In this document: positions 1-64,000 of the stretch, in pieces
Layout: each line of letters starts with the position of its first letter
How positions within the stretch are numbered: position 1 is the first letter of the stretch
Origin: an uncultured Gemmatimonadales bacterium
GTDB lineage: Bacteria; Gemmatimonadota; Gemmatimonadetes; Gemmatimonadales; GWC2-71-9
Direction of reading: 5' to 3'
Assembly: GCA_963831425.1 (NCBI GenBank)
Contig: CAWHQC010000015.1
Span: forward strand, 100,821-164,820
Length of the DNA stretch: 64,000 bases
The notes under the pieces: generated by a model
Databases searched by the model: none
What the model was told of the DNA's origin: nothing
Seen by the model: only the letters and a program-made list of their open reading frames with translations
Made by a program: the position numbers and the translations under genes

Positions 1-326
1 GTGCTGGGCACCGTCCCGCCGGTGCCCGAGCGCGCCGGACGCCTCGCCGTCCGAGAGCGGCGGCGCCGGGCGCCGGGTCGGCCGCGTGCTCGTCCGGGGA
101 TCAGCCGGCGCGCGTGGTTGCAGCTCGAGCTGGCGAAATGCGCGTGGATGTCCACGCCGCCGGGCATGACGACCATGCCCCGCGCGTCGAGCGTCGGCGC
201 GCCCGCCGGCAGGCGCTCGACGATCCGGCCGCCCTCGATGCAGACGTCGCGGATCTCGCCGTCCACGCCGTTGGCCGGGTCGTGCACGGTGCCGCCCGTG
301 ATCCGGAGCCGGTCCGGTGCGCTCAT
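1..326 (-). CDS. fhcA: Formylmethanofuran dehydrogenase subunit A-like amidohydrolase (Fhc/Fwd subunit A). Only the 5' part is in the window. Frame broken at least twice as assembled.
   Basis: Reverse translation from the ATG at 326 gives MSAPDRLRITGGTVHDPANGVDGEIRDVCIEGGRIVERLPAGAPTLDARGMVVMPGGVDIHAHFAS, the amidohydrolase N-terminus typical of FwdA/FhcA. A GGGAGGA Shine-Dalgarno lies upstream. The start overlaps the upstream gene stop (ATGA). Confidence 0.6.
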   Translation of the reverse strand, partial: MSAPDRLRITGGTVHDPANGVDGEIRDVCIEGGRIVERLPAGAPTLDARGMVVMPGGVDIHAHFASSSCNHARRLIPGRARGRPGARRRRSRTARRPARSGTGGTVPS

Positions 327-1611
327 CGCCGTCCTCCCGCCGCCGCGCCGCACGGCTGCGAGCAGCGCGGCCAGCGTCTCCGCCGCCGAGCGCGGCGCCG
401 GCGAGCGGCGGGCGCAGCGGCAGCGGCACGTCGTCCATGCGGTAGGCCGTGCCGCCCTCGTGAATGCCGGCCACGCCGGTGTCGATCGCGACGCGGGCCG
501 GGAACGGCGCCTCGCTCGCGCGCGGGCCCACGACGACCACCGGCATCCGGCCGGCCGCGCCGTCAGCGCGTCGCCCAAGCGCGGCCGCCGCGCCGACCAC
601 GAGAATGGCGCCCGCACCGCCCGCCGCGGCCCAGCGCGAGGCCGCGGCTCGCCGGGAGCGTAGCGCGGGAAGCCCGTACCGGTACGTCACCGCCATGGGG
701 TATCCCGTCTGCCAGGTCAGCACCGCCTCGGCGCCGGAGCGGTTGCCGCCGGCCCGAAGCGAGCTGAGCGCCGCGCGGGTGGGCCCGTTGAGCGCCTGCG
801 CCAGCGCGATGAGCCCCTCGGCGCGGTAGGGGTCGCGCCGCGCTCTGCGCCGGGCTCGGCGTCGTGCACGATGACGGCGTAGCGCGCGGTCACCAGGCGC
901 GCGGCCGCCTCGGCAGCCGGCGGACTAGAGGCGCGGGGCAGCTCGCCCAGGGTGTTGCCGAGCGCGACGGCCCGCATGACCGACAGCGCGGCGATCTCGT
1001 CGTCGGGCGCGAGCGCGAGCGTCGACGTCCGCGTCCGCAGGTCCGCGGTCGGCGCCGATGGTGACGGAGATGACCGTGCGCCCCGCCCGGCCCTGCGGGC
1101 ACGTGCGTGCCCGCCGGCTCGAGCGCGTAGCGGGAGAGATAGCGGGGGTAGCGCGGCGCCGGGTCCACCGCCCAGAACAGCAGCACGTCGGCACGATTGC
1201 GGATCTCGCCCAGCGTGGCCGCCGCCCGGCCGCGCCGCTGCGCCGCCAGCAGGCCGGCCGCCGCGGGCTCGGAGGTCGCGGTGTCCACCGCCGCGCGGAG
1301 CACGTCGGCGAGGGCCAGCGCGGCGTGCTGCGCCTGCGTGCTCATGTCGGGAGCCAGCACCACCAGCACGCGGCCTCGCGCGCGCGGCGAGCGACGTCGG
1401 CCGCATCGGCGAGCGCGGCATCGAGCGTCGCCTCCGGCCCGCGCGGAGGATCGCGGCCGGCACCGTGCCGTCGCCGAACCAGGCGCGGCCGAGCGGGCAG
1501 GGCGGGGCGAGGTCCGACGATGCGGCCGTCGGTCACGCTGACGGTGAGGTCGTCGCAGGCGCAGCCGCAGCCGAGGCAGGTGACCGGAGCGACGCGCGAG
1601 TCGGGGCTCAC
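323..1611 (-). CDS. fhcB: Formylmethanofuran dehydrogenase subunit B-like protein (Fhc/Fwd subunit B), frameshifted several times as assembled.
   Basis: GTG start (GTGA overlap with the upstream stop), then VSPDSRVAPVTCLGCGCACDDLTVSVTDGRIV in the tail of ORF 1342..2874. It continues as LVVLAPDMSTQAQHAALALADVLRAAVDT..EIRNRADVLLFWAVDPAPRYPRYLSRYALEP in ORF 890..1369. Further pieces lie in ORFs 925..1194 and 717..1463. Confidence 0.55.
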
Positions 1612-2778
1612 GCCGCCCCTCGGCGCGCGGCGTCTCGAGCGCGCGGTAGATCGCCGCCGCCGCCGTCGTCGAGCGCCCGCAGGCAGCCGTCGGCGTCGCG
1701 GGCCGTCGGCGAGCACGCGTGCAGATCGGATGTCCGCGCCCGATGCGCTCGCCAGGGTGCGGGACATCGGCGATGCGGCGCCCGGCTCCAGGCCGCCGGG
1801 ATCGTCACACGACGTCCTGCCGCGCGTAGACGATCGCCTTGCCGTGCACCCGCGCGCGGCCGTGCGCGGGCGTCGCCGGCAGGCCGGCCGGCGCACGCGC
1901 GCGCGTGCATCCCGAACAGCGACGACCCGGTGGCCCGCTCCACCAGCTCCATCGAGGCGGAGTAGCGCGGGTTCACCTCGATCGGTAGCGGCACGCCGTC
2001 CCGCGCGACGAAATCGAGTCCGTTGAGTCCGCGGAGCCCGAACGCCTCGGTCACCGCCTCCGCCAGCGCCGTCGGCGCGCTCCAGCAGCTCCGCCTGGCG
2101 CGCGAAGAGCGGCGTCGCCGCGCGAGCGCGAGCAGGCTGCCGCAGTAGCGGAAGCCATGCGCGCCGAAGCGCGCTCGCCGACCAGCTGCACGCGAGAGCC
2201 CGAGCGGAACGTCCGCCGCCCGTCGGCCGCGAAGACGATCGAGCCCGGGACGCCGTCGATCCGCTCCTGCAGGTACGCCCCGCGCGGGACCGCGCCGCCC
2301 GCGCCGCCAGGGCGAGGTCCCGTGGCCGCCGCCGGAGCGCCGGGGCTTGAGCAGCCAGCGCCGTCCGTCGGCGCCGGGGGCGCGCTCGCGCGGGTGGCGG
2401 GCGTCGCGAAGCCGCGCGGCCGGAGCGCGCGCATGAGGATGATGGGATTCCGGACCTGCTCGAGCACGGCGGGCGGGTTGCCGAGCAGCCGGCGCCCGCG
2501 GGCCAGCGCGGCCACGGCGTCGCGGATAGTTCTCGAAGTTGGAGGTGTACGCCACGAGGTCGGCGCGACGAGCCGCGCCGCCGCCGTGGCGGCCGTCTGG
2601 GGCTGAACGCCGGCACCGTCGTCCCGCCGAAGCGGCACCACCTCGGCCACGGCGCGCAGGTCGAGATCGCCGAACGCGTCGACCGCGGTGACGCGGTAGC
2701 CCGGCGCGGGCGGCGGAGGCCGGCCAGCGCCCGCGTCGACACGCCGGCGATGAGCACGTGCGGCCGCCGCTCAGCCAT
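1608..2778 (-). CDS. ATP-grasp enzyme of the type found in H4MPT/methanofuran cofactor clusters, frameshifted as assembled.
   Basis: Start MAERRPHVLIAGVSTRALA. ATP-grasp-like segments WLLKPRRSGGGHG, YLQERIDGVPGSIVFAADGR and LNGLDFVARDGVPLPIEVNPRYSASMELVERATG are spread over ORFs 1342..2874, 1608..2894 and 2051..2650. Confidence 0.55.
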
Positions 2779-3836
2779 CGCGCAGCCCGAGCCGCCGCCG
2801 CGCCGCGGCGGGAGAGATGACGTGCAGATGGTCCAGCACCGTTCCTCTCGCCTCCCGATCCCGAGCCGTTCCACCAGCGCGCGGCGCGCGCCACCAGCCA
2901 GTCCGTCGGCGATCAGCGCCGCCCCCTGCGCGCCCTGCTTGGCCCGCGAGGCGAAGCCGGTCGACGATCGGACCTCGCCGATGCTCCGCCAGCGCCGCCA
3001 GCAGCGCGTCCCGCATCGCCGGCTCGGCGGCCATCCGGCCGGAGAGCAGGATCTCGTCCGCCGTCGGGCGCCGCGCTCCGGAGCTGGCGCGCCGCCCGGG
3101 CGGCGCCTTCGAGGTAGGCCTCGAGCGCCACGGCCGCGAGCGCCGGAGTCGTCGCTCGATGACGCGAGGCGACGCCGCCGCTGAAAGAGCAGTCGCCTTG
3201 GTCACCTCGCCCGCGAGGAAGGCGACTTCGCCGTCGAGCGCGCCGGCCGCGCGCCAGCCGATCGGCCCGCTGCTCCCGCCGAGCCCGTCCACGATCCGGC
3301 CGCGCTCGACCGCGAGCCCCGCGGTGAACGCGCCGCCCAGCTCGAGCAGCACCAGCGAGACGTGTCCCGCGGCCGCGCCCGCGGCGGCTCGCTCTGGTCC
3401 GCGATCGCCAGCGCCGCCGCGCAGACCTTGTCGGCCGTGCCCAGGTCGACCCGGTTGAGCTTCCGGTGCGCGCGGCACCGTATCGAGGTGGATCACGCCG
3501 GGGGTGAACACGAGCGGCAGCCCGGCCGCGTCGAGCTGCCGCGCCAGCGTCCGCAGGCCGCCGATCCCGCCCGCCTCACCGGGCGGCGGCGAGAAAGGCG
3601 AGCCGAAGCTCCTCGTCGCTGACGTCGCTGCGCCGGACGGAGCGGCAGGCCGTAGCCGGAGGGGCCGACGACCAGATCGAGCGGGCCCGCGCGGCCAGAA
3701 GCGCGTCGAGCAGCGGCCGCGGGTCCGCCAGCACCTCGGCCGTGGGCCAGGTCGCGTCGAGGTAGAGCCGGCCATCGTCCAGGCCGCAGACGTCCAGGCT
3801 CAGCGTGCCCGGGATCGATCCCGCGACGCGCGGCAC
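2771..3836 (-). CDS. DUF1464-like (ASKHA/butyrate-kinase-like fold) protein, frameshifted as assembled.
   Basis: GTG start with VPRVAGSIPGTLSLDVCGLDDGRLYLDATWPT in the tail of ORF 3576..4721. ORF 2771..3775 then gives GGIGGLRTLARQLDAAGLPLVFTPGVIHLDTVP and VSLVLLELGGAFTAGLAVERGRIVDGLGGSSGPIGWRAAGALDGEVAFLAG. The family assignment is from memory. Confidence 0.45.
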
Positions 3837-3840
3837 CGCG

Positions 3841-4721
3841 CTACCGCTTCTGCGGCACCATCTCCCGGGCCACGTCGGCGATGGCCTCGGCGTCGAGCAC
3901 CAGGTCGTTCCGGGTGAACAGCCGCGCGACGCACGCCTTGTGGAGCTTCGTCTTGAAGTTGCCGACGCCGAACGCGCCGAAGACCGCGACGCCGTCCCGC
4001 TCGCTCGCCCGCATCGTCGACTTCGACGCCCTCGATGCCGAGCGGCGGCACGGCGTTGAGGTCCACGGCCACCTTGAGCGTCTTCACGCGCGGTCCAGGC
4101 CGACCTGCGGCACCATCTGCACGCCCGGCCGGGCCGGAGTTGAGCAGGATCTCCGCGCCGTCCAGCAGCTCGGGGAGCTTGGAGGGATCGTTCATCGCGA
4201 CGGCATCGACCTGGACGTCGAACCGCGCACCGATGAACTGGCGCGCCTTGTCGCCCTGCTCCGGCTTGCGCGAGGTGATGGTGACGCTGCGCGCCGTCCT
4301 TGGCCAGCAGGCCGGCCGCGCGCTGGCCCACCGGGCCGGTGCCGGCGAGGATCAGCGACCTTCTTGCCGCTGCAGGTCGCCGAGCGTCTCCTCGATCTTC
4401 ACCACCGCGGCCACCGCGGTGGTGTTCGAGCCGTTGGAGTCGAGCATGATGGAGACGCGAGAACGGCGCGAACAGCGCGTCCTGCGCCATCGCCAGGAGC
4501 TGCTCGCCGGCCGACATGTTGTTGCCGCCGATCCAGACGGCGGTGTTGTGCAGGTCCTTGGGGCCGCGGGTGAAGATGCAGCCGTGGATGAGATCGCGGA
4601 CGTCGCCTTCGGTGACGCCGCCGTAGCTCATGATGGCGTCGGCGCCCGCGTCGTACGCGACGACCTGGTCGAACACGCTGGGCAGCCGGGAGCTGTCGAG
4701 CTGGAGCAGGAGCTTGCGCAT
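3841..4721 (-). CDS. mtdB: NAD(P)-dependent methylene-tetrahydromethanopterin dehydrogenase (MtdA/MtdB family), frameshifted as assembled.
   Basis: [76 protein letters not shown] and [22 protein letters not shown] lie in ORF 3576..4721. [19 protein letters not shown] lies in ORF 3800..4195. The C-terminus [39 protein letters not shown]-stop is in a third frame. Confidence 0.7.
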
Positions 4722-4832
4722 TGCCGGACCGATCTCCCTCGAGGGGCTCGTACGACTCGTGGAAAGATACGAGGGGCGCGCCCGACGGCGGGCCGCCCCT
4801 CGTGGACACTCCGGTGCAGCGGGACTGTACGA

Positions 4833-5347
4833 TCAGCCCTCGGCGCCGCTGGCGAACGGATGCCGCGCGGCCTTGTACTTGGAGAGCACCTCGTCGACCG
4901 TCGGCTTGCCCTTGCAGCGCGCGGGCGATGGACTCCTTGGTCGCCTGGTAGTTGTACTGGTAGATCTTCTTGTCGTCCTCGGCCTGCCAGTGGATGAACA
5001 CGCCCACGAGGATGACGAGGTCGTTGGCCTGCGTCTTGGAGATGACGCCCTTCGCTCACCGAATCCATGACCGCGCGGGCCACGGCCGCCTGGGCCGGGC
5101 CGAACATCTGAACGGCCTGCTTGGCGCCCTTGATCGTGACCTTGTTGAACAGCACCGTGTCGGGCTTGCAGGGCAGGTTCGGGGTGACCACGGCGAGCAG
5201 CGTGGTGAAGCCGTCGGTGTTGCTGGAGAGCGCCTGGGTGAACGCCGCTCCGGCCGGGCCGGTCTTCGACCCGATGATCAGGTCGATGTGCGCGATCTCG
5301 TTGCCATCGCCGACAAGCGATTCACCGATTGAGAAGTCCGCGGCCAT
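4833..5347 (-). CDS. fae: Formaldehyde-activating enzyme, two frameshifts as assembled.
   Basis: [97 protein letters not shown] lies in ORF 4628..5398. [31 protein letters not shown] lies in ORF 4399..5007. [25 protein letters not shown]-stop lies in a third frame. A GGAGG Shine-Dalgarno sits before the ATG. Confidence 0.8.
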
Positions 5348-5586
5348 ACCTGCCTCCATGTGCGATTTGGTGAAGAGCGAAAGGATTTGCCGAAACATCC
5401 GCAGCTCGACGAGGCGAAGAGTGAGCCGGCAACTGGAGCGACGTGGACGGGAGCGAGGCCACGCGGTCCCGCAAGGCGGGTAGCTCGAACTGGGCGACGC
5501 AGCTCGTGCGCAGAGGCCACTAGTATGGCCGCCCCCCAGAGACCTGTCAAGGAGTCCGCCACCCCGGTACGCCGCGCGGTGCGCGA

Positions 5587-5615
5587 TTGCAGTCGCTCTG
5601 GCTTCGGTGTATATT
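5587..5615 (+). promoter_or_regulatory. Sigma70-like promoter candidate, TTGCAG-17 nt-TATATT.
   Basis: TTGCAG at 5587..5592, an exact 17-nt spacer and TATATT at 5610..5615, about 33 nt upstream of the ATG at 5648. Confidence 0.4.
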
Positions 5616-5619
5616 CGGT
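5603..5619 (+). promoter_or_regulatory. Direct-repeat operator candidate TTCGGTgtataTTCGGT (11-bp period), straddling the -10 hexamer.
   Basis: Third copy of the motif also seen at 25547..25564 and 36905..36922. Confidence 0.45.
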
Positions 5620-5647
5620 GATCGGCAATCCCGAACGCAAGTGGTTC

Positions 5648-5881
5648 ATGACCAAGCGCTTAGTCGCACACGAAGCGCCCGCGCCGAGCCGGGCCAATCG
5701 CTTCCATACCTTCCTCCGGCGGCTCCGCGCCGGCGGCCGCAGCAACATGTACGGCGCCATTCCCTACCTGATGCAGGCGTTCGAGCTCGACCGTGAATCG
5801 GCCTTTCGGATCGTGTGCGAGTGGGTGGATCAGCAGGCGGAGGAGGCGGAAGCAACCCGACACTCGTCCTCCCGGCGCTGA
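5648..5881 (+). CDS. Small hypothetical protein (77 aa).
   Basis: [69 protein letters not shown].. (inner Met of ORF 5360..5881). It has its own promoter-like signals. No family recognised. Confidence 0.4.
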
Positions 5882-6024
5882 GCCGGCGGCGCGATCGCGT
5901 CCCTCCCACGAGACGCTCGCCCGTCGGATCCACGGCTCACCCAGGAATTGCAACGCGTTACGCGCTGGCACGGCCCTCGCGCATCGGGCGGGACGCTGGC
6001 TTCCCGTTCACAAGCGAGGCCACC

Positions 6025-6462
6025 ATGAACACCAGCATCATCGCGGGTTCGCTGATTGCCGCCCTGTCGCTCGCCCCACCGCTCCATGGACAACAGGTTG
6101 CCGCCGACGTCGTGATCCGGACCGGTCCCGTCGCGGGTCATGTCGCGGTCAATGAATATTCCACCTACCGGCGGCCGGTCGTGGTCTACCGCCGGGCTCC
6201 CGCACGGGTCATCGTGGTCGAACGCATCGCCCGCCGGCAGCGTGGCCACGCGCCTGGCCACGCGCCTGGCCACGCGCGCGGCCACGTCCGTGGCGCGTGG
6301 AAGGGCGGGTACCGGGCGGTGACGCTCTGGTATGACGGCGGCCGGTACTACGACCGATACGTCCGCGACTACCCGGGGCTGCGCGAAGTGGTGGTGTACG
6401 AACGGGACGGACACTTCTACCGCGACGCGGAGGGCGATGACGGCGGTCGCGGGGACGACTGA
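6025..6462 (+). CDS. Small secreted hypothetical protein with a short GHAP tandem repeat.
   Basis: Signal-peptide-like MNTSIIAGSLIAALSLAPPLHGQQ (inner Met of ORF 5815..6462). GHAPGHAPGHARGH is encoded by 12-nt repeats at 6244..6291. The C-terminus is Tyr/Arg/Asp-rich. Confidence 0.5.
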   Translation: MNTSIIAGSLIAALSLAPPLHGQQVAADVVIRTGPVAGHVAVNEYSTYRRPVVVYRRAPARVIVVERIARRQRGHAPGHAPGHARGHVRGAWKGGYRAVTLWYDGGRYYDRYVRDYPGLREVVVYERDGHFYRDAEGDDGGRGDD

Positions 6463-6496
6463 CCACCTTTTCCCATCCAGCTCGGTTCCACGATGG

Positions 6497-6522
6497 ATAT
6501 CCCCGCCATGGCGGGGATATCT
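6497..6522 (+). terminator. Perfect 26-nt palindrome GATATCCCCGCCATGGCGGGGATATC. It could be a terminator-like hairpin or a protein-binding site.
   Basis: It lies 35 nt after the stop at 6462 and is followed by TGCGTTTGG, a weak T tract. Confidence 0.35.
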
Positions 6523-6643
6523 GCGTTTGGGGTGTGCGCTGAATCACGGCAATGGCGTCAATCGAAGACATAATGGGAGTCCGAGACAGAGAGGCAGGCT
6601 CGCCGTGGCACGTCCCGCATACAGCTCCGCCTCAGCCAGGCTG

Positions 6644-9600
6644 ATGGCGGGGCTGCTCGTCGGCTTGGGCTTTCTCGCCGGCCGCCCCGCGCACGCCCAG
6701 TATTTCGGCCAGAACAAGGTCCAGTACGACAACTTCAATTTCAAAACGCTCCGGACCGAGCACTTCGACCTCTACTTCTATCCCGAAGAGCGGAGGCCGC
6801 GGGGATCGCGGCACGCATGGCGGAGCGATGGTACACGCGGCTCGCGACCGTCTTCCATCACGAGCTCCGGGGGCGTCAGCCGCTCATCCTCTACGCGACG
6901 CAGCCGCAATTCGAGCAGACCAACGTGGTCAGCGGGATCGCGGAAGGCACGGGCGGCGTCACCGAAGCGCTGCGCCGGCGGATCGTGCTGCCCACCGGGG
7001 GCACGCTCGGCGACCTGAACCACGTGATCGGCCACGAGCTGGTGCACGCCTTCCAGTACGACATGACCGGCGGCGGATCCTACGGCGGGATGCCGGGCGC
7101 CACCAACCTGCCGCTCTGGTTCATCGAGGGCATGGCGGAGTACCTCTCGCTCGGCCCCGAAGCGCCGCTCACGGCAATGTGGATGCGCGGGGGGATGCAG
7201 GACTCCACGCGTGACTCCCTGCCGACCTACCAGCAGCTCACCGATCCCAGGTTCTTCCCGTACCGCTACGGACAGGCGCTCCTGGCCTATGTAGGCGGCA
7301 CCTATGGGGACGACCGCATCGGCGAGCTCCTGCGATCGTCCGCCCGGTTCCGGACCACGGACCAGGCCATCCGCGGCGTGCTGAGCCTCACGCCCGATCA
7401 ACTGGTGGCCCGCTGGCACGCGGCCACGCACGCAGCCTACGACCCGCTGCGCGCACGCACCGAGACGCCGGACCGCTACGGGCCAAAGCTCGTGGGCGTC
7501 AAGGAGAGCGATCTGGGCCAGTACAACCTCGCGCCCTCGCTCAGTCCCGACGGCAGCCGGATGCTCTTCTTCTCGGACCGCGGCCTCTTCTCGATCGACC
7601 TGTACCTGGCCGATGCCAGGACGGGGAAGGTGAAGCGGCAGATCACCCGGACCGCCCTGGACCCGCACCTGCAGAGCCTGCAGTTCATCGAGTCCGCCGG
7701 CACCTGGTCGGGTGACGGCCGGCAGTTCGCCTTCGCCGGGATCTCGTCCGGGCGCCCGGTGCTCGACCTCTACGATGTGGCGCAGCACAAGGTCGCCCGC
7801 GAAATCAGGTTTCCGCAGCTCGGCGAGATCATCAACCCGAGCTGGGCGCCGGATGGGAGCGCCATCGCCTTTTCGGCCAACGTGGGGGGGCTGACCGATC
7901 TCTACGTGTACGATCTCAAGGCCGACTCGCTGGAGCGGCTCACCAGCGACCCGTTCGCCGACCTGCAGCCCGCCTGGTCACCGGACGGCCGGAGCATCGC
8001 GTTCGCGACCGACCGGTTCACCACCCGGCTGGAGGACCTGGCCGTCGGACCCTACACGCTCGCGGTGCTGGACCGCGCAAGTGGGCGCATCGCCCGCGTC
8101 CCCGGATTCGCCGGGGCCAAGCACCTCAACCCCCAATGGTCACCCGACGGCGCGAGTCTGTTCTTCCTGTCCGACCCGGACGGGATCACGAATGTGTATC
8201 GCGTGCGGCTGGCCGACGGCGAGCTGCGCCAGGTTACCAACCTGTTCACCGGCGCCAGCGGGATCACCGAGACGAGCCCCGCGATCAGCGTGGCCGCACA
8301 GTCGGGCCGGCTGGTCTACAGCGTCTTCCGCACCAACGGCTATGAGCTGTACGCCATCGACAGCGCCGAGACCCTGGCCGGCGGGACGCCCCCGCCCCGT
8401 CCGCCGGCGGTGCCCAACTGCTGCCGTCCGCGCGAGCGCGCGAGCGCGCAGCTCGTGCAGTTGCTGCACGACCCCCTCACCGGTCTGCCCCCGAGGGACA
8501 CCACCTTCGGAGTGCAGCCGTATCGCCCGGGGCTCTCGCTGACCTATGTCGGGCAACCGTCGCTGATCGCGGGATCCAGCCAGTTCGGGACCTACGTGGG
8601 CGGCGGTGCGTCGCTCTACTTCAGCGACGAGCTCGGCAATCGCAATCTGATAACCGGCCTGCAGGTGAACGGGGGGTTGAAGGACATCACTGCGCTGCTC
8701 GCCTACCAGAATGTCTCCCACCGGCTCAACTGGGGGGCGGTGGCCCAGCAGGTGCCGTATGTGACCGGCGGCTTCGCCGCGGGGACGACCACGCTCAATG
8801 GCCAGCCGGTCTACGTCGAGCAGGAGCTGCTGCAGCGGCAGACCAATCGCGACCTGCAGTTCCAGCTCGCGTACCCATTCAACACCGCCCAGCGGATCGA
8901 ATTCGCCGCGGGATACACCAACATCTCCTTCGATACCGAGCTCCACACGAACGCGTTCGACGTCACCGGGGCGCAGGTGCTGGACGAGAAGCAGGACCTG
9001 CCCGCCGGCGACGCGCTCAACCTGGGCCTGGCGAGCGCCGCGCTGGTCTATGACAACTCGATCTTCGGGGCTACCGGCCCGATTCTCGGTCAGCGCTACC
9101 GGCTCGAGGTCAGTCCCACCGTGGGATCGCTCGGCTTCGTCAGCGCGCTCGCCGATTACCGCCGCTACTTCTTCCTGCCGGCCCGCCCGTTCACCCTGGC
9201 GACCCGGCTGCTGCACTACGGCCGCTACGGCACCGACGGTGAGGACCCCCGGCTCCAGCCGCTCTTCCTGGGGTACCCAGGGCTGGTGCGGGGGTATCAC
9301 GTCGGCTCGTTTGCCGCCTCGGAGTGCCACGCGCCGGCGTCGGACCCGACCGCCTGCCCGGTGTTCGACCAGTTGCTCGGCAGCCGGATGGCGGTGGGCA
9401 ACATCGAGCTCCGCTTCCCGCTCCTCGGCGTGCTCGGTCTCGGCTCGGGCTACTACGGGGCGCTGCCGCTCGACTTCCTGTTCTTCGGTGATGCCGGGCT
9501 CGCGTGGGACACCAGCCACGAGCCCAAGCTCACCGGTGGCGACCGCCAAGCGGTCTATAGCGCGGGGGCCGGGCTCCGATTCAACCTGTTCGGCTTTGCG

Positions 9601-9684
9601 GTGCTCGAAGCGGACCTGGTCCATCCATTCCAGCGGCCCGACAAGAACTGGGTCTGGGAGCTGAACCTGCAGCCCGGGTTCTAG
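6644..9684 (+). CDS. Tri-modular outer-membrane protein: an HExxH metallopeptidase-like N-region, five PD40/TolB-type repeats and a C-terminal Omp85/surface-antigen beta-barrel. One frameshift near 6790.
   Basis: The signal peptide MAGLLVGLGFLAGRPAHAQ and YFGQNKVQYDNFNFKTLRTEHFDLYFYPEE lie in ORF 6332..7018. A 1-nt shift joins them to AEAAGIAARMAERWY.. in ORF 6817..9684. VIGHELVHAF is the HExxH motif. The repeats are SPDGSRMLFFSDR, WSGDGRQFAFAG, WAPDGSAIAFSAN, WSPDGRSIAFATDR and WSPDGASLFFLSD. The protein ends ..WVWELNLQPGF. Confidence 0.75.
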
Positions 9685-9721
9685 GCGTTTGCATTCGGTC
9701 GCCGGCGGGCGTTCATTCCCT

Positions 9722-12337
9722 CATGCACCCGCCGCGCGACCACCATCTTCCCCCTGATCCCGACGCCTACCGCCGCGCGCCCCACGCCAACGGGTCGCGT
9801 CATCGTCATCGCCCCGACGCGCGCGGCGTGCGAGACGATCGAGCTGGCGCTCGGCCTGCACCTCGACACGCTGCTCGAGCGCGAGCACGGCGAGGAGATC
9901 CGTGCGCTGGCCGGCGTCCGGCAAGGGGTTCGGGATCGTGGCCGGCACCGGCACCGGCAAGACGCTCGCCATCCGGCCGATCGCCGAAGCCATCCTGCAG
10001 GAGCCGCTCGACGTCGGCGTGGTGAACCGGGAGCGCGAGGCGACGCCCGACACGCCCAACTGGAACGTCGTCATCGTCACGACCGGGATCGCCCGGCGGT
10101 GGTTTCAGGACGATCTCATCACCGGCCGCGACACCGTCATCGTCGACGAGATCCACCAGACCTCGGCCGAGCTGGAGCTGTGCCTGGCGCTCGGCAAGCG
10201 GGCCGGCTGTCGCTTCATCTGGCTCAGCGCCACCGTGGATCCTGCCTTCTACGCGCGCTACCTCGAGAGCGCGGACGTGCTGGCCACCCAGGCCTTCGAT
10301 CCCGAGCTCAAGGCCAAGGTGCAGGTCCTGCCGCAGAAGCCGGACGAGTTCCTGAACGAGCGCTACATCCGGCACATCATCAAGGAGAAGCGCGGCGTCG
10401 CGGTGTTCCTGCCGACCCGTGCCGAGGTGGAGCGGCTGGGCGCGGAGCTGGGCGAGCAGTGGAAGCGGCTGACCACCGCCTTCTATCACGGCGGCGAGCC
10501 GATCCGGGTCATCCGTCCGTTTCTCGAGGGCGAAGTGGAGCGGCCGTTCCTCCTGGCCATGACCGCCGCGGGCCAGTCGGCGCTCAACGTGCGCGGGCTC
10601 GACACCGTGGTGATCTACGACGCGCGCTACGGCAATGTCGTGGAGCGGGGCCGGAACGTGCTGCACCGGCTCTATCTCGGCGCCAACGAGATCCTCCAGA
10701 TGGCCGGCCGGGTGCACGGGCGGGTGCCGAACGGCGAGGTCGTGATCCTGAGCGACCGCGACCTCGTCTTCGAGCAGCTCCGGCCCGACGCCGCCCGAGT
10801 TCCAGCTCGCGGGAGACGCCGAGCGGGTGGCGCATCACCTGCGCCGCGCTGGGGGTCGACGCGCGCGATCTCGATCTGCCGGTGCCGCTCGACCGCACCG
10901 CCTACCGCCGCGCGCTCGCGCTGCTCACCAGCCGCGGGCTGGTGGAGGAGGGGCGGCTCACCAGCCTACGGGCGCGAGGTCGAGGCGATGCCGGTCGAAC
11001 GCGCCTGGGGCGAGCTGCTGGTCCACGCCGATGCCGAGCTGCTCCCGATCGTGGCGGTGTGCTCCAACATCGACTCGCTCCACCGGATGACCCGGGAGGA
11101 GCGCGACCTGCACGGCGTCGTGGTGAACGGGAGCGACCACCTGACCGCCTACAATCTCTACGCCGAGGCGGTGAACCAGCACGGCTACGTGGGCGAGGTG
11201 TACGGCCTGCCCCGGCATCTGTTCGAGGACGGCCTGGCCGAGTGGGCCGAGCGGCGTGGTGTGCTGGTGAAGGCCATCGAGGACACGGCGCTGGGCACGG
11301 CCTCGGTGTACCGCTCGCTCGAGCTGCCGCTGCCGAAGCAGCTTCCCTACGCCTCGAAGGAGATCCGGAAGGCCTGGGCCGATCTGCTCGCGCGGTTCAT
11401 GCCGTTCGACCTCGTCATCGACGAGCATACCGCCGATGGCCAGGAGGCGCGGGTCTCGAAGACATCGGTGGCGGGAAGCTGGGGCGCGGTGGCCGGGAAT
11501 CTCCGCTTCTTCGCCGACCGGTTCGGCGTTCCGCGCGCCGTCGCATCGAGGGCACCACCCTGTCCTACGACCTGGTGCGGCGAGCACGCCAGGCTGGGCC
11601 CGCCGCGGGTCGTGCTCACGGGCCCGCGCAAGCAGCAGGGCCTCGCCGTCGAGCGGCGGCGCTCGCTACTTCGGGTTCGACCTCGACACCGAGGTCGAGC
11701 CGCTCCGGGGCGACGATCCCGGAGCCGCTGCGCGCCGCTGCGCGCGACGTCCTGGCGGACGCCGCTGATGGCGGGCGAGACGCCGCATCCGGACCAGGGG
11801 CGGCATCAGGCGCGCGGTCGAGGCGCTCGACGAGCTGTGGCGCCGCTCGGGCGGCGCGCTCGCCGGCGGCCGCGCCGGCGGCCGTGCGGGCGCCTCGTCC
11901 GCGCGCAGCTCGAGACGGGTCGACGAGCTGGGACGACTTCCTGCACACGCGGATCGCGCTGGACCCCGCGGCGCTGGTGGACGAGGCGACCCGCGAGCGG
12001 CTCGACGCGCTGCCCGGCGATGGTCCGCGTCCGCGGCGACGCCGTGCCGCTGGACTACGAGCTGGCCGACGGCGCAGGGCGTGGCCCGCGTCCGGCTGCG
12101 CGAGGGCCAGGCCAAGCGGCTCCGGGCGGGCGATCTGCCGCCGCTCGACCGGCCGCTCCGCTTTGCCGTCGTGCGCGGCCGGCAGCCGCCGGTCCTGGCC
12201 GATACCGTCGCCGAGCTGCAGGCCGAGCTGCGGCGCGCCCCGCAGGGACCGCGTGCACGACGACGACGACGGCGAGCACCGCGCGGCGGCCCGCGCCGCG
12301 GGGCCCCCCGGCATGCAGCCTGGCCGCCGGCCGCTGA
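9722..12337 (+). CDS. DEAH-box (HrpA/HrpB-like) superfamily 2 helicase, multiply frameshifted. True 3' end uncertain (12337-12430).
   Basis: ORF 9902..12337 carries Walker A GIVAGTGTGKT, DEIH in TVIVDEIHQTS, FIWLSATVD and LAMTAAGQSALNVRGLDTVVIYDARYG..LGANEILQMAGRVHGR. The C-terminal third switches among three frames, for example WDDFLHTRIALDPAALVDEATRERLDALPG and VARVRLREGQAKRLRAGDLPPLDRPLRFAVV. Confidence 0.6.
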
Positions 12338-12531
12338 GGGCGCTCGGGCGGCGCCGCCGGCCGTGCGGACCGGCTCGGCGGCCGTGACGCTCCTAAAGTG
12401 CACCCGGCGGCCGAGTCGCACGCCCTGAACGCCCACGCGGCTGCATGATCCCAGGTCGAATGTCCGCAGTGGCAAGCTAGCGTCACGTCCACCTTTGAAA
12501 CTCCCGGCTCCGGGTCCCGTATCCTATTAAC

Positions 12532-12988
12532 ATGCCAGACGCGCTTCCACTCGAATTCGCTGCCATCGGTCTTTTCCCCGCTCGCCAAGGCCCTGCTCGA
12601 CGGCTTCAGCGAGGGCGTCATCGTGTTCGACGTCGAGGGCCGTCTGCTGTACGCCAACCAGCAGGCCCGCGAGGCGCTCGTCGGGCATGGACCTGCCGAG
12701 CACGCGCCGGACCTGATGCCCCGGCTGGCCGCGCTCGGCGGCCGGCTCCGGCCGCTCCGGGTTGGCGCGCTCGAGCTGGGCGAGGCGATGTTCATCCCCG
12801 GCGTCGAAGGGCCCACCACGTTGGCGGCCCGGGAAAAGGAGGCTATCGTCAAGACGCTCGACGCGAACAACTGGAAGCTCGCGGAGACGGCCAAGCACCT
12901 GGGCATCAGCCGGACCACCCTCTGGCGCCGTCTCAAGGCGTACGGGCTACACCGAGACGGCCGGAGCAAATGGGCGCAATCTTCGTAG
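12532..12988 (+). CDS. Small Fis-type helix-turn-helix DNA-binding protein. One frameshift near 12575, or a GTG start at 12623.
   Basis: The C-terminus LAAREKEAIVKTLDANNWKLAETAKHLGISRTTLWRRLKAYGL is a Fis/NtrC-type HTH. The N-part LAKALLDGFSEGVIVFDVEGRLLYANQQAREAL is PAS-like. The ATG at 12532 is in a frame offset by 1 nt at a CTTTTCCCC run. Confidence 0.6.
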
Positions 12989-13084
12989 CCCTGTTGTCTG
13001 TCCGCCGCCGTCCTCCAGTCCCCTCCGCCCGACACCACCTCACCCTACTCCAGCCCCGCCGTCCACCAGCTCGTCGAGCGCGCC

Positions 13085-15195
13085 ATGGCCCGCCGCCGGA
13101 CGAGCGACTCCGCCGTCGCCGACTACCAGGCGACCATCCGCTACCGGCTCTCGGTCGGCGTGGGCCGGCGGGTCTGGTCGAAGGTGCCGGCCACCGCGGT
13201 GGAGGAGCAGGTGGCGCGGGTGCAGTGGCAGCAGCCCAACGACCTCCGGGTGGACGTCGTGGGCCGGCGGTTCCGCTCCCGCGAGGCGCGACGCTGCGAG
13301 CTCTCGAGCGTGTGGGACCGGCCCTGGTTCGTGCCGCGCGGCGTGGACGACTCGGTCCGCATCTTCAGCAACGATTTTCCCGCCACCGGCGCGCTGCATC
13401 CGCTCGCCCGCACGGGCCCGGATTGGTATCGCTACGCCCTGACCGGCGGCCTGACCGTCACCCCGGCGCGCGGCGGCGCGCTTCGGCTGATCCGGGTGCA
13501 GGTGACGCCGCGACGCACCGGCCCCGCGCTCATCGCGGGGCAGCTATGGATCGACTCGGCGAGCGCGGAGGTGGTCCGGCTGACCTTCCGCTATCTCGGC
13601 ACCGCGCTGTGGGTGCGGCCCGAGGAGGGCCCGCGCGGGCCCGACTCGGCGAAGGCCGCGCGGCTCAACTCGCTCGCCAACCGGGTCGTGAGCATCGACG
13701 CCGACCTCGAATACGGGCTGCAGGAGGGGCGGTACTGGATGCCGCTACCGGCAGGTGATCGCCGGGCGGGTGCGGCTCCCGCTGGTGAGCGACGTCGTGA
13801 TCCCGTTTCAGGCCACCACCACGTTCGACGACTACGCGATCAACGGCGGCCGGCCGATCGTCTTCGACCATGCCGCTGCCGGCGACATCGGCGGCTGAGC
13901 CGCGACTCGCTGCGCGCGCTCCGCCGGGCGCGGCGGGACTCGCTCCGGCCGCGCGCCGGGGCGAGCGCGCCGGAGACGCCCGACAGCCTCCGCTCGTGGG
14001 ACTACGCCGGCCGCTGGCGCGGGCGGCCGGTACGAGCTGCACCGGCCGTCCAACGTCGACGCTCGGACCGCTACCGCGAGTGGCCCGACTCGCTCTCGCT
14101 GGAGGCCGATCCGGCCGAGGCGCGCCGGATGCGCGAGGCGGAGGCGGAGCTCGCCCGCCTGGCCGAGGCGCTTGCCCGACTCGGTGACCGGGCAGGCGGG
14201 CGCACGGCGTTGGCCTACGAGCGGCTGTCCGACGCGCTGCGCTACGACCGGGTGCAGGGGCTCTCGTTCGGCCTGGGCTACCGGGTGCGGGTGCCCGGCG
14301 TCCGGTTCACCAACCTGTACGGCACCGTACGCTACGGTCTGAGCGACGATCGCGTGACCGGCCGCCTCACGCTTCGTGCGCGACGCGCCTGGCGGGCGGC
14401 TGCACGCTGGGCGGGTACCGCGACGTCGCCGATGTCGGATCCGTTCTCCGCCGGGCCACACGGTGGGGAATACCCTGAACGCGCTCTTCGCCGCGCACGA
14501 TGACGCCGACTACATGCCTGGCCGAGGGCGGCTCGGCCAGGTTCGAGACCTCGCTCCGCACCGGCCTCGACCTCGTCCTCGGAGCGCGCGGGTCGAGCGA
14601 GAGCAGAGCGCCGGGCGCCGGGCGAAGTCGGCGGTCAACGATTTCCTCGGCGGCGACGGACGCTTCCCGCCGAATCCGCCGGTGGACGGGGGAACGTTCG
14701 CCGGCTGCCTCGGCGCGGCTGAGCCACTCGGGCGGCGCTCCGCTGGAACCTCACGGCCGACGTACTGGGCAGTGCGGACCGGGTCGACGGGCCGGCTGTA
14801 CGGCGATCTGCGCCGGGACGTGGGCGACCAGGCCGGTGCGACGTCTCCGGCTCGAGGCAGGCGTCGCCACGAATCCGACGCTGCCGCAGTCGCAGTTCCG
14901 CCTCGGCGGGCTCGCGACGGTGCGCGGGTTCGACTACGCTCAGCGGCGGGGACAGGCGTTCTGGGCGGCGCAGCTCGACATCGCCCCGTTCGGCGGGCGG
15001 CTCCGTCCGGTGGCGTTCGTGGATGCGGGCCAGGCCGCGCGCGTGGCCGACCTGTTCTCGAGCACAGCGCTCGTCGGCGCGGGCGTGGGCCTCTCGCTCT
15101 TCGGTGGGGTACTCCGCCTCGACCTGAGCCATCCGCTCACTCCCGATACCGGAGGCAAGGTGCGGTTCGACATCGTCGTGCAGGCCATGCGGTGA
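13085..15195 (+). CDS. Large hypothetical outer-membrane protein with an Omp85/ShlB-like C-terminal barrel segment, multiply frameshifted.
   Basis: ORF 13085..14503 holds the N-part YQATIRYRLSVGVG..LIAGQLWIDSASAEVVRLTFRYLG..DADLEYGLQEGRYWMP. ORF 14500..15195 holds the C-terminus QFRLGGLATVRGFDYAQRRGQAFWAAQLDI..VAFVDAGQA..GAGVGLSLFGGVLRLDLSHPL..RFDIVVQAMR. Confidence 0.45.
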
Positions 15196-15216
15196 GGCGC
15201 GGAGTCGCGGTGGTGC

Positions 15217-15742
15217 GTGGTGAGCGCGTGGCTTGCGGTCGCGCCGGCGTGCCGAAAGGAGGCGCCGCGCGAGCCGACGGGCCCGCGGCTCGAGGCCCGC
15301 TGGTCGGGCACGGATACGGCCGGCTTCGCGGCCCCGGCGGTCGCCGAGTGGTGCGACTCGCTCGATCTGCTGGAGCTCCGGGCTGTCGCCGGCGATACCG
15401 GGCTCGCGCTCGCGGTGTACCGCAGGGACAGCATCCAGCCGGGCGAGTACCCGATCCGCCCTCCCGATGTGGCCGATACCACGCCCGCCATCGGCCGCCC
15501 TGGCCCTCCGCTGGTTCTCGCGCATGTCGGTTCGGGGGGTCCGGAGCGACAGCGGAACGCTTACCCTGCGCCGTGCCGCGGACGGCGTACTGTCGGGGAG
15601 CTTTCGCGCCCAGGCCCGCGGGGTCTCGGATGCGGGCCGGCTCACCGTGACGGGCTCGTTCGCCGGCCTTCGCGCCCGCCCCGCGCGGCGTGGATGCACG
15701 GCGCGGCCCGCGCCGCGGGACTCCGCGGCAGGTGTACATTAG
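15217..15742 (+). CDS. Hypothetical lipoprotein, one frameshift near 15500.
   Basis: VVSAWLAVAPAC (lipobox-like) and EARWSGTDTAGFAAPAVAEWCDSLDLLELRAVAGDTGLALAVYRRDSIQPGEYPI lie in ORF 15217..15882. GTLTLRRAADGVLSGSFRAQARGVSDAGRLTVTGSFAGL lies in ORF 15233..15742. Confidence 0.4.
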
Positions 15743-15748
15743 GGGGCC

Positions 15749-16964
15749 ATGGAGAGCACCTACTTCCGGCGCGGTTTCGGCCTCAAGGCGGAGATCGAAG
15801 GCCAGCTCACCGCCGACTACCACAGCTCGGTGGTCGAGGCGCTGCGCGCGCGGTCAGTACCGGCTCGACGTCGGGCCGCTGAGCGTTCCGCCTGGCGCGC
15901 GAGTTCGGCTTCTGCTACGGCGTCGACCGCGCGGTGGACTACGCCTACGAGACCCGGCTCAAGTTTCCCGACCGCCGGCTCTATCTGGTGGGTGAGATCA
16001 TCCACAACCCGCACGTGAACCAGAAGCTGCGCGACATGGGCGTGCGCTTCCTCGCACGCGGCGAGGGCGGCGAGTTCGACTTTTCCGACATCATCCCCGG
16101 TGACGTGGTCATCCTGCCGGCGTTCGGGGTGACCATGGGCGACTTCGAGCGCCTGCGGGGCATCGGCTGCGTGCTGGTGGACACCACCTGCGGCTCGGTG
16201 CTCAACGTCTGGAAGCGGGTGGAGGGCTACGCCCGGGACGGCTACACCGCGATCATCCACGGCAAGCATTACCACGAGGAGACCAAGGCCACCGCGAGCC
16301 AGGTGATGAAGTACCCCGGCGGCCGCTATCTCGTGGTGCTCGACATGGCCGAGGCGCGGATCGTGTGCGACTTCATCGAGCGGGGCGGGGACGCGGCGGC
16401 GCTGGCGGAGCGTTTCGCGCGCGGCGGTCTCGCCCGGGTTCGATTTCGAGCGGGACCTGGTGCGGGTCGGGATCGCCAACCAGACGACGATGCTCTCGGG
16501 CGAGTCGCTCGCGATCGCCGAGGAGATCCGCCGCAGCATGGAGCGCCGCTACGGCACGGCAGCGGTGGCGGACCACTTCCGCTCGTTCGACACGATCTGC
16601 TCCGCCACGCAGGAGCGGCAGGATGCGGTGGTGGCGCTGATGGAGGAGCCGCTCGACGTGATGGTGGTGGTGGGCGGTTACAACTCGAGCAACACCTGCC
16701 ATCTGGCGGCGCTGGTGCAGTCGAAGGGCGTCCGCACCTTTCATATCGAGGACGCCGAGGGCGTGGACCCGGCCACCGGCACCATCCGGCACCAGCCGAT
16801 CGGCACCCGGCACGAGGAGACGGCCGCCGGCTGGCTCGGCGACGCGCCGGATCATCGGGATCACCGCCGGCGCGTCGACGCCGAACAACAAGGTCGGCGA
16901 GACGATCGCGCGCATCTGCGCGCTGGCCGGCGTGGCGGAGGAGCTCCGCGCGCTGACCGGGTGA
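15749..16964 (+). CDS. ispH: 4-hydroxy-3-methylbut-2-enyl diphosphate reductase (long form), about 3 frameshifts as assembled.
   Basis: MESTYFRRGFGLKAEIEGQLTADYHSSVVEALRA lies in ORF 15749..16018. VDYAYETRLKFPDRRLYLVGEIIHNPHVNQKLRDMGVRFL..VDTTCGSVLNVWKRVEGYARDGYTAIIHGKHYHEETKAT lies in ORF 15934..16956. GIANQTTMLSGESLAIAEEI..FDTICSATQERQDAVVALMEEPLDVMVVVGGYNSSNTCHL lies in ORF 16460..17629. The C-terminus IIGITAGASTPNNKVGETIARICALAGV is in a further frame. Confidence 0.85.
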
Positions 16965-16975
16965 GCGTGGGCCGC

Positions 16976-17629
16976 ATGGGCTTCGCTGGACCTGAGCCAC
17001 ACCATCGAGCACGGCATGACGACCTACCCCGGCCTGCCGGGGCCCCTCATCTGCGACTTCCTGAGCCGCGAGGCCTCGCGGGCGCGCTACGCGCCCGGCG
17101 TCGAGTTCCAGATCGGCAAGATCGAGATGGTGGCCAACACCGGGACCTACGTGGACGCGCCGTTCCACCGCTATCGCCGGCGGAAGTGATATCGCACGGC
17201 TGCCGCTGGCGTCGCTTGCCCGCCTCGAGGCGATCGTGGTGCGGGCGAGCGAGGCGGGCAGAGCCATCGGCCCCGAAGCCTTCGCCGGGCGCGACGTGGC
17301 GGGCAAGGCAGTGCTGGTGCGCACCGGCTGGGACATGCATTGGGGCACCCCGGCATACCTCTCCGGCCATCCGTTCCTCACCGCTGCCGCCGCCGGGATC
17401 TCGTGAACGGGGGCGCGGCGCTCGTCGGGATCGATTCGCTCAACATCGACGACATCGGACGACGTTGCGCGTCCGGTCCACTCCACGGCTGCTCGGCGCG
17501 GAGATCCCGATCGTAGAACACCTCTGCAACATGGGTTCACTGCCGGACGAGGGGTTCCGCTTCTCGGCGGTGCCGGCCAAGGTCGCGGGGATGGGGAGCT
17601 GGCCGGTGCGAGCGTTCGCGGAGCTCTGA
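16976..17629 (+). CDS. Cyclase-family protein (arylformamidase-like), about 3 frameshifts.
   Basis: LDLSHTIEHGMTTYPGLPGPLICDFLSREASRARYAPGVEFQIGKIEMVANTGTYVDAPFHRY, then GKAVLVRTGWDMHWGTPAYLSGHPFLT, then EHLCNMGSLPDEGFRFSAVPAKVAGMGSWPVRAFAEL, spread over three frames. Confidence 0.6.
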   Translation: MGFAGPEPHHRARHDDLPRPAGAPHLRLPEPRGLAGALRARRRVPDRQDRDGGQHRDLRGRAVPPLSPAEVISHGCRWRRLPASRRSWCGRARRAEPSAPKPSPGATWRARQCWCAPAGTCIGAPRHTSPAIRSSPLPPPGSRERGRGARRDRFAQHRRHRTTLRVRSTPRLLGAEIPIVEHLCNMGSLPDEGFRFSAVPAKVAGMGSWPVRAFAEL

Positions 17630-17645
17630 ATCGGGCGACGCATTC

Positions 17646-18609
17646 GTGCCCTTCCGCCAGACCACCGTCTCCGGCTTCCCCGCCGTCGCGCTCCGCTCCG
17701 AGGAGCTCGAAGTCGTCGCCGTGCCGGCGATCGGCATGAAGCTCACCCATCTCCGCCGGCTCCGCGGGCGGGAGTGGCTCTGGCGCAGCGACCAGATCCC
17801 GCTCGCGCTCCCGCGGCCCGGCGCCTCGTACGTCGAGACGGCCGACAGCGGCGGGTGGGACGAGTGCTTCCCGACGGTGGGACCGTCGCCGATTCCGGGC
17901 GCGCCGGGAGACGCGCCGCCGTTGCCGGACCATGGCGAGCTGTGGAGCGCGGAGTGGACCAGCTCGGTCTACGAGCACGCGGAGGGCACGACGCTCGACG
18001 GGCACGGCGCAGGGGACGCGGCTCCCCTACGAGTTCCACCGGACAGTGACGCTCGAGCAGGGCACGCCGGTGGTGCGGTTGCGCTATCGGCTGCGGCACA
18101 CCGGAGGGACGCCGTTCCCCTGGATCTGGTCCGCCCACCCGCTCTTGAACGTGCAGCCCGGGACCACCCTCGACCTGGCCGGCGTGCGCCAGGTCAAGCT
18201 CGACGCGGTGCACGGCCGGGCCGACCTCAGCCGGGACGACGTGGTGAGCTGGCCCGGCGCGATCGGCGGCGACGCCGGCCGGTTCACCTTGCCGCCGGAT
18301 GGGGGTTGGGCGGTCAAGCTGTTCGGCGACCTCGGGGCGGAGGGGTCGATGGCGCTCACGGACCCGCGCGAAGGCGAGCGATTGGAGATCCGGGTGGATC
18401 CGCAAGAGGTGCCGCAGGTCGGGCTGTGGATCAACTGCGAAGGGTGGGCGCCCGCGGGCCGCCGTCCGTATTACAACCTGGCGCTCGAGCCGTGCATCGG
18501 CGCACCTGACCGGCTGGCGGACGCGGTAGCTCGATGGGGCACGGCGCAGACGCTGGCGCCCGGCGAAGAGCGCCGCTGGGCGGTGGAGGTGAGGCTTCCG
18601 GCGCCTTGA
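17646..18609 (+). CDS. Aldose 1-epimerase/galactose-mutarotase-like protein, one frameshift near 18000.
   Basis: ORF 17646..18509 holds the N-part VAVPAIGMKLTHLRRLRGREWLWRSD..ADSGGWDECFPTVGP..LPDHGELWSAEWTS. ORF 17932..18609 holds [73 protein letters not shown]. Confidence 0.55.
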
Positions 18610-19539
18610 TCTCCGCGCTGTCGCCGGGTTTCCGCTCGAGTCGCGTGTCCTCCCACGAGACCGGGTCCTCGATCGGCTCCAGATGGGTGAACACCGTGCT
18701 GTTGGGCACCGCCGCGCGCACCTCCTCCTCGATCTGCTCCAGCAGGTCGTGCCCCCGCTGCACCGACCAGTTCCCCGGCACCAGCACGTGGAAGTCGATG
18801 AACCGCCAGGCGCCCGCCTGGCGGGTCCGCAGCGCGTGGAAGCGCACGCCGCCGCGAGCGTGGCGAGCGAGGATGTCGGTGATCGCTGCGCTGCAGCTCC
18901 TCGGGGATCGCCGTGTCCAGCAGGCCCATCAGCGAGCGGCGGAGGATGCTTCACGCCGGTGCGCACGATGTTGAGCGCGACCAGGATCGCGATGATCGGA
19001 TCGAGCCGCTGCCAGCCGGTGAGCGCGACGCCGCCCAGACGCCGACGATGACGCCGAGCGAGGTCCAGACGTCGCTCATCAGGTGGTGCGCGTCGGCCTC
19101 GAGGGTGATGGACTGGTGCCGGCGCGCCGGCGCGGAAGAGCATCCGGGCGACGAGCAGGTTGATGACCGAGGCCGCGATCGAGATCCCGACGCCAAGCGC
19201 GAGCTGCTCGATCGGCTGGGGGGCGAGCAGCCGGCGGACCGAGGCGTAGAGGATGCTCGCGGCGGCGAGCATGATGAGCGCGCCCTCGAAGCCGCTGGAG
19301 AAGTACTCCGCCTTGCTGTGGCCGTAGCGGTGGTCCTCGTCCTCCGGCCGCGCCGCCGCGGTGAGCGCGATGAGCGCCACGACGGCCGCGGCCAGGTTGA
19401 CCAGCGACTCGAGCGCGTCGGACAGCAGGCCGACCGACCCGGTGACGGCGTAGGCGCCGCCCTTGAGCCCGATCGTGGCGAGCGCCGCCAGGATCGAGAT
19501 GACGGCGTAGCGGCGGAGCGAGCGGCGCTGTTCCGTCAC
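18431..19539 (-). CDS. Cation diffusion facilitator (CzcD/FieF-type) transporter, about 3 frameshifts. The 3' end is probably over-extended.
   Basis: [57 protein letters not shown] lies in ORF 17743..19539. [22 protein letters not shown] lies in ORF 18951..19196. [46 protein letters not shown] lies in ORF 18431..18847. Confidence 0.65.
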
Positions 19540-19540
19540 G

Positions 19541-20461
19541 TCAGGCAGCCGCCGGCGGCAGCATCCGCAGCACCTCGGCGATGGTCAGCGGCGCGCTGCC
19601 CTCGGCCCGGTTGTTGACCAGCAGGTAGGCCGGGATCCGGGTGCGCACCGCGGTCTCGATCAGCCGCAGCAGGTCATGGCGAAGCGGGGGCGACGGGTCC
19701 TGGATCCGGTCGTAGGGCGCGAACGCGTCCACCGCCTCGTCGTAGGTGCGGCCCGGCCGGAGCAGCGCCCGCGCGACGATGAAGGGGCCCGAGACCGCAC
19801 CCGGCAGGTCGAGCTGGTCGCCGATGGGCGGCATGCGGGTCCAGGAATTGAAGACGTGGGCCACGCCGTGCTCCCGCAGCACGGCGAAGTACATGGGGGT
19901 GAGGAACTCCTCGTTCCGGATCTCGACCGCGTACATCGCCCTCGCGCGGCAGCGCGCCGAAGAACTCGTCGAGCCGGCTCCGCGAACCGCTCGGCGGTCA
20001 TCGCCGCTGCCCCGGCCGATGGTCTGGAACTCGAAGACGAACGGCCCCGCGTGGTCGGCGAAATGCCGCTGGTACGGCTCGTACACCGCTTCCAGGAACA
20101 GGTCCGGACTCAGAAAGTCCGGGTTGACCTGGCCGGCCCGCGCCTTGTCCTGCGCCTTGCTGAACGTGTGCACCGTGAGCTGGTTCCAGACCTTGCTCAC
20201 GCAGGGGAAGCCGGCCGGCAGGTGTTCCGCGTAGGACGCGAGCACCGCGTCCGTTGGCGGCGCGTAGAAGCTGGAGTCGATGCCGACGGTACGGAAGAGG
20301 GGGAACGCCGCGTACTCCTCCAGCATCCTGGCCGAGGCGCCCCGTCCCTCGTATTCCCGATGGTAGACCAGCCCCCGCCAGCCCGGATAGTTCCACGAGG
20401 AGGCGCCGAAACGGACGTCCGCCGGCAGCCGGGCCGCGAGGGCCCGGAGCTCCTCCGTCAT
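19541..20461 (-). CDS. DUF72 family protein, two close frameshifts near 19950-20000.
   Basis: [121 protein letters not shown] (inner Met of ORF 19541..20866). The start overlaps the upstream stop (ATGA). Confidence 0.7.
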
Positions 20462-21639
20462 CGGCGCACGATCCGGAACACCCGACCCTCCGCGCTCAGG
20501 ACGTACAGCTCGCCGGCGGCGTCCTGGCCGAAGCTCGGTACTCCGCCGCCCGGGGCCAGCGTGGGCCACTGCTGGGGCTCGGTCGCCTCGCCGTCCTGGA
20601 AGCCGGAAGCTCCGCACCCAGCCCTGGCAGTAGTCGGCGTAGAAATAATGCCCCTGCAGCGCGGGAATGGCAGCGCCCCGGTAGACGTAGCCGCCGCTGA
20701 TCGAGCAGCCCTCGGCGTGCGAGTACTCGAGCACGGGCAGGCGTGAACGGGGCCGGGTCGCACGCGGGGTCGGCATAGCAGTGGCGTCCTTCCATGACGT
20801 TCCAGCCGAAGTTGGCGCCCCGGCCCGCTCCGGCGGCGGCGCGTGGCCACGTCCACCTCCTCCCACGCGTTCTGGCCGACATCGGCGATGTAGAGGTCGC
20901 CGGTGGCCGGATCGAAGTTGAACCGCCAGGGATTGCGGAGGCCCAAGCTCCAGATCTCGCGGCCGAGCGTCGGTCCGACCCGCGAACGGATTGTCGGGAG
21001 GGATGACGTAAGGCGTGGCGCGCCGAGACGTCTATTCGCAGATATCCGCCCAGGAGGTCCGCCAGGGATTGGCCTCTCCCGCCGGGATCGCCGCCGCTGC
21101 CGCCGTCGCCCAGGCCGAGGTAGAGCATCCCGTCCGGACCGAACAGGAGACGGCCGCCGTTGTGGTTGGCGAACGGCTGTTCGGCCGTGAGGATCACCGT
21201 CTCGCTGGCCGGGTCCGCACGGTCGGGGTCGGTCCCGGATACACGAAAGGACGAGACTGTGGTGTTCCCGTCCGGATCGGTATAGTGGACGAGGAAACGC
21301 CCGTTGGTGGCGTAGGCGGGGTCGAACGCCAGATCGAGCAGTCCCTGCTCGCCCCCGGTGGAAACCCGTCCAGCGAGGTCGAGGAACGGAGTCGGGAGCA
21401 GCGCCCCTTCCTTCACGACGCGAATGGCGCCGCCCTTCTCGACGATGAACAGGCGGGGGTCGCCGGGCGGGGCGGTGAGGGCGAGCGGGAAGTTCAGGCC
21501 CGAGGCCACCTCCTCCAGGCCGACCGGCACGGCACCGTCGGGCGGGCCGAGCCCCGCGGCATCGCCCGATCCGCAGCCCGGAGCGGCGGCCGCGGCCAGC
21601 AGCCAGAGCGCGGGACTCAAGCAGTCGGATGCGGGCCAT
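20458..21639 (-). CDS. PQQ-dependent (soluble glucose/sorbosone-type) sugar dehydrogenase lipoprotein, multiply frameshifted.
   Basis: MARIR../..[16 protein letters not shown], then [76 protein letters not shown] in ORF 20496..21842. [36 protein letters not shown] lies in ORF 20458..22029. [45 protein letters not shown] lies in ORF 19541..20866. Confidence 0.7.
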
Positions 21640-21666
21640 GCGGAATCCTTTCGAGGTCGAGGCACG

Positions 21667-22170
21667 ATGAGGCGGTGCCGCCTGGTGGAGAAGATGTGGG
21701 TGCTGCTCCCGGCGATGGCCTGCACCCCGCTGGGTCTCTGGATGTACCAGGACCCGGGGGTGACGGTGTCTCGGGTGCGGCTGGGCACCGAGCCGACGGA
21801 CTCCGCGCCCGTCGTGGTGGCGCTCGACGTCAGCAATCCCAATGACTATGGAGTCTCGACCACCCGGGTCGAGCTCTGGTTGAGACTGGACGATCGGCCC
21901 ATCGGCCGCCTCGATCGCACCAGCCATGTGGCACTGCCCCAGGTGGCGACCTCCACCGTAGCGCTTCCGCTCGTTCCCGACCGCGGCACGAGCGCCGCCC
22001 AGCTCCGGGCATTCGGGTCGGGTGTCCATCGCTTCATGGTCGAGGGGCGGGCCACGTTCGCTACCCCGATCGGGAGCCGGAAGGTCCGGTTCGCCCAGGA
22101 GGGCCAGTTGGCGTTCGGGCCGCCAGCTTTGCCAGCATCCGCTCCAGCCGGTCCAGATGCGTCACCGTGA
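21667..22170 (+). CDS. LEA_2/NDR1-HIN1-like (water-stress type) membrane-anchored protein.
   Basis: [104 protein letters not shown] (inner Met of ORF 21358..22170). The family call is from memory. Confidence 0.45.
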
Positions 22171-25100
22171 GCGTCACCACCCCGAACTCCTCCTCGACCT
22201 TCCCCCGAAAGATGAACGGTCCCTGATCGAACAGCACGTGACCGCGCTCACGATAGATGTCCGGGAAGAGCACGACCTCGATGAGCCCGTCGCCATCGTC
22301 GAAGGTGGCGAACTCCATCGGCTCGTCCTTCAGCGTGTGGACCGGCTTGGCGCTGGTGAGCATCCCGGCCGCCAGCACGTGCTCGCCTACGTGCCGGTGC
22401 AGTTCCGTGCTGGGACAGAGCCGGAACCGCCGGAGGTCGTCCGCGTAGAGCCGCATCGGGTGCGCGTCGGTGGTGAAGCCGAGGGCGGCGTGCTCCTCCC
22501 GGCGGCGGCGCTCGGGGCCGTACTCCTTGAGCACGGGCACGGCGGGCGGAAGGTGGTCGAACCAGTCGCCCGGGCGATCGTCGGGTGAGCGGACGCACTC
22601 GGCGGTCGAATCCACCAGCCAGAGCATCATGGGCCGGGTCCAGTCGCCCGCGATCGAGTCCAGCGCGCCGACCTTGATGAGCGCGCGCAGGTCGGCGGGG
22701 GAGATGCCGGTGCGGGCGCGGAGGTCGGCCAGGCTGGTGAACGGGCGGAAGGATGGAAGGACGGAAGGCGGAAAGGGAGAAAGGACCCGCGGCCAGGCAC
22801 CGGCACTGTCATCCCGAGCGGAACTGTCATCCCGGGCGGAACTGTCATCCCGAGCGGAGCGAGGGATCTGGCCGGGCCGAGCTCGAACCATTCCCAGCAA
22901 GATCCCTCCGTCGCTGGCGCTCCCTCGGGATGACAGTCCCGCTCGTCGTCTTCCTCCGCCCGCTTCTCCCTCCCTCCATCCCGCGCTTCCAGCACCCGCT
23001 CGGCCCCCTCCGCCGACAGCTCCTTCACGAACTGCAGCCCGATCCGGAGCTCCCGCCCGCGGCCGGTCGTGCGGAGTTCGCTCGCGTTCACGTCGGGCGG
23101 CAGCACGGTGAGCCCCATGCGCATGGCCTCGGCGACGTAGACGAACGGGTGATAGAACCCGCCCCCGTTGGCCAGCACCGCGGCCATGAACTCGGCCGGA
23201 TGGTGCGCGCGCAGGTAGCACGCGTGCTGCGCCACCTGGATGTACGACGCCGAGTGTCCCTTGCAGAAGCTGTAGCCGGCGAACGACAGGATCATCGCCC
23301 AGACCCGCTTGGCCGTCTCGGCGTCGCGGCCGAGCGCGAGCGCGCCGGTGAAGAACTCCTCGGCGTAGCCGGCGAGCGCCCTGGCGGGTCTCTTCTTGGA
23401 GAGCGACTTCCGGAGTCCGTCGGCGGTGGCGAGCGGCATCCCGGCAAAGGCGGCGCACACGTTGACCACGTCCTCCTGGTAGACCATGACGCCGAACGTC
23501 TCGGCCAGCGTGTCGCGCAGCACGGGGTCGAGCGGCTCATAGGGCGCGCCGTGCAGCCGCTCGAGATAGAGCCGGATGAAACGGTTGGAAGCGGGGCGGA
23601 TGATGCTGGTGTTGAGTACCAGCAGCTCGAAGGTGTCGGCCCGACTCTTGGCGCAGAGCGCCCGCGAGGCGGGCGACTCGGTGTAGAACACGCCCATCGT
23701 CCGGCCGGTCCGGAAGAGCTCCTTCGTGGGCTCGTCGTCGCCGGGATCGGAGGAGGTGTAGTCGATGTGCCGGCCGGTGTGCGCGTGCACCGCCGTGATG
23801 GCGTCGCGGATGACGGCCAGCGAGCGGTTGCCGAGCAGGTCGATCTTGATCAGCCCCGTGTCTTCGGCGCCGTCCTTCTCGAACTGGATGACGGGCACGG
23901 TCAGATCCGGGTGCCCGTCGAGCGTCTTGACCGCGCGCTCGGTCGGCACGTAGTCGGTGAGCGCGGTGGGCACGATCACGACGCCGCCCGGGTGAAGCGA
24001 GAGGTGCCGCGGCACGCCCACCAGCGGCGCCGCCATCCGGGCCAGCTCCTGCCAGCTCGGCGGCAGGTCGAGCGCCTTGAAGTTGGGATGGGTGGCGAGC
24101 ATCTCCTCGAGCGGCTGCTCCTCGTACCACGGGATCCGGCGCGTCACCTCGCGGATCTCGCCGTTGGGCCGCCCGTGCACCTTGGCCACCTCCCGGAGCG
24201 CGCCGCGGAGGCGGAAGCAGTTGTGGTTGGCCACCATCGCGGCCTGCGGATGGGGGTAGTGCCGGAACACGTAGGCCAGAACGTTGTCGCGCTCGTCCCA
24301 CGGAAAGTCGAGGTCGATGTCGGGCGGGTCCGTGCGCGCCGGATTGAGGAACCGCTCGAACAGGAGCCCCGCGCCGAGCGGCTCGACGTGGGTGATGCCG
24401 AGACAGTAGCTCACGATCGAGTTGGCGACGGAGCCGCGGCCGCAGTGGGTGGGGCCGTGCTCGACGATGTCGCGCACCACCAGGAAGTAGTCGGCGAACC
24501 CCTTCATCCCGATGATCCGGAGCTCGTGCTCGAGCCGGTCGCGCGTCACCGGCGCGATGGTGCCGTAGCGCCGCTCGGCGCCGGCATAGGCGAGCGCGCG
24601 GAGCTCCTGGGTGGCGTCGTTCGCGTCGGCGAAGCGCGGCGACACCACGCGGCCCACCGGAATCCGGTACGCGCAGCGCTCGGCGATCTCGGCCGCGGCC
24701 CGCAGCGCCTCGGGGCAGTCCGGGAACTGGCGCGTGAGGTCGGCGGTGGGGCGGAGCCAGGCGTCGCGGGCAGACGGTCGGGCGGGCAGGCGGTCGGGTG
24801 GTTGGGGGGTCTCACTCTCCTCCCGACCGTCCGACCGCCTGTCCACCCGCCCGCCCGAGAGCGTGCCGTTGAGGTGGATCGCCCGGAGGAGCCGGTGGCG
24901 GCTCCAGTCTTCGGGGTGCGCCATGACGACGGCGTTGGTGACGACGGGCGGAAGGCCCATGCGGCGCGCGGCGGCGAGCACGGCGTGGCGCTTCTTGCCG
25001 GGACGGAGCTCGGCGTAGAGGTCCCGCGGCCCACTCAGGCGGAGAACGCGCTCCAGGAAGGCGGGATCCTGTGAGAGGAGGACGAGGCCGGCGCGATCGG

Positions 25101-25509
25101 CGGCGAGGGAGGCGGAAAGACGGAAAGACGGAACGACGGAAGGATGGAAAGGCGGGGCAGGTAACCCCGATCGCGGCTGATTGTCCTTCCGTCCCTCCAT
25201 CTTTCCGTCCTTCCCTCCTTCCGTCCAGTGAATCTCCGTGATCGTCCGGCAGAGCGCCGCCCACCCGCGCTCGTCCATCGCGAGGGCGACGGTCTCCTCA
25301 TCCTCGGTGACGAGGTGCGCGCCGAGGATGGGTCGCACGCCGGCAGCCTCGCAGACGCGCTGGAACTCGACGGCTCCGTAGACGCCATTGGTGTCGGTGC
25401 AGGCAAGCGTGCCGAACCCTCGCTCGGCCGCCGCGCCGGCAAGGACCTCGGGACTCGAAACACCGGTGCCGAAGGAGAAGTGGGTGTGGAGGTGCAGGTG
25501 GGTAAACAT
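22061..25509 (-). CDS. dnaE2: Error-prone DNA polymerase III alpha homologue DnaE2. It carries two in-frame hairpin-repeat insertions and a 236-nt composite repeat insertion that changes the reading frame near the C-terminus.
   Basis: The PHP start [21 protein letters not shown] and full-length alpha-subunit similarity lie in ORF 22627..25752 ([14 protein letters not shown].., [48 protein letters not shown]). After ..[19 protein letters not shown] the conserved sequence resumes as [29 protein letters not shown].. in ORF 22061..23458. Confidence 0.85.
22745..22980. mobile_element. Composite nested palindromic (MITE-like) insertion inside dnaE2.
   Basis: The outer arms are GGAAGGATGGAAGGACGGAAGGCGGAAAGGGAGAAAGG (22748..22785) and its approximate complement at 22946..22983. 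The inner element has three 18-nt tandem units CTGTCATCCCGRGCGGAA (22806..22859). The last extends to ..GCGAGGGATCT and pairs with AGATCCCTCC..CCCTCGGGATGACAG (22900..22936). Confidence 0.75.
24772..24852. repeat. 81-nt hairpin element with 8-nt periodic G-rich/C-rich arms, in frame inside dnaE2.
   Basis: AGACGGTCGGGCGGGCAGGCGGTCGGGTGGTTGG, loop, TCCCGACCGTCCGACCGCCTGTCCACCCGCCCGCCCGA. It is translated as [27 protein letters not shown] between conserved ..LNGTLSG and ARDAWLRP... Confidence 0.7.
25105..25226. repeat. About 120-nt hairpin element with 8-nt periodic purine/pyrimidine arms, in frame inside the dnaE2 PHP region.
   Basis: GGAGGCGGAAAGACGGAAAGACGGAACGACGGAAGGATGGAAAGGCGG, 28-nt loop, TCCTTCCGTCCCTCCATCTTTCCGTCCTTCCCTCCTTCCGTCC. 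It is translated as [41 protein letters not shown]. Confidence 0.7.
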
Positions 25510-25545
25510 TTGCGTGTGCGCCCACCGGGGTACGAGACGGGGGTG

Positions 25546-25564
25546 GTTCGGGTTTTCTTCGGTA
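25546..25564 (+). promoter_or_regulatory. Direct-repeat operator candidate GTTCGGGttttcTTCGGTA (11-bp period), upstream of dnaE2.
   Basis: It lies 37-55 nt upstream of the dnaE2 ATG (25509) and downstream of a TTGACG hexamer (coding strand, 25592..25587). 16 of 19 positions are identical to the site at 36904..36922. Confidence 0.5.
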
Positions 25565-25928
25565 AGGTGCTGTCGGCGGCGGCGCGCGTCAAGGAGGCGC
25601 GGAAGCCGTGGGCTTCGGACGCGCCATCCTGACCCAGCTCCGCGCTCACCTCCTGCCGAAGGCCCCGGCACTTGCCGGCATGGTGGCCGCTGGTGGATCG
25701 CGAACACGTTCACCGATTCTCCCGTGCGTTCGGTGCTTCGCTCGGTCGACATCGGCCGCGGAGGAACGCACGTGGTCAGCGGTTCGGTGTAGAAGGCGAT
25801 GCACTTCTGGCTGCCGCTGCTGGCGGCGGCGCTCTGCGCCTATCTGGGCGAGGCATCGCGAGCGATTAACGCCAGCCGGCCGGAGCACGGCACCGCATCA
25901 CGGCGGCCGATTTTTCCTCCGATGATGC

Positions 25929-25957
25929 TTGATATCCCTTGGGCTCGCGGTTAATCT
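25929..25957 (+). promoter_or_regulatory. Sigma70-like promoter candidate, TTGATA-17 nt-TAATCT.
   Basis: TTGATA at 25929..25934, a 17-nt spacer and TAATCT at 25952..25957, in an AT-richer patch of an otherwise unassigned 1-kb gap. Confidence 0.35.
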
Positions 25958-26388
25958 TCCCGCGGGAGTCGCGTCCCGATGATGACTCGTAGCGGCGGCA
26001 AAGTTTCGATCGTCGGCGGGTGTGACCAGGCTGGTCACGATCATTGGTGGCGCGATTTTGCGTTTCGACGAATCACGAGCTCTCAGAGGAGCGGCATGTC
26101 ACTGTCGGTGAAGGCGCGGAGCACCGAAACCCATCGGCGTGGCCGTCACGCGATCGAGCGTGCGCGGCCCACGGCCGACGCGTCGCGCCTGCGCCATGCG
26201 CAGCTCATGCTCCCGCGGGGCGTGCATCGGACGCGCATGTCCGAGACTCGCACGCTACCGGGGAGTGCGGCGGTTCGGCGGGTGCGAACCGCGCCACGCT
26301 CCCCGTACCCGAGCCTGAAGCGCACTGAGGCCGTGAGGCTGCCCAGGTCCACCGGGTAGTCCGCCACCGTCCTCCCGGGCAGCAGCCT

Positions 26389-26430
26389 CGCCCCACCTGC
26401 GCTTCACGCCCGGGTGGGGCGAAGTGTTTC
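26389..26430 (+). terminator. GC-rich hairpin (9-bp perfect stem CGCCCCACC/GGTGGGGCG, 15-nt loop) followed by AAGTGTTTCC.
   Basis: Seen directly in the sequence, 100 nt upstream of the traR/dksA-like gene. It could be a terminator or attenuator of a transcript from the 25929 promoter. Confidence 0.3.
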
Positions 26431-26529
26431 CGGGATGGCGAGCGCGACCTCGGTGATCCCGGCTACCGAACGCGGCCTGGGCAGGGCAACGCAACTCCCG
26501 AGCCCTGACGACATCGAAGGAGGCGAACG

Positions 26530-26862
26530 ATGAGCACACTCGAGAAGAAGAAGAAGACCTCCATTGCCGCACGGCACGCGGAGCTGAGAGCCGGGATGGA
26601 GGAGGATCTCCGGCGACTCGCATTCGGCCGGTCCTCGCGCGGTGCGGGAGAGGTCACGATGGAGGCGGTCCAGCAACTCGAGCCTCGCGCCCGCCGGCGC
26701 GGGCTGGAGCTGCTCGACGCTCTCCGCCGGTTCGACGCGGGCACCTACGGCATCTGCACCGGCTGCGAGACCCGGATCCCCTATGTGCGGCTCTCGGCCA
26801 TTCCCGAGACGACCGTCTGCGTGGAGTGCAGCGGCGCCCGCGAGCTGCTGTTCCGGGCGTGA
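26530..26862 (+). CDS. TraR/DksA-family C4 zinc-finger protein.
   Basis: Intact ORF with a GAAGGAGG Shine-Dalgarno upstream. ..LDALRRFDAGTYGICTGCETRIPYVRLSAIPETTVCVECS is a CxxC-x17-CxxC zinc finger. Confidence 0.8.
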   Translation: MSTLEKKKKTSIAARHAELRAGMEEDLRRLAFGRSSRGAGEVTMEAVQQLEPRARRRGLELLDALRRFDAGTYGICTGCETRIPYVRLSAIPETTVCVECSGARELLFRA

Positions 26863-26909
26863 GCGGCATGCGAGCCGGACAAGTGAGAACCCAGCCAGGA
26901 GGATCGAAG

Positions 26910-27227
26910 ATGAAGATCAGGATCCGAAGTGCCTCGTCCCTGACGGACGGGCTGCGCGGACACATCGGGCGGCGGCTGCGGTCGGCCCTTGACCGGTTCC
27001 GCGGCCACGTGGATGACGTGCAGGTGCGACTCAGCGACGTCAATGGTCCGCGCGGCGGCGTGGACAAGCGGTGCCGTCTGGTACTGAGTGTCTCGAGCGG
27101 CAACGTCGTCGTCAGCGAGGGCCGCGCACCCAACTTCTATCAGGCGGTGGATCTCGCCGCCAACCGCGCGGCCCGCTCGGTCGGGCGGGTATCCGCCGCC
27201 CCACATCTGATGAGGAGGACGGCATGA
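26910..27227 (+). CDS. hpf: HPF/RaiA-family ribosome-associated (hibernation) protein, short form.
   Basis: MKIRIRSASSLTDGLRGHIGRRLRSALDRFRGHVDDVQVRLSDVNGPRGGVDKRCRLVLSVSSGNVVVSEGRAPNFYQAVDLAANRAARSV (inner Met of ORF 26826..27227, GGAGGA Shine-Dalgarno). Confidence 0.65.
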   Translation: MKIRIRSASSLTDGLRGHIGRRLRSALDRFRGHVDDVQVRLSDVNGPRGGVDKRCRLVLSVSSGNVVVSEGRAPNFYQAVDLAANRAARSVGRVSAAPHLMRRTA

Positions 27228-27622
27228 GAGTCGCCCACGCCATGCGCACGGATCTCAGGACGATCTCTTCGAGCGCGATGGTCCCCGACGCCGTCGCGGC
27301 CCTGGTGGAGGGCCGGATCTCCTCGCTGCCCGTCATGGACGGGCAGCGGCCGATCGGGGTCGTCTCGCAGCAGGACATCCTCCGGGCCGCGATGGAGAGC
27401 GATGGCGAGGGTCGCCCGCGCTGGTTTGCGGAGCGCACCCCAGTGATCGCGATCATGTCCCCGTGGCCGCCGGCGGTCGCCGCCGACACGCCGGTAGCCG
27501 AGGCCGCGCGCACGATGCTGTACCTCGACCTCAAGCGGGTGTTCGTGGTGGACGGTGGCGACCTCGTCGGTGTCCTCTCGCAGGCCGACATCGCCGATGC
27601 CGTGGCCGTGGCCAGGCTGTAG
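27224..27622 (+). CDS. CBS-domain pair protein.
   Basis: MRVAHAMRTDLRTISSSAMVPDAVAALVEGRISSLPVMDGQRPIGVVSQQDIL..VFVVDGGDLVGVLSQADIADAV. The start overlaps the hpf stop (ATGA). Confidence 0.75.
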   Translation: MRVAHAMRTDLRTISSSAMVPDAVAALVEGRISSLPVMDGQRPIGVVSQQDILRAAMESDGEGRPRWFAERTPVIAIMSPWPPAVAADTPVAEAARTMLYLDLKRVFVVDGGDLVGVLSQADIADAVAVARL

Positions 27623-27669
27623 AGCGGCGGGCGGGGCGGTGGACGGCTCCGGTGCGGATCGGAGGCCGG

Positions 27670-30331
27670 CTACCGTCCCGTCCGCTGCAGCTCTTCGAAC
27701 CAATTCAAGACCAGATCGACGCGGCGCGGCGCCGACTCGGGCGGGACCTTGATCATCAGGAATCTCCGGCCGTTCGGCTCGACGTCGTAGCTCCCCGTGA
27801 AGAGCTCGGTGGGATAGGAGCCCGCGAACAGAAATCCTGGCCGGCCGGTCTCGCCCGTGGCGGGTACAACCCCCACAGCGAATACGCTGTCGCCGCTGCG
27901 GTAGACCAGCTCGCGGCCGGCTCGCGTCCAGCGGGGCTCCGCCCCACCGGAGGTGGAGATCTGACGCCGCAGCCGCCCAAGGTCAGGGTAGGACTGGACG
28001 TACACTTCGCGGCGCCCCGACTCGTCGGAGTCATAGGCGAGCCACCGGCCATCCGGCGACAAGGCCGGCCGGCGAGCGGAGAAGCGGCTCTGCAGCAGTG
28101 GTCGGGCCTTGCCGTTTCCGTCCAGCGGCAGCACCCAGATCTCGCTCGCCGCGGGCGCGCTCTGCGAGAACAGCAGGAGCTTGCCGTCCGATGAGACCGA
28201 GCCTGCGTACTTGTCGGAGCCGCCCACCAGGACCGGCGTTTCCGGCGAGCCGGCATCGGCCGCGCGCGAGTACAGGTCAAAAACCGGCTGTTCGGACGAG
28301 TAGATCAGGCGCCGGCCGTCGGCGGTCCAGAAGGCCCCGAATTCGGCGGCGTCCCCGGACGTGATCCGGGTAAGAAGATCCCGGGCCTGCTCGTAGACCC
28401 AGATGTCCCGATTGCCGCCGGTCCCGGTGATCGTGAGCGCGACCCGGCGCCCATCGGGCGAGAGCGCCGGCTCGGAGTAGCGCCCGGGCCGTGTCAGGAG
28501 CGGTTGCTCGGTGCCGTTTCGCGAGACCCACACCGGCTGGGTCTCCCCATTCATTGTGGAGGCGGGAATGTAGGCCAGGTCGCCACGGTCGGAGACGCTG
28601 AACGCTGCCATCCCGTTGGACGGCAGCCCGGCGACGTCGCCTAGCACCGGGATCGCCGGGCCGGCCACGGCGAGGTGGCGGAGATCGAACGGTACTTCGA
28701 GCAGCGACTCGCCGCTGGCGTAGACCAACTGCCCGGTGGTCAGGTAGCGGCCCATGACGCCGCCCCGCACCAGCACCCTGCGCTCGCCCGTCCGGAGGTC
28801 CAGCAGCTCGATCCTGGCGCGGTCGATGGGCGTAGAGAAGTTGGTGAACACCACATGACGCCCGTCGGGAAGAATCTGCGGCCACCAGTGGGCCAGTTCC
28901 CCCGCGGTGGAATCGGGGGTGGTGAGGCGCTCGGCCGCGGCGCCGCCCGCGCTCACCCGCCACAGCCCGCTCTTGTACGATTGGGTATAGACGATGGTAC
29001 CGTCCGGCCCCCAGCTCCCGCCTCCCCAGCTCGCCTCGGCGAGGACGATCGGGTCGCCGCCCTCCACCCGCACTTTCTTCAGCTTGCCCCCTGCGGTGAA
29101 CCCGATCCACGCGCCGTCGGGCGAGAAGAACGGCAACGTTCCGTCCTCGGTCCCGCGGACCGGTTCCACATCGGTTCGGCCGAGCTCGCGAAGCACGATC
29201 GTGGACTGCCCCGCCACCGTCACAGGAATCGCGAGCCGCCGGCCGTCGGATGAGAACGCCGGAAGCGGGTTGCCGGCCTGAAGTCGGTCCGCCGCGGGAA
29301 GCTGGACGGAGAATCGAACCGGCCCTCCCGGTGCGGACACGTTCGGCCGAGCGCGCACGAGCAGCCCGGCGATGGCGAGGAGAGCGAGAGCGAGGAGGGC
29401 CCAGGGGAGCGCGGGCCGGGTGAGCCGGGCCCGAGGACGCCGGAGCGGCGTGACGACAGGTCGCCGAGAGCGCCCCGGAACCCGTGGCCGCCGGCGTCCG
29501 GCCCGCCAGCGCCGCGGCGAATTCCGCGGCGGAGGCGAAGCGATCGGCGGGCAGCTTGGCGAGCGCCTGGTGAATCGCGGCGGCCGCCGCGGGCGGCACG
29601 GTGTCGCGCGCGGCGGTGAGCGGCGGCGGGCTTCTCGCGTGATCACCTTCGGCGACGATCGCCTGCGCGGTCGAGCCGAGGAACGGCGGGTCGCCCGCCA
29701 GCATCTCGTAGGTGACCGCCCCGAGCGCGTACACGTCGCTGCGGGGGCCGATCTCGCGCTCGCCCATCGCCTGCTCGGGGCTCATGTAGTGCGGCGTGCC
29801 GAGCGACATGCCGGTCTCGGTCATCCGGGTGCCGCCGGCCTCGCTGGCGGCGAGGGCGATGCCGAAGTCCGCCACCAGCGCCTGCCCGTCGTGGAGCAGG
29901 ATGTTCTCGGGCTTGATGTCGCGGTGGATGACGCCGTGGCGATGGGCGTAGTCGAGCGCGCTGGCCACCTCGCCGGCGATGGAGAGGGCCTCGCCGACGG
30001 GCAACTGCTTCTCGCGGGTGAGCCGGTCGCGCAGCGATTCGCCTTCGACGAACGGCATGACGTAGAAGAGGAAGCCGTCGGCCTCGCCCGAATCGAAGAG
30101 CGGAAGGATGTGGGAGTGCTGCAGGTTCGCCGTGGTCCGGATCTCGGCCAGGAATCGCTCGGCGCCGATCACGGCCGCCAGCTCGGGGCGCAGCAGCTTG
30201 AGGGCGACTGGGCGGCCGTGCCGGACATCGTGGGCCAGGTAGACCGTGGCCATGCCGCCGGCGCCGAGCTCGCGCTCGAGCCGGTAGCGATCGGCGAGCG
30301 CGGCCTGTAACCGGATCAGGACATCTTGCAC
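27670..30331 (-). CDS. Ser/Thr protein kinase fused through a TM segment to a large PD40/TolB-like beta-propeller. Three clustered frameshifts in the linker (about 29480-29650).
   Basis: The kinase part in ORF 28277..30331 reads YRLERELGAGGMATVYLAHD..HRHGVIHRDIKPENILL..ADFGIA..GTPHYMSPEQ. ORF 27670..29646 holds the TM segment ALPWALLALALLAIAGLLV and repeats FSSDGRRLA, FSPDGAWIGF, WGPDGTIVY, LSPDGRRVAL, WTADGRRLIY, LSPDGRWLAYDSDESGRREVYV. Confidence 0.85.
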
Positions 30332-30356
30332 GCTGGCCGCATGGAAATGGGATGCT

Positions 30357-31015
30357 TCAAGATGAGCCCGCTGCGGCCGGTTGGCTAGGAGGCCGCGAAG
30401 GCTCGGCCCGCCGCCGGCGGTAGTAGGCCGCCGCGTTGGTGCGGTTGCCGCAGCTCCGCATGTCGCACCACCGGCGAGTCCCGTTCTTGGTCACGTCGAG
30501 AAAGTAGAGCACGCAGCCGGGGTGCGCGCACTGCCGCACCCGGCCGGGGTCGGCGTGGCACAGGAGATCGGCCGCCGCCTCGGCGATCGGCACCAGCAGG
30601 TCCTCGGGCTCCTCCACCCGCACCCCGCGCTCCAGCGTGTATCCCTCGCCTTCATGGCCGGTACGATCCGCGACGTACCGGCTCCCCGCGCCAGCAGCTC
30701 GTTCACCCGTGCGACGGTCGCGCGCGGGCCGGCTTCCCCTCGGACCACGCACTCGCCAGCCGGCGGAGCGTGCGCCCGGAGCGCCCGAGCCGCCTCGACC
30801 GCCGACTCGGCCCGGCGCCGGCCCTCCCACCGGAGGAGCGAGGCGCGGGCGGCGGCCGGGTCGAGCGCGCCGGCTCGCACGAGCCAGCGGACCAGGTCGT
30901 CCAGGCCGGCCAGCAGGTCGCGCGGCATTCCTTCGCTCACGATTTCAGTGTTGACAAAATCGAGCGCGCGGTGGTTGCCGACGAAGATGAATGGAGAGGT
31001 GCCGGCGGTGCTCAT
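30357..31015 (-). CDS. CGNR zinc-finger (ABATE-domain) protein, frameshifted near 30680.
   Basis: MSTAGTSPFIFVGNHRALDFVNTEIV lies in ORF 30491..31051. LLCHADPGRVRQCAHPGCVLYFLDVTKNGTRRWCDMRSCGNRTNAAAYYRRRR lies in ORF 30357..30830. Confidence 0.75.
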
Positions 31016-31159
31016 GGCCGGGAGTATAAGCGGCAAAAGCTCGGTTGACAAATGAGAGACGAGGAGGTATCACTAGCAAACAGCAGTTTTGCTGCTGTTA
31101 CGGCCGGCCGGCTCCAGTCACCGGCCGAGAGCCCGGTCCCACCTGCCCTGGAGGTCGTC

Positions 31160-31623
31160 ATGACCGCTGCAACCGCCACCCCCGACATCGCTCCCGGCCA
31201 TGTCGGCCTGTCCGTCACCGACCTCGACCGGTCGCTCGCGTTCTATCAGGACCTCCTCGGGCTCGAGCTCATCCAGGCGGCGGCGCACGACGGCCAGCGG
31301 TTCGCCTTTCTGGGCGCCGGCGGCCGGCTTTCCTGACGCTCTGGCAGCAGAGCACGGACGCCTTCGATCCGCGGGAGGCCGGCCTCCACCACCTGGCATT
31401 CCAGGTGCCGACGCTCGAGGCCGTCGAAGCGGTCGAGTCGAAGCTCCGGGCGCGCGGCTTGACGCCGCGCTACGATGGCGTCGTGCCGCACCAGGAGGGC
31501 GCCGAGTCGGCCGCGCTCTTCTTCACCGATCCAGACGGCATCCGGCTCGAGGTCTACAGCCCGACCGGCGCCGCGGGGCGCGCGGCCCCGGTGGCCGGCG
31601 CGCCGTCCTGCGGATTCTTCTGA
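31160..31623 (+). CDS. VOC (glyoxalase/bleomycin-resistance/dioxygenase) family protein, one frameshift near 31325.
   Basis: MTAATATPDIAPGHVGLSVTDLDRSLAFYQDLLGLELI lies in ORF 31052..31336. LTLWQQSTDAFDPREAGLHHLAFQVPTLEAVEAVE..ALFFTDPDGIRLEVYS lies in ORF 31045..31623. Confidence 0.7.
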
Positions 31624-32551
31624 TGGGGCCGTTCCACGAAGGCGAACTCGACGGTCCAGCGGCGCGCCGGCGTCGCGGTGAACGCCGAGCGCATCGGGCG
31701 GATCATCCGGCGGGAGATCCCCGAGGCCGCGCGCGCCTTCGCGGCCGCGCAACGGTTCGTCGTCCTGGGCGCGGCAGACGCCGCGGGCCGCGTGTGGGCC
31801 ACGCTGCTGCAGGGTGAGCCCGGCTTTCTCTCGGCGCCGACGGAGGAACTCCTGCGGATCGAGGCCCGCGCGCCCCCGGGCGATCCGCTGGCCGAAGCCC
31901 TGGCCCGCGAAACGGACGTCGGCCTGCTGGTCATTCATCCGGCGACCCGCCGGCGCATGCGGGTGAACGGCCGGGCGCATCCCCGCGAGCCATATGGCCT
32001 GGAGATCGCCACGCGCGAGGTCTACTCCAACTGCCAGAAGCACATCCGCCCGCGGGAGGTGAGGCTCCCGCATGCAACCGGGCGGCCGCCCACGCTCGAG
32101 CACGGCGGCGCGTTGACGTCGGCGCAGGCGGCGTGGCTCTCCGCCAGCGACACGCTCTTCATCGCCAGCCGGCACCCGGATGCGGGAGCGGACGTCTCGC
32201 ATCGCGGCGGGCCGCCGGGGTTCGTGCGGGTTTCGTCGCCGCGGCGGCTGGTGATACCGGACTACCCCGGCAACATGATGTTCAACACCCTGGGCAACCT
32301 GGCGGCCGATCCGCGCGCTGGGCTGCTGCTGGTGGACTTCGACGTTGGCGCCACGCTGCAGCTCACCGGCCGCGCGGCGATCCACTGGGCTCCAGCCACG
32401 CTGGGTGACTTTCCGGGGGCCGAGCGGGTGGTGGAGCTCGAGCATCGACGAGGTGGTGGCGGCGACCAGCGCTGCCGGTGCGGCGGCGCCGCCGGTCGGT
32501 GAGAGCGTGATGGCTGGAGAGGACGAGTGCTCAACCGAAGCCCACCGGTGA
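31623..32551 (+). CDS. Pyridoxamine 5'-phosphate oxidase-related FMN-binding protein, frameshifted near the start and near the 3' end. End uncertain (32502 or 32551).
   Basis: MGPFHEGEL.. then VQRRAGVAVNAERIG..FVVLGAADAAGRVWATLLQGEPGFL..DVGLLVIHPATRRRMRVNGRA..LFIASRHPDAGADVSHRGGPPGFVRV..IPDYPGNMMFNTLGNLAADPRAGLLLVDF in ORF 31678..32502. Confidence 0.6.
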
Positions 32552-32621
32552 AACTCACTGCTCGGGATGGGATGGGATGAATCGCTACGCGCACACTCAT
32601 CGCCTGAATTCAAGCGCCGTA

Positions 32622-32726
32622 TTCACCGCGAAGGCACAAGGGACCAAGCGGGCACGACGGACGCCGTTCGTTATTGTTTAGCGCGGGACTCTTCACGTCC
32701 TTGGTGACCCTCGCTTCCCGGTGAAA
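32622..32726. mobile_element. MITE-like inverted-repeat element of the TTCACC family (second copy at 42281).
   Basis: The left arm is TTCACCGCGAAGGCACAAGGGACCAAG. The reverse complement of the right arm is TTCACCGGGAAGCGAGGGTCACCAAG. The element is intergenic, 15 nt before the quinone oxidoreductase start. Confidence 0.5.
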
Positions 32727-32741
32727 GGCCAGCGATCCTCA

Positions 32742-33714
32742 TGCGCGCGGTGATCTACACAGGTGCCGGCGGCCCCGAAGTCATCAGCATCGGCGAAGTC
32801 CCAGGCCGGAAGTCCGGCCCGGGCACATCCGCGTGCGCGTCCACGCCGCGGGCGTCAATCGTGCCGACCTGATCCAGCGCCGGGGCCAGTACGCGGCGCC
32901 CCCGGCTGGCCGGCCGACATCCCCGGGCTCGAGTACGCGGGCGAGGTCGAGGCGGTGCGTGGTACGTCACCGTGGAAGGTGGGCGACCGGGTGATGGGCC
33001 TCGTCGGCGGCGGTGCGCAGGCCGAGCTGGTGACGGTGCAGCAGGACGAGGCGCTGGCGATTCCGGAGGGCCTCTCGTACGCGGAGGCAGCGGCCATTCC
33101 CGAGGTGTTCCTCACGGCGTTCGACGCCCTGGTGACTCGCGGCCGGCTCGCCGCCGGCGAGCGGGTGCTGATCCACGCCATCGGGAGCGGCGTCGGCACC
33201 GCGGCCGCGCAGGTGGCCAGGCACCTCGGCGCCACCGTGCTCGGCACCTCGCGGAGCGCCGAGAAGCTGGCGCGCGCGCTGGTCTACGGGCTCGACCACG
33301 GGATCGACACCGCGCGCGTCGTTCCGCGAGGCGGTGGGCGAGCCGGTGGACGTCGTGCTCGACGTGCTCGGTGGACCCGCCTTCGCCGACAATCTCGCGG
33401 TGCTGGCGCCGCGCGGCCGGCTCGTGCTGCTCGGCTTTCTGGCCGGGAGCCGGACCACGGCGGACCTCGGCCCCATTCTGCGGAAGCGCCTCGAGGTGAT
33501 CGGCACGGTGATGCGGACCCGCGGCCCGGCGGAGCGGGCGCCGCTGGTGCGCGCCTTCGCGGAACGGATGCTGCCGCTCTTCGACCAGCGGATCGAGCAC
33601 GCGACACCGCTCCGCCCGGTGCTGGAGCGCACCTACCCCATGACGGAGCTCGCCGAGGCGCACCGGGCGCTCGAACGCAACGAGACGTTCGGGAAAGTGG
33701 TGGCGACGTGGTGA
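32742..33714 (+). CDS. NADPH:quinone oxidoreductase (zeta-crystallin-like MDR family), about 3 frameshifts.
   Basis: MRAVIYTGAGGPEVISIGEVP.., HIRVRVHAAGVNRADLIQRRGQY, DIPGLEYAGEVEAV..WKVGDRVMGLVGGGAQAELV..GERVLIHAIGSGVGTAAAQVARHLGATVLGTSRS, then ORF 33334..33714 ending HRALERNETFGKVVATW. Confidence 0.75.
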
Positions 33715-33920
33715 GCGCGGGCCCCCGCACCCATGGGCGGGTGACAGTCTCGCCCCGAGGCGGGCCGCGCACCGGGCCGATGTTGTCCCTCCCGAGTCGC
33801 CTGACGTGCCGAACACCGGCCGGCACGCCGCGCGGCGCGTGGTCCGGATGTTGCCCCTTCGCGGCATTCCGAGCTGTCCGATCCTCGGGCGGCGCGACAA
33901 GGCTTCGATGGAGGCAACGC

Positions 33921-34604
33921 ATGTTCGGATATTCCGCGATGGCGACGGCGCTACTGATGCTGGGTGCCGCCTCGCTCGCGCAAGCTCAGCAGGCCGCCAG
34001 CGACACGGCTGGTAGAGACAGTACTCACGTCATGCGCGTGCGCGCACGGGATGAGCGGACCATCACCACCGATACGGTCCGGCTGCATCGGGAGATGGCG
34101 ATCCGGGACTCCGCCCGAACGCTGCTGGATCAGGACCAGGCACAAACGCACGCGACCGGAAAGCAGATCGACTCGCTCAAGGCCGTGTTGGATCGCGAGC
34201 GGAAAGCCACCCCGCGCGATACCGTGGCGATCAACCGCAACCTGGCCGCGCTGACGGGCCTGCGGCAGAAGCTCGACCGGGACCTGGACCGGGACCGCCG
34301 GGTGAAGGCGCGGGTGGACTCGCTCGACAGTCGAGTCCGGAAGGAGTCGGAAGCCGCGATTGACGCTCACCAGAACATCAAGGAGAGCCGCACCACGCCG
34401 CAGGCGCATGCCGCGGCCTCGAAGACGCGATCGCTGACGCCGGAGACGCCCGTCCCCCGCACCAGCCCCGCCCGCCCCAGCGGCCGCGGATCCGATCGAT
34501 CGCGTGCTGCAGGGCGCGGGCACGGGCGGGGTGAGTCGCTCCGAGCGGGAGCTGAGGGGCCCGAGTGCCGAGGTCCGTGGTCCCTTCGCCCCGCTCGGGA
34601 CTGA
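33921..34604 (+). CDS. Secreted coiled-coil hypothetical protein. The 3' end is probably over-extended into the convergent imuB-like gene.
   Basis: MFGYSAMATALLMLGAASLAQAQQ signal-like start (inner Met of ORF 32763..34604), followed by charged heptad-like sequence ..LLDQDQAQTHATGKQIDSLKAVLDRERKATPRDTVAINRNLAALTGLRQKLDRDLDRDRRVKARVDSLDSRVRKESEAAI. Confidence 0.4.
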   Translation: MFGYSAMATALLMLGAASLAQAQQAASDTAGRDSTHVMRVRARDERTITTDTVRLHREMAIRDSARTLLDQDQAQTHATGKQIDSLKAVLDRERKATPRDTVAINRNLAALTGLRQKLDRDLDRDRRVKARVDSLDSRVRKESEAAIDAHQNIKESRTTPQAHAAASKTRSLTPETPVPRTSPARPSGRGSDRSRAAGRGHGRGESLRAGAEGPECRGPWSLRPARD

Positions 34605-35681
34605 CTCGCTTCGCCGGCATCCTGCCCCTCCCACAGCTCCAGCTGCCCCTCCGCCTCCTCCAGCCGGTCGAGCGTGAGCGCCACCGCCCGCACCGCGAGC
34701 CGCCGCGCGTTGGCCCGGGTGAACGCGCGGCGCGCGGCGTCCCACAGCTCGGCGTCGAGCGCCGCGGCGTGGAGCGCCACGGCGCGGGCGGCGTCGGTGT
34801 GGTCGGCGTAGGTGAGCGCGACCCGGAGCCGCCGCGCCACCAGCCCGCGCCGGCGGAGCCGGCGGCCGAGCCGCTCGCCCAGGAGGCGGAGCAGCGGGTG
34901 CAGCACGCCGAGGTCGTTGGTGTCGGTGGCCAGCGCGTGGGCCACGTGGAACTCGGCCTGCCGCTCGGGCGGGAGCACGGGCCGCGGGTCGATGCCGCGC
35001 GCCTGCGCCCGGAGCGTGCGGCCGGCGCCGCCGAAGACCGCGCAGAGCGCGCTCTCGGAGATGGCCGCGACCTCGCCGATGAGATCGAGCTGGTAGTCGT
35101 CGAGCCGCCGGCGCATCCCGGGATGCAGCTCGGGCAGCACGTCGAGCGGATGGGGCGCGAGGAAGCCGGCCTCGTCGCCGCCCGGCACCTCGAGCAGCGG
35201 CTCGGGCTTGACGACGGTGGTGGCGGCCTGGCTCACCAGCTTGTTGGCGGCGACGCCGACCGAGACCGGGAGCCGGAGCCGCTGCGCGCACCTCGCGCTG
35301 CACCCGCGCGGCGACGTCCACCGCCGGGCCCGAAGAGCCGGCCGGTGCCGGTGAGGTCGAGGAAGGCGTGGCCGTAGCCGTGCGGGCTCGATGACCGGCG
35401 CGTAGACCCGGAGCACCTCGTGCAGCGCCTGCGAGGCCCGCGCGTAGAGCCGCGGGTTGGGCGGGAGCAGCACGAGGTCGGGGCAGCGCTTGAGCGCCTG
35501 CCGCACCGGCATCCCCCGCTCGATGCCCGCCAGCCGCGCCTCGGCCGAGAGCGCGAGGATGGTGGCGCGGTCGGCGCCGGGCGGCGCCACCGCGACCGGC
35601 CGCGTGCGGAGCGCCGGGCGCGACGAGGCCTTCGACGGTGGTGCAGAAGGCGGGAGGGTCGACGAAGAGGACGGAGCGCAT
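34367..35681 (-). CDS. imuB: Y-family DNA polymerase homologue, ImuB-like. The palm DE pair is not visible and a beta-clamp-type motif is present. Multiply frameshifted.
   Basis: MRSVLFVDPPAFCTTVEGLV lies in ORF 33951..35681. VAPPGADRATILALSAEARLAGIERGMPVRQALKRCPDLVLLPPNPRLYARASQALHEVLRVYAPVIEP lies in ORF 34367..35590. HGYGHAFLDLTGTGRLFGP lies in ORF 35233..35805. LPVSVGVAANKLVSQAATTVVKPEPLLEV..FLAPHPLDVLP and QLELW (34631..34645) follow. Confidence 0.7.
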
Positions 35682-35695
35682 GAGACAGCGGGGCG

Positions 35696-36723
35696 CTACA
35701 GCAGCCGCGGCTGCTCTGCCGCCGCCCGGTCCTCGCGCCCCTCGAGCTGCCGGCTCCTCCGCATCCCCTCGTCCACCGGAAACCCATGCCGCCGCTGCAG
35801 CTCATGCAGCCGCTCCGACAGCGCGCGCTGGTACGCCGGGCTCACTCCCTCGCGCCGCGCGTAGTGCCGCGCGTACCGCTCGGCCAGCTCCGGGAACTCG
35901 CGGGCGAGCACGGGAAGGAAGCGGTGCCGCGCCGCGGGGCCGAGCCGGAGCGCCGACCCGACCACGTAGCGGGCGCCCGCCGCCTTCGCCGCGCCCATGA
36001 GCCGATCGAGCCCCGCGCGATCGTCGGTGATGCCCGGAAGGATCGGCGCCAGGAGGAGCCCCGCGTGGATACCGCCGGCGGTGAGCCGGCCCAGGGCACG
36101 GATCCGCGACGCGGGTACCGGCGAGCGAAGCTCGAGCCGGCGCGCCAGCCGGCGGTCGAGCGTGGCCAGCGAGATGTTCACCGTGACCTCGTGCCGCTCG
36201 GCCGAGCCGGCCGAGCAGGTCGAGGTCGCGCGTCACCAGCGGCGACTTGGTGATGATGCCGATGGCGAGCCCGCGGTGCCCCAGCAGCACCTCGAGAATC
36301 CGGCGGGTGAGCCGGAACCGGCGCTCGGCCGGTTGATATGGATCGGTGGCCGTGCCGATGACCAGCGTGTGTCCGCCCAGGCGTGCGGGATCGAGCGTGC
36401 GGGCAAGCACCTCGGCCACGCCGGTCTTGACCAGGATGCGCCGCTCGAACGCCTCCCACGCGGGCAGCGGCTCCGGCGCGCGCGCCGCTTCGCTCGACCG
36501 CGTAGCGGTGGGTGTCGCGCGCGTAGCAGTAGGTGCAGCCGAACTCGCAGCCGACATACGGGTTGATCGACCAGAAGCCCATGCCGGTGGAGGCCGCGGT
36601 GTTGAGAACCGAGCGTACCGGGAGCTCGAGGAAGCGGGTGCCGCGCTGCCGCTCGTCCAGCAGCGCCCACCGGCGTTCCGATGCCCCGGCCGAGGGCAGC
36701 AGGTCGAGCTGCCGCGGAGTCAC
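35696..36723 (-). CDS. Radical SAM protein of the COG1533 / Rv2578c-like (so-called DNA repair photolyase) family, about 3 frameshifts.
   Basis: GTG start in a GTGA overlap with the upstream small ORF. FLELPVRSVLNTAASTGMGFWSINPYVGCEFGCTYCYARDTH carries CX3CX2C at 36526..36549. LVIGTATDPYQPAERRFRLTRRILEVLLGHRGLAIGIITKSPLVTRDLDLL lies in ORF 35802..36557. VNISLATLDRRLARRLE..LLAPILPGITDD..RYVVGSALRLGPAARHRFLPVLAREFPELAERY lies in ORF 35696..36181. Confidence 0.75.
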
Positions 36724-36890
36724 CCGCAGCGGCCCCAGCCGCAGTGCCGGCAGCTCACGCAGCCCGAGGCGCGGATGAGCGGGCCGGCGCACTCGGGACA
36801 GACGCGGAGGACGGTCTCGGTGGAGGGGTCGCGCCGGGGCGGTTGGTAGCGCGTGGGGGCGAGGGGCGGGCGAGGGTGGAAGGGTGGCAT
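36720..36890 (-). CDS. 56-aa zinc-ribbon peptide, translationally coupled to the radical SAM gene.
   Basis: It is not in the ORF track because it is under 60 aa. ATG at 36890, TGA at 36722..36720. The sequence is MPPFHPRPPLAPTRYQPPRRDPSTETVLRVCPECAGPLIRASGCVSCRHCGWGRCG, with a CPEC-x9-CVSC-x2-C pattern. Confidence 0.45.
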   Translation of the reverse strand: MPPFHPRPPLAPTRYQPPRRDPSTETVLRVCPECAGPLIRASGCVSCRHCGWGRCG

Positions 36891-36904
36891 GGCGGCTCCG
36901 GAGT

Positions 36905-36922
36905 TTCGGTATTTGTTCGGTA
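36905..36922 (+). promoter_or_regulatory. Direct-repeat operator candidate TTCGGTAtttgTTCGGTA (11-bp period), between the promoter and the start of the Zn-ribbon/radical SAM/imuB operon.
   Basis: It lies 15-32 nt upstream of the ATG at 36890. Near-identical sites occur at 25547..25564 and 5603..5619. Confidence 0.5.
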
Positions 36923-36930
36923 CTCCTCCT

Positions 36931-36961
36931 CATAAATGCGACCCGTGGTCCGGCATGTCAA
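36931..36961 (-). promoter_or_regulatory. Promoter candidate with a perfect TTGACA -35 and an AT-rich -10 region (CATTTAT).
   Basis: The coding strand reads cccTTGACAtgccggaccacgggtcgCATTTATgaggagg. The -35 is at 36961..36956. The -10 hexamer is ambiguous, giving a 17-19 nt spacer. Confidence 0.4.
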
Positions 36962-37035
36962 GGGCGGCTGCGGCTCCATAGCTTCTTCCGCCGCGGTGAG
37001 GTTGCTTTCCCGGGCCTGAGTGCCGGAGCTTGCCG

Positions 37036-37867
37036 ATGGAACCACAGGAGGGCTGGTACGAAGGATTCGACGGCGCGCGGCTCTTCCTGCGCACCTGGTC
37101 GCCAGACTCCCAACGCCGCGCCGCCGTCATCTTCCTCCACGGCCTCGGCGACCACTCCGGCCTCTACCCGATGATCGCCGGACGCGCTGGTGCCGCGCGG
37201 TCTCGCGGTCTACGCGCCGGACCTGCGCGGGAACGGACGCTCGCCGGGGCAGCGAGGCCATGTGGAGGCGTGGGCGGACTTCCGGGAGGACCTTCACCGC
37301 CTGGTTGCCCGGGTCGGGTCGGCGGAGCCGGGCCGGCCGCTTTTCCTCCTGGGCAACAGCCTCGGCGGGCTCATCGTGCTCGACTACGCACTGCGCTACC
37401 CGGCTGCTGCACGCGGGGTCGTGGCGCTCTCTCCGCCGCTCGGCGAGCTCGGGGTGCCGCCGGCGCTCCTCGCCCTGGGCCGGGTGGCGTCGCGGGTCTG
37501 GCCCCGCTTCTCGCTCGAGACCGGAATGGACCTGACCGGGCTCTCCCGCGACCCCGCCGTGGTCCGCGAGGTGCTGGCCGACCCCCTCTTTCACCGGCGC
37601 GGCACCGCGCGGCTCTCGACGGAGGTGACCGGGGCGATCGCCCGGGTGCAGGAACAGGCGGCCCGGTTCCCTGTCCCGGTGCTGGTCATGCATGGCTCGG
37701 CCGACCGGATGGTGCGGCCGGAGGGGAGTCGGCGGTTCATCGCGAGCGTGGGGCACGCCGACAAACGGCTGATCGAATACGACGGCGCCTACCATGCGCT
37801 GCTCGCCGATCTGGACCGGGAGCGAGTGCTCGCGGATCTCGGTGCGTGGATCGCCGCGCATCTCTGA
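37036..37867 (+). CDS. Alpha/beta hydrolase (lysophospholipase/monoacylglycerol lipase-like), one frameshift near 37180.
   Basis: MEPQEGWYEGFDGARLFLRTWSPDSQRRAAVIFLHGLGDHSGLYP lies in ORF 37030..38103. GLAVYAPDLRGNGRSPG..PLFLLGNSLGGLIVLDYA..PVLVMHGSADRMV..YDGAYHALL lies in ORF 37190..37867. Confidence 0.75.
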
Positions 37868-37994
37868 TTCGCGCTTGCGCCCGGGCGGCCGCAACTCCAT
37901 TTTCTCCGCGCTGCACCAGCACGCACCCATCATCCGCACAGCAGCTCACGCTCCAATTCGCCTCCCCTCAGGGGGGCCGTCTCATGAGGTCTCC

Positions 37995-39263
37995 ATGCCG
38001 ACGATCCGTTTGCGCATCCTGCCGCTCCTCGCTTCCGCCGCCGCGCTCCTGGTCATCTCCGGCGCGGCCACGCCCGCGGAGGCGCAGTTCGGCCGGAAGT
38101 TGAAGGACGCGCTCAAGCAGAATGCGGAGAACAAGGCCGTGCAGAAGGCGGTCGAGAAGGAGGACAAGGCGATCGACGCCGCCACGACCGGCGGCACCGA
38201 TTCGGCCAAGGCCGACTCCGCCAAGGCCGACTCCGCCAAGGCCGACTCCGCCAAAGCCGACCCCGCGGCACCGCCGGCGGCGGCGGGTGCCGCCCCGGCT
38301 TCCGCGCCCGGCGCCGACACGCCCGAGTCACTCAAGCCCGGTGAAGGCGCCTGGGCCAACTACGACTTCAAGCCCGGCGAGCGGGTGCTCTATGCCGACG
38401 ACTTCACCGCCGACGAGGTGGGCGACTTCCCCAAGCGGATGGAGTTCAAGGAGGGCGCGCTCGAGATCGTCGAGTGGCAGGGGGCCCGGTATCTCCGCGC
38501 CACCAGCGACTCGAAGTTCTACCTCACCCTTCCGGAGGTGCTGCCGGAGCGGTTCACGATGGAGTTCGACTACACGATCCCGGCCGGCGAGGTGTGGATC
38601 TCCTTCGGCAACGAGAACAAGCGGATCGAGTTCGGCGGGGACGGCACCACGACCGTGTACAACCAGGACACCAAGATCACGGCCAACGGCCAGGTGGCCG
38701 ACAACGAGCGCGGCAAGCTGCGGAAGGGCCGGGTCCTGGCGGACGGGAAGTACGTCAAGGTGTACGTGGACGACACCCGCGTGCTCAACGTGCCCAACGC
38801 CGATCTGGGCCGGGCCGACAAGATCCTGTTCTACACCGACGCCGACGTGAAGACGCCATCGCTCTTCGGCAACTTCCGCGTCGCGGCCGGCGGGAAGAAG
38901 CTGTACGACGCGATCGCGGCCAAGGGCCGAGTGGCCACGCAGGGGATCTACTTCGATACCGGGAGCGACCGGATCCGGCCCGAGTCCACGCCCACGCTCA
39001 AGGAAATCGGGGCGATGCTCAAGGATCACCCCGAGCTCAAGCTCACGATCGAGGGGCACACCGACAACGTGGGTTCGGCGGCATCGAACCAGGCGTTGAG
39101 CGAGAAGCGCGCGGCGGCGGTACGCCAGTTCCTGATCGACAGCTACCAGGTGGACGCCGCGCGGCTCCAGGCCAAGGGACTCGGCCAATCCAGGCCGGCC
39201 GGCTCGAACGACACGCCCGAGGGACGACAGAACAACCGTCGGGTCGAGCTGGTCAAGTCATGA
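37995..39263 (+). CDS. OmpA-family (peptidoglycan-associated) outer-membrane/periplasmic protein. Intact.
   Basis: Signal peptide MPTIRLRILPLLASAAALLVISGAATPAEAQ. A 4x SAKAD repeat is encoded by 15-nt units at 38202..38261. The C-terminal OmpA domain reads IYFDTGSDRIRPESTPTLKEIGAMLKDHPELKLTIEGHTDNVGSAASNQALSEKRAAAVRQFL..RQNNRRVELVK. Confidence 0.85.
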   Translation: MPTIRLRILPLLASAAALLVISGAATPAEAQFGRKLKDALKQNAENKAVQKAVEKEDKAIDAATTGGTDSAKADSAKADSAKADSAKADPAAPPAAAGAAPASAPGADTPESLKPGEGAWANYDFKPGERVLYADDFTADEVGDFPKRMEFKEGALEIVEWQGARYLRATSDSKFYLTLPEVLPERFTMEFDYTIPAGEVWISFGNENKRIEFGGDGTTTVYNQDTKITANGQVADNERGKLRKGRVLADGKYVKVYVDDTRVLNVPNADLGRADKILFYTDADVKTPSLFGNFRVAAGGKKLYDAIAAKGRVATQGIYFDTGSDRIRPESTPTLKEIGAMLKDHPELKLTIEGHTDNVGSAASNQALSEKRAAAVRQFLIDSYQVDAARLQAKGLGQSRPAGSNDTPEGRQNNRRVELVKS

Positions 39264-39345
39264 GGCGACGGCGCGAGTAGGTGCGCGCGGGCGGATGTGA
39301 CGCGGCCTCTCGCGCCACGGCGCCCGCGTCGCTAGAGTGAGACGG

Positions 39346-39762
39346 ATGCTGTCGCATTTCGCGCGCGCGCTGCGCCTGCATTGCCCGCACTGCGGGGGCG
39401 GACCGATCTTCACGAGCTGGTCGCGCCTGCTCCCCGCATGCCCGGTCTGCGGGCTCGGGCTCGAGCGCGACCAGGGCTACTGGGTCGGGGCGTACTTCTT
39501 CAACCTGATGGCCATGGAGGTGGCGTTCGTCGTCTGGTTCGTGGGGTTCCTGCTCGCCACCTGGCCCGACCCGCCCTGGGGACTGTTCCAGGCCATCACC
39601 ATCCTGCTGATGGTCATCGTCCCGTTCGTCTTCTTCCCCTTCTCCAAGACGCTGTTCCTGGCGTTCGACCTGCTGGTGCGCCCGCCCGAAGCGGCGGATT
39701 TCGCGGCGCCGCGCGAGCCGGCCCGCCGCCTGCCCCGAAGCTCCCCCCGCGACGCGAGCTGA
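39346..39762 (+). CDS. DUF983 family membrane protein.
   Basis: MLSHFARALRLHCPHCGGGPIFTSWSRLLPACPVCGLGLERDQGYWVGAYFFNLMAMEVAFVVWF.. (ORF 39337..39762). It has a CxxC-x16-CxxC pattern and two TM segments. Confidence 0.7.
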   Translation: MLSHFARALRLHCPHCGGGPIFTSWSRLLPACPVCGLGLERDQGYWVGAYFFNLMAMEVAFVVWFVGFLLATWPDPPWGLFQAITILLMVIVPFVFFPFSKTLFLAFDLLVRPPEAADFAAPREPARRLPRSSPRDAS

Positions 39763-39783
39763 CGGCCGACACTACATTGTCGC

Positions 39784-41609
39784 ATGCCGTTCTCTTTCCG
39801 GGTCCGCCGCCGGCTGGTCCGTCTTCGGGATAGCGCCGTCGTCGGGCGGCCGGTCGTCGCGGCGCGCGGGGTGTGGGACGGCTTCGTCGACTGGTTCAAC
39901 GGGCTGGGCCTCAGCGAGAACGCCATCCTGCTGGCGTTCGCCGTGGCGGTGGGCGTCGGCGGCGCGCTCGGCGTGGTGGTCTTCTACAAGCTGATCGACG
40001 CGGCCTACGCTCTCTTCTATCAATGCCCGCCGGCTTCCTCCCGCGCAACGGCTTCCTGGCCTACCGCCCGCTGCTCACCGCCGCCGGATTCGCATCCGCC
40101 TGGCCATCATGCGCCGGCTCGGGCGCGGCCACGAGGGGCTCAACGTCCCGGACGTGCAGCTCTCGGTGGCCCGCCGGGGCGGCCGGATCCCGTCGCGGCC
40201 GGCGCTCGCGCGGACGGCGGCGAGCGCCGTCACTATCGGTGCCGGCGGCTCGGCCGGGAGCGAGGGGCCGGTGGCCGTCCTCGGCGCCGCGCTGGGCTCC
40301 TGGCTCGGCGGGATATTCCGATTCGAATCCAGCCGATCGTGACGCTCGTCGGCGCGGGCGCGGCGGCCGGGATTTCCGCGGCATTCAATGCGCCGCTCGC
40401 CGGCGCCTTCTTCGCGCTCGAGGAAATCCAGGGCTCGTTCGCGGCGGGTGCCTTTTCCGCCGTGGTGGTGAGCAGCGTCGTGGCCGCGGTCGTATCCCGG
40501 GCGGTGTTCGGGAACCATCCCGCGTTTCCCATCCCCGTCGAGTACGGCTACACGCTCACGCGCGAGGTCGTGCTCTTCTATCCGCTGCTTGGCGCGCGTC
40601 ACGGGGTTCGTCTCCGCGCTGTTCATCCGCTGCTACTTCGGCATGGACGGTGGTGGAAGCGGCTCCCGGTCCCCGCGGCGGCGCTGCCCTGGATCGGCGG
40701 GTACTGGTGGGCACGATGGTCTACCTCTCCCGCGGACGTCCTGGTGGGGTACGGCCACCTGGCCGTGCGCGTCGACGTGTTCGGACGCATGGCGTGGTGC
40801 TCCCTCCTGCTGCTCGCGCTGGGGAAGATCGTGGCGACCTCCGTGACACTCACCACCGGCGGCTCGGGCGGCCTCTTCACGCCCTCCCTCTATATCGGCG
40901 CCGCGACTGGGGGGGCGTTCGGCGTGGCGCTCCATGGGCTGTTCCCCGGCGCTCGCGCATCAGCCCCGAGGCGTACGCGCTGGTCGGCATGGGCGCGCTG
41001 GTGGCGGGGGCGACCAACGCGCCGATCACCGGGATCCTCATCGTGTTCGAGATGACCAACGACTACGCGATCGTCCTCCCGCTCATGCTCACGACGGTCA
41101 TCTGCCATCTCGTCGCCCGGCGGCTGGAGCCCGATTCCCTCTACAGCGGGTGGCTGCGCCGGCGCGGCGAGCGGATCGAGCAGGGGGCCGACCGGGCGCT
41201 GCTGACCGGCCTGAGGGTACGGGATGCCTACGAGCGCTCGCCCCAGTCGTTCCGCGCCGAGGCGCCGCTCCCGACCCTGCTTCAGCACCTCCAGCCGGGG
41301 GAGCAGACCACGTTCCCGGTGATCGATGCCGACCACACCCTCCTTGGCGTGGTGACGATGGCGGAGCTGGGCCAGTTGGCGCGCGATCAGCCGCAGCTCT
41401 CGGGGCTGCTGATCGCCGCCGACGTGGCGGGGCCGACGGAGACGGTGACGCCGGCCGACTCGCTGCTCGAGGCTACCCGGCGGCTCGGCACCCGGGGCGC
41501 CTCCGCCCTCCCGGTGGTGGATCAGCCCGGGGGAGACCGGCTGATCGGAATGCTCACGAGGAGCCACATCCTCGCGGCGTACGAGCGGGCACTGACGAGC
41601 GGGCACTGA
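39784..41609 (+). CDS. ClC-type chloride channel/antiporter with a C-terminal CBS pair, multiply frameshifted.
   Basis: GLSENAILLAFAVAVGVGGALGVVVFYKLID lies in ORF 39784..41055. AVTIGAGGSAGSEGPVAVLGAALGSWLG lies in ORF 40109..40342. GAGAAAGISAAFNAPLAGAFFALEEI and GGSGGLFTPSLYIGAATGGAFG follow. ALVGMGALVAGATNAPITGILIVFEMTNDY and the CBS region lie in ORF 39873..41609. Confidence 0.8.
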
Positions 41610-41684
41610 GCCGGTGACCTCGGCCACACCCCGGCGTCCGGGATCCTGCTACCCTGGGCGGACATCGTCCGGAGTCTCATCGCC

Positions 41685-42248
41685 ATGCCTGCCGACCGCC
41701 CGGTCCCCCGTTTTCCGAGGTCCACCCCCGCCGGAGTGTCCGGGGTGCTGGAACGCAACATCGCGGCGCTGGTGGAGCGGCGCCGGCAGGAGGAGCGCGA
41801 GCGCACCCTGGACGAGCGGGCCGCGGAGGCAATCTCCCGCTTCGCGGGAAGCATGCGCTTCGTCTACGTGCACCTGGTGCTGGTGGGTCTGTGGGTCGCC
41901 ATCAATCTGGGCCTCACGCCCCTGCCGCGGTTCGATCCCACCTTCGTGGTCCTGGCCATGGTCGCGTCGGTCGAGGCGATCTTTCTCTCCACCTTCGTGC
42001 TGATCACCCAGAATCGCATGGCGGCCATCGCGGACAAGCGGGCGGACCTCGACCTGCAGATCAGCCTGCTGGCGGAGCATGAGATCACGCGGGTCGTCGC
42101 GCTGGTGAGCGAGATGGCCGAGCGGATGGGGATCGAATCGGCGCGGGATCCGGAGCTGGCCGAGCTCTCGCGGGACGTCGAACCGGAGCGGGTGCTCGAT
42201 AGCCTCGAAGCATCGGAGGCAGCGGCGCGGAAGGGGGAGGACGGGTGA
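41685..42248 (+). CDS. DUF1003 domain membrane protein. Intact.
   Basis: ..ISRFAGSMRFVYVHLVLVGLWVAINLGLTPLPRFDPTFVVLAMVASVEAIFLSTFVLITQNRMAAIADKRADLDLQISLLAEHEITRVV.. Confidence 0.7.
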   Translation: MPADRPVPRFPRSTPAGVSGVLERNIAALVERRRQEERERTLDERAAEAISRFAGSMRFVYVHLVLVGLWVAINLGLTPLPRFDPTFVVLAMVASVEAIFLSTFVLITQNRMAAIADKRADLDLQISLLAEHEITRVVALVSEMAERMGIESARDPELAELSRDVEPERVLDSLEASEAAARKGEDG

Positions 42249-42280
42249 AGGGCCCGGCTTCTGAATTGCCCCGGATATCC

Positions 42281-42432
42281 GATTCACCACAGAGGCACAG
42301 AGGGCACGGAGGGTTCCCATACCGGGAGGGCACCTGGGACCCGGACAACACCAACGACTTGATGGTGGCTCCGCTCCCGGATGCTCTCCGTGTCCCGGCC
42401 CCTCCGTGCCCTCTGTGCCTCTGTAGTGAATC
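42281..42432. mobile_element. 152-bp MITE with 32-nt terminal inverted repeats (31 of 32 match), TTCACC family.
   Basis: The left arm is GATTCACCACAGAGGCACAGAGGGCACGGAGG (42281..42312). The right arm is CCTCCGTGCCCTCTGTGCCTCTGTAGTGAATC (42401..42432). It lies between the convergent stops at 42248 and 42449. Confidence 0.75.
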
Positions 42433-42448
42433 GAAATGCCGGAACGAC

Positions 42449-42923
42449 TCAGACGCCCACCACCACGGGCACGTTCTCCTCGAGCCACTCCCCGGGCCGC
42501 GCCAGCACCTCCGCCACTCGGAGCCGGCGCGGGGCCGGCGGCGCGCTGGATGCCCCCGTCTCCGCGGCACTGTGGCGGAGCAGGAAGAGCGTCTCCCCTG
42601 CGTTCCGCGCGTGCTCCGCGACGAACGCAGCGAGCGCCCGGGGCCAGCCGCCGGCCGGCGCGGGGATCCCGGCGCCCCGCCGATGGCGCTCGATGGCCGC
42701 GATCAGCGAGCCGCGGGTGCGTCCCGCGCGCCGGTAGCGCTCGCCGGAGGTGCCGCTCGTCTTCGCGCGGGTCGGGGCGGCGGGGACGGATGAGGTCGCA
42801 CGAGCAGGCGCCCACGAGCAGGCGGACTACGGTCTGGGCGGCGGGGTGCAGCGCCGCGGAGCGCCAGCGGTCGGCGCGGTCGGCCGGCTGGGCGGCCAGG
42901 CCCGCGGGCAGCATCGACCGCAC
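42449..42923 (-). CDS. Hypothetical protein, 1-2 frameshifts. Start uncertain.
   Basis: ..LTLSEVRSMLPAGLAAQPADRADRWRSAALHPAAQTVVRLLVGACSCDLI.. lies in ORF 41649..42923. The C-terminus ..RRLRVAEVLARPGEWLEENVPVVVGV-stop lies in the ORF 42085..42570 frame. No family recognised. Confidence 0.3.
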
Positions 42924-42971
42924 CTCACTCAGCGTGAGGGGGCTCGCGGCGAAGAGGACGTAGCACAGAGG

Positions 42972-43343
42972 TCAGATCGGGAGGTCGTCGCGGATCAGCA
43001 CGAGGATCGCGGCCTGGGGCACCACGAGGTACTTCTTCTCCTCGAACGAGATCTCGACGGCGGCCTTGCGGAAGAAGATGGCGTGGTCGCCGACCCGCGC
43101 CTGCATGCCGCGGCTACGGCCCTCCCGCGCATCCACCTTCCATGGCTCCTCGTCGAGCGAGCCGAGGTCGGCGACCGGGGTGCCGGGCCCTGTGGCGGCG
43201 ATGAGACCGGTCTGGACCTGTTGCGCGTCCAGGGCTGTGGCCGGCAGGTACAGGCCCACCCGGGTCCGGTCCTCCCCGTCCTCGGGGATGATGAGGACCC
43301 GGTCGCCGACGACGAGGAGCTGCTTCCCGGGCATGTCCGTCAC
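42972..43343 (-). CDS. GroES/Cpn10-like protein with an internal insertion. The ATG at 43334 is the likelier start.
   Basis: MPGKQLLVVGDRVLIIPEDGEDRTRVGLYLPATA..QTGLIAATGPG..ARVGDHAIFFRKAAVEISFEEKKYLVVPQAAILVLI follows the Cpn10 pattern (GDRVL.., ..G.V.AVGPG.., VGD.V.F..). Confidence 0.6.
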   Translation of the reverse strand: MTDMPGKQLLVVGDRVLIIPEDGEDRTRVGLYLPATALDAQQVQTGLIAATGPGTPVADLGSLDEEPWKVDAREGRSRGMQARVGDHAIFFRKAAVEISFEEKKYLVVPQAAILVLIRDDLPI

Positions 43344-43846
43344 CGCTCCCCTCTGACTTCCTCCGCCGTCTGATGCACCGTGACCAGCTCCACGATGCGC
43401 AGCCGCCTGGTGGTGGCGGGCAGGCGAAGGCTGATCTCGTCGCCCACGCGGCCATTGGTCAAGGCGCGGCCAAGCGGGGAGGCGAGCGAGATGTGGCCGG
43501 CGTCGATATCCATCATCTCGGCCAGCACCACCACGTAGGTGTCGGTCTCGTTGGTCTCCAGGTCGAGCACCGTCACCCTGGAGCCCAGCCCGACCCGGTC
43601 GGTGGGCGCTTCGGTCGTGGCGAGCTGGCCCAACTGGTTGAGCCGCTGGTGGAGCTGGCCCAGGCGGGCCTGGACGAACTGCTGCCGCTCGAGCGCGGCC
43701 TTGTACTCGGAGTTCTCTCTCAGGTCGCCCAACTCGACGGCCTGGGCGATGGACTGGGGCAGGAGTACGTTCAGCTCGTGGCTGAGCTGGTCGATCTCGC
43801 GGCTCAGCTTTTCCCGCATCTCACGGATCATGGTGGGACCAGGCAA
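43340..43846 (-). CDS. greA: Transcription elongation factor GreA. Intact.
   Basis: ..MIREMREKLSREIDQLSHELNVLLPQSIAQAVELGDLRENSEYKAALERQQFVQARLGQLHQRL..VGLGSRVTVLDLETNETDTYVVV..ISLASPLGRALTNGRVGDEISLRLP. Its stop overlaps the GroES-like ORF. Confidence 0.85.
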   Translation of the reverse strand: MPGPTMIREMREKLSREIDQLSHELNVLLPQSIAQAVELGDLRENSEYKAALERQQFVQARLGQLHQRLNQLGQLATTEAPTDRVGLGSRVTVLDLETNETDTYVVVLAEMMDIDAGHISLASPLGRALTNGRVGDEISLRLPATTRRLRIVELVTVHQTAEEVRGER

Positions 43847-43980
43847 CAGAGAAAAGTCGGCCCCGAGCGAGGCCGCTCAGGGCGATCGTGGTGAAAGCTT
43901 TCAGAAGATACCACCCCCGCCGCACCTGGGGAATGCGCCCCGGAAGGGAGCTTTAAGAATGCGGGCAGCAAGGACTTTCC

Positions 43981-44009
43981 TTGACCTTGTGGCTTGAATC
44001 CCGTAAACT
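43981..44009 (+). promoter_or_regulatory. Sigma70-like promoter candidate, TTGACC-17 nt-TAAACT, for the cytochrome oxidase operon.
   Basis: TTGACC at 43981..43986 and TAAACT at 44004..44009, 62 nt upstream of the ctaC ATG. Confidence 0.4.
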
Positions 44010-44070
44010 GCGGCGGCCCGCTGCCCGCGTGGGTGTGAGCGTCGATTCTCACCAACAGGATGGCCGTGTA

Positions 44071-45207
44071 ATGCCCCTTACTCCTGCCTCCCGGCACCTT
44101 CGCCGGTGGGCGTGCGTTCTGCCCCTGCTCGTCCTCGTCGCGGGCGCCTGCAGCCCGGGACATTATCCGCAGACGTCTCTTCGGCCGCTGTCGGACTTCG
44201 CGAGGATCGGCGACGACATCCAGAACAACACGCTCTACTGGGCAACCGGTGTCTTCGTGCTGGTCGAGGGGGCGCTGCTCTACGCCATCTTCCGCTTCCG
44301 CGGCCGGCCGGACGATCCCGAGCCGCGCCAGGTACACGGCAACACGGTCATCGAGATCATCTGGACCGTCATTCCGGCGCTGATCCTGGCCGCCATCGCG
44401 GTGCCGACGGTGCGGGGAATCTTCCAGACGAACGCCATCCCCACCGGCGATGTCCTCCGGGTCGACGTGATCGGGCACCAGTGGTGGTGGGAGTTTCGCT
44501 ATCCGACGCTCAACCTGACGACGGCCAACGAGTTGCACATTCCGGTCGGGCAGACGGTGTCGCTCCACCTGGGCTCGGCGGACGTGGTCCACAGCTTCTG
44601 GCCGCCCCGGTTCGCCGGCAAGCGGGACGTCTTCCCCAACCGGGAGACGCGGCTCTGGTTCAAGGCGGAGCAGGCAGGCGAGTACCCGGGCCAGTGCGCC
44701 GAGTTCTGCGGGATCCAGCATGGGCGGATGGCCTTCCGGATGCGGGCGCAGTCACCCGCGGAGTTCCAGACCTGGGTGGCGCACATGCAGACGCTGGGCG
44801 TGAAGCCGACGCCGGCGGCGGCGGCCCCGGCCAAGGACTCGGTCCACACGGCAAGCGCGGGAGCCAGAGTGCAGAGCGCGCCGCAGACCTCGGCGCCGAG
44901 CGCGGCGCCGGCCGCGCCCACGGATCCGGCCTACGCGGCGGGCGAGAAGCTGTTCGCGGCCAAGGGCTGCGTGGGCTGCCACTCGCTCACCGCGGTGAAT
45001 GCTCCCAAGGGAATGGTCGGGCCGAATCTGGCCAACGTCGGGGCGCGCACGTACATCGCCGCGGGCACGCTCAAGAACACGGACGAGAACCTGGCCCACT
45101 GGATCCGCGACCCGCAGGGCATCAAGAAGGGCGTGCTGATGCCGAACCTCGGCGTCACCGCCGACGAGGCCCGGTCGCTCGTCGCCTTCCTCCGCGCACA
45201 TCAATAA
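44071..45207 (+). CDS. ctaC: Cytochrome c oxidase subunit II with a fused C-terminal cytochrome c (caa3-type). Intact.
   Basis: Lipoprotein-like start ..LLVLVAGAC. HQWWWEFRYP is present. The CuA site reads SADVVHSFWPP..GQCAEFCGIQHGRM. The heme c motif is CVGCH. Confidence 0.9.
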   Translation: MPLTPASRHLRRWACVLPLLVLVAGACSPGHYPQTSLRPLSDFARIGDDIQNNTLYWATGVFVLVEGALLYAIFRFRGRPDDPEPRQVHGNTVIEIIWTVIPALILAAIAVPTVRGIFQTNAIPTGDVLRVDVIGHQWWWEFRYPTLNLTTANELHIPVGQTVSLHLGSADVVHSFWPPRFAGKRDVFPNRETRLWFKAEQAGEYPGQCAEFCGIQHGRMAFRMRAQSPAEFQTWVAHMQTLGVKPTPAAAAPAKDSVHTASAGARVQSAPQTSAPSAAPAAPTDPAYAAGEKLFAAKGCVGCHSLTAVNAPKGMVGPNLANVGARTYIAAGTLKNTDENLAHWIRDPQGIKKGVLMPNLGVTADEARSLVAFLRAHQ

Positions 45208-45215
45208 GGGCTCGT

Positions 45216-47055
45216 ATGGCAACCACCGCACTCGACCAGCAACGGGCCCACGCGGCCGCGGGTCACGAACCGACCGGTCTCTGGAGCTGGATCACCACGG
45301 TCGATCACAAGCGGATCGGCATCCTCTACGGCGCCACCGCCTTCACTTCTTCCTCATGGGCGGCATCGAGGCCCTGCTGCTGCGTATCCAGCTCGGCACG
45401 CCGAACAACACGTTTCTGTCGCCGGAGACGTACAACGAGCTGTTCACGATGCACGGCACCACCATGATCTTTCTCGCGATCATGCCGCTCAGCGCCGCGT
45501 TCTTCAATTTCATCATTCCGCTTCAGATCGGCGCGCGGGACGTGGCGTTCCCGCGGCTGAACGCGTTCAGCTACTGGGTCTTCCTGCTGGGCGGTCTGTT
45601 CCTGAACGCGAGCTGGCTCTTCGGGGCGGCGCCGGACACCGGCTGGTTCGGCTACGCCAACCTCACGTCGAAGCAGTACTCGCCCGGGCTGCACGTGGAC
45701 TTCTGGATGCTGGGCCTCCAGACCCTTGGCGTGGCGTCCCTGGCGGCGGCGGTCAACTTCTTCATGACCGTCGCTGAACATGCGCGCGCCCGGCATGAAG
45801 CTCATGCGCATGCCGATCTTCACCTGGATGAGCTTCATCACCCAGGTGCTGCTGCTGCTGGCCTTCCCGGTGATCACGGTGGCCCTGATTCTGCTCATGT
45901 TCGACCGCTTCTTCGGCACCAACTTCTACGTGCCGTCGGCCGGGGGCGATCCGCTGCTGTGGCAGCACCTGTTCTGGATCTTCGGGCATCCCGAGGTCTA
46001 CATCCTGATCCTGCCGGCGTTCGGCATCGTGTCCGAAATCCTGCCGGTCTTCGCCCGGAAGCCGCTGTTCGGCTACGCGGCCATGGTGTTCTCCGGGCAT
46101 TTTCATCGCCTTCCTCGGGTTCGGCGTGTGGGCACACCACATGTTCGCCACCGGCATGGGCCCGATCGCCGACACCTATTTCTCTCTCGCCACCATGCTG
46201 ATCGCGATCCCCACGGGGGTGAAGATCTTCAACTGGCTGGGGACGGTCTGGGGCGGCTCGATCCAGTACAAGACGCCGGTCTACTTCGCGCTGGGCTTCG
46301 TCGCGATGTTCATCATCGGCGGCCTGTCGGGGGTCATGCACGGCTCCCCGCCCGCCGACCTGCAGCAGACCGACACCTACTTCGTCGTGGCGCACTTCCA
46401 CTACGTGATGTTCGGCGGCAGCATCTTCGGCCTCACCGCCGGCGCGTACTACTGGTGGCCCAAGATGTTCGGCCGCGTTCTCGACGAGGGGCTGGGCAAG
46501 CTGCACTTCTGGCTCATGCTGATCGGGTTCAACCTGACGTTCTTCCCGATGCACATCCTGGGGCTCAACGGGATGCCGCGCCGGGTCTACACCTATCCGG
46601 AGGGCCTCGGGTTCGAGGAGCTGAACCTGCTGGAGACGGTGGCCGCGTTCGTGCTCGCCGCCTCGTTCGCGGTGTTCCTGTACAACATCATCAAGACCTG
46701 GCGCGGGCCGCGCAACGCGCCGGCCGACCCGTGGAACGCCGCCACCCTCGAGTGGGCGATCCCGTCGCCGCCGCAGGAGTGGAACTTCGCGGAAATCCCC
46801 GTGGTGCACGGCCGCGACCCGCTGTGGGAAGCCAAGCGTGAGCGCGGGGGGCCGCTGCCGGAGCCGCCGAGGGTGAGCGGGGCGGGCATCCACATGCCCA
46901 ACCCGTCGTATTGGCCGCTGGTGACCGCCATCGGCCTCTCCGCGATGATGAGCGGACTGATGCTGATCCACCACCTCGGGCCGTGGGGCATCATCGCCGG
47001 CGGCGCGATCCTGCTGTTCGGGGTGTTCAACTGGGCGTTCGAGCCCGCGGGCTGA
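45216..47055 (+). CDS. ctaD: Cytochrome c oxidase subunit I, 3 frameshifts as assembled (about 45345, 45775, 46100).
   Basis: [26 protein letters not shown] lies in the tail of ORF 44106..45467. [46 protein letters not shown] lies in ORF 45356..46201. [45 protein letters not shown] lies in ORF 45780..46841. [23 protein letters not shown] lies in ORF 46126..47055. Confidence 0.9.
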
Positions 47056-47066
47056 GGAGAGCGAAC

Positions 47067-47699
47067 TTGACCGACACGGCGCACGCCGGGCATCTCGAGA
47101 CCGCGACGGGGCTGGACAACCGGAAGCTGGCCATCTGGACCTTCATCGGGTCGGAGTGCCTCTTCTTCGCCACCCTGATCTCGAACTACCTGGTCCACAA
47201 GGAGACCTGGCTCACGGGGCCGGGCCCGTTCCCGCATGATGCGTGGACCTCGCCCGCCGGCAAGGTGTTCGAGCCCATCATCGAGATCCCGCTGGTCACG
47301 CTGGGCACGGCGCTGCTCCTGTTCAGCTCGCTGTTCGTCGTGCTCGCGCTGGCCAACGCGCAGCGAGGGAACCGGAAGGGGCTCCTCCTCTGGCTCGGGC
47401 TCACGCTGCTCTGCGGTGTGTTCTTCGTCGGGATGCAGGTCTACGAGTTCACCCACTTCGTGCACAAGGGGCTGACGCTCAAGACCAACCTCTTCGGCGG
47501 GAGCTTCTTCGTGCTGACCGGGTTCCACGGCACCCACGTGACGATCGGCGTGATCTGGCTGTTCACGCTCTGGATCGAGGCGTTCCGCGGCAAGATCCCG
47601 CCGGCCAAGTCGCTCAACCTCGAGATCGCGGCCCTCTACTGGCACTTCGTGGACGTGGTCTGGGTGGTGATCTTCCCCGTCGTTTACCTGATCAAGTAG
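47067..47699 (+). CDS. ctaE: Cytochrome c oxidase subunit III (TTG start). Intact.
   Basis: ..NRKLAIWTFIGSECLFFATLISNYLV..GVFFVGMQVYEFTHF..GGSFFVLTGFHGTHVTIGVIWL..ALYWHFVDVVWVVIFPVVYL (inner part of ORF 46911..47699). Confidence 0.85.
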   Translation: MTDTAHAGHLETATGLDNRKLAIWTFIGSECLFFATLISNYLVHKETWLTGPGPFPHDAWTSPAGKVFEPIIEIPLVTLGTALLLFSSLFVVLALANAQRGNRKGLLLWLGLTLLCGVFFVGMQVYEFTHFVHKGLTLKTNLFGGSFFVLTGFHGTHVTIGVIWLFTLWIEAFRGKIPPAKSLNLEIAALYWHFVDVVWVVIFPVVYLIK

Positions 47700-47711
47700 G
47701 GGGCCGAACGC

Positions 47712-48068
47712 ATGGACGCCCACGCGACTCCCGCCGAGCCCGAGCACTCCCATCCCTCCGTGGGGGTGTACGTCCGGATCGGCCTCGTGCTCTTCGTGCT
47801 CACCGCGCTCGAGGTGGGCCTCTACGAATTCACCTACGGTGGGCACGCCGGGCCCGCGGGCGCGGCGATCCAGCCGTTCTTCGTCCCGCTCCTGCTGCTG
47901 CTCTCCGCGGGCAAGTTCGCGCTGGTGGCCATGTTCTACATGCACCTGAAGCAGGACCATCGTCTCTTCACCGGGGTGTTCGTCTTCCCGCTCATCATCG
48001 CGACGGTGCTCATCCTGGGCCTGGTGATACTCGAGGCGTACCACTTCGCCTTCGCGCGAGCCGGATGA
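47712..48068 (+). CDS. ctaF: Cytochrome c oxidase subunit IV (prokaryotic COX4 type). Intact.
   Basis: ..SVGVYVRIGLVLFVLTALEVGLYEF..LLLLSAGKFALVAMFYMHLKQDHRLFTGVFVFPLIIATVLILGLVIL. Confidence 0.75.
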   Translation: MDAHATPAEPEHSHPSVGVYVRIGLVLFVLTALEVGLYEFTYGGHAGPAGAAIQPFFVPLLLLLSAGKFALVAMFYMHLKQDHRLFTGVFVFPLIIATVLILGLVILEAYHFAFARAG

Positions 48069-48918
48069 TGCTGCTGCTGCCGTTCGCGCCGCTGCTGGAC
48101 GAGCGATCGCGACCTACGGTGCCGTTCGAGTGGGCCTGGTCCCTGCACCCCAGCGTCCTCCTGGGCACCGGAATCCTCGGTGCCCTCTATTTTTACGGGA
48201 TCGGGCCGTGGCGCCGGCGGCGTGGACTCCCCGGGTTCCCGCCTGGAAGGTGGCGTCGTTCTGCGGGGCGCTGCTCGTGCTGCTGGGCTCGCTCAACGGG
48301 CCGGTGCACGATCTCAGCGACTACTATCTCTTCACCGCCCATATGGTGCAGCACCTGCTGCTCACCCTGGTCTTCCCCCCGCTGCTGCTCGCCGGAACGC
48401 CCGGATGGCTGCTTCAGCCGCTGCTCCGCCCGCCCGCCGTGCGGCGGCTTGCCCGGGTGCTCACCCAGCCGTTGCTGGCTGCCGTGCTGTTCAGCGCCGC
48501 CATCATCGTGTGGCATCTGCCACCGTTCTACGAGCTGATGATGCGCGACCACGACGTCCACATCCTGACGCACCTGATGTTCATGGTCACCGCCACCCTG
48601 CTCTGGTGGCCGGTCATGAGCCCGGTGCCCGAGCTGCCACGGCTCGGCTACGGCCTCGGGATGCTGTATCTCTTTCTGGTGGGGATCCCGATGCAGATCG
48701 TCGCGGCGATGATCTCGCTGGCCGGCGGGGTACTCTACCCCTGGTACAGCGCGGCCCCGCGCACGTGGGGCCTCTCGCCGCTGGACGACCAGCAGCTCGG
48801 CGGCCTGATCATGTGGGTGCCCGCGAATCTCTACATGTTCCTGGCCATCGGCGTGCTGTTCTTCGCGTGGGCGAGGGAGAGCGAGCGGGAGGACGGCGGT
48901 GAGCGGCAGGGGGTGTGA
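48065..48918 (+). CDS. ctaG: Cytochrome c oxidase assembly factor CtaG (caa3-type), one frameshift near 48230.
   Basis: The ATG overlaps the ctaF stop (ATGA). MMLLLPFAPLLDE..WAWSLHPSVLLGTGILGALYFYGIGPWRRR lies in ORF 47243..48538. VASFCGALLVLLGSLNGPVHDLSDYYLFTAHMVQHLLLTLVFPPLLLAGTP..HILTHLMFMVTATLLWWPV..LGGLIMWVPANLYM lies in ORF 48130..48918. Confidence 0.8.
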
Positions 48919-48975
48919 GGGTGAGAGGTGAAAGGTGAGAGGTGAGAGGTGAGAGGTGAGAGGTGAGAGGTGAGA
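48912..48975 (+). repeat. Tandem heptamer array (GGTGAGA)n, about 9 units.
   Basis: GGTGTGA GGGTGAGA GGTGAAA GGTGAGA x6, read directly. The ctaG stop codon lies in the first unit. Confidence 0.9.
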
Positions 48976-49056
48976 GCAGGTGGGCTGCGCTTTGTGAGCC
49001 ATGTGTGCGGCGGGGAGATTTGAGGGGACTGGCCACGGCGTGTAGCATGCGATCAC

Positions 49057-49422
49057 ATGCAGGATCACAAGTCGATCGTCGCCTGGCAGGAAGCCCATGA
49101 GGTGGCCCGAGCCGCACTGCGGACCTGCCGCACGCAGTGGAAGCCGTACGCCGCGGCGCTCTTCGGGCAGCTCCAGCGTTCCTCACTCTCGGTACAGCTC
49201 AACATCGCTGAGGGTTATGCGCTGCGATCGCCTCGACGATTTTATTACCATCTCCAAGTGGCATATGGATCGGCTGTCGAGACGGCGGAGCTCCTGGAGT
49301 TGGCCATCGAGGAAGGAGTGCTCCCGGATCCGGAAGGTCAGGCCATACTCGCGAGATGTCGCCGAACGCAGTCCCTCTTACTCGGTCTCGTCCGGCGCTA
49401 CCGTCCGGCCACGCCCCGCTGA
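49057..49422 (+). CDS. Four-helix-bundle protein (23S rRNA intervening-sequence protein family). Intact.
   Basis: MQDHKSIVAWQEAHEVARAALRTCRTQWKPYAAALFGQLQRSSLSVQLNIAEGYALRSPRRFYYHLQVAYGSAVETAELLELAIEEGVL.. matches my memory of the family pattern (W..A..L.., Q..RS..SI..NIAEG.., GS..E..). Confidence 0.75.
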   Translation: MQDHKSIVAWQEAHEVARAALRTCRTQWKPYAAALFGQLQRSSLSVQLNIAEGYALRSPRRFYYHLQVAYGSAVETAELLELAIEEGVLPDPEGQAILARCRRTQSLLLGLVRRYRPATPR

Positions 49423-49432
49423 TCCCCCCACC

Positions 49433-49505
49433 GCTCACCTCTCACCTCTCACCTCTTACCTCTCACCTCTTACCTCTTACCTCTCATCCCTCACCGCTCA
49501 CCGCC
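49433..49505 (+). repeat. Tandem heptamer array (TCTCACC/TCTTACC)n, the inverted partner of 48912..48975.
   Basis: GCTCACC TCTCACC TCTCACC TCTTACC TCTCACC TCTTACC TCTTACC TCTCATCCC TCACCGCTCACC, read directly. Confidence 0.9.
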
Positions 49506-49855
49506 ATCACCAAACAGAGCCACCCCGCCAGAAACGCCACGCCGCCGATCGGCGTGATCGCCCCGAGCCAGCGGACCCCGGACAGTGCGAGCGCGTAGAG
49601 GCTTCCGCAAAAGAGCAGGGTGCCCAGGACGAAGAGCCAGCCGGCCCAGCCGATGAGCCCGCCCGGCCAGCGGGTGCCGGCCCACGCGGCCGCGAGCAGG
49701 GCCAGCGCGTGATACATCTGATAGCGTGCGGCCGTCTCGAAGACGGCGAGGAGCTCGGGCGAGAGCCGGGTCCGGAGAGCGTGGGCGCCAAAGGCGCCGG
49801 CCGCGACGGCGATGAAGGCGGACGCGGCTCCCAGGCCGAAGAAGAGTCGGTCCAT
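49484..49855 (-). CDS. DUF423 family membrane protein.
   Basis: MDRLFFGLGAASAFIAVAAGAFGAHALRTRLSPELLAVFETAARYQMYHALALLAAAW..WLFVLGTLLFCGSLYALALSG..LGAITPIGGVAFLAGW (inner Met of ORF 49484..50092). The last codons lie in the heptamer array. Confidence 0.75.
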   Translation of the reverse strand: MDRLFFGLGAASAFIAVAAGAFGAHALRTRLSPELLAVFETAARYQMYHALALLAAAWAGTRWPGGLIGWAGWLFVLGTLLFCGSLYALALSGVRWLGAITPIGGVAFLAGWLCLVMAVSGEG

Positions 49856-49860
49856 CGCGT

Positions 49861-50565
49861 CTAGCTCCCCCGTGTCGCCCGGGAGCCGGCGGCGAGCTCG
49901 GCCGGCGTGGCGGCGCGGTCGGCCCAGCCGGCGAGCAGGCCGAGGGCCAGGATGAAGATGATGTCGGCCACGGCCACGGTCGCGACGCTCGGCGGGGGCG
50001 GCCCCAGCATGGATGCGGCGTAGGTGGCCACGAGGATCAGCACCACGACGGCCAGCCGCGCCGGCCGGACCGGATGCCGGCGCGAGCGCCACGCCACGTA
50101 CACCACGATGCCCAGTGCGAGCATGATCAGCTCCGCGGCGACGCTGAGGCCCAGATGGCGCCAGAGACCGAGCCCGAGCTTGCCGGAGTCGTTGCCCGCC
50201 AGTGGAAGGTCGGGGACATGGACCAGCAGGTCGAGCAGCCAGTGGGAGAGCACGGTAGCGCCGACCAACGCGGCGGCTTGCCAGTGGCGCGTCACGTCGC
50301 GCGTGGGCCAGGAGTAGTAGAGCGCCGCCGCCGCCAGTCCCCAGGCGACCGCGCCGACCAGACTGTGGGAGATCGGATAATCGTAGAATTGAAGCGTCAG
50401 GAGCGGGTTGCTGTCCGGAAGAAAGCGCACGTGCTCCCAGCCCAGCAGCAGAAACGCGCCCCAGAGCAGGTCGAGCAGTTGGGTCGCGATGAAGAGCGTG
50501 CCGAGCGAGATCTTGGGCTCCGCCCGCTTGAGGGCGAGCGCCGCGCCGTAGTGTCCCAGGAACAT
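49861..50565 (-). CDS. Integral membrane hypothetical protein. Intact.
   Basis: MFLGHYGAALALKRAEPKISLGTLFIATQLLDLLWGAFLLLGWEHV..YPISHSLVGAVAWGL..VLSHWLLDLLVHVPDLPL.. has several TM segments (inner Met of ORF 49861..50580). Confidence 0.5.
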   Translation of the reverse strand: MFLGHYGAALALKRAEPKISLGTLFIATQLLDLLWGAFLLLGWEHVRFLPDSNPLLTLQFYDYPISHSLVGAVAWGLAAAALYYSWPTRDVTRHWQAAALVGATVLSHWLLDLLVHVPDLPLAGNDSGKLGLGLWRHLGLSVAAELIMLALGIVVYVAWRSRRHPVRPARLAVVVLILVATYAASMLGPPPPSVATVAVADIIFILALGLLAGWADRAATPAELAAGSRATRGS

Positions 50566-50566
50566 G

Positions 50567-51379
50567 TCAGGGCCTCCCACCCGCGAGCCAGGATCCGCCG
50601 TCCACCACGACGATCGCGCCGGTGATCCATTCGCCGGCGGGGCCGGCGAGAAACGCGACCATCTGCCCCACGTCGGCCGGCGTGCCCCAGCGCCCGAGCG
50701 GGATGGCGCGCGCCGCGTACTCGTCCATGAAGATGTCGGGCGCGCCGCCGTCCGGCGGGGTGAAGGCCTTCCGCACCCCCTCGGTCGGGATCGGGCCCGG
50801 GGCGACGGCGTTGACCGTGATCCGGTCGGCCGCCCATTCCAGGGCCAGGGTCCGGGTGAGCGCGTCCACGCCGGCCTTGGCCGCGGTAGCGTGCGCCATC
50901 AGCGGCCATCCCCGGTAGTGGAGCGTCATGGAGATCATCACGATACGGCCGCCGCCCTGCGCCTTCATCAGCGGATAGGCGGCCTGCGCGCAGTAGAAGC
51001 TGCCGTAGAGATCGGTCTCCACCACGGCGCGCCACGCATTCGGGCTGAGCGTCGCTGAGGGAGCGTAGAAGTTGCCCGCGGCGTTATTGACCAGGATGTC
51101 GAGCCGCCCGTGCTCGCCCGCGACCTGCTCGACCATCCGGGCCGCCGCCTCGGGCTCACGCACATTGGTCTGCACCGTGCTGACCCGCGCGCCCCCGGCC
51201 CTGAGTTCGGCGGCCGCCGGCTCCAGGTGTTCCGGCTTCCGGCTGGCGATGGCCACCGCGGCGCCCGCTTCGGCGAGACACGAGGCGATGCCGAGGCCGA
51301 TGCCGGTACCGCCGCCCGTCACCAGCGCCACCCGGCCAGCGAGCATTCCCGGCCGGAAGACGCCGCCGGCCGCGGTCAC
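50567..51379 (-). CDS. Short-chain dehydrogenase/reductase, 2,4-dienoyl-CoA reductase-like. Intact.
   Basis: [104 protein letters not shown]. Confidence 0.8.
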
Positions 51380-52164
51380 TGACGGTCGGCGCGGGCGGCA
51401 ATGCGCGCGGCGAACCCCTCGAGCCGGCGGCGGAACTCGTCCGCCTGCAGCGCCTGCAACTGCGCGGCGCCCTCGGTGGCGAGCACCTGCTCGAGCGTGC
51501 CCATCTCCTGGGCCCGGACGAGCCGCTTGATGGCGCGGACGCTCGCCGTGGCGCCCGCGGTGAGGCGGCCGGCCAGCGCCGTGAGCTCGGCCTCGATGAC
51601 AGGGTCGTCCACGACTTCATCCACCAGGCCCATTGCGTGGGCGCGGATGGCGCCGATCGTCTCGCCCGCCAGCAGGATCCGGAGCGCCGGCCCGATCCCG
51701 ACCAGCCGCGGCAGGGTGAACGTCGAGCCGCCGTCGGGCACGAGCCCCATGCGGGCGAATGCGGACGTGAAGGTCGCGCTCGCACTGGCAAGGCGGAGGT
51801 CGCAGGCGAGCGCGAGGTCGAGACCGAAGCCCGCGGCGGTTCCCTCGACCACCGCGAGGACCGGCACCGGGCAGCGCACGACCGCGAGGATGGCGGCCTG
51901 GAAATCGGCCAGGCCGCGCTGAAGCTCGGCCACGGGGGGAGCGTCACCCAGACTGCGGAGCCAGTGGAGGTCGAGCCCGGCGGAGAAGTGCCCGCCGGCG
52001 CCACGGAGGATCACCAGCTCCGCGACGCCCATCTCCTCGACCTCGTCGAGCGCGTCCGCGATGGCTCGGGCCAGCTCGGGAACGAGCGCGTTGCGACGGG
52101 CCGGCCGGTTGATGGTGAGCCGGTGGACCTCACCGTCGGCGCGGGACAGCAGCTCCTGGGGCAT
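51376..52164 (-). CDS. Enoyl-CoA hydratase/isomerase family protein. Intact.
   Basis: [99 protein letters not shown] (C-terminal part of ORF 51376..52743). Confidence 0.8.
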
Positions 52165-52180
52165 CGGTCCGAAGTATACG

Positions 52181-53079
52181 TCAGCCGGCGTCGGCCGGCA
52201 CCGCCATCCCCATCGCGTGAAAGCCGTTGTCCACGTAAACGATGGTGCCGGTGATCGCCGAGGCGAGGGGCTCGACAGGAACGCGGCGGCGTGACCCACG
52301 TCCGCGGCGTCGATCGGGCGGGGCAGCGGCGAGTTGGCCGCGGTATACTGGATCATCGTGTCGATGAAGCCGATCGCCGTGGCGGCGCGCGACGCCCAGG
52401 GTCCGGCGGAGATCGCGTTGACGCGGACCCCCCAGCGGCGGCCCGCCTCGAACGCCAGCGTGCGCGTGTCGGCCTCGAGCGCCGCCTTGGCCGACGACAT
52501 GCCGCCGCCGTAGCCGGGGATGACCCGTTCGCCCGCCAGGTAGGTAAGCGAGAGGAACGCGCCGCCGGGCCGCATCAGGGGGGCCAGATGCCGGACCACG
52601 AGACGTAGCTGTACGCGCTCACGCCGATGGCGGCGAGGTAACCCTTGCGGCTGGTGTCCACCAGGGGCGACTTGACCTCGGGGCCGTTGGCCAGGCTGTG
52701 CACGACGATGTCGAGCGCCGGCCTCGCCGAAGTCCTGCCGCATGCCGCTCGGTCAGCCCGTGGATGGTGAAGTCGCCGTGCTCCTTGTAGCGCTTGTTCT
52801 CGCGGATCTCGTCCGGAGCCTCGGCGAGGGTGTCGAACGCCGCGTCGAGCGGATAGATCCGCTCGAACTCGAGGTGCCGTCCGTCGCTGAGCCGCATCGA
52901 GTCGTTCATCTTGCCGCGCTCGAGCAGCTTGGTGAAGATCCCGAGCGCCGGCGGCCAGCTGCCGACGCAGACGAGGCCCCCGCCTCCGCGAGTGCCTTGG
53001 CGATCGCGAACCCGAAGCCGCCGTCGTCGGAGACGCCGGCCACCAGGGCGCGCTTGCCGGTCAGGTCGATGGGGAGCAT
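52181..53079 (-). CDS. fabI: Enoyl-[acyl-carrier-protein] reductase (NADH) FabI, long form, at least 4 frameshifts as assembled.
   Basis: [35 protein letters not shown] lies in ORF 52906..53124. [52 protein letters not shown] lies in ORF 52619..52909. [56 protein letters not shown] lies in ORF 51376..52743. The C-terminus [17 protein letters not shown] is in another frame. Confidence 0.8.
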
Positions 53080-53088
53080 GGGGGCTTT

Positions 53089-53116
53089 CGTGAGTCGTGG
53101 GTCGTGAGTCGTGGGT
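53089..53116 (+). repeat. Tandem 14-mer x2, CGTGAGTCGTGGGT (7-nt sub-period GTGRGTC).
   Basis: Read directly, in the 55-nt spacer between the fabI start and the ABC permease stop. Confidence 0.8.
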
Positions 53117-53134
53117 CCGAGCAAGTATATCCCT

Positions 53135-55681
53135 TCATTCCCCCCGCAGCACCTCGAGCGGCGGGCGGCGGATCACCTCGCGGCTGTTGGCCAGGCCCAC
53201 CGCCACCGTAAGGCCGACGACGGCCGCGCCGAGCCCGGCGAGCGGCAGCAGCGGCAAGCTGAACTTTCCGTCGAACACGAACCGCGCGAGCGCCCAGCCC
53301 GCCACGCCGGACAGCAGCAGCGCCACCACGGCGGCCAGCGCGCCGAGCGAAAGATATTCCGAGAGCACGACACGGAAGAGCTGGCCGCGGGTCGCACCGA
53401 GCGTCCGCAGCAGCGCGCCCTCCCGTACCCGCTGGAACCGGCTCGTCGCCAGCGCGCCGATCAGCACCACCGCACCGGTCCCCAGCGTGAACAGGGCCAT
53501 GAACCGGATCGCCAGCACCACGCGATCGATGAGCCGCTCGAGCGTTTCCTGCACGGCGGACAGGTCCACCGTGGTCACGTTGGGCCACCGCTCGGCGATG
53601 CGGCGCTGGAGGGCGCCCCGGGCGGCCGCACTCTCGACGCGGGTGAGCAGCGCGAAGGTCTGGGGCGCCTGCTCGAGCGCGCCCGGCGCGAACACCGCGA
53701 AGAAGTTGGGCTCGAACCGGGCCCAGTCCACCTCGCGAAGGCTCGCGACCCGGGTCGCGAGCGGCACGCCCTGGATGTCCCACACGATCCGGTCGCCCAC
53801 GCCCACCCCGAGCTCCCCGGCCAGGTCGCGCTCGACGGAGACTTCGGGCTCCGCGGCCCCGGGAGTCCACCACCGCCCGGCCACGATCCGCTCGGATGCG
53901 ACGAGCGTGTCGCGGTAGGTGGACCGGTACTCGCGGCGGAGAGCCCAGGCGCTCGCGGGACCGGTGCCGTCCCGTCCACCCGCGGTGTCCGCCAGCGCGA
54001 GCGTGACCGGCCGGCCCTTGATCGACTGGATCCGCATCGGCACGATGGGCACCGGCCCCACGGCCCGATAGCCCCCGGCCCGGAGCTCCTGCTCGGTGCC
54101 GGCGAGCTGGTCGGGCTGGATGTCGAACAGGACCAGATCGGGACGCGCAGGGCCGCCGGTGAGTCGAAGGGTGCGGAGCAGATTGTCCTGCACGAGAAAC
54201 ACTGTCGCGAGCAGGAAGGCGCCAAAGCCGATCGCCAGCACGATGGTGGTGGTCTGGTTGGATGGCCGGTGCAGGTTGGCCACTCCCTGACGCCAGGCGT
54301 AGGGCCACGTGCCCGGAAGCCAACGGCGCGCGGCGCGGGTCAGGGCCCACGCCGCGCCCCACAGCAGCAGCAACGCGATCCCGATGCCGCCGGAGAACAT
54401 CGCTCCCTGGCGCCAGCTCCCGACCTGCAATGCCGCCAGCGCGACGGTGCTGGCGGCGAGCGCCGCGAGCGTCGCGAGCCGCCATGGATCGAGTCGGGCG
54501 TGCGTCGGCACCACCTCCCGGCGTAGCGCGGCGAGCGGCGGCACCCGGCGCACCGCGAGCAACGGCGGCAGCGCGAAGATGAGCGCCACCCAGAGCCCCA
54601 TCCCGATCCCGAGCGCCACGGCGCGCGGCGACACCGCCGTGTGCACGTCCACCGGCAGGAGTCCCGCCAATAGCCCCGGAAGCGCCCGCTGGGCGAGGGC
54701 GCCGAGTGCCGCACCCGCGGCGCTGCCGACAAGCCCCATGGCGGCGGCCTCGAGTCCGTAGATGGCGAGCACCCGGCCGGCGCTCGCGCCGAGGCAGCGG
54801 AGAACCGCTACGGTATCGAGCCGCTGGCGGATGAAGACGACGATCGCGCTCGCGACGCCCATCCCTCCGAGCAGCAGCGCGATGAGCCCCACGAGCCCGA
54901 GATAGCCGGTGAGGCGTCCAAGCGCATCGTTCAGGTTGGCCTGGTCCTCGGCGACCGTGCGAACCCGTACGCGCTCCGGCTGGAGCACGGGCCGATACCG
55001 CCGGGCCAGCGCCTGGGGCGACACTCCGGAGGGAAGCCGCACGAACGCTTCGTACTCGGCGCGCGCGCCGAAGCCGAGGAGATGGGTGGCGGCGAGGTTC
55101 TGCGCGGGAATGTAGATGCGGGGGCCGAACGCCGCGCGGACACCGACGTTGCCGGGGGCGCTCGCCACGCTGCCGGCGATGACGAAGCGTGCGTCGCCGA
55201 GCGCGAGCGTGTCACCCACGCGTGCGTTCAGCGCCGTCAGGAGCGAGGGATCCACCACCACGCGGCCGCCCTGCTGCAGCCCGGACCATGCCTCCGCGGG
55301 ATCGGTTCGGATCTCGCCGTAGAATGGGTAGCCCGGCTCGACCGCGGCCACCTGCACGAGCCGGGTGCCGCTGGTGCGCGGCACGTAGGCCATCGCGGAG
55401 AAGCTCGTGAGCCTCGCGACGCGGCCGCCCCGCCGAGCCAGCGTGTCGAGCACCGCCTCGGCGGCCCCCGGGAGCGGCTGGCGGGCGGAGAGGGCGAAGT
55501 CGGCGCCGAGCAGCGCCCGCGCCTGGCCGCGGACGGAGTCGCGCAGGTTGTCGGCGAACGAACCGATGGCCACGAGCGCGGCGACGCCGATGGCCACCGA
55601 GGCGGTGAGCAGCAGCAGCCGGCGGGGGGCGGCGCGGATTTCCCGGGCCGCCATACGCAGCACGAAGGGAATACCGGTCAC
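53135..55681 (-). CDS. ABC transporter permease, FtsX/MacB-like with duplicated 4-TM modules (YbbP-like). Intact, 848 aa.
   Basis: The ORF is intact. ..[37 protein letters not shown].., with two FtsX-type TM bundles separated by large loops. It overlaps the upstream ATPase gene by 4 nt. Confidence 0.8.
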
Positions 55682-56346
55682 GCCGCGCTGTCGGCCACGA
55701 TGGCCCCGTCGGCCAGACGGATGGTGCGCCGGGCGAGCGCGGCGAGATCGTGATCGTGGGTCACCAGGACGAGCGTCGTGCCCAGATCCCGGTTGAGCTC
55801 CGTCATGAGCTCGATGATGGTCGCGCCCGTCCCGGCGTCCAGATTGCCGGTCGGCTCGTCCGCGAGCAGCACCCGCGGACGCGTGCTGAACGCGCGTGCG
55901 AGGGCGACACGCTGCTGTTCGCCGCCGGAGAGCTGGGCCGGGTAGTGGTGGCCGCGGCCGCCGAGGCCGACCCGCTCGAGCAACTCGGCGGCGCGAGCGA
56001 CGGCCGGCTCGCCGCGGAGCTCGAGCGGGACCTGCACGTTCTCGAGGGCGGTGAGGGTCGGGATAAGCTGGAAGGCCTGGAAGACGAAGCCGATCTTTTC
56101 GCCGCGCAGGCGCGCCAGGCGCTCCTCGTCGAGCGCGCCAAGCTCCTCGCCGTCGAGGTGCACCGTGCCGGCACTCGGCCGATCGAGGCCCGCCAGCAGA
56201 CCGAGCAGCGTGGTCTTGCCGCTGCCCGACGGTCCCACGATGGCGACGAACGAGCCGGACTCGATACGGAACGTGATATCCTTCAGCACGGTCAGCTGGC
56301 GGCCACCGGAAAGATAGGTTTTCGTGAGCGAGGCGCAGCGCAGCAT
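55678..56346 (-). CDS. ABC transporter ATP-binding protein (YbbA/LolD-like). Intact.
   Basis: MLRCASLTKTYLSGGRQLTVLKDITFRIESGSFVAIVGPSGSGKTTLLGLLAGLD..FVFQAFQLIPTLTALENV..LSGGEQQRVALARAF..LLADEPTGNLD (inner Met of ORF 55678..56757). Confidence 0.9.
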   Translation of the reverse strand: MLRCASLTKTYLSGGRQLTVLKDITFRIESGSFVAIVGPSGSGKTTLLGLLAGLDRPSAGTVHLDGEELGALDEERLARLRGEKIGFVFQAFQLIPTLTALENVQVPLELRGEPAVARAAELLERVGLGGRGHHYPAQLSGGEQQRVALARAFSTRPRVLLADEPTGNLDAGTGATIIELMTELNRDLGTTLVLVTHDHDLAALARRTIRLADGAIVADSAA

Positions 56347-57079
56347 GGTCTCAATGATATCCCGGTGGGGAGGGCTCGGTCTGCTGGTGATCGCGGCCGC
56401 GGCGTGCGACCGGACACCGGCGCCTCCGGCCGCGGCGCCGCCGCCCGCGGGATCGGCGGCAGCCGCGGCCGACTCGCGCGGCCGCGTGGTCTTTCTCGGC
56501 ACGAGCCTCACGGCGGGGCTGGGCCTCGATCCGGCCAAGGCATATCCCGCGCTGCTGCAGCGGAAGATCGACTCCGCCGGGCTGCCCCTCACCGTGGTCA
56601 ATGCCGGCGTGAGCGGCGAGACCTCGGCGGGTGCGCGGCGGCGCATCGATTGGCTCATGCGGGAGCCGGCGGCCGTGCTGGTGATCGAGACCGGCGCGAA
56701 CGACGCGCTTCGCGGGCTCGACGTGGACTCGATGGTAGCCAACATCCAGGCGATCATCGACCGCGCGCGGCAACAGGTGCCGCCACCGGAAATCGTGCTG
56801 ATCGGGATGCGCGCGCCGCCGAATCTCGGCGCTGCCTACGTTCGACGGTTCGACGCGGCCTACGCCACTCTGGCCCGACGGAACCGGGTAGCGCTGGTGC
56901 CGTTCCTGCTCGAGGGGGTGGCGGGGGTCGACTCGCTCAACCAGGCCGACGCCATTCACCCGACGGCAGCAGGACAGCGAAAGCTGGCGGAGACGGTGTG
57001 GCCGGAGGTGAAGCGGGCAGGCGGTCGCGCGGTCGGGCGGGCGGAAGGTCAGGCGGGCAGGCGGTCAGGGCCTTCCTGA
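56345..57079 (+). CDS. SGNH/GDSL arylesterase-lysophospholipase (TesA-like) lipoprotein. The C-terminal about 20 codons are supplied by a hairpin repeat.
   Basis: ..GLGLLVIAAAAC.. then VVFLGTSLTAGLGL..VNAGVSGETSAG..VIETGANDALRG..ADAIHPTAAGQRKLAE (ORF 56324..57079). It is divergent from the ABC pair, as in the E. coli tesA/ybbA/ybbP arrangement. Confidence 0.8.
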   Translation: MVSMISRWGGLGLLVIAAAACDRTPAPPAAAPPPAGSAAAAADSRGRVVFLGTSLTAGLGLDPAKAYPALLQRKIDSAGLPLTVVNAGVSGETSAGARRRIDWLMREPAAVLVIETGANDALRGLDVDSMVANIQAIIDRARQQVPPPEIVLIGMRAPPNLGAAYVRRFDAAYATLARRNRVALVPFLLEGVAGVDSLNQADAIHPTAAGQRKLAETVWPEVKRAGGRAVGRAEGQAGRRSGPS

Positions 57080-57117
57080 ACTTGGGTCCGACCGTCCGAC
57101 CGCCGATCGCCGGCCGC
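57013..57117. repeat. Hairpin element with 8-nt periodic G-rich arm (GCGGKCRG units) and a shorter complementary arm. Same family as 24772..24852.
   Basis: GCGGGCAGGCGGTCGCGCGGTCGGGCGGGCGGAAGGTCAGGCGGGCAGGCGGTCAGGG, loop CCTTCCTGAACTTGGG, then TCCGACCGTCCGACCGCCGATCGCCGGCCGC. It lies between the convergent lipase and aminotransferase genes. Confidence 0.7.
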
Positions 57118-58318
57118 TTACCCCCGCAGCACCTCCCCCAAGTCCCCACCGCCGCATCGATCTCGGCGGCCGTGTTGTAGTAATGGGGTGAGATCCGGAG
57201 CGCGGACGCGGCCTGCTTTTCGTCCATGTCGATGACCGCGTCCTCTCGGCCGGGCGAGCTCGTGTTGATCCCGCGCGCCCGCAGGGCCAGCTTGAGCTCG
57301 GTGGCGGGGCGGCCGGCGGGCTCGACGGTGACGATGGCGCAGAGGTCGGCGCCCCGATCGAGTACCCGAACGCCCGGCAGCTCCGCCAGCCGGACCCGGG
57401 CGTAGGCGGCCAGGGCTCGAGCGCGGTCTCGCGCGGTCTCGATGCCGACGCCGAGCGCGTAGCGGGCCGCGGCACCCACGCCGAGCACCAGCGCGGACGA
57501 GATTTCCCACAGCTCGAACCGGCGCGCGTCAGGCGTCAGCTCGAACCGGTCCGGATCTACCCAATCGGCGCCGTGCATGTCCACCAGGAGTGGGTGCGCG
57601 CCGGCCGCGAGCACCCGGTCGGAGGCGTAGAGGAAGCCGACGCCCCGCGGCCCACGGAGGAACTTGCGTGAGGTGGCGGCCAGGTAGTCGCACCCGATCG
57701 TCCCGACGTCGATCGGGATCTGCCCCACCGCCTGACAGGCGTCCACCAGGTAGGGACCGCGGCCGAGCGGCATGCCTCGCCCACCGCAGCAACGTCCTGC
57801 ACCAGGCCCGAGTTGGTCGGCACCCACGTGACGGCCACCAGCTTTGGCCGCTGCTGCCGGATCAGTCCGCGCACCGCGTCCGGATCCATGCCACCTTCGG
57901 CGAGGTCCGGCGCGCGCACGACCCGGACGCCCCGGCGGCGGGCCAGTGACAGGTACATGATCTGGTTGGAGGCGTAGTCGGCCCGGCTGGTGAGGATGAC
58001 GTCGCCCGGGGCAAAGTCGAAGCCGCCGAGCGCCTGGGCAAAGGCGGCGGTCGAGTTCTGGGTGAAGGCGATGTTGCGCCGCGCCGCTCCCAGCAGCCGG
58101 GCCACGCCCTCCGCTGCCTCCCGGAGCGCTCCAGCGCGATGCTCCATGGCCTCGTACCCGCCCAGATCGTCCTCCAGGTCGAGATGAGCGTCCACCGCCT
58201 CGCGAACAGGACGCGGGACCAGGGATGCGCCGGCGTTATTGAGATGGATGCGCCGCTCGCAACCGGGGGTATCGGCCCGCCAGCGAGCCACATCCGGCGA
58301 ATCGGCCGGCGGCTTCAT
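57118..58318 (-). CDS. Class V aminotransferase (cysteine desulfurase/isopenicillin N epimerase-like), 2 frameshifts (about 57790 and about 57145).
   Basis: MKPPADSPDVARWRADTPGCERRIHLNNAGASLVPRPV..IAFTQNSTAAFAQAL..VAVTWVPTNSGLVQDV lies in ORF 57557..58381. YLVDACQAVGQIPIDVGTIGCDYLAATSRKFLRGPRGVGFLY..ALRISPHYYNTAAEIDAAV lies in ORF 56937..57827. GDLGEVLRG-stop follows a shift in a G4 run. Confidence 0.8.
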
Positions 58319-58970
58319 GAGGGGGGCGTCCCCAGCCGGCCGGCCGTCCACGCCTCCAGCTCGGCGAGGCCGCGCCGCCACTGGTCCTCGAACACTGCAG
58401 CGGCGCTGTCACGACCACCCGCGCGCAAGGCGCGGAGGATCTTCGCATGGGGTAGCGTCGAGAGGCTCAGGCGGCCGGCATCGCGCATGTAGGCGGCGAG
58501 ATAGCGTCGCGGCACCTGACGCAGTGAGGCGATCAGCTCCAGCAGCCGCCGGTTGGGACAGGTCTGGAGGAGCACCCGGTGCCACTCGTCCTCGATGTCG
58601 AGGCACGCGGTAACGTCACCCCTGGTCTGCTCGAGGCGCCGGTCCAGCTCGGCCAGGTAGTCGAGCCGGTCCGGGGCAGCTCGGAGGAGAGCCGGAGCGC
58701 CAGGGACTCGAGGGTGCCGAGGATGGCGCCGACCTCTTGGAGCTCGGAGGCATCAAGCGACCGTACCCGGAAGCCTCGGCCCATGCTGTTCTCGAGGACC
58801 CCATCGCGCGCCAGGCGGAGCAGGGCCTCGCGGACCGGCGTTCGGCTCACGCCAAGCTGGGCCGCGAGCTCGGAGTCGCGGAGGCGGACACCCGCGGGCA
58901 GACTGCCGCGGTGGATGCGGTCGAGCACCTGGCGGTAAACTTCGTCGCGCAACGGGACTCGTGCTATCAT
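58315..58970 (-). CDS. GntR-family (FadR/FCD-type) transcriptional regulator, 2 frameshifts.
   Basis: MIARVPLRDEVYRQVLDRIHRGSLPAGVRLRDSELAAQLGVSRTPVREALLRLARDGVLENSMGRGFRV lies in ORF 58533..59267. LLQTCPNRRLLELIASLRQVPRRYLAAYM..HAKILRALRAGGRDSAAAVFEDQW lies in ORF 58315..58575. The stop overlaps the aminotransferase start (ATGA). Confidence 0.8.
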
Positions 58971-59018
58971 GGTGAACCGTGATCGCGGGGTAGACGGGGC
59001 GCCGAAATCGTATGCGAG

Positions 59019-59034
59019 ATTCTGTATACGGTAT
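59019..59034. promoter_or_regulatory. Imperfect 16-bp palindrome ATTCTGTATACGGTAT centred on GTATAC, a candidate GntR operator.
   Basis: 12 of 16 positions are self-complementary. It lies in the 108-nt divergent region between gntR (58970) and the secreted-protein gene (59079). FadR-subfamily GntR operators are typically short palindromes of the ..GT-N-AC.. type. Confidence 0.3.
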
Positions 59035-59078
59035 GTAGAAGGGCGACCTTTGGCAAGGTGAACCACAATGAGGACCAT

Positions 59079-59951
59079 ATGCCCAAGCGACCGCTGCTCC
59101 TGCTCGCCCTCCTCCTGGTTCCCGTTGCCGCTCATGGCCAGTCCGAGGCCGACCTCAAGGCGTACTTCGAGGGGCGCACCGTCAAACTGAAGATCGCGAT
59201 GCCCGGGACCGAGAGCGGCGTGGATGTGTATCCCGGTACGGCGAAACCGCTCGACTTTCCTCGCCACGCCAGCCGGCTCAAGGACAACGGGACTGCGCTC
59301 AAGTCGGGCGACGAGGCGCTGGTTACCAAGATCAAGGTGAAATCGAAGCTGATCGAGTTCCAGCTCGACGGCGGCGGCTACGGCACCATGGGTGACGAGA
59401 CCTCGAGCGGCGTTAGCGTGGGCAACACGCCCAAGACCAGGCGCGAGCAGAATCTGGAGGGCGAGCTCAAGCGGGAGACCGATCCGGTCCGGCGGCGCGA
59501 GCTGAAGGAGGAGCTCGACGAGCTAGAGAAGGACCGGGAGCGGGAGGACGCCCGCAACCGGGCCGCGCTGGCGGAGGCCCAGGAATCGAAGAAGGCCAAC
59601 ATCCGGCAGCGGCGGCTCGAGGGCGGCTCGCGCTTCAACATCCGGTTCAACGACGGCGTGCCGGCCGCCGCGCTGAGGCCCGAGGCCGTCCGGGCGGCGC
59701 TCGCCGCGTACGTCGAGTTCCCCGACACGACCGCCGCGGTTGAGCCCGCGCGGCTCGGCCCGCGCGGGCTCCCGGCCAAGGGAATGCTGCTCGCCGACGC
59801 CGACCGACTTCTCGGCACGCCCGAGAAGACTTCCGAGCGGATGGAGGGAAAGCTCCGGGTAACGACGCGCTCCTACGCGTCGAATGCGGGGCGCGTGGTC
59901 GCCGAGTTCGTGGAGGGGGTGCTTATCCGATACACAGTCACGTCGCAGTGA
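59079..59951 (+). CDS. Secreted hypothetical protein with a central charged coiled-coil segment. Intact.
   Basis: MPKRPLLLLALLLVPVAAHGQSEADLKAYFEGRTVKLKIAMPG.. and ..REQNLEGELKRETDPVRRRELKEELDELEKDREREDARNRAALAEAQESKK.. (inner Met of ORF 59058..59951). Confidence 0.55.
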   Translation: MPKRPLLLLALLLVPVAAHGQSEADLKAYFEGRTVKLKIAMPGTESGVDVYPGTAKPLDFPRHASRLKDNGTALKSGDEALVTKIKVKSKLIEFQLDGGGYGTMGDETSSGVSVGNTPKTRREQNLEGELKRETDPVRRRELKEELDELEKDREREDARNRAALAEAQESKKANIRQRRLEGGSRFNIRFNDGVPAAALRPEAVRAALAAYVEFPDTTAAVEPARLGPRGLPAKGMLLADADRLLGTPEKTSERMEGKLRVTTRSYASNAGRVVAEFVEGVLIRYTVTSQ

Positions 59952-60511
59952 GCGGGCCCAGGCTGCTCGCCTTCGCCGCATCGTTCCGCCGCGATTCGTG
60001 GAACCGGAAGCTCATCACCCTCGCGGCCGACCTCGCCAGAGAGGGCGGCGCGCACGTGGACCTCGCGGACTTTCGCGAGTTCCACATGCCGCTCTACGAC
60101 GGCGACGTCCAGGCCGAGCCGGGCATCCCGCCAGGCGCCGAGGAAATGGCGCGCCGGGTCGCCGCGGCAGACGGGATCATGATCGCGTCGCCCGAGTACA
60201 ACTTCTCGCTGCCCGGCACGCTCAAGAACGCGATCGACTGGGTCTCGCGGGTGAAGCCGATGCCGTTCAGGGGAAAGACCGGGTTCCTGCTGGCCGCCTC
60301 GAACGGCCAGGTCGGCGGCATACGCGGGCTCTGGCAGCTCCGGATTCCGCTCGAGGGACTGGGCGTCACGCTCCATCCCGACATGTACGCGCTGCCGTGG
60401 GCGAGCAAGGCGTTCGGTCCCGACGGCCGGCTCCTCGAGCAGGAGCGGCAGGACCGGCTGCGGGCGATGGTTCAGCGGTATCTGGAGATGGCGCGGAAGC
60501 TGGCGGGCTGA
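59948..60511 (+). CDS. NADPH-dependent FMN reductase family protein. Intact.
   Basis: RLLAFAASFRRDSWNRKLITLAADL..ADGIMIASPEYNFSLPGTLKNAIDWVSR..FRGKTGFLLAASNGQVGG. The GTG start overlaps the upstream stop. Confidence 0.8.
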   Translation: MSGPRLLAFAASFRRDSWNRKLITLAADLAREGGAHVDLADFREFHMPLYDGDVQAEPGIPPGAEEMARRVAAADGIMIASPEYNFSLPGTLKNAIDWVSRVKPMPFRGKTGFLLAASNGQVGGIRGLWQLRIPLEGLGVTLHPDMYALPWASKAFGPDGRLLEQERQDRLRAMVQRYLEMARKLAG

Positions 60512-60518
60512 ACCGCCC

Positions 60519-61016
60519 TCAGTCCGACAACCGGTAGTTGAATCCGAGCGCCAGCCGGAATGGGCTGGTGTCGTTCACGAAGGTCCAGCGGAATTCGGCG
60601 AACGGCTTGAGCCGCTCGCTCGGGGCCGCCGTGCTGAGGCCGAAGAAGAGATTGTAGCCCGTCTTGGTCTCGCCCCCGCCCGGGTGCGCAAAGGCGACGC
60701 CCCCACCAGCGTACAATCCGCCACCCTGCCCGATGTGAATCGCGGCGTCGCCGTTGGCCTGCCAGCCGGTGTCGCCATGCTTCGGAAAGAAGAAGTCGCC
60801 GCTTGGCCGGAGCTCGAGATTGTGGCTGACGGGGACACTTACCTGGCCGCCGAGGCTCCAGGCGTGGTTCTCGAAATCACGGCCGGCGCGAGGGCCGAGC
60901 GAGATGGGGCCCTGGAAGATGCCGCTCCCTGGCCGGCGGGACTGGGCGGATGCCGGGGCAGGGGCGAACGTGAGGATCAGCAGCAGGGCGAGCGCGGCGC
61001 TGCGCCAGGGAGGCAT
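60519..61016 (-). CDS. Small outer-membrane beta-barrel protein. Intact.
   Basis: Signal peptide MPPWRSAALALLLILTFAPAPASAQ, alternating beta-strand pattern, and an aromatic-rich C-terminus ..FRLALGFNYRLSD. Confidence 0.6.
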   Translation of the reverse strand: MPPWRSAALALLLILTFAPAPASAQSRRPGSGIFQGPISLGPRAGRDFENHAWSLGGQVSVPVSHNLELRPSGDFFFPKHGDTGWQANGDAAIHIGQGGGLYAGGGVAFAHPGGGETKTGYNLFFGLSTAAPSERLKPFAEFRWTFVNDTSPFRLALGFNYRLSD

Positions 61017-61085
61017 CGAGATTCCTTACGGACGGGAGACCGGGGGGAGGTATCTCAGGAAGAGTACCCGGACACGCCCCCGTCG

Positions 61086-63851
61086 TCACGGTCCGCCCGA
61101 CGCCCCGGTGCTGGCGAGCGCGTTGCCGTCCGCATCCACCAGATGGATTTCTCCCAGGTTCAGCTCCCGCACCCCCGACTCGATCTTCGTCCGGTCGCCC
61201 ACGATCACCCACACCAGATGACCCGGCTGAACCGTCTCCCGCGCCGCGGCCGTGACGCTCGCCGGCGTCTGTGCGCGCACCTTCTCGGCGTAGGTGTCGA
61301 AGTAGCGGTCGCTCAGGCCGAACGCCACGAGCTCTTCGATCGAGCCCGCCACGGCCGACATGGTTTCCCACGAGCCCGGCAGCGTCAGCGTGAGCGATGC
61401 CTTGGCCCGCGCCAGTTCGTCCGGCTCGATCGGCCGCGCGCCCACGATCCCGCGCAGCTCCTGCTGCAGCTCGACGATCGCGTCCCGCGTCTTGTCGGTC
61501 TGCACCGGTGCGTAGGCGATGAACGGCCGCGGCCCGCGGGCGTCGCGGATGAAGCTGAACGCACCGTAGGACCAGTGCTTGTCCTCCCGCAGGTTCATGG
61601 TGAGCCGGGAGCCGAAGTCGCTGCCGAGGACGGCGTTCATCGTCTCGATGGCCGGCTCCTCCGGGTTGGCCTTGGGGGGCGCCACGTTGCCGGCGATGAG
61701 CACCGTCTGAAGCGCCCCCGGCCGGTCGAGCAGGTAGACTTCCGGCTTCGGCTGCGGGGCCACGGCGGCGATGTTCTTCTCGGGCACCGTCCCCGGCCGC
61801 CAGGCCGCGAACAGCCGCTCGAGCTTCGGCTTGATCTGCGCCATCGTCGTGGCCCCCACCACCACCATGGTCGCGTGGTTGGGCTTGAACCAGGTCTGGT
61901 GGAATTTCACCAGGTCCTGCCGGGTGATCCGCTGCACCGAGGCCTCGGTGCCCGATCCGGTCCACGGGTTGGCATAGGCGTGACCTTCGCCGTAGATGAG
62001 GCGCGGAAAGACGCGCAGCGCCATTCCCACCGGGTCGGCCTTCTCGCGCTGGATCTGGACCAGCCGCTGCTTTTTCAGCCGCTCGAAATCGCTCTGACGG
62101 AACGCCGGGTGGAGGATGACGTCGGCGTACAGCTCGAGCGACGGATCGAGCCGCTCGGTCAGCGCCGAGAGTGACACGCTCGACACGTCGAGCCGAGAGG
62201 AGGCGCCGAGATTGGCGCCCAGCTCGGCCAGCCGGTCGCTGATCTGCAGCGCCGAGCGGGTGGCGGTGCCTTCGTCGAGCATGCTCATCGCGAGGCTCGC
62301 CGTGCCCGGCTGGGCGAACTGGTCGGAGGCGTACCCGGCGTCGAGCACCAGATCGAACATCACCTGCGGAATCGACCGCCGTTCGGCCAGCACCAGCTTG
62401 AGACCGTTCGAGAGCGTGTCGCGCTCGAGCGCCGGAAACTCGGCCGCCGGCGGCGCGCCGGGCGTGGGGAGCTTCGAGCGGTCCACGCCCTTCGGAGCGA
62501 CGCTGTAGTCGGGGAACGGCTGCACCTCGAGCGTGTAGACGCCGTCGGAGAGCCACCGCACCGCCGCGCTCCTGATCTGCGCGGCCGTGGCCTGCTCGAT
62601 CCGCCGCTGCTGCACCTGGTAGAAGTCCGGCCGGCCGGCGAACACCTCGCCCATTGCCAGCACGTCCGACTTGCCGCCGAACCCGCCGATCCGCTCGACG
62701 CCCCGGATGAACCCCGCGCGCGCCAGCGACTTGGCGCGCGCCAACTCGGCTGCCGTCGGTCCGCCGGCCAGAAAGCGGGCCAGTTCCTGGTCGAGCGCCC
62801 GCTCCACCTTCGCGGGGTCCACCCCGGGACGCACGCCTGCCTCGATGCTCAGGAGCCCGCCGATCTCCCGCAGGTCGAGGGAGACGTCGACGTCCGTGGC
62901 GCTCTGCTCGTCGTACACCAGGCGCTTGTACAGCCGCGACGACTTGCCCGTGCTCAGCACCGAGGCCGCGAGCGTGAGATAGTCGCCATCGGCCGCGCCC
63001 CATTGCGGAACATTCCACACCTTGTACAACCGGGTCTGAGGCACCCGGTCCTGCATCAGGCCGCGCTGGCTGCCGCTGCGTTTGGCGACCCAGACGTCCT
63101 GGCGCGCCACCGGCGGCCCCGAGGGGACGTCGCCGAAATAGCGCTCCACCTTCTCCCTGGCGGTCCTGGCATCGATGTCACCGGCGAGCACGACGACGGC
63201 GTTCGCGGCGCCGTAGTAGGTCTGGAACCACTCCTTCACGTCGTCCAGCTTGGCGGCGTCGAGGTCCTCCATGGAGCCGATCGTGGTCCAGGAGTAGGGA
63301 TGGTTGGCGGGGTACAGCTTGGGCGTGAGGAAGTCCCACACCTTGCCATAGGGCTCGTTCTCGCCCTCGCGCTTCTCGTTCTGCACCACGCCGCGCTGCT
63401 CGTCGAGCTTGGCCTGGCTGATGGCGCCCGTGAGATGCCCCATGCGGTCGGACTCGAGCCAGAGCGCCAGGTCGAGCGCGGAGGTCGGTACGTTCTCGAA
63501 GTAGTTGGTGCGGTCCTCGTTGGTGGTGCCGTTCAGATCCGTGGCGCCCACGCGCTCGAGCGGGCCCTGGAACTCCTTGTCCCAGTGCTCGCTGCCGTTG
63601 AACATCAGGTGCTCGAACAGGTGCGCGAAGCCGGTGCGGCCCGGGCGCTCGTTCTTGGAGCCGACGTGGTACCAGACGTTCACCGCGACGATCGGCGCCT
63701 TGTGGTCTTCGTGGACGATCAGCGTCAGGCCATTCGGTAGCGTGACGCGCTGGTAGGGGATGGTGACGGCGGACTGGGCGGCCGCGGGTGGCGCCGTGAG
63801 CAGCGTGGCAGCAAGGAGCAGGATCTGGGTGAGACGGGTACGCACGGGCAC
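61086..63851 (-). CDS. M16-family (pitrilysin/insulinase) zinc peptidase, double M16 module. Intact, 921 aa.
   Basis: Signal peptide MPVRTRLTQILLLAATLLTAPPAAAQ. The inverted zinc motif HLFEHLMFNGSEH (HxxEH) is present. A second, inactive-type module lies in the C-terminal half. Confidence 0.9.
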   Translation of the reverse strand: MPVRTRLTQILLLAATLLTAPPAAAQSAVTIPYQRVTLPNGLTLIVHEDHKAPIVAVNVWYHVGSKNERPGRTGFAHLFEHLMFNGSEHWDKEFQGPLERVGATDLNGTTNEDRTNYFENVPTSALDLALWLESDRMGHLTGAISQAKLDEQRGVVQNEKREGENEPYGKVWDFLTPKLYPANHPYSWTTIGSMEDLDAAKLDDVKEWFQTYYGAANAVVVLAGDIDARTAREKVERYFGDVPSGPPVARQDVWVAKRSGSQRGLMQDRVPQTRLYKVWNVPQWGAADGDYLTLAASVLSTGKSSRLYKRLVYDEQSATDVDVSLDLREIGGLLSIEAGVRPGVDPAKVERALDQELARFLAGGPTAAELARAKSLARAGFIRGVERIGGFGGKSDVLAMGEVFAGRPDFYQVQQRRIEQATAAQIRSAAVRWLSDGVYTLEVQPFPDYSVAPKGVDRSKLPTPGAPPAAEFPALERDTLSNGLKLVLAERRSIPQVMFDLVLDAGYASDQFAQPGTASLAMSMLDEGTATRSALQISDRLAELGANLGASSRLDVSSVSLSALTERLDPSLELYADVILHPAFRQSDFERLKKQRLVQIQREKADPVGMALRVFPRLIYGEGHAYANPWTGSGTEASVQRITRQDLVKFHQTWFKPNHATMVVVGATTMAQIKPKLERLFAAWRPGTVPEKNIAAVAPQPKPEVYLLDRPGALQTVLIAGNVAPPKANPEEPAIETMNAVLGSDFGSRLTMNLREDKHWSYGAFSFIRDARGPRPFIAYAPVQTDKTRDAIVELQQELRGIVGARPIEPDELARAKASLTLTLPGSWETMSAVAGSIEELVAFGLSDRYFDTYAEKVRAQTPASVTAAARETVQPGHLVWVIVGDRTKIESGVRELNLGEIHLVDADGNALASTGASGGP

Positions 63852-64000
63852 CTCTCCGCAGGGGTCGTGATGTCGGTGGTTGGCCGGACGGAAATCCCGC
63901 GGGAAAGGTGTCGCCGCCTAGCCCACGCCGGCCCGCCCCGGCGGCGCGCTGTTGAGCCTGAGCCAGTAGCGCCCCAGTGTTCCGATCGTCTCCTCCAACT

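Follow-up and report, generated by a model that had tools for sequence, protein, structure and literature searches.

A nested palindromic insert in a DnaE-family polymerase gene of Gemmatimonadales that is probably read in frame

The frame break in this DnaE-family polymerase gene is best explained by an assembly indel in a composite palindromic insert that is in frame in the living organism, a reading to which we assign a probability of about 0.8. The insert lies in the turn between the two helix-hairpin-helix (HhH) motifs and consists of two modules. The inner one is a REPIN-like palindrome with the core GTCATCCYGAGCGNAGCGARGGA, one arm of which is triplicated, and the outer one is a pair of inverted 8-nt G-rich/C-rich arrays. 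The true insert would be translated as a low-complexity, disordered loop of 78-79 residues, which the enzyme would tolerate as Rickettsia palindromic elements are tolerated. The +2 frame offset would stem from an indel introduced at base calling or consensus, in an assembly that is error-prone and apparently built from long reads. The features are listed in Table 1, where the window is the whole 64-kb stretch of DNA that was analysed.

Table 1. Coordinates of the polymerase gene segments, the inserts and their parts, and frame-broken neighbouring genes in the window
Feature	Position	Strand	Remarks
Polymerase, N-terminal 843 codons	22981..25509	(-)	frame A, ATG 25509, MFTHLHLH.. to ..VLEAR; PHP, polymerase core, fingers, first HhH motif
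Polymerase, C-terminal 227 codons + stop	22061..22744	(-)	second HhH motif + OB fold, frame B
Nested palindromic insert as assembled	22745..22980	(-)	236 nt, no codon-position GC signal
Outer arm, 5' in coding sense	22946..22980	(-)	G/A-rich, degenerate, translated in frame A
Inner REPIN-like palindrome	22801..22945	(-)	core GTCATCCCGAG..GGGATC arms, read in frame B
Loop of inner palindrome	about 22877-22892		
Tandem multiplication of one inner arm	22801..22858	(-)	18-nt unit, 3.2 copies, 92% matches
Outer arm, 3' in coding sense	22746..22790	(-)	about six 8-nt units, read in frame B
Second insert, same gene (site 1, PHP domain)	25120..25224	(-)	105-nt hairpin, AAGGACGG-type 8-nt arms, in frame
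Third insert, same gene (site 2, after HLNGTLS)	24769..24855	(-)	87-nt hairpin, G-rich/C-rich arms, in frame
882-aa kinase gene	about 29458		frame broken in window
394-aa gene	20604-21625		5-6 frame shifts in window
333-aa gene	18883-19128		frame broken in window

The boundaries of the insert are well defined by the reading frames of the gene. The frame A open reading frame (22627..25752) is conserved until ERVLEAR, with the end of the R codon at 22981, and its N-terminal part is 92-93% identical in relatives. The frame B open reading frame (22061..23458), which is in the -1 frame of frame A, is conserved again from PFTSLADL, with the P codon starting at 22744. The length of the interval leaves a remainder of 2 when divided by three. 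Third-position GC, 0.90-0.98, changes phase across the interval and is flat within it, and the Pfam HHH_6 profile is broken exactly at position 49 between the two open reading frames. Frames 0 and 2 of the insert are open, and frame 1 has three TGA codons. The insert RNA has a minimum free energy of -140.1 kcal/mol, compared with -108.3 +/- 5.4 in shuffled sequences (z = -5.9), and none of the 200 shuffles folds as well. Frames, GC phase, split profile and folding together bear out the preliminary description of a 236-nt nested palindrome between two polymerase frames.

The insert has a modular anatomy. The arms of the inner inverted repeat pair at 22833-22854/22924-22945 (91%) and 22861-22876/22893-22908 (88%), confirming that a second inverted repeat is enclosed by the outer one. 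The triplication of its arm in 18-nt tandem units was also found as described, and because three units make 54 nt, this multiplication keeps the frame. The 3' outer arm has the unit NNCCTTYC in the coding sense, GGAAGG-type on the plus strand; its 8-nt periodicity is clear, and it aligns unit for unit with that of a relative, L081. The partner arm (about 22950-22980) is degenerate, with 71% complementarity at the DNA level and a better match as RNA, where G-U pairs count. The suggestion of a MITE inside another MITE is right about the nested, modular anatomy, since each module also turns up without the other in relatives. Both modules have inverted repeats, as MITE termini do. However, the junctions show no direct repeat that could be a target-site duplication, either at 22745/22980 or around the inner element, and the outer arms have no conserved sequence; their units differ between sites and lineages, and only the periodic architecture is common to the copies. 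Membership of the insert in a MITE family is therefore not shown. An Rfam search with the insert and five metagenome copies of the inner element gave only sub-threshold matches to microRNA-type hairpins.

Comparison with orthologues defines the empty site. The distance between the conserved anchors ranges from 0 to 213 nt in 76-77 related loci (L001-L080 plus L081) and from 9 to 12 nt in the outgroups (Nitrospiraceae, Desulfobacteraceae, and others), and the flanks in the window join exactly at the empty-site position. A conserved native linker was considered and is excluded because the site is nearly empty, at 0-12 nt, in the outgroups and in several Gemmatimonadales. The same nested layout is found in frame in L054/P0021, P0014, and P0018, with the inner element read in the frame that is frame B of the window. 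P0242 also reads the inner element in frame B and has the same arm triplication, read as ARDDTRARDDTLARDDT; multiplication of an inner arm occurs in L087, L098, and L012 as well. L081, at 96% nucleotide identity, has the GGAAGG hairpin alone (87 nt), in L001 the hairpin is represented by its 3' arm alone (42 nt), and many loci have the inner element alone. The two modules are thus separable, and they would have arrived by insertion. Among the loci compared, no close relative has the same nested insert and could pin the exact position of the error. When the frame B translation of the insert was used as query, no near-identical strain came up, and the one relative sharing the triplicated arm was P0242. 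Among the loci compared, the loop variant that the window has in its inner element occurs in the window alone, and public assemblies hold no record of the window's own truncated product.

The insert probably lies in a surface turn of the polymerase. Its codon lies in the short turn between the two HhH motifs, and the site maps to the four-residue turn ERGG of 2HPI (Thermus aquaticus Pol III alpha). An AlphaFold model of P0021, built from 54 close homologues, is poor overall (mean pLDDT 54, pTM 0.34) and was read solely for local contrast near its inserts: coil at residues 841-903, with a pLDDT of about 26-33, between helices at 82-90. The polymerase is probably the error-prone DnaE2/ImuC type. 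PHP, core, finger, and HHH_6 domains are found, and little sequence follows the OB fold. Protein P0001 scores 545 bits against NF004225 and 584 against NF004226 (DnaE), below the cut-offs of 939 and 1002, and passes only the superfamily model TIGR00594. Relatives are named "error-prone DNA polymerase" (JGI) or "DNA polymerase III subunit alpha" (NCBI), and the gene list of L081 has no imuB-like neighbour.

Inserts in this gene are kept in frame, and the exceptions come from long-read assemblies. In short-read assemblies no change of frame was found between anchors, either in 200 insert-spanning pairs taken over the five insert sites of the gene or in 384 conserved anchor pairs. In contrast, MFD MAGs, which are Nanopore assemblies (PMC12313526), show changes in 15 of 133 insert-spanning and 11 of 243 conserved pairs (Fisher p = 6e-7 against short-read assemblies). 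The loci share a phylogeny, so these counts are not independent events. Apart from the window, every out-of-frame case is a Nanopore MAG, while all 77 inserts with at least 30 extra nucleotides in non-MFD loci are in frame and have no stop codon.

The assembly of the window, compared with its relatives, is demonstrably indel-ridden. A tblastn search with relatives' proteins shows that neighbouring genes are split across frames in the window (Table 1) and unsplit in L001 and L081, and the breaks are single-base indels. Third codon positions dominate the substitutions in these genes (57 of 92 and 51 of 78), so the substitutions look selected. Sequence error is the best explanation for multiple frameshifts that coincide with selected-looking substitutions in housekeeping-type genes. 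Compared with L081, the polymerase core (22967-25119) is free of indels, which suggests that the errors are patchy. The commonest error here is a single extra base, which would not restore the polymerase frame; restoration requires one missing base or two extra bases. Since relatives are in frame, neighbours are broken by indels, and the downstream segment is selected, 234 or 237 nt is the probable true length. The error most likely lies in the degenerate 5' outer arm (22935-22980), because P0014, P0018, P0021, and P0242 all read the inner element in frame B. A 1-nt BLAST gap at 22767-22769 against L001 and L081 was considered as the missing base and rejected as an alignment artefact, because the six 8-nt units align without a gap. 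Matching the degenerate 5' arm against the complementary strand of its 3' partner did not locate the indel decisively.

The frameshift might instead be real and recent. The polymerase would then have been truncated to 960 aa by the insert or by slippage inside it, would lack the second HhH motif and the OB fold, and would be a young pseudogene. In favour of this, the assembled sequence breaks the frame, slippage is an inherent hazard of hairpins and of tandem units that are not triplets, a cell can do without an accessory polymerase, and the core has no other indel relative to L081. However, in the 227 codons after the insert the changes on the window branch are seven synonymous and one non-synonymous (p about 0.001 under neutrality), a pattern of substitution which shows that purifying selection still acts on the downstream frame. 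Frame breaks are also absent from such sites in short-read assemblies, and the multiple frameshifts of the neighbours point to sequence error. We consider a real frameshift unlikely. These results do not support the proposed inactivation of dnaE2. They support the alternative offered with it, in which a sequencing indel conceals about 79 aa inserted in frame.

A functional change of frame is quite improbable. It could take the form of phase variation of a mutagenic polymerase by 8-nt units or of recoding stimulated by the hairpin (-1 frameshifting or bypass). The units are not multiples of three and vary in number between strains, frame B lies at -1 relative to frame A, and the hairpin is very stable. 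On the other hand, no X_XXY_YYZ slippery heptamer occurs in any frame of 22900-23040, and the 3' arm matches L081 unit for unit, so no unit was gained or lost there. There are no OFF alleles among the 200 short-read site instances, and the long-read MAGs are shifted in conserved, non-repeat segments too. Sense and antisense strands fold equally well over 86 inserts (36 versus 49, p = 0.44), which argues against selection on mRNA structure. Slightly less probable again is a chimera or misassembly absent from the genome. Palindromes and tandem units do confuse assemblers, and many short-read contigs of relatives end at the insert site, but independent assemblies of relatives (L054, P0014, P0018) show both modules, arranged alike, at an identical codon, P0242 shares the arm triplication, and the flanks meet precisely where the empty site is.

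The inner palindrome is widely dispersed. Its core is spread across soil metagenomes and is found in at least 120 metagenome stretches, on contigs of 40-68% GC; a genome copy count had been suggested, and in the 64-kb window there is one copy. Twenty-three of 70 copies are inside open reading frames that extend at least 150 nt on both sides; one in-frame host is a TPR/FG-GAP/ASPIC protein, and there are other such reading frames. Each arm is a small imperfect palindrome (ATCCY..11 nt..RGGAT), and two inverted arms form a hairpin doublet of 64-110 nt. The palindrome is also designated by sequence as the GTCATCCYGAGCG palindrome. A full-text literature search for the core sequence gave no relevant paper, and one on Gemmatimonadetes and palindromic repeats gave nothing specific.

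Inverted 8-nt G-rich/C-rich arrays are common in Gemmatimonadales genomes. They recur at five hot spots of the polymerase gene, and the repeat period is 8 nt in most inserts. The G-rich arm is 5' in all of the dnaE inserts (58:0). Outside the gene, 23 array pairs are G-rich-5', three are unskewed, and four apparent exceptions are pairings between neighbouring hairpins. The polarity holds across at least 14 unrelated unit sequences. An Avd-like PF05635 gene at 49057 of the window is flanked by inverted heptamer arrays. Judging from polarity and architecture, on which this reading rests, the periodic arms could perhaps be G-rich 7-8-nt repeats that a dedicated process adds to the 3' ends flanking a break or insertion, with the ends rejoined afterwards, rather than transposon ends; we regard this as doubtful. 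Such repeat addition would explain why the polarity is invariant, why both arms have the identical unit, why one-armed remnants exist, and why cargo lies between arms, namely the dispersed palindrome and the Avd-like gene. If it is true, the polymerase genes of Gemmatimonadales would be a record of repeated break-and-heal events at permissive codons.

Inserts of this type have consequences for the annotation of metagenomes. Inserts with hairpins and tandem units attract indel errors when metagenomes are assembled from long reads, leading to false pseudogenes and split gene calls, of which the "inactivated dnaE2" is one case. A single polymerase gene has five hot spots with in-frame inserts of up to about 240 nt. 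No earlier description was found of either module, the cross-phylum REPIN-like palindrome absent from Rfam or the lineage-specific 8-nt arrays.

Among the closest analogues are the palindromic elements of Rickettsia, the genus from which coding palindromes are best known. These are multi-copy families of 100-150 bp palindromes in frame in unrelated functional genes, translated as extra peptides at positions compatible with the fold (PMC10969869). The likeness, in-frame coding palindromes in functional genes, is an analogy only, and no sequence kinship is expected. In-frame occurrence in unrelated genes is seen here in the 77 inserts described above and in the other reading frames that hold the inner element. 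Rickettsia are obligate intracellular bacteria, while the host here belongs to a free-living soil phylum of 70% GC, and this high-GC soil order shows the same phenomenon at large scale. Further differences are the five recurrent hot spots within one gene, the nesting of two unrelated modules, and an outer module in which the 8-nt periodic architecture is shared but the sequence is not conserved.

The inner module resembles REP/REPIN elements, which are mobilised by RAYT transposases (PMC3116915), in its imperfect-palindrome arms, its inverted 64-110-nt doublet, and its dispersed multi-copy family. REPs are usually species-specific and extragenic, whereas the same 23-nt core is found here on contigs of widely different GC content (40-68%) and about a third of the copies are inside open reading frames. 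The outer module has its closest counterpart in the G-rich heptamer arrays of Xanthomonas and Nostoc (GGGAATC / GGGGAYT; Rehm et al. 2015, PMC4692102), with 70-75 "convergent" inverted pairs per Xanthomonas genome (PMC4692102). Both are tandem G-rich units of variable copy number, often in convergent inverted pairs with the G-rich sequence first on each strand, capable of forming hairpins or G-quadruplexes and without a link to known mobile elements. Here the unit is mostly 8 nt and varies between lineages and sites, and the arrays are within coding sequence and kept in frame. The G-rich-5' rule was noted, unexplained, in Xanthomonas; its extension to another phylum makes the origin of the arrays a testable question.

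Long inverted repeats with coding content are known from other settings. Foldback elements of Drosophila and the intervening sequences of 23S rRNA consist of a long stem with an optional coding loop, and the PF05635 gene between inverted heptamer arrays in the window has the same plan. The intervening sequence of Coxiella 23S rRNA carries an S23p / PF05635 gene (PMC4990558). The dnaE insert differs from these in having no open reading frame of its own and in being located in mRNA, not rRNA. Mitochondrial genes of Nematomorpha contain long inverted repeats that are still translated into functional proteins (PMC6649704), but there both arms encode conserved protein, while here the arms form an extra, non-conserved loop.

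The apparent knockout of the polymerase gene by a nested MITE most likely arose as an artefact of the assembly, and the anatomy underneath it is real. This verdict lowers the interest of the finding as first stated; the anatomy itself is moderately interesting. The gene lies on the minus strand as two overlapping ORFs in different frames (frame A upstream of the insert, frame B downstream), and its gene call is a truncated product of 960 aa. In frame A, recognizable polymerase sequence stops with an R codon whose end is at 22981. The two ORFs share the Pfam HHH_6 profile, the upstream one matching positions 1-49 and the downstream one 49-85; the profile is complete across both, leaving 236 nt (22745-22980; length mod 3 = 2) as surplus. 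Third-position GC reaches 0.90-0.98 in frame A before the insert and in frame B after it, and the phase is absent within the insert. The arms of the inner inverted repeat are 88-91% complementary, and the predicted RNA fold of the insert reaches -140.1 kcal/mol (z = -5.9), with 0 of 200 shuffles equally stable. Together with the tandem unit and the 8-nt arm and its degenerate partner, these features bear out the repeat anatomy and frame change of the preliminary description.

Features of the window (coordinates are window positions)
Feature	Position	Strand	Remarks
Broken-gene region	18100-21650		
Polymerase ORF, frame B	22061..23458	minus	from P codon start 22744 through OB fold; stop at 22061
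Outer arm	22746-22790		8-nt period
Tandem unit	22801-22858		18 nt, 3.2 copies
Presumed sequence error	about 22935-22980		most likely position, in degenerate 5' outer arm
Counterpart of outer arm	near 22950-22980		degenerate
Polymerase ORF, frame A	22627..25752	minus	PHP, polymerase core, finger, first half of HHH_6
Equivalent of insert site 4	23899-23919		DGHPDLT
ORF extension	25510-25752		81 codons upstream of conserved MFTHLHLH start
Broken-gene region	25596-26560		
Broken-gene region	about 29458		
Array hairpin	42256-42457		between GC3-inferred coding segments on opposite strands; 58-nt arms, 83% complementary; CACAGAGG(G) tandem units, G-rich arm 5'
Array hairpin	48892-49508		between GC3-inferred coding segments on opposite strands
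PF05635/TIGR02436 gene	49057-49422	plus	'four helix bundle' (23S rRNA IVS protein, Avd-like), within 48892-49508
Array hairpin	57013-57117		between GC3-inferred coding segments on opposite strands; G-rich 8-nt array (GCGGTCAG/GCGGGCAG), then complementary GTCCGACC units

For the polymerase, dnaE2 is a plausible name that is not established. The closest proteins, up to 92-93% identical, come from Gemmatimonadales MAGs, and JGI labels the relatives 'error-prone DNA polymerase'. The C-terminus directly follows the OB fold. The NCBIfam error-prone polymerase and DnaE models give similar scores, each below its own cut-off, and no imuB-like neighbour was seen in the gene list of L081. The ORF extension ahead of MFTHLHLH is probably not coding, since it lacks the third-position GC signal and is missing from the proteins of relatives.

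The segment is an insertion with a defined empty site. A scan of one genome per species gave 80 loci, in which insert length was measured as the distance between two conserved anchors without reliance on gene calls. The anchors lie 9-12 nt apart in outgroups (Nitrospiraceae, Desulfobacteraceae, Eisenbacteria, and others) and 0 to 213 nt apart in Gemmatimonadales. The orthologue comparison proposed in the preliminary description thus defines the empty site, and the same values rule out a native linker. In an alignment with Thermus aquaticus Pol III alpha (2HPI), the site falls on 'ERGG', a turn of four residues that separates one HhH motif from the other.

The inserts at this site are hairpins of two kinds. 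The first has arms of tandem 7-9-nt units, overwhelmingly 8 nt, of which sometimes a single arm remains; the units vary by lineage and include AAGGACGG, ACCGTCCG, AGCGGGGC, AAACGGGG, and others. The second is a palindrome with the core GTCATCC[CT]GAGCG.AGCGA.GGATC. The nested layout of the window also occurs in the locus of protein P0021 and in P0014 and P0018, and it is missing from the closest relatives: L081 (96% nucleotide identity) has the GGAAGG-type hairpin only (87 nt), and L001 has only the 3' arm of that hairpin (42 nt). The two modules are therefore separable and turn over rapidly. The polymerase gene has four more variable insert sites, after ITEIHW, after HLNGTLS, at KTL..VPVIQ, and after MLWLVD. 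At site 4, loci L054 and L002 (proteins P0021 and P0015) carry 'KVEGGACPERSEG' in frame in place of 'DGHPDLT', and it looks like a fragment of the dispersed palindrome. Proteins P0241-P0360 include many C-terminal polymerase fragments, encoded on contigs of 0.6-2 kb, that begin inside or just past the insert. The insert hairpins evidently interrupt short-read assemblies, and fragments on long ENA contigs (e.g. P0265, P0349, P0357) suggest further split gene calls.

The frame breaks follow sequencing technology. Across the five sites, assemblies recognized as short-read by contig-name type show frame changes in 0 of 200 insert-spanning and 0 of 384 conserved anchor pairs. The corresponding numbers are 15/133 and 11/243 in 27 MFD MAGs (Fisher p = 6e-7), which are Nanopore assemblies (PMC12313526). 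The non-MFD loci contain 77 inserts that add 30 nt or more, and every one of them is in frame and stop-free. The loci share ancestry, which inflates all insert, frame, and array counts. The 0/200 and 77/77 counts argue that the inserts are read through by ribosomes and that their frame is maintained by selection.

Of the two alternatives in the preliminary description, inactivation of the polymerase gene is not supported; the supported one is a sequencing indel that hides an in-frame insertion. Relatives are in frame, and the window is ridden with indels. In 18117-21625 it differs from L001 by about 20 indels of one or two bases, and in 25596-30712 from L081 by several more, and proteins of relatives that match L001 and L081 in a single frame match the window in two or three. 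The broken genes encode a kinase of 882 aa (shift near 29458) and proteins of 394 aa (five to six shifts) and 333 aa. Third codon positions dominate the differences from L001 in these genes (57/92 and 51/78), unlike the pattern expected of multiply-hit pseudogenes. Single-base indels accompanied by mostly third-position substitutions point to an error-prone assembly, and apparent pseudogenes anywhere in the window should be distrusted. Read in frame B, the 227 codons past the insert have gained 7 synonymous substitutions on the window branch against a single non-synonymous one (p about 0.001 under neutrality). There is also no sign of recoding: a slippery heptamer that could promote -1 frameshifting is absent, and the 3' arm matches that of L081 unit by unit, which shows that its number of 8-nt units has not changed. 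Overall the frameshift in the window is probably not real, with the caveat that the polymerase core has zero indels relative to L081.

The most likely place for the error is the degenerate 5' outer arm, because the inner element is read in the equivalent of frame B by relatives that have the nested layout, and also by P0242, in which the triplicated arm is translated as ARDDTRARDDTLARDDT. Either one base would be missing or two would be extra, and the true length of the insert would be 237 or 234 nt, respectively.

The inner palindrome is a dispersed element: metagenome contigs from soil and sediment, of 40-68% GC, contain at least 120 exact copies of its 23-nt core. A typical hairpin is 64-110 nt and resembles a REPIN doublet, its two arms being small palindromes in their own right (ATCCY..RGGAT). 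Arms multiplied in tandem also occur in L087, L098, and L012. Of 70 evaluable core copies, 23 lie inside reading frames open for at least 150 nt on both sides, and one copy is within a bona fide TPR/FG-GAP/ASPIC protein. A 933-aa ORF without a Pfam match (L125:1687-4485, minus strand) has two segments of about 40 residues ending in ..QQQIPR[FS]ARDDS, meaning that the palindrome entered this one gene twice, in frame both times. The element is absent from Rfam, and no paper giving its sequence was found.

The outer arms belong to a class of inverted short-tandem-unit arrays that is frequent in these genomes. Array density is 0.50 per kb in the polymerase gene versus 0.13 per kb in the flanks, about a four-fold enrichment; the window has three array hairpins in this gene and three elsewhere. 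Next to the hairpin at 42256, a GC3-inferred plus-strand coding segment ends at about 42240 and a minus-strand one starts at about 42751. The PF05635 gene is enclosed by inverted heptamer arrays, (GGTGAGA)x9 and (TCTCACC)x10. Its homologues in other Gemmatimonadales (L202-L211) all lie between (GGTGAGC)n/(GCTCACC)n or (GGTGAGA)n arrays, in three distinct genomic contexts, with unit numbers that differ among strains.

All two-armed periodic hairpins in the window, L001-L081, and L202-L211 carry their G-rich array on the 5' side and their C-rich array on the 3' side, an order that holds for both strands because the structure is palindromic. Skewed inserts in the polymerase gene are 58:0 G-rich 5'. 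The pairs outside it comprise 23 with the G-rich array 5', 3 without skew, and 4 apparent exceptions, which are pairings between arms of adjacent hairpins; all adjacent skewed pairs obey the rule, which spans at least 14 different, unrelated unit sequences. GGGAATC arrays of Xanthomonas show the same 'convergent' pairing and form G-quadruplexes in vitro, and their origin was left open (PMC4692102). Across 86 inserts the sense strand folds no better than the antisense strand, and no worse, so the palindromy looks like a property of the DNA rather than a selected mRNA structure.

The inserts most likely behave as selfish or mutational DNA that survives only in frame and only at spots where the protein can accommodate an additional disordered loop. 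An AlphaFold model of P0021 agrees locally with a disordered loop: insert residues 841-903 form coil at a pLDDT of about 26-33, flanked by helices of pLDDT 82-90, and sites 1 and 2 also have low pLDDT. The support is weak because the model is poor overall (mean pLDDT 54, pTM 0.34). In-frame persistence at loop-tolerant protein positions has been described for Rickettsia palindromic elements (PMC10969869). Several features appear to be new, with none found in the open-access literature searched: translated palindromic inserts in Gemmatimonadales, five recurrent hot spots in one gene, the nesting of two module types, 8-nt-unit arrays held in frame inside coding sequence, and an inner palindrome spread across phyla and often intragenic. 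The classes already known are translated palindromic inserts (RPEs) and paired G-rich short-unit arrays (Xanthomonas, Nostoc).

Follow-up and report, generated by a model that had tools for sequence, protein, structure and literature searches.

A hairpin of about 120 nt, formed by an inverted pair of 8-nt tandem arrays, lies in frame within the PHP domain of a DnaE-family (DnaE2-like) polymerase gene. We lean toward reading this hairpin (H1) as a local copy, itself translated, of a palindromic class that has tandem-array arms, is spread across the genome, and is specific to the lineage. In this view, the copy has filled an ancestral 11-codon PHP linker that is now a persistent hairpin site in the genus. 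Under this reading, slippage would add and remove units, and the arms may be re-templated from one another and from other loci by template switching, by gene conversion, or by an enzyme, whereas cut-and-paste transposition of a defined element would not be involved. Survival in a coding gene would depend on stop-free arms and on the placement of the peptide in a disordered loop, with selection on the polymerase purging lengths other than multiples of three, and the H1 copy would require no function of its own.

The hairpin and its host gene

The window, i.e., the whole 64,000-nt stretch of DNA analyzed here, comes from the genome (G000) of a soil Gemmatimonadales bacterium. Its relevant features are as follows:

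22061..25509 (-): DnaE-family (DnaE2-like) polymerase gene, start MFTHLHLH at 25509 (Pfam, NCBIfam, and PDB matches)
25105..25226 (-): hairpin H1, 8-nt tandem arrays in inverted orientation, in frame throughout, PHP domain
25183..25226 (-): H1 5' arm in gene orientation, purine-rich, GGAAGGAC-type, ~5.5 units, encoding 14 residues (Tandem Repeats Finder [TRF], translation)
25156..25182 (-): H1 loop, ~27 nt, unique in the source genome, with the same loop in relative L031
25113..25155 (-): H1 3' arm in gene orientation, pyrimidine-rich, TTCCGTCT-type, ~5.4 units, encoding 14 residues (TRF)
25102..25224 (-): variable segment from the W codon (25225-25227) to ADRAGL, 123 nt, ancestrally 33 nt (orthologue comparison)
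25102-25125 (-): native linker-helix sequence FRLSASLA, 24 nt, also the outermost H1 stem (orthologues, predicted structure)
24776..24852 (-): hairpin H2, translated, with periodic GGGCGGGC/GGTCGGAC arms, in a second disordered PHP loop (TRF, palindrome scan)
22745..22980 (-): hairpin H3, HhH region, arms of GGAAGGAC type enclosing a nested 'CTGTCATCCCGAGCG..' core that contains 18-nt repeats, apparent frameshift

TRF identified two 8-nt arrays in H1, namely CGGAAAGA in 5.4 copies at 25113-25155 and GTCCTTCC in 5.5 copies at 25183-25226, with an arm-to-arm complementarity of 81-87% and a spacing of 27-39 nt between the arms. With regard to G-quadruplex formation, the G-rich array contains GG runs only. 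RNA of the sense (-) strand folded at -78.2 kcal/mol compared with -54.5 +/- 4.2 kcal/mol for dinucleotide shuffles (z = -5.6; 0/200), and DNA folding yielded z values of -4.3 for the sense and -2.4 for the antisense strand. These results agree with the preliminary description, which had reported a hairpin of ~120 nt with a left arm of 8-nt period, a loop of 28 nt, and a complementary pyrimidine arm. The Rfam search identified no known RNA family, yielding only sub-threshold matches to generic miRNA-precursor hairpins on both strands. With ~81% arm complementarity and mismatches distributed evenly across both strands, H1 looks like an ageing copy.

The many 1-nt indels of the G000 assembly, together with its frameshifted dnaE1 gene, could point to an assembly artifact such as a fold-back chimera or a collapsed repeat. 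However, the relative L031/G061, a 93% identical and independent Illumina metagenome-assembled genome (MAG), shares the loop and both arms, though with a smaller number of units, and dozens of independent assemblies contain a hairpin at the identical codon position, leaving an artifact with a negligible probability. The 5' arm comprises five units in G000 versus two in L031, although exact H1 unit counts are not fully trustworthy because of the many indel errors in the G000 assembly.

H1 is flanked in frame by ...ITEIHW and ADRAGL..., and the frame remains open through the hairpin with a translation that agrees with the one reported earlier, supporting the claimed in-frame position in the PHP domain of a dnaE2-type gene. 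The arms cannot encode stops because the purine arm lacks T and the pyrimidine arm lacks A. The Pfam PHP match breaks off at H1, and the site aligns directly past helix ..ISKAYQRG of E. coli Pol III alpha. In the AlphaFold model, the insert is coil with a pLDDT of 53-61 within a PHP fold of ~95, and the native LSASLA helix is still present in the insert-bearing protein. The insert is thus predicted to form a disordered, surface-exposed loop in the PHP domain, matching the surface placement that had been raised as a possibility, and the sequence indicates that its peptide is evidently translated within a conserved enzyme domain. Because distant orthologues retain the 11-residue linker DPDLALSAQLA at the site, the net gain relative to the ancestral 33 nt amounts to ~90 nt or ~30 residues, fewer than the ~40 added residues first estimated.

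The host gene displays a DnaE-type architecture comprising PHP, palm/NTPase, fingers, and HhH (Pfam; PDB matches to Pol III alpha), and Pfam assigned the domains PHP, DNA_pol3_alpha, finger, and HHH_6 to ORF 22627..25752 (-). This ORF stops early and the C-terminus lies in ORF 22061..23458 because the frame changes inside H3. NCBIfam model NF004225 scored 490 bits, below its cut-off of 939, and the superfamily model TIGR00594 alone passed; both the inserts and the truncation of the ORF depress the DnaE2 model score. A second DnaE paralogue, a DnaE1-like gene, is located at ~97.7 kb on contig C28. The original assignment to dnaE2 therefore agrees with the architecture and the second paralogue but misses the NCBIfam cut-off, and we consider the gene likely to be dnaE2 despite that score. 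As for the other hairpins in the gene, H2 exhibited a DNA fold z of -3.7, a pLDDT of 46-49, and generic Rfam hairpin matches on both strands, and at the position of H3 the relative G061 has a one-armed array only.

Variation at the site among orthologues

Comparison of 86 distinct orthologous segments revealed lengths from 33 to 255 nt, of which 84 were multiples of three and two were out of frame, with no in-frame stop in any of the 86; frame preservation at this site is thus strong. Seventeen distinct segments carry a 33-nt linker, mostly DPDLALSAQLA or a near variant. Depending on the species, the site is occupied by various repeat units, by arrays with one arm only, or by a hairpin present in a single copy, forming a graded series that extends from empty and short segments through purine arrays only (L037, L038, L069) and non-complementary arrays (L060) to full hairpins. 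An MFE density of -0.5 kcal/nt or lower was found in 31 of the 51 segments of at least 60 nt. Instead of recording one insertion, the site is a hypervariable hotspot of long standing, where nearly every related species has received a different hairpin. Alignment of orthologues, suggested earlier as a means of confirming the insertion, accordingly gave a mixed outcome: the ancestral linker of 33 nt contrasts with 123 nt in the source genome, but orthologues carry a homologous 11-residue segment at this hotspot.

The contents of the site were linked to the repeat load of the genome. A GGAAGGAC hairpin is present at the site in five genomes (G000, G061, G032, G012, and G010), and these have the five highest genome-wide loads (123-241 vs 0-54 elsewhere). 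A second unit, GGTCGGAC, showed only a moderate association of this kind. This pattern bears on a purely local origin, in which the native pyrimidine-rich linker repeat (TTCCGTCT TTCCGCC, encoding FRLSA) would have slipped and then been inverted by template switching with no input from other loci. The graded allele series from empty site to full hairpin is consistent with such an origin, as are the extension of the 3' arm into native codons, the unique loops, and the locus at 53088-53117 of the window, where the G000/G061 comparison found a one-armed array in one relative versus a hairpin in the other. However, the GGAAGGAC unit is present ~200 times in the genome, its presence in dnaE2 tracks the genome-wide load, and units are common to loci within one genome while differing at orthologous loci between related genomes, all of which render a purely local product rather unlikely.

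One clade carries a single-copy, non-periodic hairpin at the site, in which 11 of 34 pairs were double-changed compared with 4.1 +/- 1.5 in shuffles (0/500 reached the observed value), with G.U at ~11 positions vs A.C at 3 on the sense strand. Since this clade displays clear covariation, the hairpin shape at the site can last without a repeat family. This persistence suggests either selection for structure or a process intrinsic to the locus. The non-periodic hairpin was rejected as a mobile family, being present in a single copy per genome.

These observations could be taken to mean that the hairpin, as mRNA or DNA, is a functional structure kept to control the error-prone polymerase through RNase III cleavage or pausing of the ribosome or RNA polymerase, or that it acts as a contingency switch, which is conceivable because gaining or losing one 8-nt unit shifts the frame. 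H1 has one feature of a contingency locus, an intragenic repeat whose unit of 8 nt is not a multiple of three, and the number of these units varies among close relatives. A hairpin occupies the site in most members of the genus whatever its sequence, as indicated by the 31/51 segments above, and the single-copy clade adds its covariation and its sense-strand excess of G.U. In addition, dnaE2 accounts for 2-3 of the ~7 translated periodic hairpins in the genome, an enrichment that simple tolerance leaves unexplained, and both the two out-of-frame orthologues and H3 of the source genome would fit frame switching. Against this, the sense and antisense strands were the more stable in 19 vs 17 of the 36 hairpin-type orthologues (p = 0.52), H1 mismatches were balanced (6 G.T vs 5 A.C), and intergenic DNA throughout the genome is filled with identical hairpins. 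Moreover, arm-to-arm template switching yields covariation without selection, and the out-of-frame cases are located in long-read or error-prone assemblies. From the strand-stability and mismatch counts, an mRNA-strand-specific structure was rejected for H1 and for the site overall, though not for the single-copy clade. We therefore hold a functional structure to be unlikely. Similarly doubtful is the broader proposal that the dnaE2 hairpin sites are non-passive, with 8-nt arrays turning dnaE2 into a contingency gene that switches frame at a high rate, and/or a selected mRNA or DNA structure throttling DnaE2.

The genome-wide repeat class

Searching G000 for (GGAAGGAC)x3 with up to three mismatches returned 197 matches vs 2 for the reversed control, in line with the earlier proposal that H1 belongs to a genome-wide repeat population; when the H1 element was compared with its own genome by BLAST, the arms matched and the loop was unique. 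Because strict inverted-repeat finders miss the degraded H1 copy, the family census was built on TRF pairs, regex arrays, and an ungapped palindrome scan. The genome contains about 144-229 hairpin clusters, nearly all of which are noncoding or located at gene edges. Of the 66 strict arrays, 45 lay in noncoding DNA and 19 at gene edges; one more was flanked by genes of opposite orientation, and one was in frame. The palindrome scan was concordant. Further in-frame hairpins lie in two Ser/Thr kinases and in the linker of a UvrD-like helicase. The repeat class is lineage-specific and almost wholly extragenic, with only ~7 genic copies in the genome. Across the phylum, the loose pattern (GGVV)x6, which is inflated by poly-G and has a nearly identical pattern as its reversed control, indicated only roughly that arrays have a patchy distribution inside the family and become scarce outside its class.

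The elements share a polarity, with the purine-rich arm located 5' in 99 elements vs 3 and a skew of G over C in 111 vs 5. At other loci, G000 and G061 differed by gain or loss of units, by a swap of unit type, or by the presence of a single arm. The palindromic architecture and many copies would be compatible with a classical non-autonomous transposon, whether a miniature inverted-repeat element (MITE), a RAYT-moved REPIN, or a true relative of the Rickettsia palindromic elements (RPEs), that arrived in a single insertion as a defined unit bounded by terminal inverted repeats. Three other families in the same genome, the 'CTGTCATCCCGAGCG' core, a ~150-nt CACAGAGG element, and a ~300-nt GGTCGCTGCAGTG element, show full-length conservation and vary by presence or absence between G000 and G061. 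The GGAAGGAC copies, on the other hand, have arms alone in common, with no shared loop or full-length consensus in the genome BLAST and no fixed sequence seen beyond the repeat unit. Neither target duplications nor clean empty sites were found for this class at the G000 vs G061 loci, and the variation in unit number and the one-armed arrays are ill-suited to a defined element. The Y1/RAYT transposase PF01797 had 0 matches in the 86%-complete G000 genome, with positive results in control genomes. A transposon of this kind is consequently very unlikely. The preliminary description had regarded H1 as an RPE-like selfish palindrome; palindromic repeat DNA tolerated in frame is indeed what we observe, but selfish mobility goes beyond the evidence, since no shared loop or consensus, target duplication, or transposase was found.

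All three PF05635 genes of G000 reside inside the loops of periodic-arm hairpins, one of them with GGAAGGAC arms, and 23-24 of 30 PF05635 loci in the genus lie within periodic-arm hairpins. Together with the 99:3 polarity, the location of every PF05635 gene of G000 inside such arms could conceivably, though with low probability, reflect a dedicated array-building activity, of which the dnaE2 hairpins would be footprints. No copying enzyme or mechanism was identified for the array class.

Relation to known repeats and significance

Vioque reportedly dealt with cyanobacterial STRR arrays in 1997, and Elhai is said to have treated small dispersed repeats. The preliminary description knew of no account of in-frame tolerance for this kind of periodic-arm element; periodic-arm hairpins as such are already in print, as cyanobacterial STRR hairpins (PMC2670836), as GGGNATC repeats of Xanthomonas and Nostoc whose convergent arrays are oriented so that either strand has its G-rich array 5' (Rehm 2015, PMC4692102), and as four-fold hepta/octanucleotide families of Geobacter metallireducens with arrays also "within genes" (PMC2700814). 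Among known systems, the H1 class is closest to these inverted arrays of heptamers or octamers in cyanobacteria, Xanthomonas, and Geobacter, and its behavior is RPE-like. Both array classes consist of 7-9 nt tandem units, a range into which the 8-nt arm units of H1 fall, arranged as convergent pairs in which the G-rich array is the 5' one on either strand, and both occur in many copies over-represented in non-coding DNA with unit numbers varying among relatives; some Geobacter copies are intragenic, as is H1. The H1 class differs in its units (GGAAGGAC and relatives) and in its phylum, Gemmatimonadota. In contrast to STRR-type arrays, moreover, H1 is a full hairpin translated in frame inside a conserved catalytic-domain fold, and the dnaE2 site is one codon position refilled with different units across species. 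Our literature search found no paper on an in-frame full hairpin in a catalytic-domain fold or on such refilling of a codon position.

Three other systems share parts of this pattern. RPEs resemble H1, by description, as palindromic repeats of ~100-150 nt that lie in frame in conserved protein genes and are translated as an additional surface segment with the protein intact. RPE families are described as sharing a consensus over their full length, each insertion being a discrete event. H1, in contrast, has the 8-nt unit alone in common with its class, a unique loop, and no full-length consensus; it occupies a hotspot with unit-wise changes in length, and its class is overwhelmingly extragenic. 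REP/REPIN sequences, mobilized by RAYT, are likewise extragenic, palindromic, and abundant, with hairpin-forming pairs, whereas the H1 class has tandem-array arms of variable unit number, with no PF01797 match in the genome and no fixed REP sequence seen beyond the repeat unit. The third system comprises intervening sequences (IVSs) of 23S rRNA that bear an ORF, together with PF05635 (four-helix-bundle) cassettes that stand alone and have inverted tandem arms (Coxiella IVS, PMC4990558); here an inverted short-tandem-repeat stem is similarly tolerated in an essential or conserved gene. Unlike these cassettes, H1 has a ~27-nt loop without a gene or four-helix-bundle ORF, and it lies within a translated mRNA rather than in an rRNA helix excised by RNase III.

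Tandem-repeat-arm hairpins, which are poorly understood and mostly intergenic, can thus pass through translation inside a conserved enzyme fold. For annotation, such inserts reduce HMM scores and mimic pseudogenes in error-prone assemblies. Any mechanism must account both for the polarity rule and for the association of genome load with the unit occupying the site, and the ~86 alleles at one codon position provide a natural series in which such hairpins can be followed as they arise, grow, have their units replaced, and decay. If it is true that the hairpins modulate an error-prone polymerase, the repeat system would be tied to the control of mutagenesis.

Anatomy and host gene of the hairpin

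Re-reading of the sequence confirmed the hairpin proposed in the preliminary description at 25105-25226, and the reading frame stays open throughout.

Repeat features of the DnaE2-like gene
22627..25752, minus strand: open reading frame holding the main hairpin, with Pfam matches to PHP, DNA_pol3_alpha, finger and HHH_6
25105-25226, minus strand: main hairpin, inside the PHP domain
25113-25155: array 1 of the main hairpin, CGGAAAGA, 8-nt unit, 5.4 copies (Tandem Repeats Finder)
25183-25226: array 2 of the main hairpin, GTCCTTCC, 8-nt unit, 5.5 copies (Tandem Repeats Finder)
24776-24852: second hairpin, same gene, translated, GGGCGGGC/GGTCGGAC units, encoding a second disordered PHP loop
22745-22980: third hairpin, same gene, GGAAGGAC-type arms, nested 'CTGTCATCCCGAGCG' core, 18-nt repeats, apparent frameshift

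The arms of the main hairpin are 81-87% complementary across a spacer of 27-39 nt, and its loop occurs once in the genome of this window (G000). RNA folding of the sense strand yielded -78.2 kcal/mol vs -54.5 +/- 4.2 for shuffles (z = -5.6), and with DNA parameters the sense strand reached z = -4.3 and the antisense strand -2.4. The Pfam PHP match is cut short at the hairpin, and the variable segment has exact limits of 25102-25224 (123 nt). An AlphaFold model built on the alignment of orthologue N-termini supported the idea that the insert maps to a surface loop of the PHP structure, since residues ~97-130 were predicted as disordered coil (pLDDT 53-61 vs ~95 for the PHP fold), followed by the native LSASLA as a confident short helix. 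The insertion site aligned directly after the E. coli Pol III alpha helix ..ISKAYQRG. Residues 213-245, encoded by the second hairpin, formed another low-confidence loop (pLDDT 46-49), and the site of this hairpin is likewise hypervariable among orthologues.

The host protein matches Pol III alpha of E. coli, Thermus and Mycobacterium in both sequence and fold; it scores 490 bits against the NCBIfam 'error-prone DNA polymerase' model, below the cut-off of 939, and passes the superfamily model only. Because a DnaE1-like gene is found elsewhere, on contig C28, we regard the host gene as a second DnaE paralogue and name it DnaE2-like; its related loci all come from Gemmatimonadales MAGs. The replicative dnaE1 (C28:96997-99133 and downstream) is broken up by frameshifts, and comparison with the 93%-identical relative G061 revealed ~1,200 one-base indels per 311 kb. 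The G000 assembly is error-prone for indels and its apparent pseudogenes deserve distrust, so the frame change in the third hairpin was not taken as the mark of a dead gene. At this third site, G061 has a one-armed array only.

Allelic variation at the insertion site

From ~100 orthologous loci we extracted the stretch bounded by ...IHW and (A)DRxGL, and we aligned 43 N-termini. There were 17 distinct 33-nt segments, and those of more distant Gemmatimonadales encode DPDLALSAQLA or near variants (HHDLVLSAQLA; ESNFAISRQLS at ~53% identity). This linker is the ancestral state, so the claim of an insertion stands in part: the segment is longer here than in those orthologues, but they carry a homologous 33-nt linker, and the net gain is ~90 nt. 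Among members of the genus, 37 different segment lengths occur, the shortest 39 nt and the longest 255 nt, and the contents differ widely from species to species. Multiples of three account for 84 of the 86 distinct segments and in-frame stops occur in none of them, indicating that the segment is translated and that the gene is under purifying selection.

Sequence types at the dnaE2 site (L-numbers are orthologous loci)
GGAAGGAC hairpins: G000, L031, L005, L008, L015
Hairpins with GGACGGGC, GGTCGGAC and GGGCGGGC units: other orthologues
'GTCACCCTGAGCGAAGCG'-type hairpins: other orthologues
Purine-rich arrays without a partner arm: L037, L038, L069
Two mutually non-complementary arrays: L060
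Non-periodic hairpin: one clade

Hairpin type follows the phylogeny of the flank tree in part, and certain sister taxa differ. The closest relative, L031 of G061 (96% amino acid identity across the N-terminal extraction flank), shares the loop of G000 but has two units in the 5' arm vs five in G000. Genomic load, counted as matches to (GGAAGGAC)x3 with <=3 mismatches per genome, was 197 in G000, 203 in G061, 241 in G010, 194 in G012 and 123 in G032, and 0-54 in the other 33 genus genomes; reversed-pattern controls gave 0-2 matches. The genomes with a GGAAGGAC hairpin in dnaE2 are exactly these five top-load genomes, which fall into two separate clades on the flank tree, linking the unit at the site to the load of its genome. 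For GGTCGGAC the link is weaker, with carrier loads of 160, 43, 13 and 3.

A genome-wide class of periodic-arm hairpins

The census of copies suggested earlier revealed a genome-wide repeat class that is overwhelmingly extragenic. The 3.9-Mb genome contains ~144-229 strong hairpins of several kinds, nearly all noncoding or at gene edges as judged by third-position GC in the 150-nt flanks.

Hairpin kinds in G000
8-nt unit: GGAAGGAC
8-nt unit: GGCGGTCR/CGGGCGGG
7-nt unit: GGTGAGA/GCGGTGA
7-nt unit: AGTCGCG
~150-nt element: CACAGAGG
~86-nt core 'CTGTCATCCCGAGCG-AGCGAGGGATCT': often found in the middle of periodic arms

A count of strict (GGNN)x6 arrays gave 66 vs 0 in shuffled sequence (45 noncoding, 19 gene-edge, one between oppositely oriented genes and one read through in frame). 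Copies of the GGAAGGAC kind have their arms alone in common. The purine-rich arm lies 5' in 99 periodic elements vs 3, G>C skew is 111 vs 5, and pyrimidine-first hairpins are essentially absent from G000; because an inverted repeat is identical on either strand, this polarity reflects a true asymmetry in the class. A 'convergent' arrangement of the same polarity was described by Rehm et al. (PMC4692102). A further periodic hairpin, at window 57013-57117, is built of GCGGTCAG / GTCCGACC arrays.

In-frame read-through is limited to ~7 periodic hairpins, of which dnaE2 holds two or three, Ser/Thr kinases two and a UvrD-like helicase one; one is unassigned.

C2:97474-97540 and C26:86521-86594: in-frame AGTCGCG-heptamer hairpins in two paralogous Ser/Thr kinases, both at the same kinase-domain position between ..DSGE and LLYYVMPY
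C9:41172-41263: in-frame, GGTCGGAC-type hairpin in the UvrD_C-Tudor linker of a UvrD/PcrA-like helicase

Comparison of 339 kb of G061 with G000 revealed arrays differing in whole units, as at C32:22387, where G061 is longer by 36 nt of TTCCGTCY units. At one intergenic site (C5:49870-50167) the unit type is swapped, with GGAAGGAC/GGCAGGAC arms and a core in G000 and a 74-nt GGGCGGTC hairpin in G061. A full heptamer hairpin of G000 (C30:113098-113229) corresponds to two units and a tiny hairpin in G061; the TCGTGAG heptamer array of G000 at window 53088-53117 has one arm, against a full hairpin in G061, which has 45 additional nt including the complementary arm. Neither target-site duplications nor clean empty sites were seen for the periodic class across these 339 kb, and no Y1/RAYT transposase was found in G000, which is 86% complete. 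Simple presence or absence between the two genomes was, in contrast, seen for the core family and for a family of ~300 nt. The ~300-nt inverted-repeat element (GGTCGCTGCAGTGCGCGTG...), at C28:255062-255294 and about seven other G000 loci, is cleanly missing from the orthologous G061 site. The ~150-nt CACAGAGG(G)-armed element at window 42288-42424 is conserved at full length, with dozens of copies at 70-92% identity in G061 and G032, and for this reason has the appearance of a genuine dispersed MITE-like family, in contrast to the GGAAGGAC class.

All three G000 genes for PF05635, the four-helix-bundle 23S rRNA intervening-sequence protein, lie in loops of periodic-arm hairpins (window 48915-49502, C6:24067-24563 and C33:109437-110094), each with its own unit; one of these hairpins has GGAAGGAC arms. 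In same-genus genomes, inverted 7/8-nt arrays with a wide variety of units flank 23-24 of 30 PF05635 genes, and the G061 copy of the window locus has lost 172 nt within the ORF. The small hairpins may be gene-less relatives of these cassettes.

Selection on structure and relation to known elements

Mismatches in the main hairpin are balanced (G.T 6 vs A.C 5, with no strand bias), and of 36 hairpin-type orthologues, 19 have the more stable fold on the sense strand and 17 on the antisense strand; we conclude that the structure of the main hairpin is probably not itself selected. In favor of function stands the non-periodic hairpin clade (L011, L022, L024, L025, L026, L095), whose 95-147-nt hairpin occupies the same dnaE2 codon position and is single-copy in every genome of the clade. 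Here 96.6% of cells are paired, both sides have changed in 11 of 34 pairs vs 4.1 +/- 1.5 in shuffles (0/500 reach it) and 0-2 with slid partners, and G.U occurs on the sense strand at ~11 positions vs A.C at 3. Such a pattern is what selection on an mRNA structure would produce. Template switching from arm to arm would likewise yield compensatory double changes, but not the G.U bias, and six sequences are too few to tell the two apart. Mainly because of this clade, we retain a functional structure as an unlikely explanation.

The best-supported account is that of a passenger: the main hairpin would be a coding-region copy of the genome-wide class with tandem-repeat arms, lodged in a loop that appears to tolerate any insert without stops whose length is divisible by three, where it would turn over by unit slippage and may be re-templated from the unit family presently abundant in the genome. 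We infer both this mode of copying and the hairpin's lack of function. Like a Rickettsia palindromic element (RPE), the main hairpin also works as a translated palindromic passenger; however, RPEs require a shared full-length consensus, which its class lacks. On each tested feature the hairpin fits the STRR type of inverted short-tandem-repeat arrays. What is new is the octamer families of Gemmatimonadales, a full hairpin read through within a conserved catalytic-domain fold, and an allelic series at one codon.

Follow-up and report, generated by a model that had tools for sequence, protein, structure and literature searches.

A direct-repeat candidate operator of damage-tolerance and repair genes conserved across Gemmatimonadota

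The promoter of a minus-strand operon in a 64-kb window (the whole stretch of 64,000 nucleotides analysed here, 71% G+C) carries a 7-bp sequence that is repeated with an 11-bp period. The first-pass annotation had grouped this repeat with two others in the window as a candidate SOS-type operator. The locus thus raises the question of whether the three sites are one motif, whether they are placed to control transcription and which protein might bind them. An exhaustive scan of both strands for TTCGG-N6-TTCGG returned exactly three matches (Table 1), against a chance expectation of 0.26, and none of 100 dinucleotide-preserving shuffles reached three. When the window was scored with a PSSM derived from the relatives' sites, no further position came to 12 bits or more. 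On re-reading the sequence, we obtained the same letters for all three sites as before, and the earlier judgement that they represent a single motif beyond chance stands. Comparing the promoters of orthologues in relatives (loci are given below by L numbers), we found all three sites conserved.

Table 1 Positions of the repeats, promoter elements and genes in the window
Feature	Position	Strand	Details
Operator 1	36905..36922	+	TTCGGTA-TTTG-TTCGGTA; + strand reads TTCGGTATTTGTTCGGTA; 34.5 bits
Operator 2	25547..25564	+	TTCGGGTTTTCTTCGGTA; 32.1 bits; 37 nt upstream of the dnaE2 start
Operator 3	5603..5620	+	TTCGGTGTATATTCGGTG; 26.9 bits; 28 nt upstream of the 77-aa ORF
-35 hexamer TTGACA, promoter at operator 1	36956..36961	-	Aligned with TTGACA/TTGACG/TTGACC in relatives
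-10 region CATTTA/ATTTAT, promoter at operator 1	36932..36938	-	17-18 nt downstream of the -35; TATATT or CATATT in relatives at this position
Zn-ribbon ORF	36723..36890	-	56 codons; CPEC...CRHC; first gene of the operon
Rv2578c/PA0069-family radical SAM gene	35696..36648	-	Three reading frames; frameshifts near 36490 and 36190
Y-family DNA polymerase (Pol IV/DinB-like)	34367..35690, start approximate	-	IMS and IMS_C domains
-35 hexamer TTGACG, dnaE2 promoter	25587..25592	-	cTTGACG is conserved among aligned relatives
dnaE2-type error-prone Pol III alpha homologue	22627..25509	-	Pfam PHP, DNA_pol3_alpha, finger, HHH_6
Promoter at operator 3	-35 TTGCAG 5587-5592; -10 TATATT 5610-5615	+	-10 lies inside the box
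77-aa gene	5648..5881	+	Uncharacterised family; invariant core including LDRE.AFR.VC.WVD; basic N-terminal tail

Operator 1 lies 14 nt upstream of the minus-strand ATG at 36890 and, read on the gene strand as TACCGAACAAATACCGAA, follows the -10 element by about 10 nt. The surrounding promoter is as originally described, with TTGACA, an AT-rich -10 region and that ATG, all on the minus strand. The start codon had been noted in connection with a translesion polymerase; it is indeed present, but the gene it opens is the Zn-ribbon ORF, and the polymerase gene comes later in the operon. Conservation of the Zn-ribbon ORF is confined to its last ~30 residues. We found tblastn matches to it in 12 loci, in every case (12/12) ahead of a radical SAM gene. 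The ORF and its counterpart in a relative (L107:7625-7792) resemble the Zn-ribbon tail found at the C-terminus of B12-dependent (class II) ribonucleotide reductase; the match to positions 728-759 of NF006417 has an E value of 3e-6, under that family's curated cut-off. The peptide may partner the radical SAM enzyme in redox reactions.

The radical SAM gene itself is intact in L107, where it matches NF038135 (E ~1e-68) and NF033668 (E ~1e-64), both below the curated cut-offs. The Y-family polymerase was traced by tblastn against an L046 protein (35611-34628), and its best NCBIfam matches are Pol IV models, again below curated cut-offs. In many relatives the operon is longer and comprises Zn-ribbon, radical SAM, Pol IV, tag and dnaE2 genes (L012, for example). 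The box occupies the identical place in L107, L105 and L110, and paired or single boxes occur at this operon in L088, L186, L118, L083, L184, L197 and L182. Because several other genes in the window look frameshifted too, the interruptions of the radical SAM gene are probably assembly indel errors and not the mark of a pseudogene. Apparent frameshifts are seen in fae (~4628-5398), where the Pfam match covers part of the ORF, and in a cytochrome oxidase subunit I-like gene (~45356-47055), recognized by eye as two overlapping ORFs.

At the second site, the box abuts or overlaps a weak -10 (CACCTT), an arrangement shared with L001, L004 and L072. The dnaE2 gene downstream has 590 relatives, of which the closest are in Gemmatimonadales MAGs, with up to 93% identity. 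Across ~66 Gemmatimonadota dnaE2 loci, a box stands upstream of dnaE2 or of the first visible gene of its operon in ~50; most loci scored as box-less have their operon start outside the 3-kb flank. The C-terminus of the window's dnaE2 product does not align with most relatives past residue ~845, which again suggests indel errors of the assembly. Tandem short repeats (one frame reads ...SEKREARSEK...) flank the tag-dnaE2 promoter of L035 at 2000-2420 and 2900-3000, and a similar low-complexity insertion lies inside the window's dnaE2 ORF.

The third site controls, if it is an operator, a gene for a 77-residue protein. A homologue search collected 427 clusters of this family, and searches of Pfam, NCBIfam, PHROG and PDB returned no match for the protein. 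A box with an embedded TATATT is present in every orthologous promoter examined (L480, L488, L489 and L494-L499); in all orthologues examined, the fae/77-aa synteny is kept together with the pattern TTCGG-NN-TATAT-TCGG, which places the -10 within the box. In an AF2 model of the protein (pLDDT 72), three helices form a bundle, and the third of them is long. Fold searching with this model returned nothing significant, the top matches being homeodomains with E > 3. Between fae, on the minus strand, and the 77-aa gene, positions 5400-5600 form a strongly conserved non-coding block whose segments read, in order, GAGGCCACGCGGTCCCGC..GCGGGTAGCTCG..AGAGGCCACTAGTATGG..CCTGTCAAGGAG; L480, L488, L494, L495 and L498 share it. 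The fae-mtdB-DUF1464 (H4MPT C1) operon may have in this block a leader or a riboswitch-like element. An Rfam scan of the window, this block included, returned no match.

Aligning 48 distinct sites gave the consensus yTTCGG-K-N-TTT-N-TTCGG-TA, in which the core positions were set by the search patterns. One-mismatch variants of the box number only 5 in 1.03 Mb of Gemmatimonadota loci, a test covering single mismatches; the 10-base operator core is almost invariant. We then scanned one genome per species (185,579 species) for exact occurrences of TTCGGTATTTNTTCGGTA and obtained at least 120 matches. Among the 120 matches listed, 72 carry Gemmatimonadota or Longimicrobiales names and 2 more come from MAGs with the same promoter type, giving ~74 Gemmatimonadota-type sites; both Gemmatimonadales and Longimicrobiales are represented among these. 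For 50 of these ~74 listed sites, a damage-tolerance or repair gene follows within 450 bp downstream: ImuA (18 sites), Zn-ribbon/radical SAM (17), DnaE2 (11), ImuB (2), Tag (1) and a Y-family polymerase (1). Some of the remaining sites fall at the edges of the examined sequence blocks. Further sites adjoin DinB-superfamily genes, gyrB, a cho-like GIY-YIG gene and a second radical SAM gene, as well as an integron-integrase-like gene and phage-type recombination genes recognized by sequence reading. The loci of relatives bear out the proposal that the window's sites belong to a damage-tolerance and repair regulon, and they extend it across the phylum.

The scans also touched on mobile DNA. A box precedes phage-type recombination genes, read from sequence as Sak/Rad52-like and Sak4-like ATPase genes, in L100 (~2481) and L145 (~5159), and in L196 (~3347) one lies between imuA and the integron-integrase-like gene; at these three loci mobile elements may be tapping the same regulator. 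A search of a plasmid collection found no Gemmatimonadota replicon with the cassette. A scan of viral contigs for the box yielded 55 matches, and since only 1 of them is in a high-GC contig, there is no sign of phage use. Outside the phylum, a 'Chloroflexota' MAG contains a 7-copy repeat element with four 11-bp TTCGG units, and Carboxylicivirga and Bacteroidales MAGs contain long palindromes built of 11-bp TTCGG units (loci L086, L115, L120, L127, L143 and L155; L119, L138, L139, L151 and L188). Such arrays probably represent mobile or repeat elements that have nothing to do with the operator. Psychrobacter matches of the genome scan represent conserved intergenic sequence, likewise unrelated to the Gemmatimonadota system.

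Placement relative to promoter elements follows a few recurring layouts, and the box can point either way with respect to the gene. One layout consists of cTTGACG-N17/18-TAGATT or TACATT, 10-12 nt and then TACCGAAnAAAnnCCGAA, so that the box covers ~+3 to +25; operator 1 conforms to it (TTGACA, 17 nt, CATTTA, 9-10 nt, box), as do L107, L105 and L110. In another, the box exactly fills the 16-nt spacer (TTGACT|TTCGG...TTCGG|TAnnnT). Here the start codon sits at the expected transcript start, which suggests that these mRNAs are leaderless. Promoters of the 77-aa gene form a further layout with the -10 within the box. Lastly, some radical SAM promoters carry two boxes in inverted order (L088, L186 and L118) and some imuA promoters two in tandem. 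The promoter hexamers of some imuA loci are hard to recognize. We considered whether the box could itself be an alternative-sigma promoter and rejected this, as canonical -35 and -10 elements flank or overlap it and its 11-bp period misfits promoter geometry.

Because orientation relative to the gene varies, the box would act on DNA and not on RNA. All placements fall within the footprint of a sigma-70-like RNA polymerase, which argues for a repressor operator over an activator site or alternative promoter; the earlier suggestion that a protein bound at these sites would block RNA polymerase agrees with their placement in the window and in relatives. We consider it probable, from sequence evidence, that the box is a repressor-type operator of a damage-tolerance and repair regulon. 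In the mechanism that we propose, a sequence-specific repressor would bind the two TTCGG pentamers, which lie 11 bp apart on one helix face with a T-rich spacer between them. Its occupancy of the box would exclude or stall RNA polymerase, and its loss would switch the operons on. The predicted regulon comprises the Zn-ribbon/Rv2578c-type radical SAM/Pol IV/tag/dnaE2 operons, the imuA-imuB(-dnaE2) cassettes, the ~77-aa gene and scattered repair genes. We infer repression itself from where the box sits, and it is the gene content that points to induction by DNA damage; candidate repressors are discussed below.

LexA is the leading candidate. We obtained lexA genes by a codon-level scan for the S24 active-site motif, which gave one from Gemmatimonadaceae and one from Longimicrobiaceae, and used the protein as a query to collect 14 genome loci and 80 metagenome loci. 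Gemmatimonadota LexA is canonical, scoring 174 bits against TIGR00498 (cut-off 111) with LexA_DNA_bind and Peptidase_S24 domains and with the Ala-Gly, Ser and Lys residues present. Its winged helix-turn-helix is almost invariant between the Gemmatimonadaceae and Longimicrobiaceae representatives, which fits an almost invariant box found in both Gemmatimonadales and Longimicrobiales and speaks for LexA. KSTKTVSDLL, its recognition helix, resembles that of Firmicutes and Actinobacteria, in contrast to the alphaproteobacterial RSKSGIHRLI. The Gram-positive-type LexA half-site is CGAAC, whose CGAA/TTCG is common to the box, a further point in favour of LexA. Pairwise scores are 62-92 bits (~29-32% identity) against alphaproteobacterial LexA versus 107-134 bits against the Thermodesulfobacteriota/delta type.

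Enrichment of the motif ahead of lexA had been named by the first-pass annotation as support for a LexA box, and absence of the motif from the lexA and recA promoters together with a different palindromic box there as evidence to the contrary. At lexA the motif is indeed absent, and no other palindromic box was found. TTCGG-N6-TTCGG is absent upstream of lexA at all 94 loci (14 genome and 80 metagenome); the only match near lexA is an atypical one, CCGAACACCCCCCGAA, in L329, and 270 kb around lexA contained no box. MAG JBDUCM01 illustrates the pattern, with a box at imuA (L093) and none at lexA (L322). A dyad search upstream of lexA recovered nothing conserved except the -35 GTTGACC and the -10 GTACATT, while the positive control recovered the box. 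The reverse search agreed: neither lexA, recA nor another S24 gene lies beside the ~74 listed consensus sites or the ~66 dnaE2 loci (tblastn and phmmer with E. coli LexA and RecA queries), and the sole RecA-like matches near sites are ImuA. With no box and no other conserved dyad, lexA appears not to be autoregulated by any recognizable site. Autoregulation is a defining feature of the LexA-box family and was looked for here in vain, so membership of the TTCGG repeat in that family is unproven. The missing lexA site weakens the reading as a LexA box, but does not discriminate between LexA binding TTCGG and LexA binding something else. We put at about even the chance that the canonical LexA of Gemmatimonadota is the repressor, in which case it would lack autoregulation. 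The lexA loci (L320-L333 and L400-L479) have features of their own: by eye, lexA lies downstream of a gltX-type gene, its promoter (GTTGACC-N17-GTACATT) is strong and conserved with no recognizable operator, and its leader of ~80 nt includes a GC-rich hairpin-like segment.

The box shares traits with several known systems. Like it, the LexA box of Alphaproteobacteria and Acidobacterium capsulatum (GTTC-N7-GTTC) is a direct repeat of 11-bp period that stands ahead of imuA-imuB-dnaE2-type cassettes and overlaps their promoters. The first-pass annotation had equated the geometry of the two; the period does agree, but the GTTC tetramer is not kept and the LexA type differs. The invariant core here is TTCGG, with a G before the first TTC in 5/48 sites and before the second in 16/48, and the corresponding tetramers of the window's sites read TTTC/GTTC, GTTC/CTTC and CTTC/ATTC. 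The Gemmatimonadota spacer is also strongly T-rich, and Gemmatimonadota lexA is without the site. Given the ~29-32% identity of the LexA proteins and their different recognition helices, we see no sign of lateral transfer as proposed for Acidobacterium. As the first-pass annotation stated, GTTC-N7-GTTC was reported for Acidobacterium capsulatum (cited as reference 53 in PMC7739468).

A second comparison is with the Gram-positive/actinobacterial Cheo box (CGAAC-N4-GTTCG), which has the same TTCG/CGAA core. The recognition helices of Cheo-type LexA proteins (KSTSSVH and SSTSSVA) are the closest to the Gemmatimonadota KSTKTVS. However, the half-sites of the Cheo box form a palindrome, their centres 8 bp apart, and those of the Gemmatimonadota box a direct repeat with 11-bp spacing. 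Radical SAM genes of the Rv2578c type occur in Actinobacteria as well, as the NCBIfam family name indicates, and may be under LexA control there. Gemmatimonadota and Balneolaeota both belong to the FCB group. The Balneolaeota LexA motif TTACACATATTTTWTACATA (ACATA-N6-ACATA) likewise has an 11-bp period and a T-rich spacer, its binding has been validated experimentally, and its regulon includes translesion polymerases, a radical SAM protein, lexA and recA (PMC7739468). Its half-site differs from TTCGG, and the Balneolaeota regulon contains lexA whereas the Gemmatimonadota one does not. According to the same authors, direct-repeat recognition evolved several times in LexA (PMC7739468). The Balneolaeota case adds to the points in favour of LexA as the binder.

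Two further systems resemble the box in layout. Pho-box and other OmpR-family sites also consist of 7-bp direct repeats with a 4-bp AT-rich spacer, but such sites mostly serve activators and take the place of the -35 in fixed orientation, unlike the Gemmatimonadota box, which occupies the spacer or lies downstream of the -10 in both orientations. The mycobacterial RecA-NDp/PafBC motif (TTGTCRGTG-N8-TAnnnT), which controls DNA-damage genes independently of LexA, likewise has TCGGT just upstream of the -10. It differs in being a single-unit activator motif of fixed position and orientation that replaces the -35, and its spacing is off by one. No gene for a WYL-domain regulator was noted among site-adjacent proteins, which were inspected by eye and partly checked with Pfam.

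If LexA is not the binder, a dedicated non-LexA repressor might recognize the box and control only the mutagenesis and repair module, an explanation that we regard as a possible but less probable one. The absence of the box from lexA at 94 loci is in line with it, as is the lack of recA or lexA genes among the sampled sites, and the regulon may indeed be the mutagenesis and repair module alone, run by such a factor. Against this, no regulator gene is linked to the operons, and lexA is without any other conserved operator either, so its lack of autoregulation does not separate a dedicated repressor from LexA. Possibly, the ~77-aa protein is that repressor, being phylum-wide and very conserved with a basic N-terminal arm and three predicted helices. 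Its 427-member family has an invariant core and no known domain, and its own promoter bears the box in every orthologue checked, as expected for an autoregulated factor. The modelled three-helix bundle with its long third helix, together with the homeodomains that head the non-significant fold matches, is also compatible with this role. Since all of those matches have E > 3, the protein is a putative DNA binder only; moreover, it has no obvious means to sense DNA damage, and small lineage-specific proteins are ordinary members of SOS regulons. It seems rather unlikely that a LexA-independent repressor, possibly the 77-aa protein, acts on the TTCGG repeat while canonical LexA has another role.

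Other explanations would remove the repressor altogether. The 7+4+7 arrangement and 11-bp period are also those of the Pho box and CtrA sites, and the boxes of '+'-oriented promoters extend exactly up to the -10, as would a tandem site for an OmpR/PhoB-type winged-helix response regulator that activates transcription by replacing the -35. Good -35 hexamers (TTGACG and TTGACT) nevertheless adjoin the box, which often lies downstream of the -10 in the opposite orientation, where such an activator could not work; in addition, no response-regulator gene is linked. We therefore hold an OmpR/PhoB-type site to be very improbable. Still more remote are readings of the box as a fortuitous match, as a mobile-element end or as an RNA element of the 5' leader. 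The shuffles speak against chance, and conservation of the box at orthologous promoters across the phylum speaks against all three. TTCGG units of 11-bp period do form multi-copy tandem and palindromic arrays in the 'Chloroflexota' bin and some Bacteroidota, but Gemmatimonadota sites have just two units and unrelated flanks. The box is transcribed from some promoters, as an RNA element would be; often, however, it lies upstream of the transcription start, its orientation flips and Rfam finds nothing in the window.

The reading that we favour remains a repressor-type operator. In the literature that we searched, no LexA motif, SOS regulon or DNA-damage regulation is described for Gemmatimonadota, and the operator appears to be new: an apparently undescribed, phylum-specific direct repeat of a damage-tolerance regulon that would work like an SOS box. 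What emerges is a testable operator with a defined regulon that contains two kinds of mutagenesis cassette, a Zn-ribbon-led radical SAM operon, tag and a new 77-aa family. It was unexpected that the Gemmatimonadota lexA promoter is strong and constitutive-looking, with no recognizable operator. If LexA binds the box, LexA would once more have turned independently to a direct repeat, here with autoregulation lost as well. Otherwise, some new regulator of the damage response remains to be found, and a LexA-independent repressor would mean that both the regulatory system for DNA damage and its family of DNA-binding proteins are new. Gemmatimonadota rank with the most abundant phyla of soil. With the motif, regulons can be predicted in thousands of MAGs, and it points to candidate genes for stress-induced mutagenesis in soil bacteria.

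Follow-up and report, generated by a model that had tools for sequence, protein, structure and literature searches.

The locus considered here lies in a 64,000-nucleotide stretch of DNA (the window) from a soil Gemmatimonadales bacterium, and it raises a simple question: why should a small, conserved gene encoding a four-helix-bundle (FHB) protein be enclosed by mirror-image runs of a 7-base repeat at the junction between ctaG and a DUF423 gene? This family has a very wide distribution, with relatives from many phyla, and two of its structures have been solved, yet we know of no function assigned to it outside the diversity-generating retroelements (DGRs). Bacterial genomes have long been known to contain short tandem heptamer repeats, for which, to our knowledge, no explanation has been given. 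Should every FHB lineage read a repeat word of its own, the function of an orphan family and the existence of heptamer repeats would be explained together.

The G-rich left arm of the element (48892..48984) has at its core 9.0 copies of the unit GGTGAGA at positions 48915-48976 (Tandem Repeats Finder; period 7, 94% matches, score 110), and its degenerate outer units reach the last codons of ctaG. The C-rich right arm (49424..49508) has at its core 10.6 copies of TCTCACC/TCTTACC at positions 49429-49502 (same program; period 7, 86% matches, score 99). The two arrays are inverse complements over 66 nt, 86% complementary and 439 nt apart, and weaker complementarity (29 nt, 79%) extends outward to 48892 and 49508, giving an inverted repeat of 66-93 nt overall. 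A first-pass annotation of this DNA had described about nine heptamers on either side and a periodic inverted repeat of about 65 bp, and both descriptions are borne out. Between the arms lies the FHB gene (49057..49422, plus strand), the intact 121-aa open reading frame of that annotation, whose product scores 65.4 bits against PF05635 (cut-off 33.8) and 70.5 bits against TIGR02436 (cut-off 24), the "23S rRNA intervening sequence protein" family with an Avd-like fold. The whole cassette measures about 600 bp, and the median for such cassettes in the genus is 545 nt.

Both neighboring genes end within the arrays. On the left, ctaG (48130..48918, plus strand; a caa3 oxidase assembly factor matching PF09678 at 198.6 bits), which has the same orientation as the FHB gene, finds its TGA stop at 48916-48918 in the left array. 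On the right, the gene for a DUF423 membrane protein (49484..49900, minus strand; PF04241 at 108.5 bits), for which the listed open reading frame extends to 50092 and the DUF423 domain begins near 49800, has its stop (49484-49486) and its last five codons within the right arm. The unit GGTGAGA supplies TGA to both inward-reading genes, and 565 nt separate the two stops.

Comparison with relatives demonstrates that the junction can be found empty, occupied by a cargo-less periodic hairpin, occupied by the same cassette with changed units, or occupied by a decaying cassette. The empty site that the first-pass annotation proposed to look for exists in four genomes of the same genus (G035, G024, G008, and G007), where the stops lie -4 to +6 nt apart. 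Since the stops of these relatives overlap or are at most 6 nt apart, the 565 nt found here support the proposal that a discrete cassette separates the 3' ends of two convergent genes. The accompanying proposal that the element supplied both C-termini is likewise upheld by the terminal residues, which are read from array: the final seven or so codons of ctaG and its TGA come from array-type units (..GGERQGV vs. ..WAKEES or ..EEERAGG at empty sites), as do the final five or so codons of the DUF423 gene (..VSGEG vs. ..APRGRR in empty-site relatives). Two further relatives carry cargo-less heptamer hairpins at this junction, with GAGCGGT units in G036 and GGGAGCT units in G017, while G032 carries an orthologous cassette with an FHB protein 73-74% identical, GGTGAGC units, and 6 left and about 16 right copies. 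In L174, whose DNA is about 95% identical, a 172-nt deletion lies within the FHB open reading frame, the arms are about three units shorter, and left GGTAAGA is paired with right TCTTACC. Array copy number therefore varies between close relatives, which removes one of the grounds on which the first-pass annotation would have abandoned its own reading. Comparison of the cassette with the empty sites reveals no definable target-site duplication. At its edges the inverted repeat grades into the 3' ends of the host genes, and the cassette encodes neither a transposase nor any other enzyme.

Several features of the cassette bear upon its possible expression. An 80-nt spacer (48977..49056, plus strand) leads from the left arm to the start codon, and inspection by eye of its latter part (about 49015-49056) reveals TTGAGG, 17 nt, TAGCAT, 8 nt, and ATG, with no Shine-Dalgarno sequence. 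The orthologue in G032 has a like layout (TTGGGG-18-TACGAT-8-ATG), and genus-wide the spacers have a median of 82 nt on the 5' side vs. 30 nt on the 3' side. This arrangement is a possible, weak candidate for the gene's own promoter, giving a near-leaderless mRNA, weak because a strict sigma-70 promoter scan returned no match. As RNA, positions 48900-49515 are predicted to fold with the arms paired at -322.8 kcal/mol (z = -9.3 vs. shuffled sequences). A search of the window against Rfam found no RNA family, and a terminator scan of 48700-49700 yielded neither a terminator site nor a T-tract.

The FHB protein itself is under purifying selection, with dN/dS of about 0.1 (0.12 against the G032 orthologue; range 0.07-0.14); GC3 is 0.70 for the FHB gene vs. 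0.88 for ctaG. PF05635 and TIGR02436 are its only family matches, and it is not recognized as an HUH (Y1) transposase. An AlphaFold2 model (pLDDT 96.6) contains four helices, at residues 4-26, 30-55, 59-85, and 91-114, and a Foldseek search with this model gave TM scores of 0.82 to PDB entries 2gsc and 2rld and of 0.73-0.76 to the DGR protein Avd, with about 8% sequence identity to Avd in the structural alignment. As each of the entries 2gsc and 2rld contains five chains, the FHB protein is probably a pentamer like its solved relatives. The motif S-x-Q-L-N-I-A-E-G is present at the end of helix 2, and residues S45, Q47, L48, N49, I50, A51, E52, G53, and Y54 are invariant among 28 clade members.

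Enclosure by periodic arms is the rule for genes of this family. Arms enclose all three FHB genes of the window genome, the unit differing from gene to gene, and 76 of 87 (87%) FHB loci in the genus, with periods of 7-10; by the same criteria, periodic inverted arms occur in only 1 of 1500 random 360-nt windows of the window genome. The alternative that FHB genes elsewhere lack such flanks, which the first-pass annotation had named as grounds for rejection, is thereby dismissed. The test that it proposed, of whether unit and protein sequences co-vary, gave a positive outcome: repeat period and core word (xxGTGAx in the window clade, which comprises at least 10 loci in the genus) follow protein clade rather than locus, and when mapped onto a 73-protein tree the unit classes require 15 changes vs. 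a shuffled mean of 35.6, so low a count being reached in none of 200 shuffles. Synonymous divergence of the window copy from that of G032 is saturated (dS about 1.6), yet the unit differs at only one of seven positions. Across the order Gemmatimonadales, where relatives of 41-74% protein identity were searched, all 43 armed relatives have period-7 arms, mostly with a GTGA core. Gene and arms thus make up one unit, and left and right arms vary in concert. At the HIT/rpsU site, differing FHB subclades occupy seven genomes, each with its own unit and in both orientations, and at four shared loci the FHB gene is inverted relative to its flanks. Because each branch of the family in the genus has a repeat word peculiar to it, protein and repeat appear to be matched to each other; because most FHB protein clades coincide with shared loci, however, the match could largely reflect common descent of whole cassettes.

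Beyond the cassettes, the window genome contains about 96-107 periodic hairpins, and the three main unit families among them are those of its three FHB cassettes. About 21 hairpins elsewhere in the genome are cognate to the window cassette (GTGA/GTAA-type units, including GGTGAGA, GGTAAGA, and GCGGTGA). The G-rich arm is the 5' arm in 95 of 96 hairpins, and all three FHB genes, two GIY-YIG genes, and one GxxExxY gene of this genome sit within periodic hairpins. With regard to gene context, judged by 3' ends alone since the gene calls came from a codon-usage scorer with unreliable start sites, 23 hairpins lie between convergent, 54 between tandem, and 12 between divergent genes, vs. length shares of 15, 61, and 24%, an enrichment between convergent genes and a depletion between divergent ones. 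Among arm mismatches on the sense strand, G·U and A·C combinations number 204 and 178 (51 and 49 in cassettes), and this lack of a G·U excess gives no sign that the stem has been selected as sense RNA.

The abundance of arrays is associated with the presence of a matching FHB clade. Genomes with clade-A FHB genes contain a median of 30 GTGA-type arrays vs. 0 in those without (p = 9e-6), a genome-level test inflated by phylogenetic non-independence and made on metagenome bins, whose assemblies repeats tend to break. Seven genomes have 15-137 arrays of GGCTRTT units, five have 1-6, and 29 have none. Hairpin density is 24.5 per Mb in the window genome vs. 8 per Mb in FHB-less genomes (4 in 0.49 Mb), and in G035 arrays persist without a cognate FHB gene. 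The occurrence of arrays in genomes without a detected FHB gene, and in G035, indicates that a resident gene is not strictly needed; strict dependence is ruled out, as FHB-less genomes keep about a third of the density, and the dependence of arrays on the FHB gene is only correlative.

The first-pass annotation had further viewed four cargo-less hairpins in the window (at 22745, 24772, 25105, and 57013) as miniature derivatives of a cargo-bearing parent. Three of these are real hairpins. That at 24766..24857 is built of a 16-nt unit, GCGGGCAGACGGTCGG, of a family other than that of the window cassette; that at 25113..25226 pairs 5.4 copies of CGGAAAGA with 5.5 copies of GTCCTTCC around a 27-nt loop, with units of the family that also builds the arms of the contig C33 FHB cassette; and that at 57013..57117, composed of 8-mer GCGGTCAG units, lies between convergent genes. 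The fourth is instead a one-armed octamer array followed by 18-mer repeats and then by a copy of a nested palindrome of about 100 nt, GTCATCCCGAGCG..AGCGAGGGATCT (22746..22920 in all), which at another place in the genome has its full form, with a GIY-YIG gene as cargo. All four are built of 8- or 16-nt units of other families, and none derives from the window cassette. A 1041-aa open frame (22627-25752, minus strand) contains two of the hairpins, those at 24766-24857 and 25113-25226. An additional 9-mer hairpin at 42288..42424, with CACAGAGGG and CCCTCTGTG arms and a conserved 86-nt loop, belongs to the arm family of the genome's only GxxExxY (PD-(D/E)XK) gene. The general notion of parent and miniature derivatives is half supported: the L174 gene has indeed suffered a deletion from inside, but BLAST comparison of cargo-less loops with FHB cassette interiors found no remnant, and genomes lacking FHB genes retain some hairpins. 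The want of such remnants in the loops led us to reject a MITE-like origin of the cargo-less hairpins from FHB cassettes. Many cargo-less loops hold instead a common palindrome of about 100 nt related to the GIY-YIG cassette, and at C28:325129 arms of the GCGGTGA family enclose a GIY-YIG gene where G017 has an FHB gene.

The reading that we favor, with a probability of roughly 0.55, is that the window element is an insertable hairpin cassette akin to the intervening sequences (IVSs) of 23S rRNA, and that within a REPIN-like family of hairpins it is the member that bears a gene. In an ancestor common to the nearest relatives, the cassette would have inserted where the ctaG and DUF423 stops abut, leaving both host genes to end inside its arms. 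The periodic hairpin family behaves in the manner of REP/REPIN sequences, its members sitting tightly between genes and sometimes in frame inside them, with the G-rich arm consistently 5'. On this reading the FHB protein may bind its own repeat units, as DNA or as RNA, and such recognition may underlie the maintenance or spread of cognate arrays, with new sites presumably gained by a host-dependent route that favors gene junctions and existing hairpins. Cargo could be lost by internal deletion, or swapped for nuclease-type cargo (GIY-YIG, PD-(D/E)XK), to leave cargo-less hairpins. Transcripts reading through from ctaG could fold the arms into a long stem, which RNase III could cut as it does in 23S rRNA IVSs.

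Other explanations account for parts of these data. The hairpins might be autonomous and spread by an unknown host process, with an FHB protein that does not recognize the repeat and with FHB, GIY-YIG, and GxxExxY as unrelated selfish genes that settle in hairpin loops and move between like-unit hairpins by homologous recombination through the arms. Such a model accommodates the finding of three unrelated gene families and the palindrome of about 100 nt all in periodic-hairpin loops, the exchange of cargo at C28:325129 and its G017 counterpart, and the retention of hairpins in FHB-less genomes; moreover, arms of 30-90 nt could provide homology for gene conversion, in which case units would also follow the gene. 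We nevertheless consider it unlikely, because the GTGA core is kept in relatives with as little as 41% protein identity and even where dS is saturated, which argues for constraint on the word itself, because genomes without the matching FHB clade lack the hairpin family or have it at three-fold lower abundance, and because an armed proportion of 87% is high for an occasional passenger. A purely RNA-level module of the IVS type, vertically inherited and not mobile as DNA, whose arms only form a double-stranded stem in read-through transcripts such that RNase III cutting frees the FHB mRNA or silences it and keeps the convergent genes insulated, would agree with the architecture of ORF-bearing 23S rRNA IVSs, the very stable predicted stem (z = -9.3), the co-orientation of the FHB gene with ctaG, and the location of most FHB clades at shared loci. 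It fits poorly with the lack of a sense-strand bias of G·U over A·C, inversion of the gene relative to its flanks at four loci, different cassettes at the same site in different species, same-class hairpins in frame within a long open frame, and the enclosure of nuclease genes by the same arms, and on balance we hold it to be quite improbable.

An ordinary bidirectional terminator, or chance microsatellites of slippage-prone repeats in a tolerant intergenic gap beside an unrelated small gene, would be in keeping with the convergent enrichment and divergent depletion of hairpins and with copy-number change by slippage. Given the lack of a T-tract or terminator-like site in the scan, the arming of 76 of 87 FHB loci against 1 of 1500 random windows, units that track protein clades, a handedness of 95 in 96, and hairpins inside an open frame, such an origin seems very remote. 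The possibility that the protein is an Avd-type accessory protein of a DGR, suggested by fold similarity (TM 0.73-0.76) and a weak NF033474 match of the C6 paralogue (22 bits), is scarcely credible: the genome, which is 86% complete, contains no reverse transcriptase (PF00078) match, NF033474 does not match the window protein and gives the C6 paralogue a score far below the cut-off of 80, and the neighbors are ctaG and the DUF423 gene.

The insertable cassette may also be one instance of something broader. We tentatively propose, with rather more doubt than conviction, that FHB (TIGR02436) proteins recognize short tandem repeats in a sequence-specific manner, with every lineage adapted to a particular word of 7-10 nt, and that together with small GIY-YIG and PD-(D/E)XK (GxxExxY) nuclease genes they might constitute a hairpin-colonizing system that creates and maintains the genome-wide, G-rich-first periodic hairpins of many bacteria, re-uses gene junctions, can sit in frame in genes, and includes 23S rRNA IVSs and the heptamers of Xanthomonas and cyanobacteria as special cases. 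Were this true, rRNA intervening sequences would be one landing place of a general class of element, and a set of small proteins that could be programmed to recognize words of 7-9 nt would be of practical use. Cassettes and hairpins also matter for annotation, given that they rewrite the C-termini of neighbors, insert peptides into proteins, and break metagenome assemblies.

Several known systems invite comparison. Avd is a pentameric nucleic-acid-binding cofactor, and the DGR Avd proteins (PDB 4dwl, 8ub7) share the fold and superfamily of the window protein, but the window genome has no reverse transcriptase, and no template or variable repeats are present. The Rickettsia palindromic elements (RPEs) are hairpin-forming repeats inserted in frame into protein-coding genes, as are the two window hairpins inside the open frame at 22627-25752; this likeness concerns cargo-less hairpins rather than the cassette, and RPEs are single palindromes of 100-150 nt with neither periodic units nor a cargo-bearing form.

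A mobile origin has long been suspected for the IVSs of 23S rRNA. In those of Leptospira and Coxiella burnetii, a PF05635/TIGR02436 protein is encoded in the loop of a 430-760-nt element with terminal inverted repeats, and the window cassette similarly has terminal inverted repeats and a long predicted stem around an ORF of the S23p family. The likeness extends to size and to the heptamer repeats of the Coxiella element, which lie upstream of the S23p ORF in an IVS whose 28-bp terminal stem is cut by RNase III (PMC4990558). The window cassette differs in lying between two protein genes and not in an rRNA helix, in having arms that are long, purely periodic arrays of 7-10-nt units, and in being related to some 100 hairpins per genome that have no cargo. 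In the abstracts searched, a gene-plus-array layout outside rRNA is not described.

The REP/REPIN-RAYT systems (PMC3116915) resemble the present one in that one or a few protein genes lie between inverted copies of a repeat that the same genome also contains as many scattered cargo-less doublets, each gene lineage has its own repeat family, and the repeats occupy intergenic 3' regions; the window genome shows this same layout, with its 21 or so cognate hairpins elsewhere. They differ in encoding an HUH tyrosine transposase as opposed to a 120-aa four-helix bundle without a known catalytic motif, and in having a single palindrome where short-unit tandem arrays are found here.

The cyanobacterial STRR repeats are grouped with dispersed tandem heptamer repeats. 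The literature searched contained no mention of "GxxExxY", and a paper on the TAACTGA repeat of Beggiatoa makes no mention of the FHB family. The G-rich heptamers GGGAATC and GGGGAYT of Xanthomonas and Nostoc are dispersed in tandem, often as convergent inverted pairs, are enriched between aligned and convergent genes, and vary in copy number (Rehm et al., 2015, PMC4692102). Each Xanthomonas genome contains 70-75 inverted heptamer pairs, with GGGAATC as the enriched heptamer, and the repeats were interpreted as quadruplex formers with no associated gene named (Rehm et al., 2015, PMC4692102). In their dispersed tandem heptamers, inverted pairs, and variable copy number they resemble the window family, and the Xanthomonas orthologues of XCC0516, the FHB protein of PDB entry 2gsc, sit between GGGAATC arms.

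The gene at 49057-49422 (plus strand, 121 aa) matches the four-helix-bundle (FHB) profiles PF05635 (65.4 bits) and TIGR02436 (70.5 bits), both above the curated cut-offs, and lies between two arrays detected by Tandem Repeats Finder: a left array at 48915-48976 (9.0 copies of the period-7 unit GGTGAGA; 94% matches, score 110) and a right array at 49429-49502 (10.6 copies of TCTCACC/TCTTACC; 86% matches, score 99). The arrays are inverse-complementary over 66 nt (86%) at a distance of 439 nt, with fainter complementarity extending outward as far as 48892 and 49508, and a predicted RNA fold of the whole cassette pairs the two arms (z = -9.3). Arrays, complementary arms and profile matches thus uphold the first-pass annotation of an FHB gene between inverted heptamer arrays. 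Its further claim, that the stop codons of both neighbors fall within the arrays, is borne out by the stops of ctaG (PF09678; 48916-48918, left array) and of the minus-strand DUF423 gene (PF04241; 49484-49486, right array); compared with the C-termini of relatives, array units encode the last 4-7 residues of both host proteins. A scan of the cassette found neither a terminator-like T-tract nor a consensus promoter, an Rfam search of the window returned no RNA family, and arm mismatches on the sense strand are not biased towards G·U relative to A·C.

Among relatives, the ctaG/DUF423 junction occurs in several states. Specifically, it is empty in G035, G024, G008 and G007, where the stop codons overlap or lie no more than 6 nt apart, and is occupied by 57 nt with a cargo-less hairpin built from GAGCGGT heptamers in G036, by a cargo-less hairpin of GGGAGCT units in G017, and by one-armed arrays in G011. 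In the nearest relative, G032 (ctaG 87%), the junction holds the same cassette, with an FHB protein 73-74% identical to the window copy, the unit GGTGAGC instead of GGTGAGA (6 copies on the left, about 16 on the right), and the ctaG stop again within the array. A decaying cassette is present in L174 (JAICLE010000008.1, 1290-1860; ~95% DNA identity): its open reading frame carries a 172-nt deletion and a 1-nt deletion, its arms are about three units shorter, and its left arm is mainly GGTAAGA, matched on the right by TCTTACC, with assembly error a possible cause of these differences. The junction states show that the cassette is an insertion whose arms slip in copy number and change together, and whose cargo can decay from inside. 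Separately, gap sequences reveal an unrelated, minus-strand, Cys-rich gene of ~200 aa at the junction in nine genus members (G012, G010, G013, G019, G021, G025, G029, G030 and G031; loci L007, L009, L011, L013-L015, L019, L021 and L023) that is missing from G032 and from the source genome, G000.

G000, a 3.9-Mb metagenome bin of 70% G+C, contains three PF05635 genes, all between periodic inverted arrays and each with its own unit (GGTGAGA, GTCGCGG and CGGAAGGA). Across 41 genomes of the genus the family is present in 0-9 copies, and of 93 loci fetched, 87 are uncut by contig ends; FHB genes often sit at such ends in these bins (e.g., G006:C421:8-325, G011:C91:146-463, G021:C299:9-311). Periodic inverted arms of period 7-10 flank 76 of the 87 uncut loci, compared with 1 of 1500 random G000 windows under identical criteria. 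Genus cassettes have a median span of 545 nt, a 5' spacer of 82 nt, a 3' spacer of 30 nt and ~4 detected units per arm. The arrays probably break short-read assemblies, and FHB copy numbers and "FHB-less" calls are therefore lower bounds. Among 70 XCC0516 relatives drawn from many phyla, 41 have periodic arms. A bin labeled Candidatus Dormibacteria, which is another phylum (JBHELP010000129.1), contains an FHB gene (53% identity) of the window clade, the clade of the window protein, with GTGAGAG arms, reflecting either horizontal transfer of gene and arms or bin contamination.

The repeated word follows the protein. Three large clades in a 73-protein tree match unit classes, namely 7-mers with a common GTGA core (window clade), GTC- or GCT-type 7-mers (second clade) and 8-10-mers (third clade); unit labels require 15 changes versus a shuffled mean of 35.6, fewer than in any of 200 shuffles. 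Common descent explains part of this match, many subclades being shared loci, and three observations go beyond it. Within the genus, window-clade genes sit at no fewer than 10 different loci, and of 60 relatives from within the order Gemmatimonadales, all 43 with clear arms have period-7, G-rich units, most with the GTGA core. The intergenic site between a HIT-family gene and rpsU holds FHB genes of different subclades in seven genomes, each with its own subclade's unit (AAGGACGG, ACAGGCGG or ACGGTCGG) and in either orientation; in G000 this is the third copy (C33:109438-110093), frameshifted with its profile match split at position 73, and the cassettes of the other six vary in subclade, unit and orientation. 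Finally, synonymous divergence of the window gene from its orthologue in G032 is saturated (dS ~1.6), yet the unit has changed at one of seven positions.

Array number also tracks the resident gene. Genomes with a window-clade FHB gene contain a median of 30 GTGA-type arrays, and those lacking one a median of 0. Counts of GGCTRTT arrays lie between 15 and 137 in seven genomes and between 1 and 6 in five others; 29 have none. All four genomes with an FHB gene of GGCTRTT-matching unit fall within the seven; the cognate gene was not detected in the other three. Samples of nine FHB-less genomes yielded 4 hairpins in 0.49 Mb versus 24.5 per Mb in G000. By these counts, the link between array and gene is real but not absolute, and the correlation is confounded by phylogeny and incomplete bins.

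In G000 itself, 96 pairs of periodic inverted arrays lie within 1 kb of each other (107 within 2.5 kb). The GTGA/GTAA (~22), GTCG (~23) and GGA(C/A)GGAA (~25) hairpins share their unit families with the three FHB cassettes, and all six small, selfish-looking genes (three FHB, two GIY-YIG, one GxxExxY) lie inside periodic hairpins. The sole GxxExxY/PD-(D/E)XK gene (PDDEXK_3; C7:38691-38981, with an internal stop) is bracketed by the arms of a 9-mer family (CACAGAGGG). Hairpins with CACAGAGGG or CACGAAGGG arms have loops of 86-98 nt, 75-91% conserved between copies (window 42288-42424; C10:112107, C15:12485, C16:124481, C26:143785, C26:170905, C28:294908, C29:3198, C31:27764). A palindrome of ~100 nt (CACTGTCATCCCGAGCGCAGCGAGGGATCT ... 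AGATCCCTCGCTGCGCTCGGGATGACAGTG; window 22801-22920, C28:325129-325697 and about 18 other loops) is common to many 100-180-nt loops of several unit families, and in its full form it surrounds a small GIY-YIG gene. No remnant of an FHB cassette interior was found in G000 hairpin loops.

Irrespective of unit family, 95 of the 96 hairpins place a G/purine-rich array 5' and a C-rich array 3', including those at 24766-24857, 25113-25226, 42288-42424 and 57013-57117 in the window; the opposite handedness is practically missing, and across the genus the G-rich arm is 5' in 69 of the 76 FHB cassettes with periodic arms. Hairpins adjoin the ends of neighboring genes at a gap of a few bases and, by our crude gene caller, are over-represented between convergent genes and under-represented between divergent pairs. 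Seven fall within called genes. A minus-strand frame of 1041 aa (22627-25752) runs unbroken across the hairpins at 24766-24857 and 25113-25226, which are thus translated in frame.

Sites may also be re-used. When eight sites occupied by window-clade cassettes in relatives were mapped onto G000, five held a periodic array, hairpin or other cargo, against roughly 7% expected (p about 8e-5). A GIY-YIG gene within GCGGTGA-family arms (C28:325129) and a second within 8-mer arms (C26:138447) lie where G017 and G033, respectively, carry an FHB gene. At four shared loci the FHB gene is flipped relative to its flanking genes, as expected if arms recombine.

The protein is under purifying selection (dN/dS 0.07-0.14 across seven orthologous pairs), and GC3 of the window gene is atypically low (0.70 versus 0.88 in ctaG). 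An AlphaFold2 model from 28 clade members (pLDDT 96.6) has four helices and, among solved structures, is closest to XCC0516 (2gsc) and BT_0352 (2rld), at TM 0.82 each, followed by the retroelement protein Avd (TM 0.73-0.76); no reverse transcriptase was found in the G000 genome.

Taken together, the cassette is best read as an insertable hairpin resembling a 23S rRNA intervening sequence (IVS), in which protein and repeat word form a matched pair, amid a population of REPIN-like periodic hairpins; its binding, mobility and RNA processing we infer. The nearest described counterpart is the ORF-bearing 23S rRNA IVS: in Coxiella, the same protein family occupies the loop, a 28-bp closing stem is cut by RNase III, heptamer repeats lie upstream of the ORF, and the element has been suggested to be of mobile origin (PMC4990558). 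In Xanthomonas, dispersed GGGAATC heptamers form 70-75 convergent inverted pairs per genome, for which no associated gene was named (Rehm et al., 2015; PMC4692102). Orthologues of XCC0516, to which the window protein is structurally most similar, lie between inverted arms of this same unit, whose strong enrichment in Xanthomonas is published, in X. arboricola, X. dyei, X. hortorum and X. vasicola (L243-L246, about 300-1200 in each). The logic is similar to that of REPIN-RAYT systems (PMC3116915), but the gene of the cassette is not a transposase.
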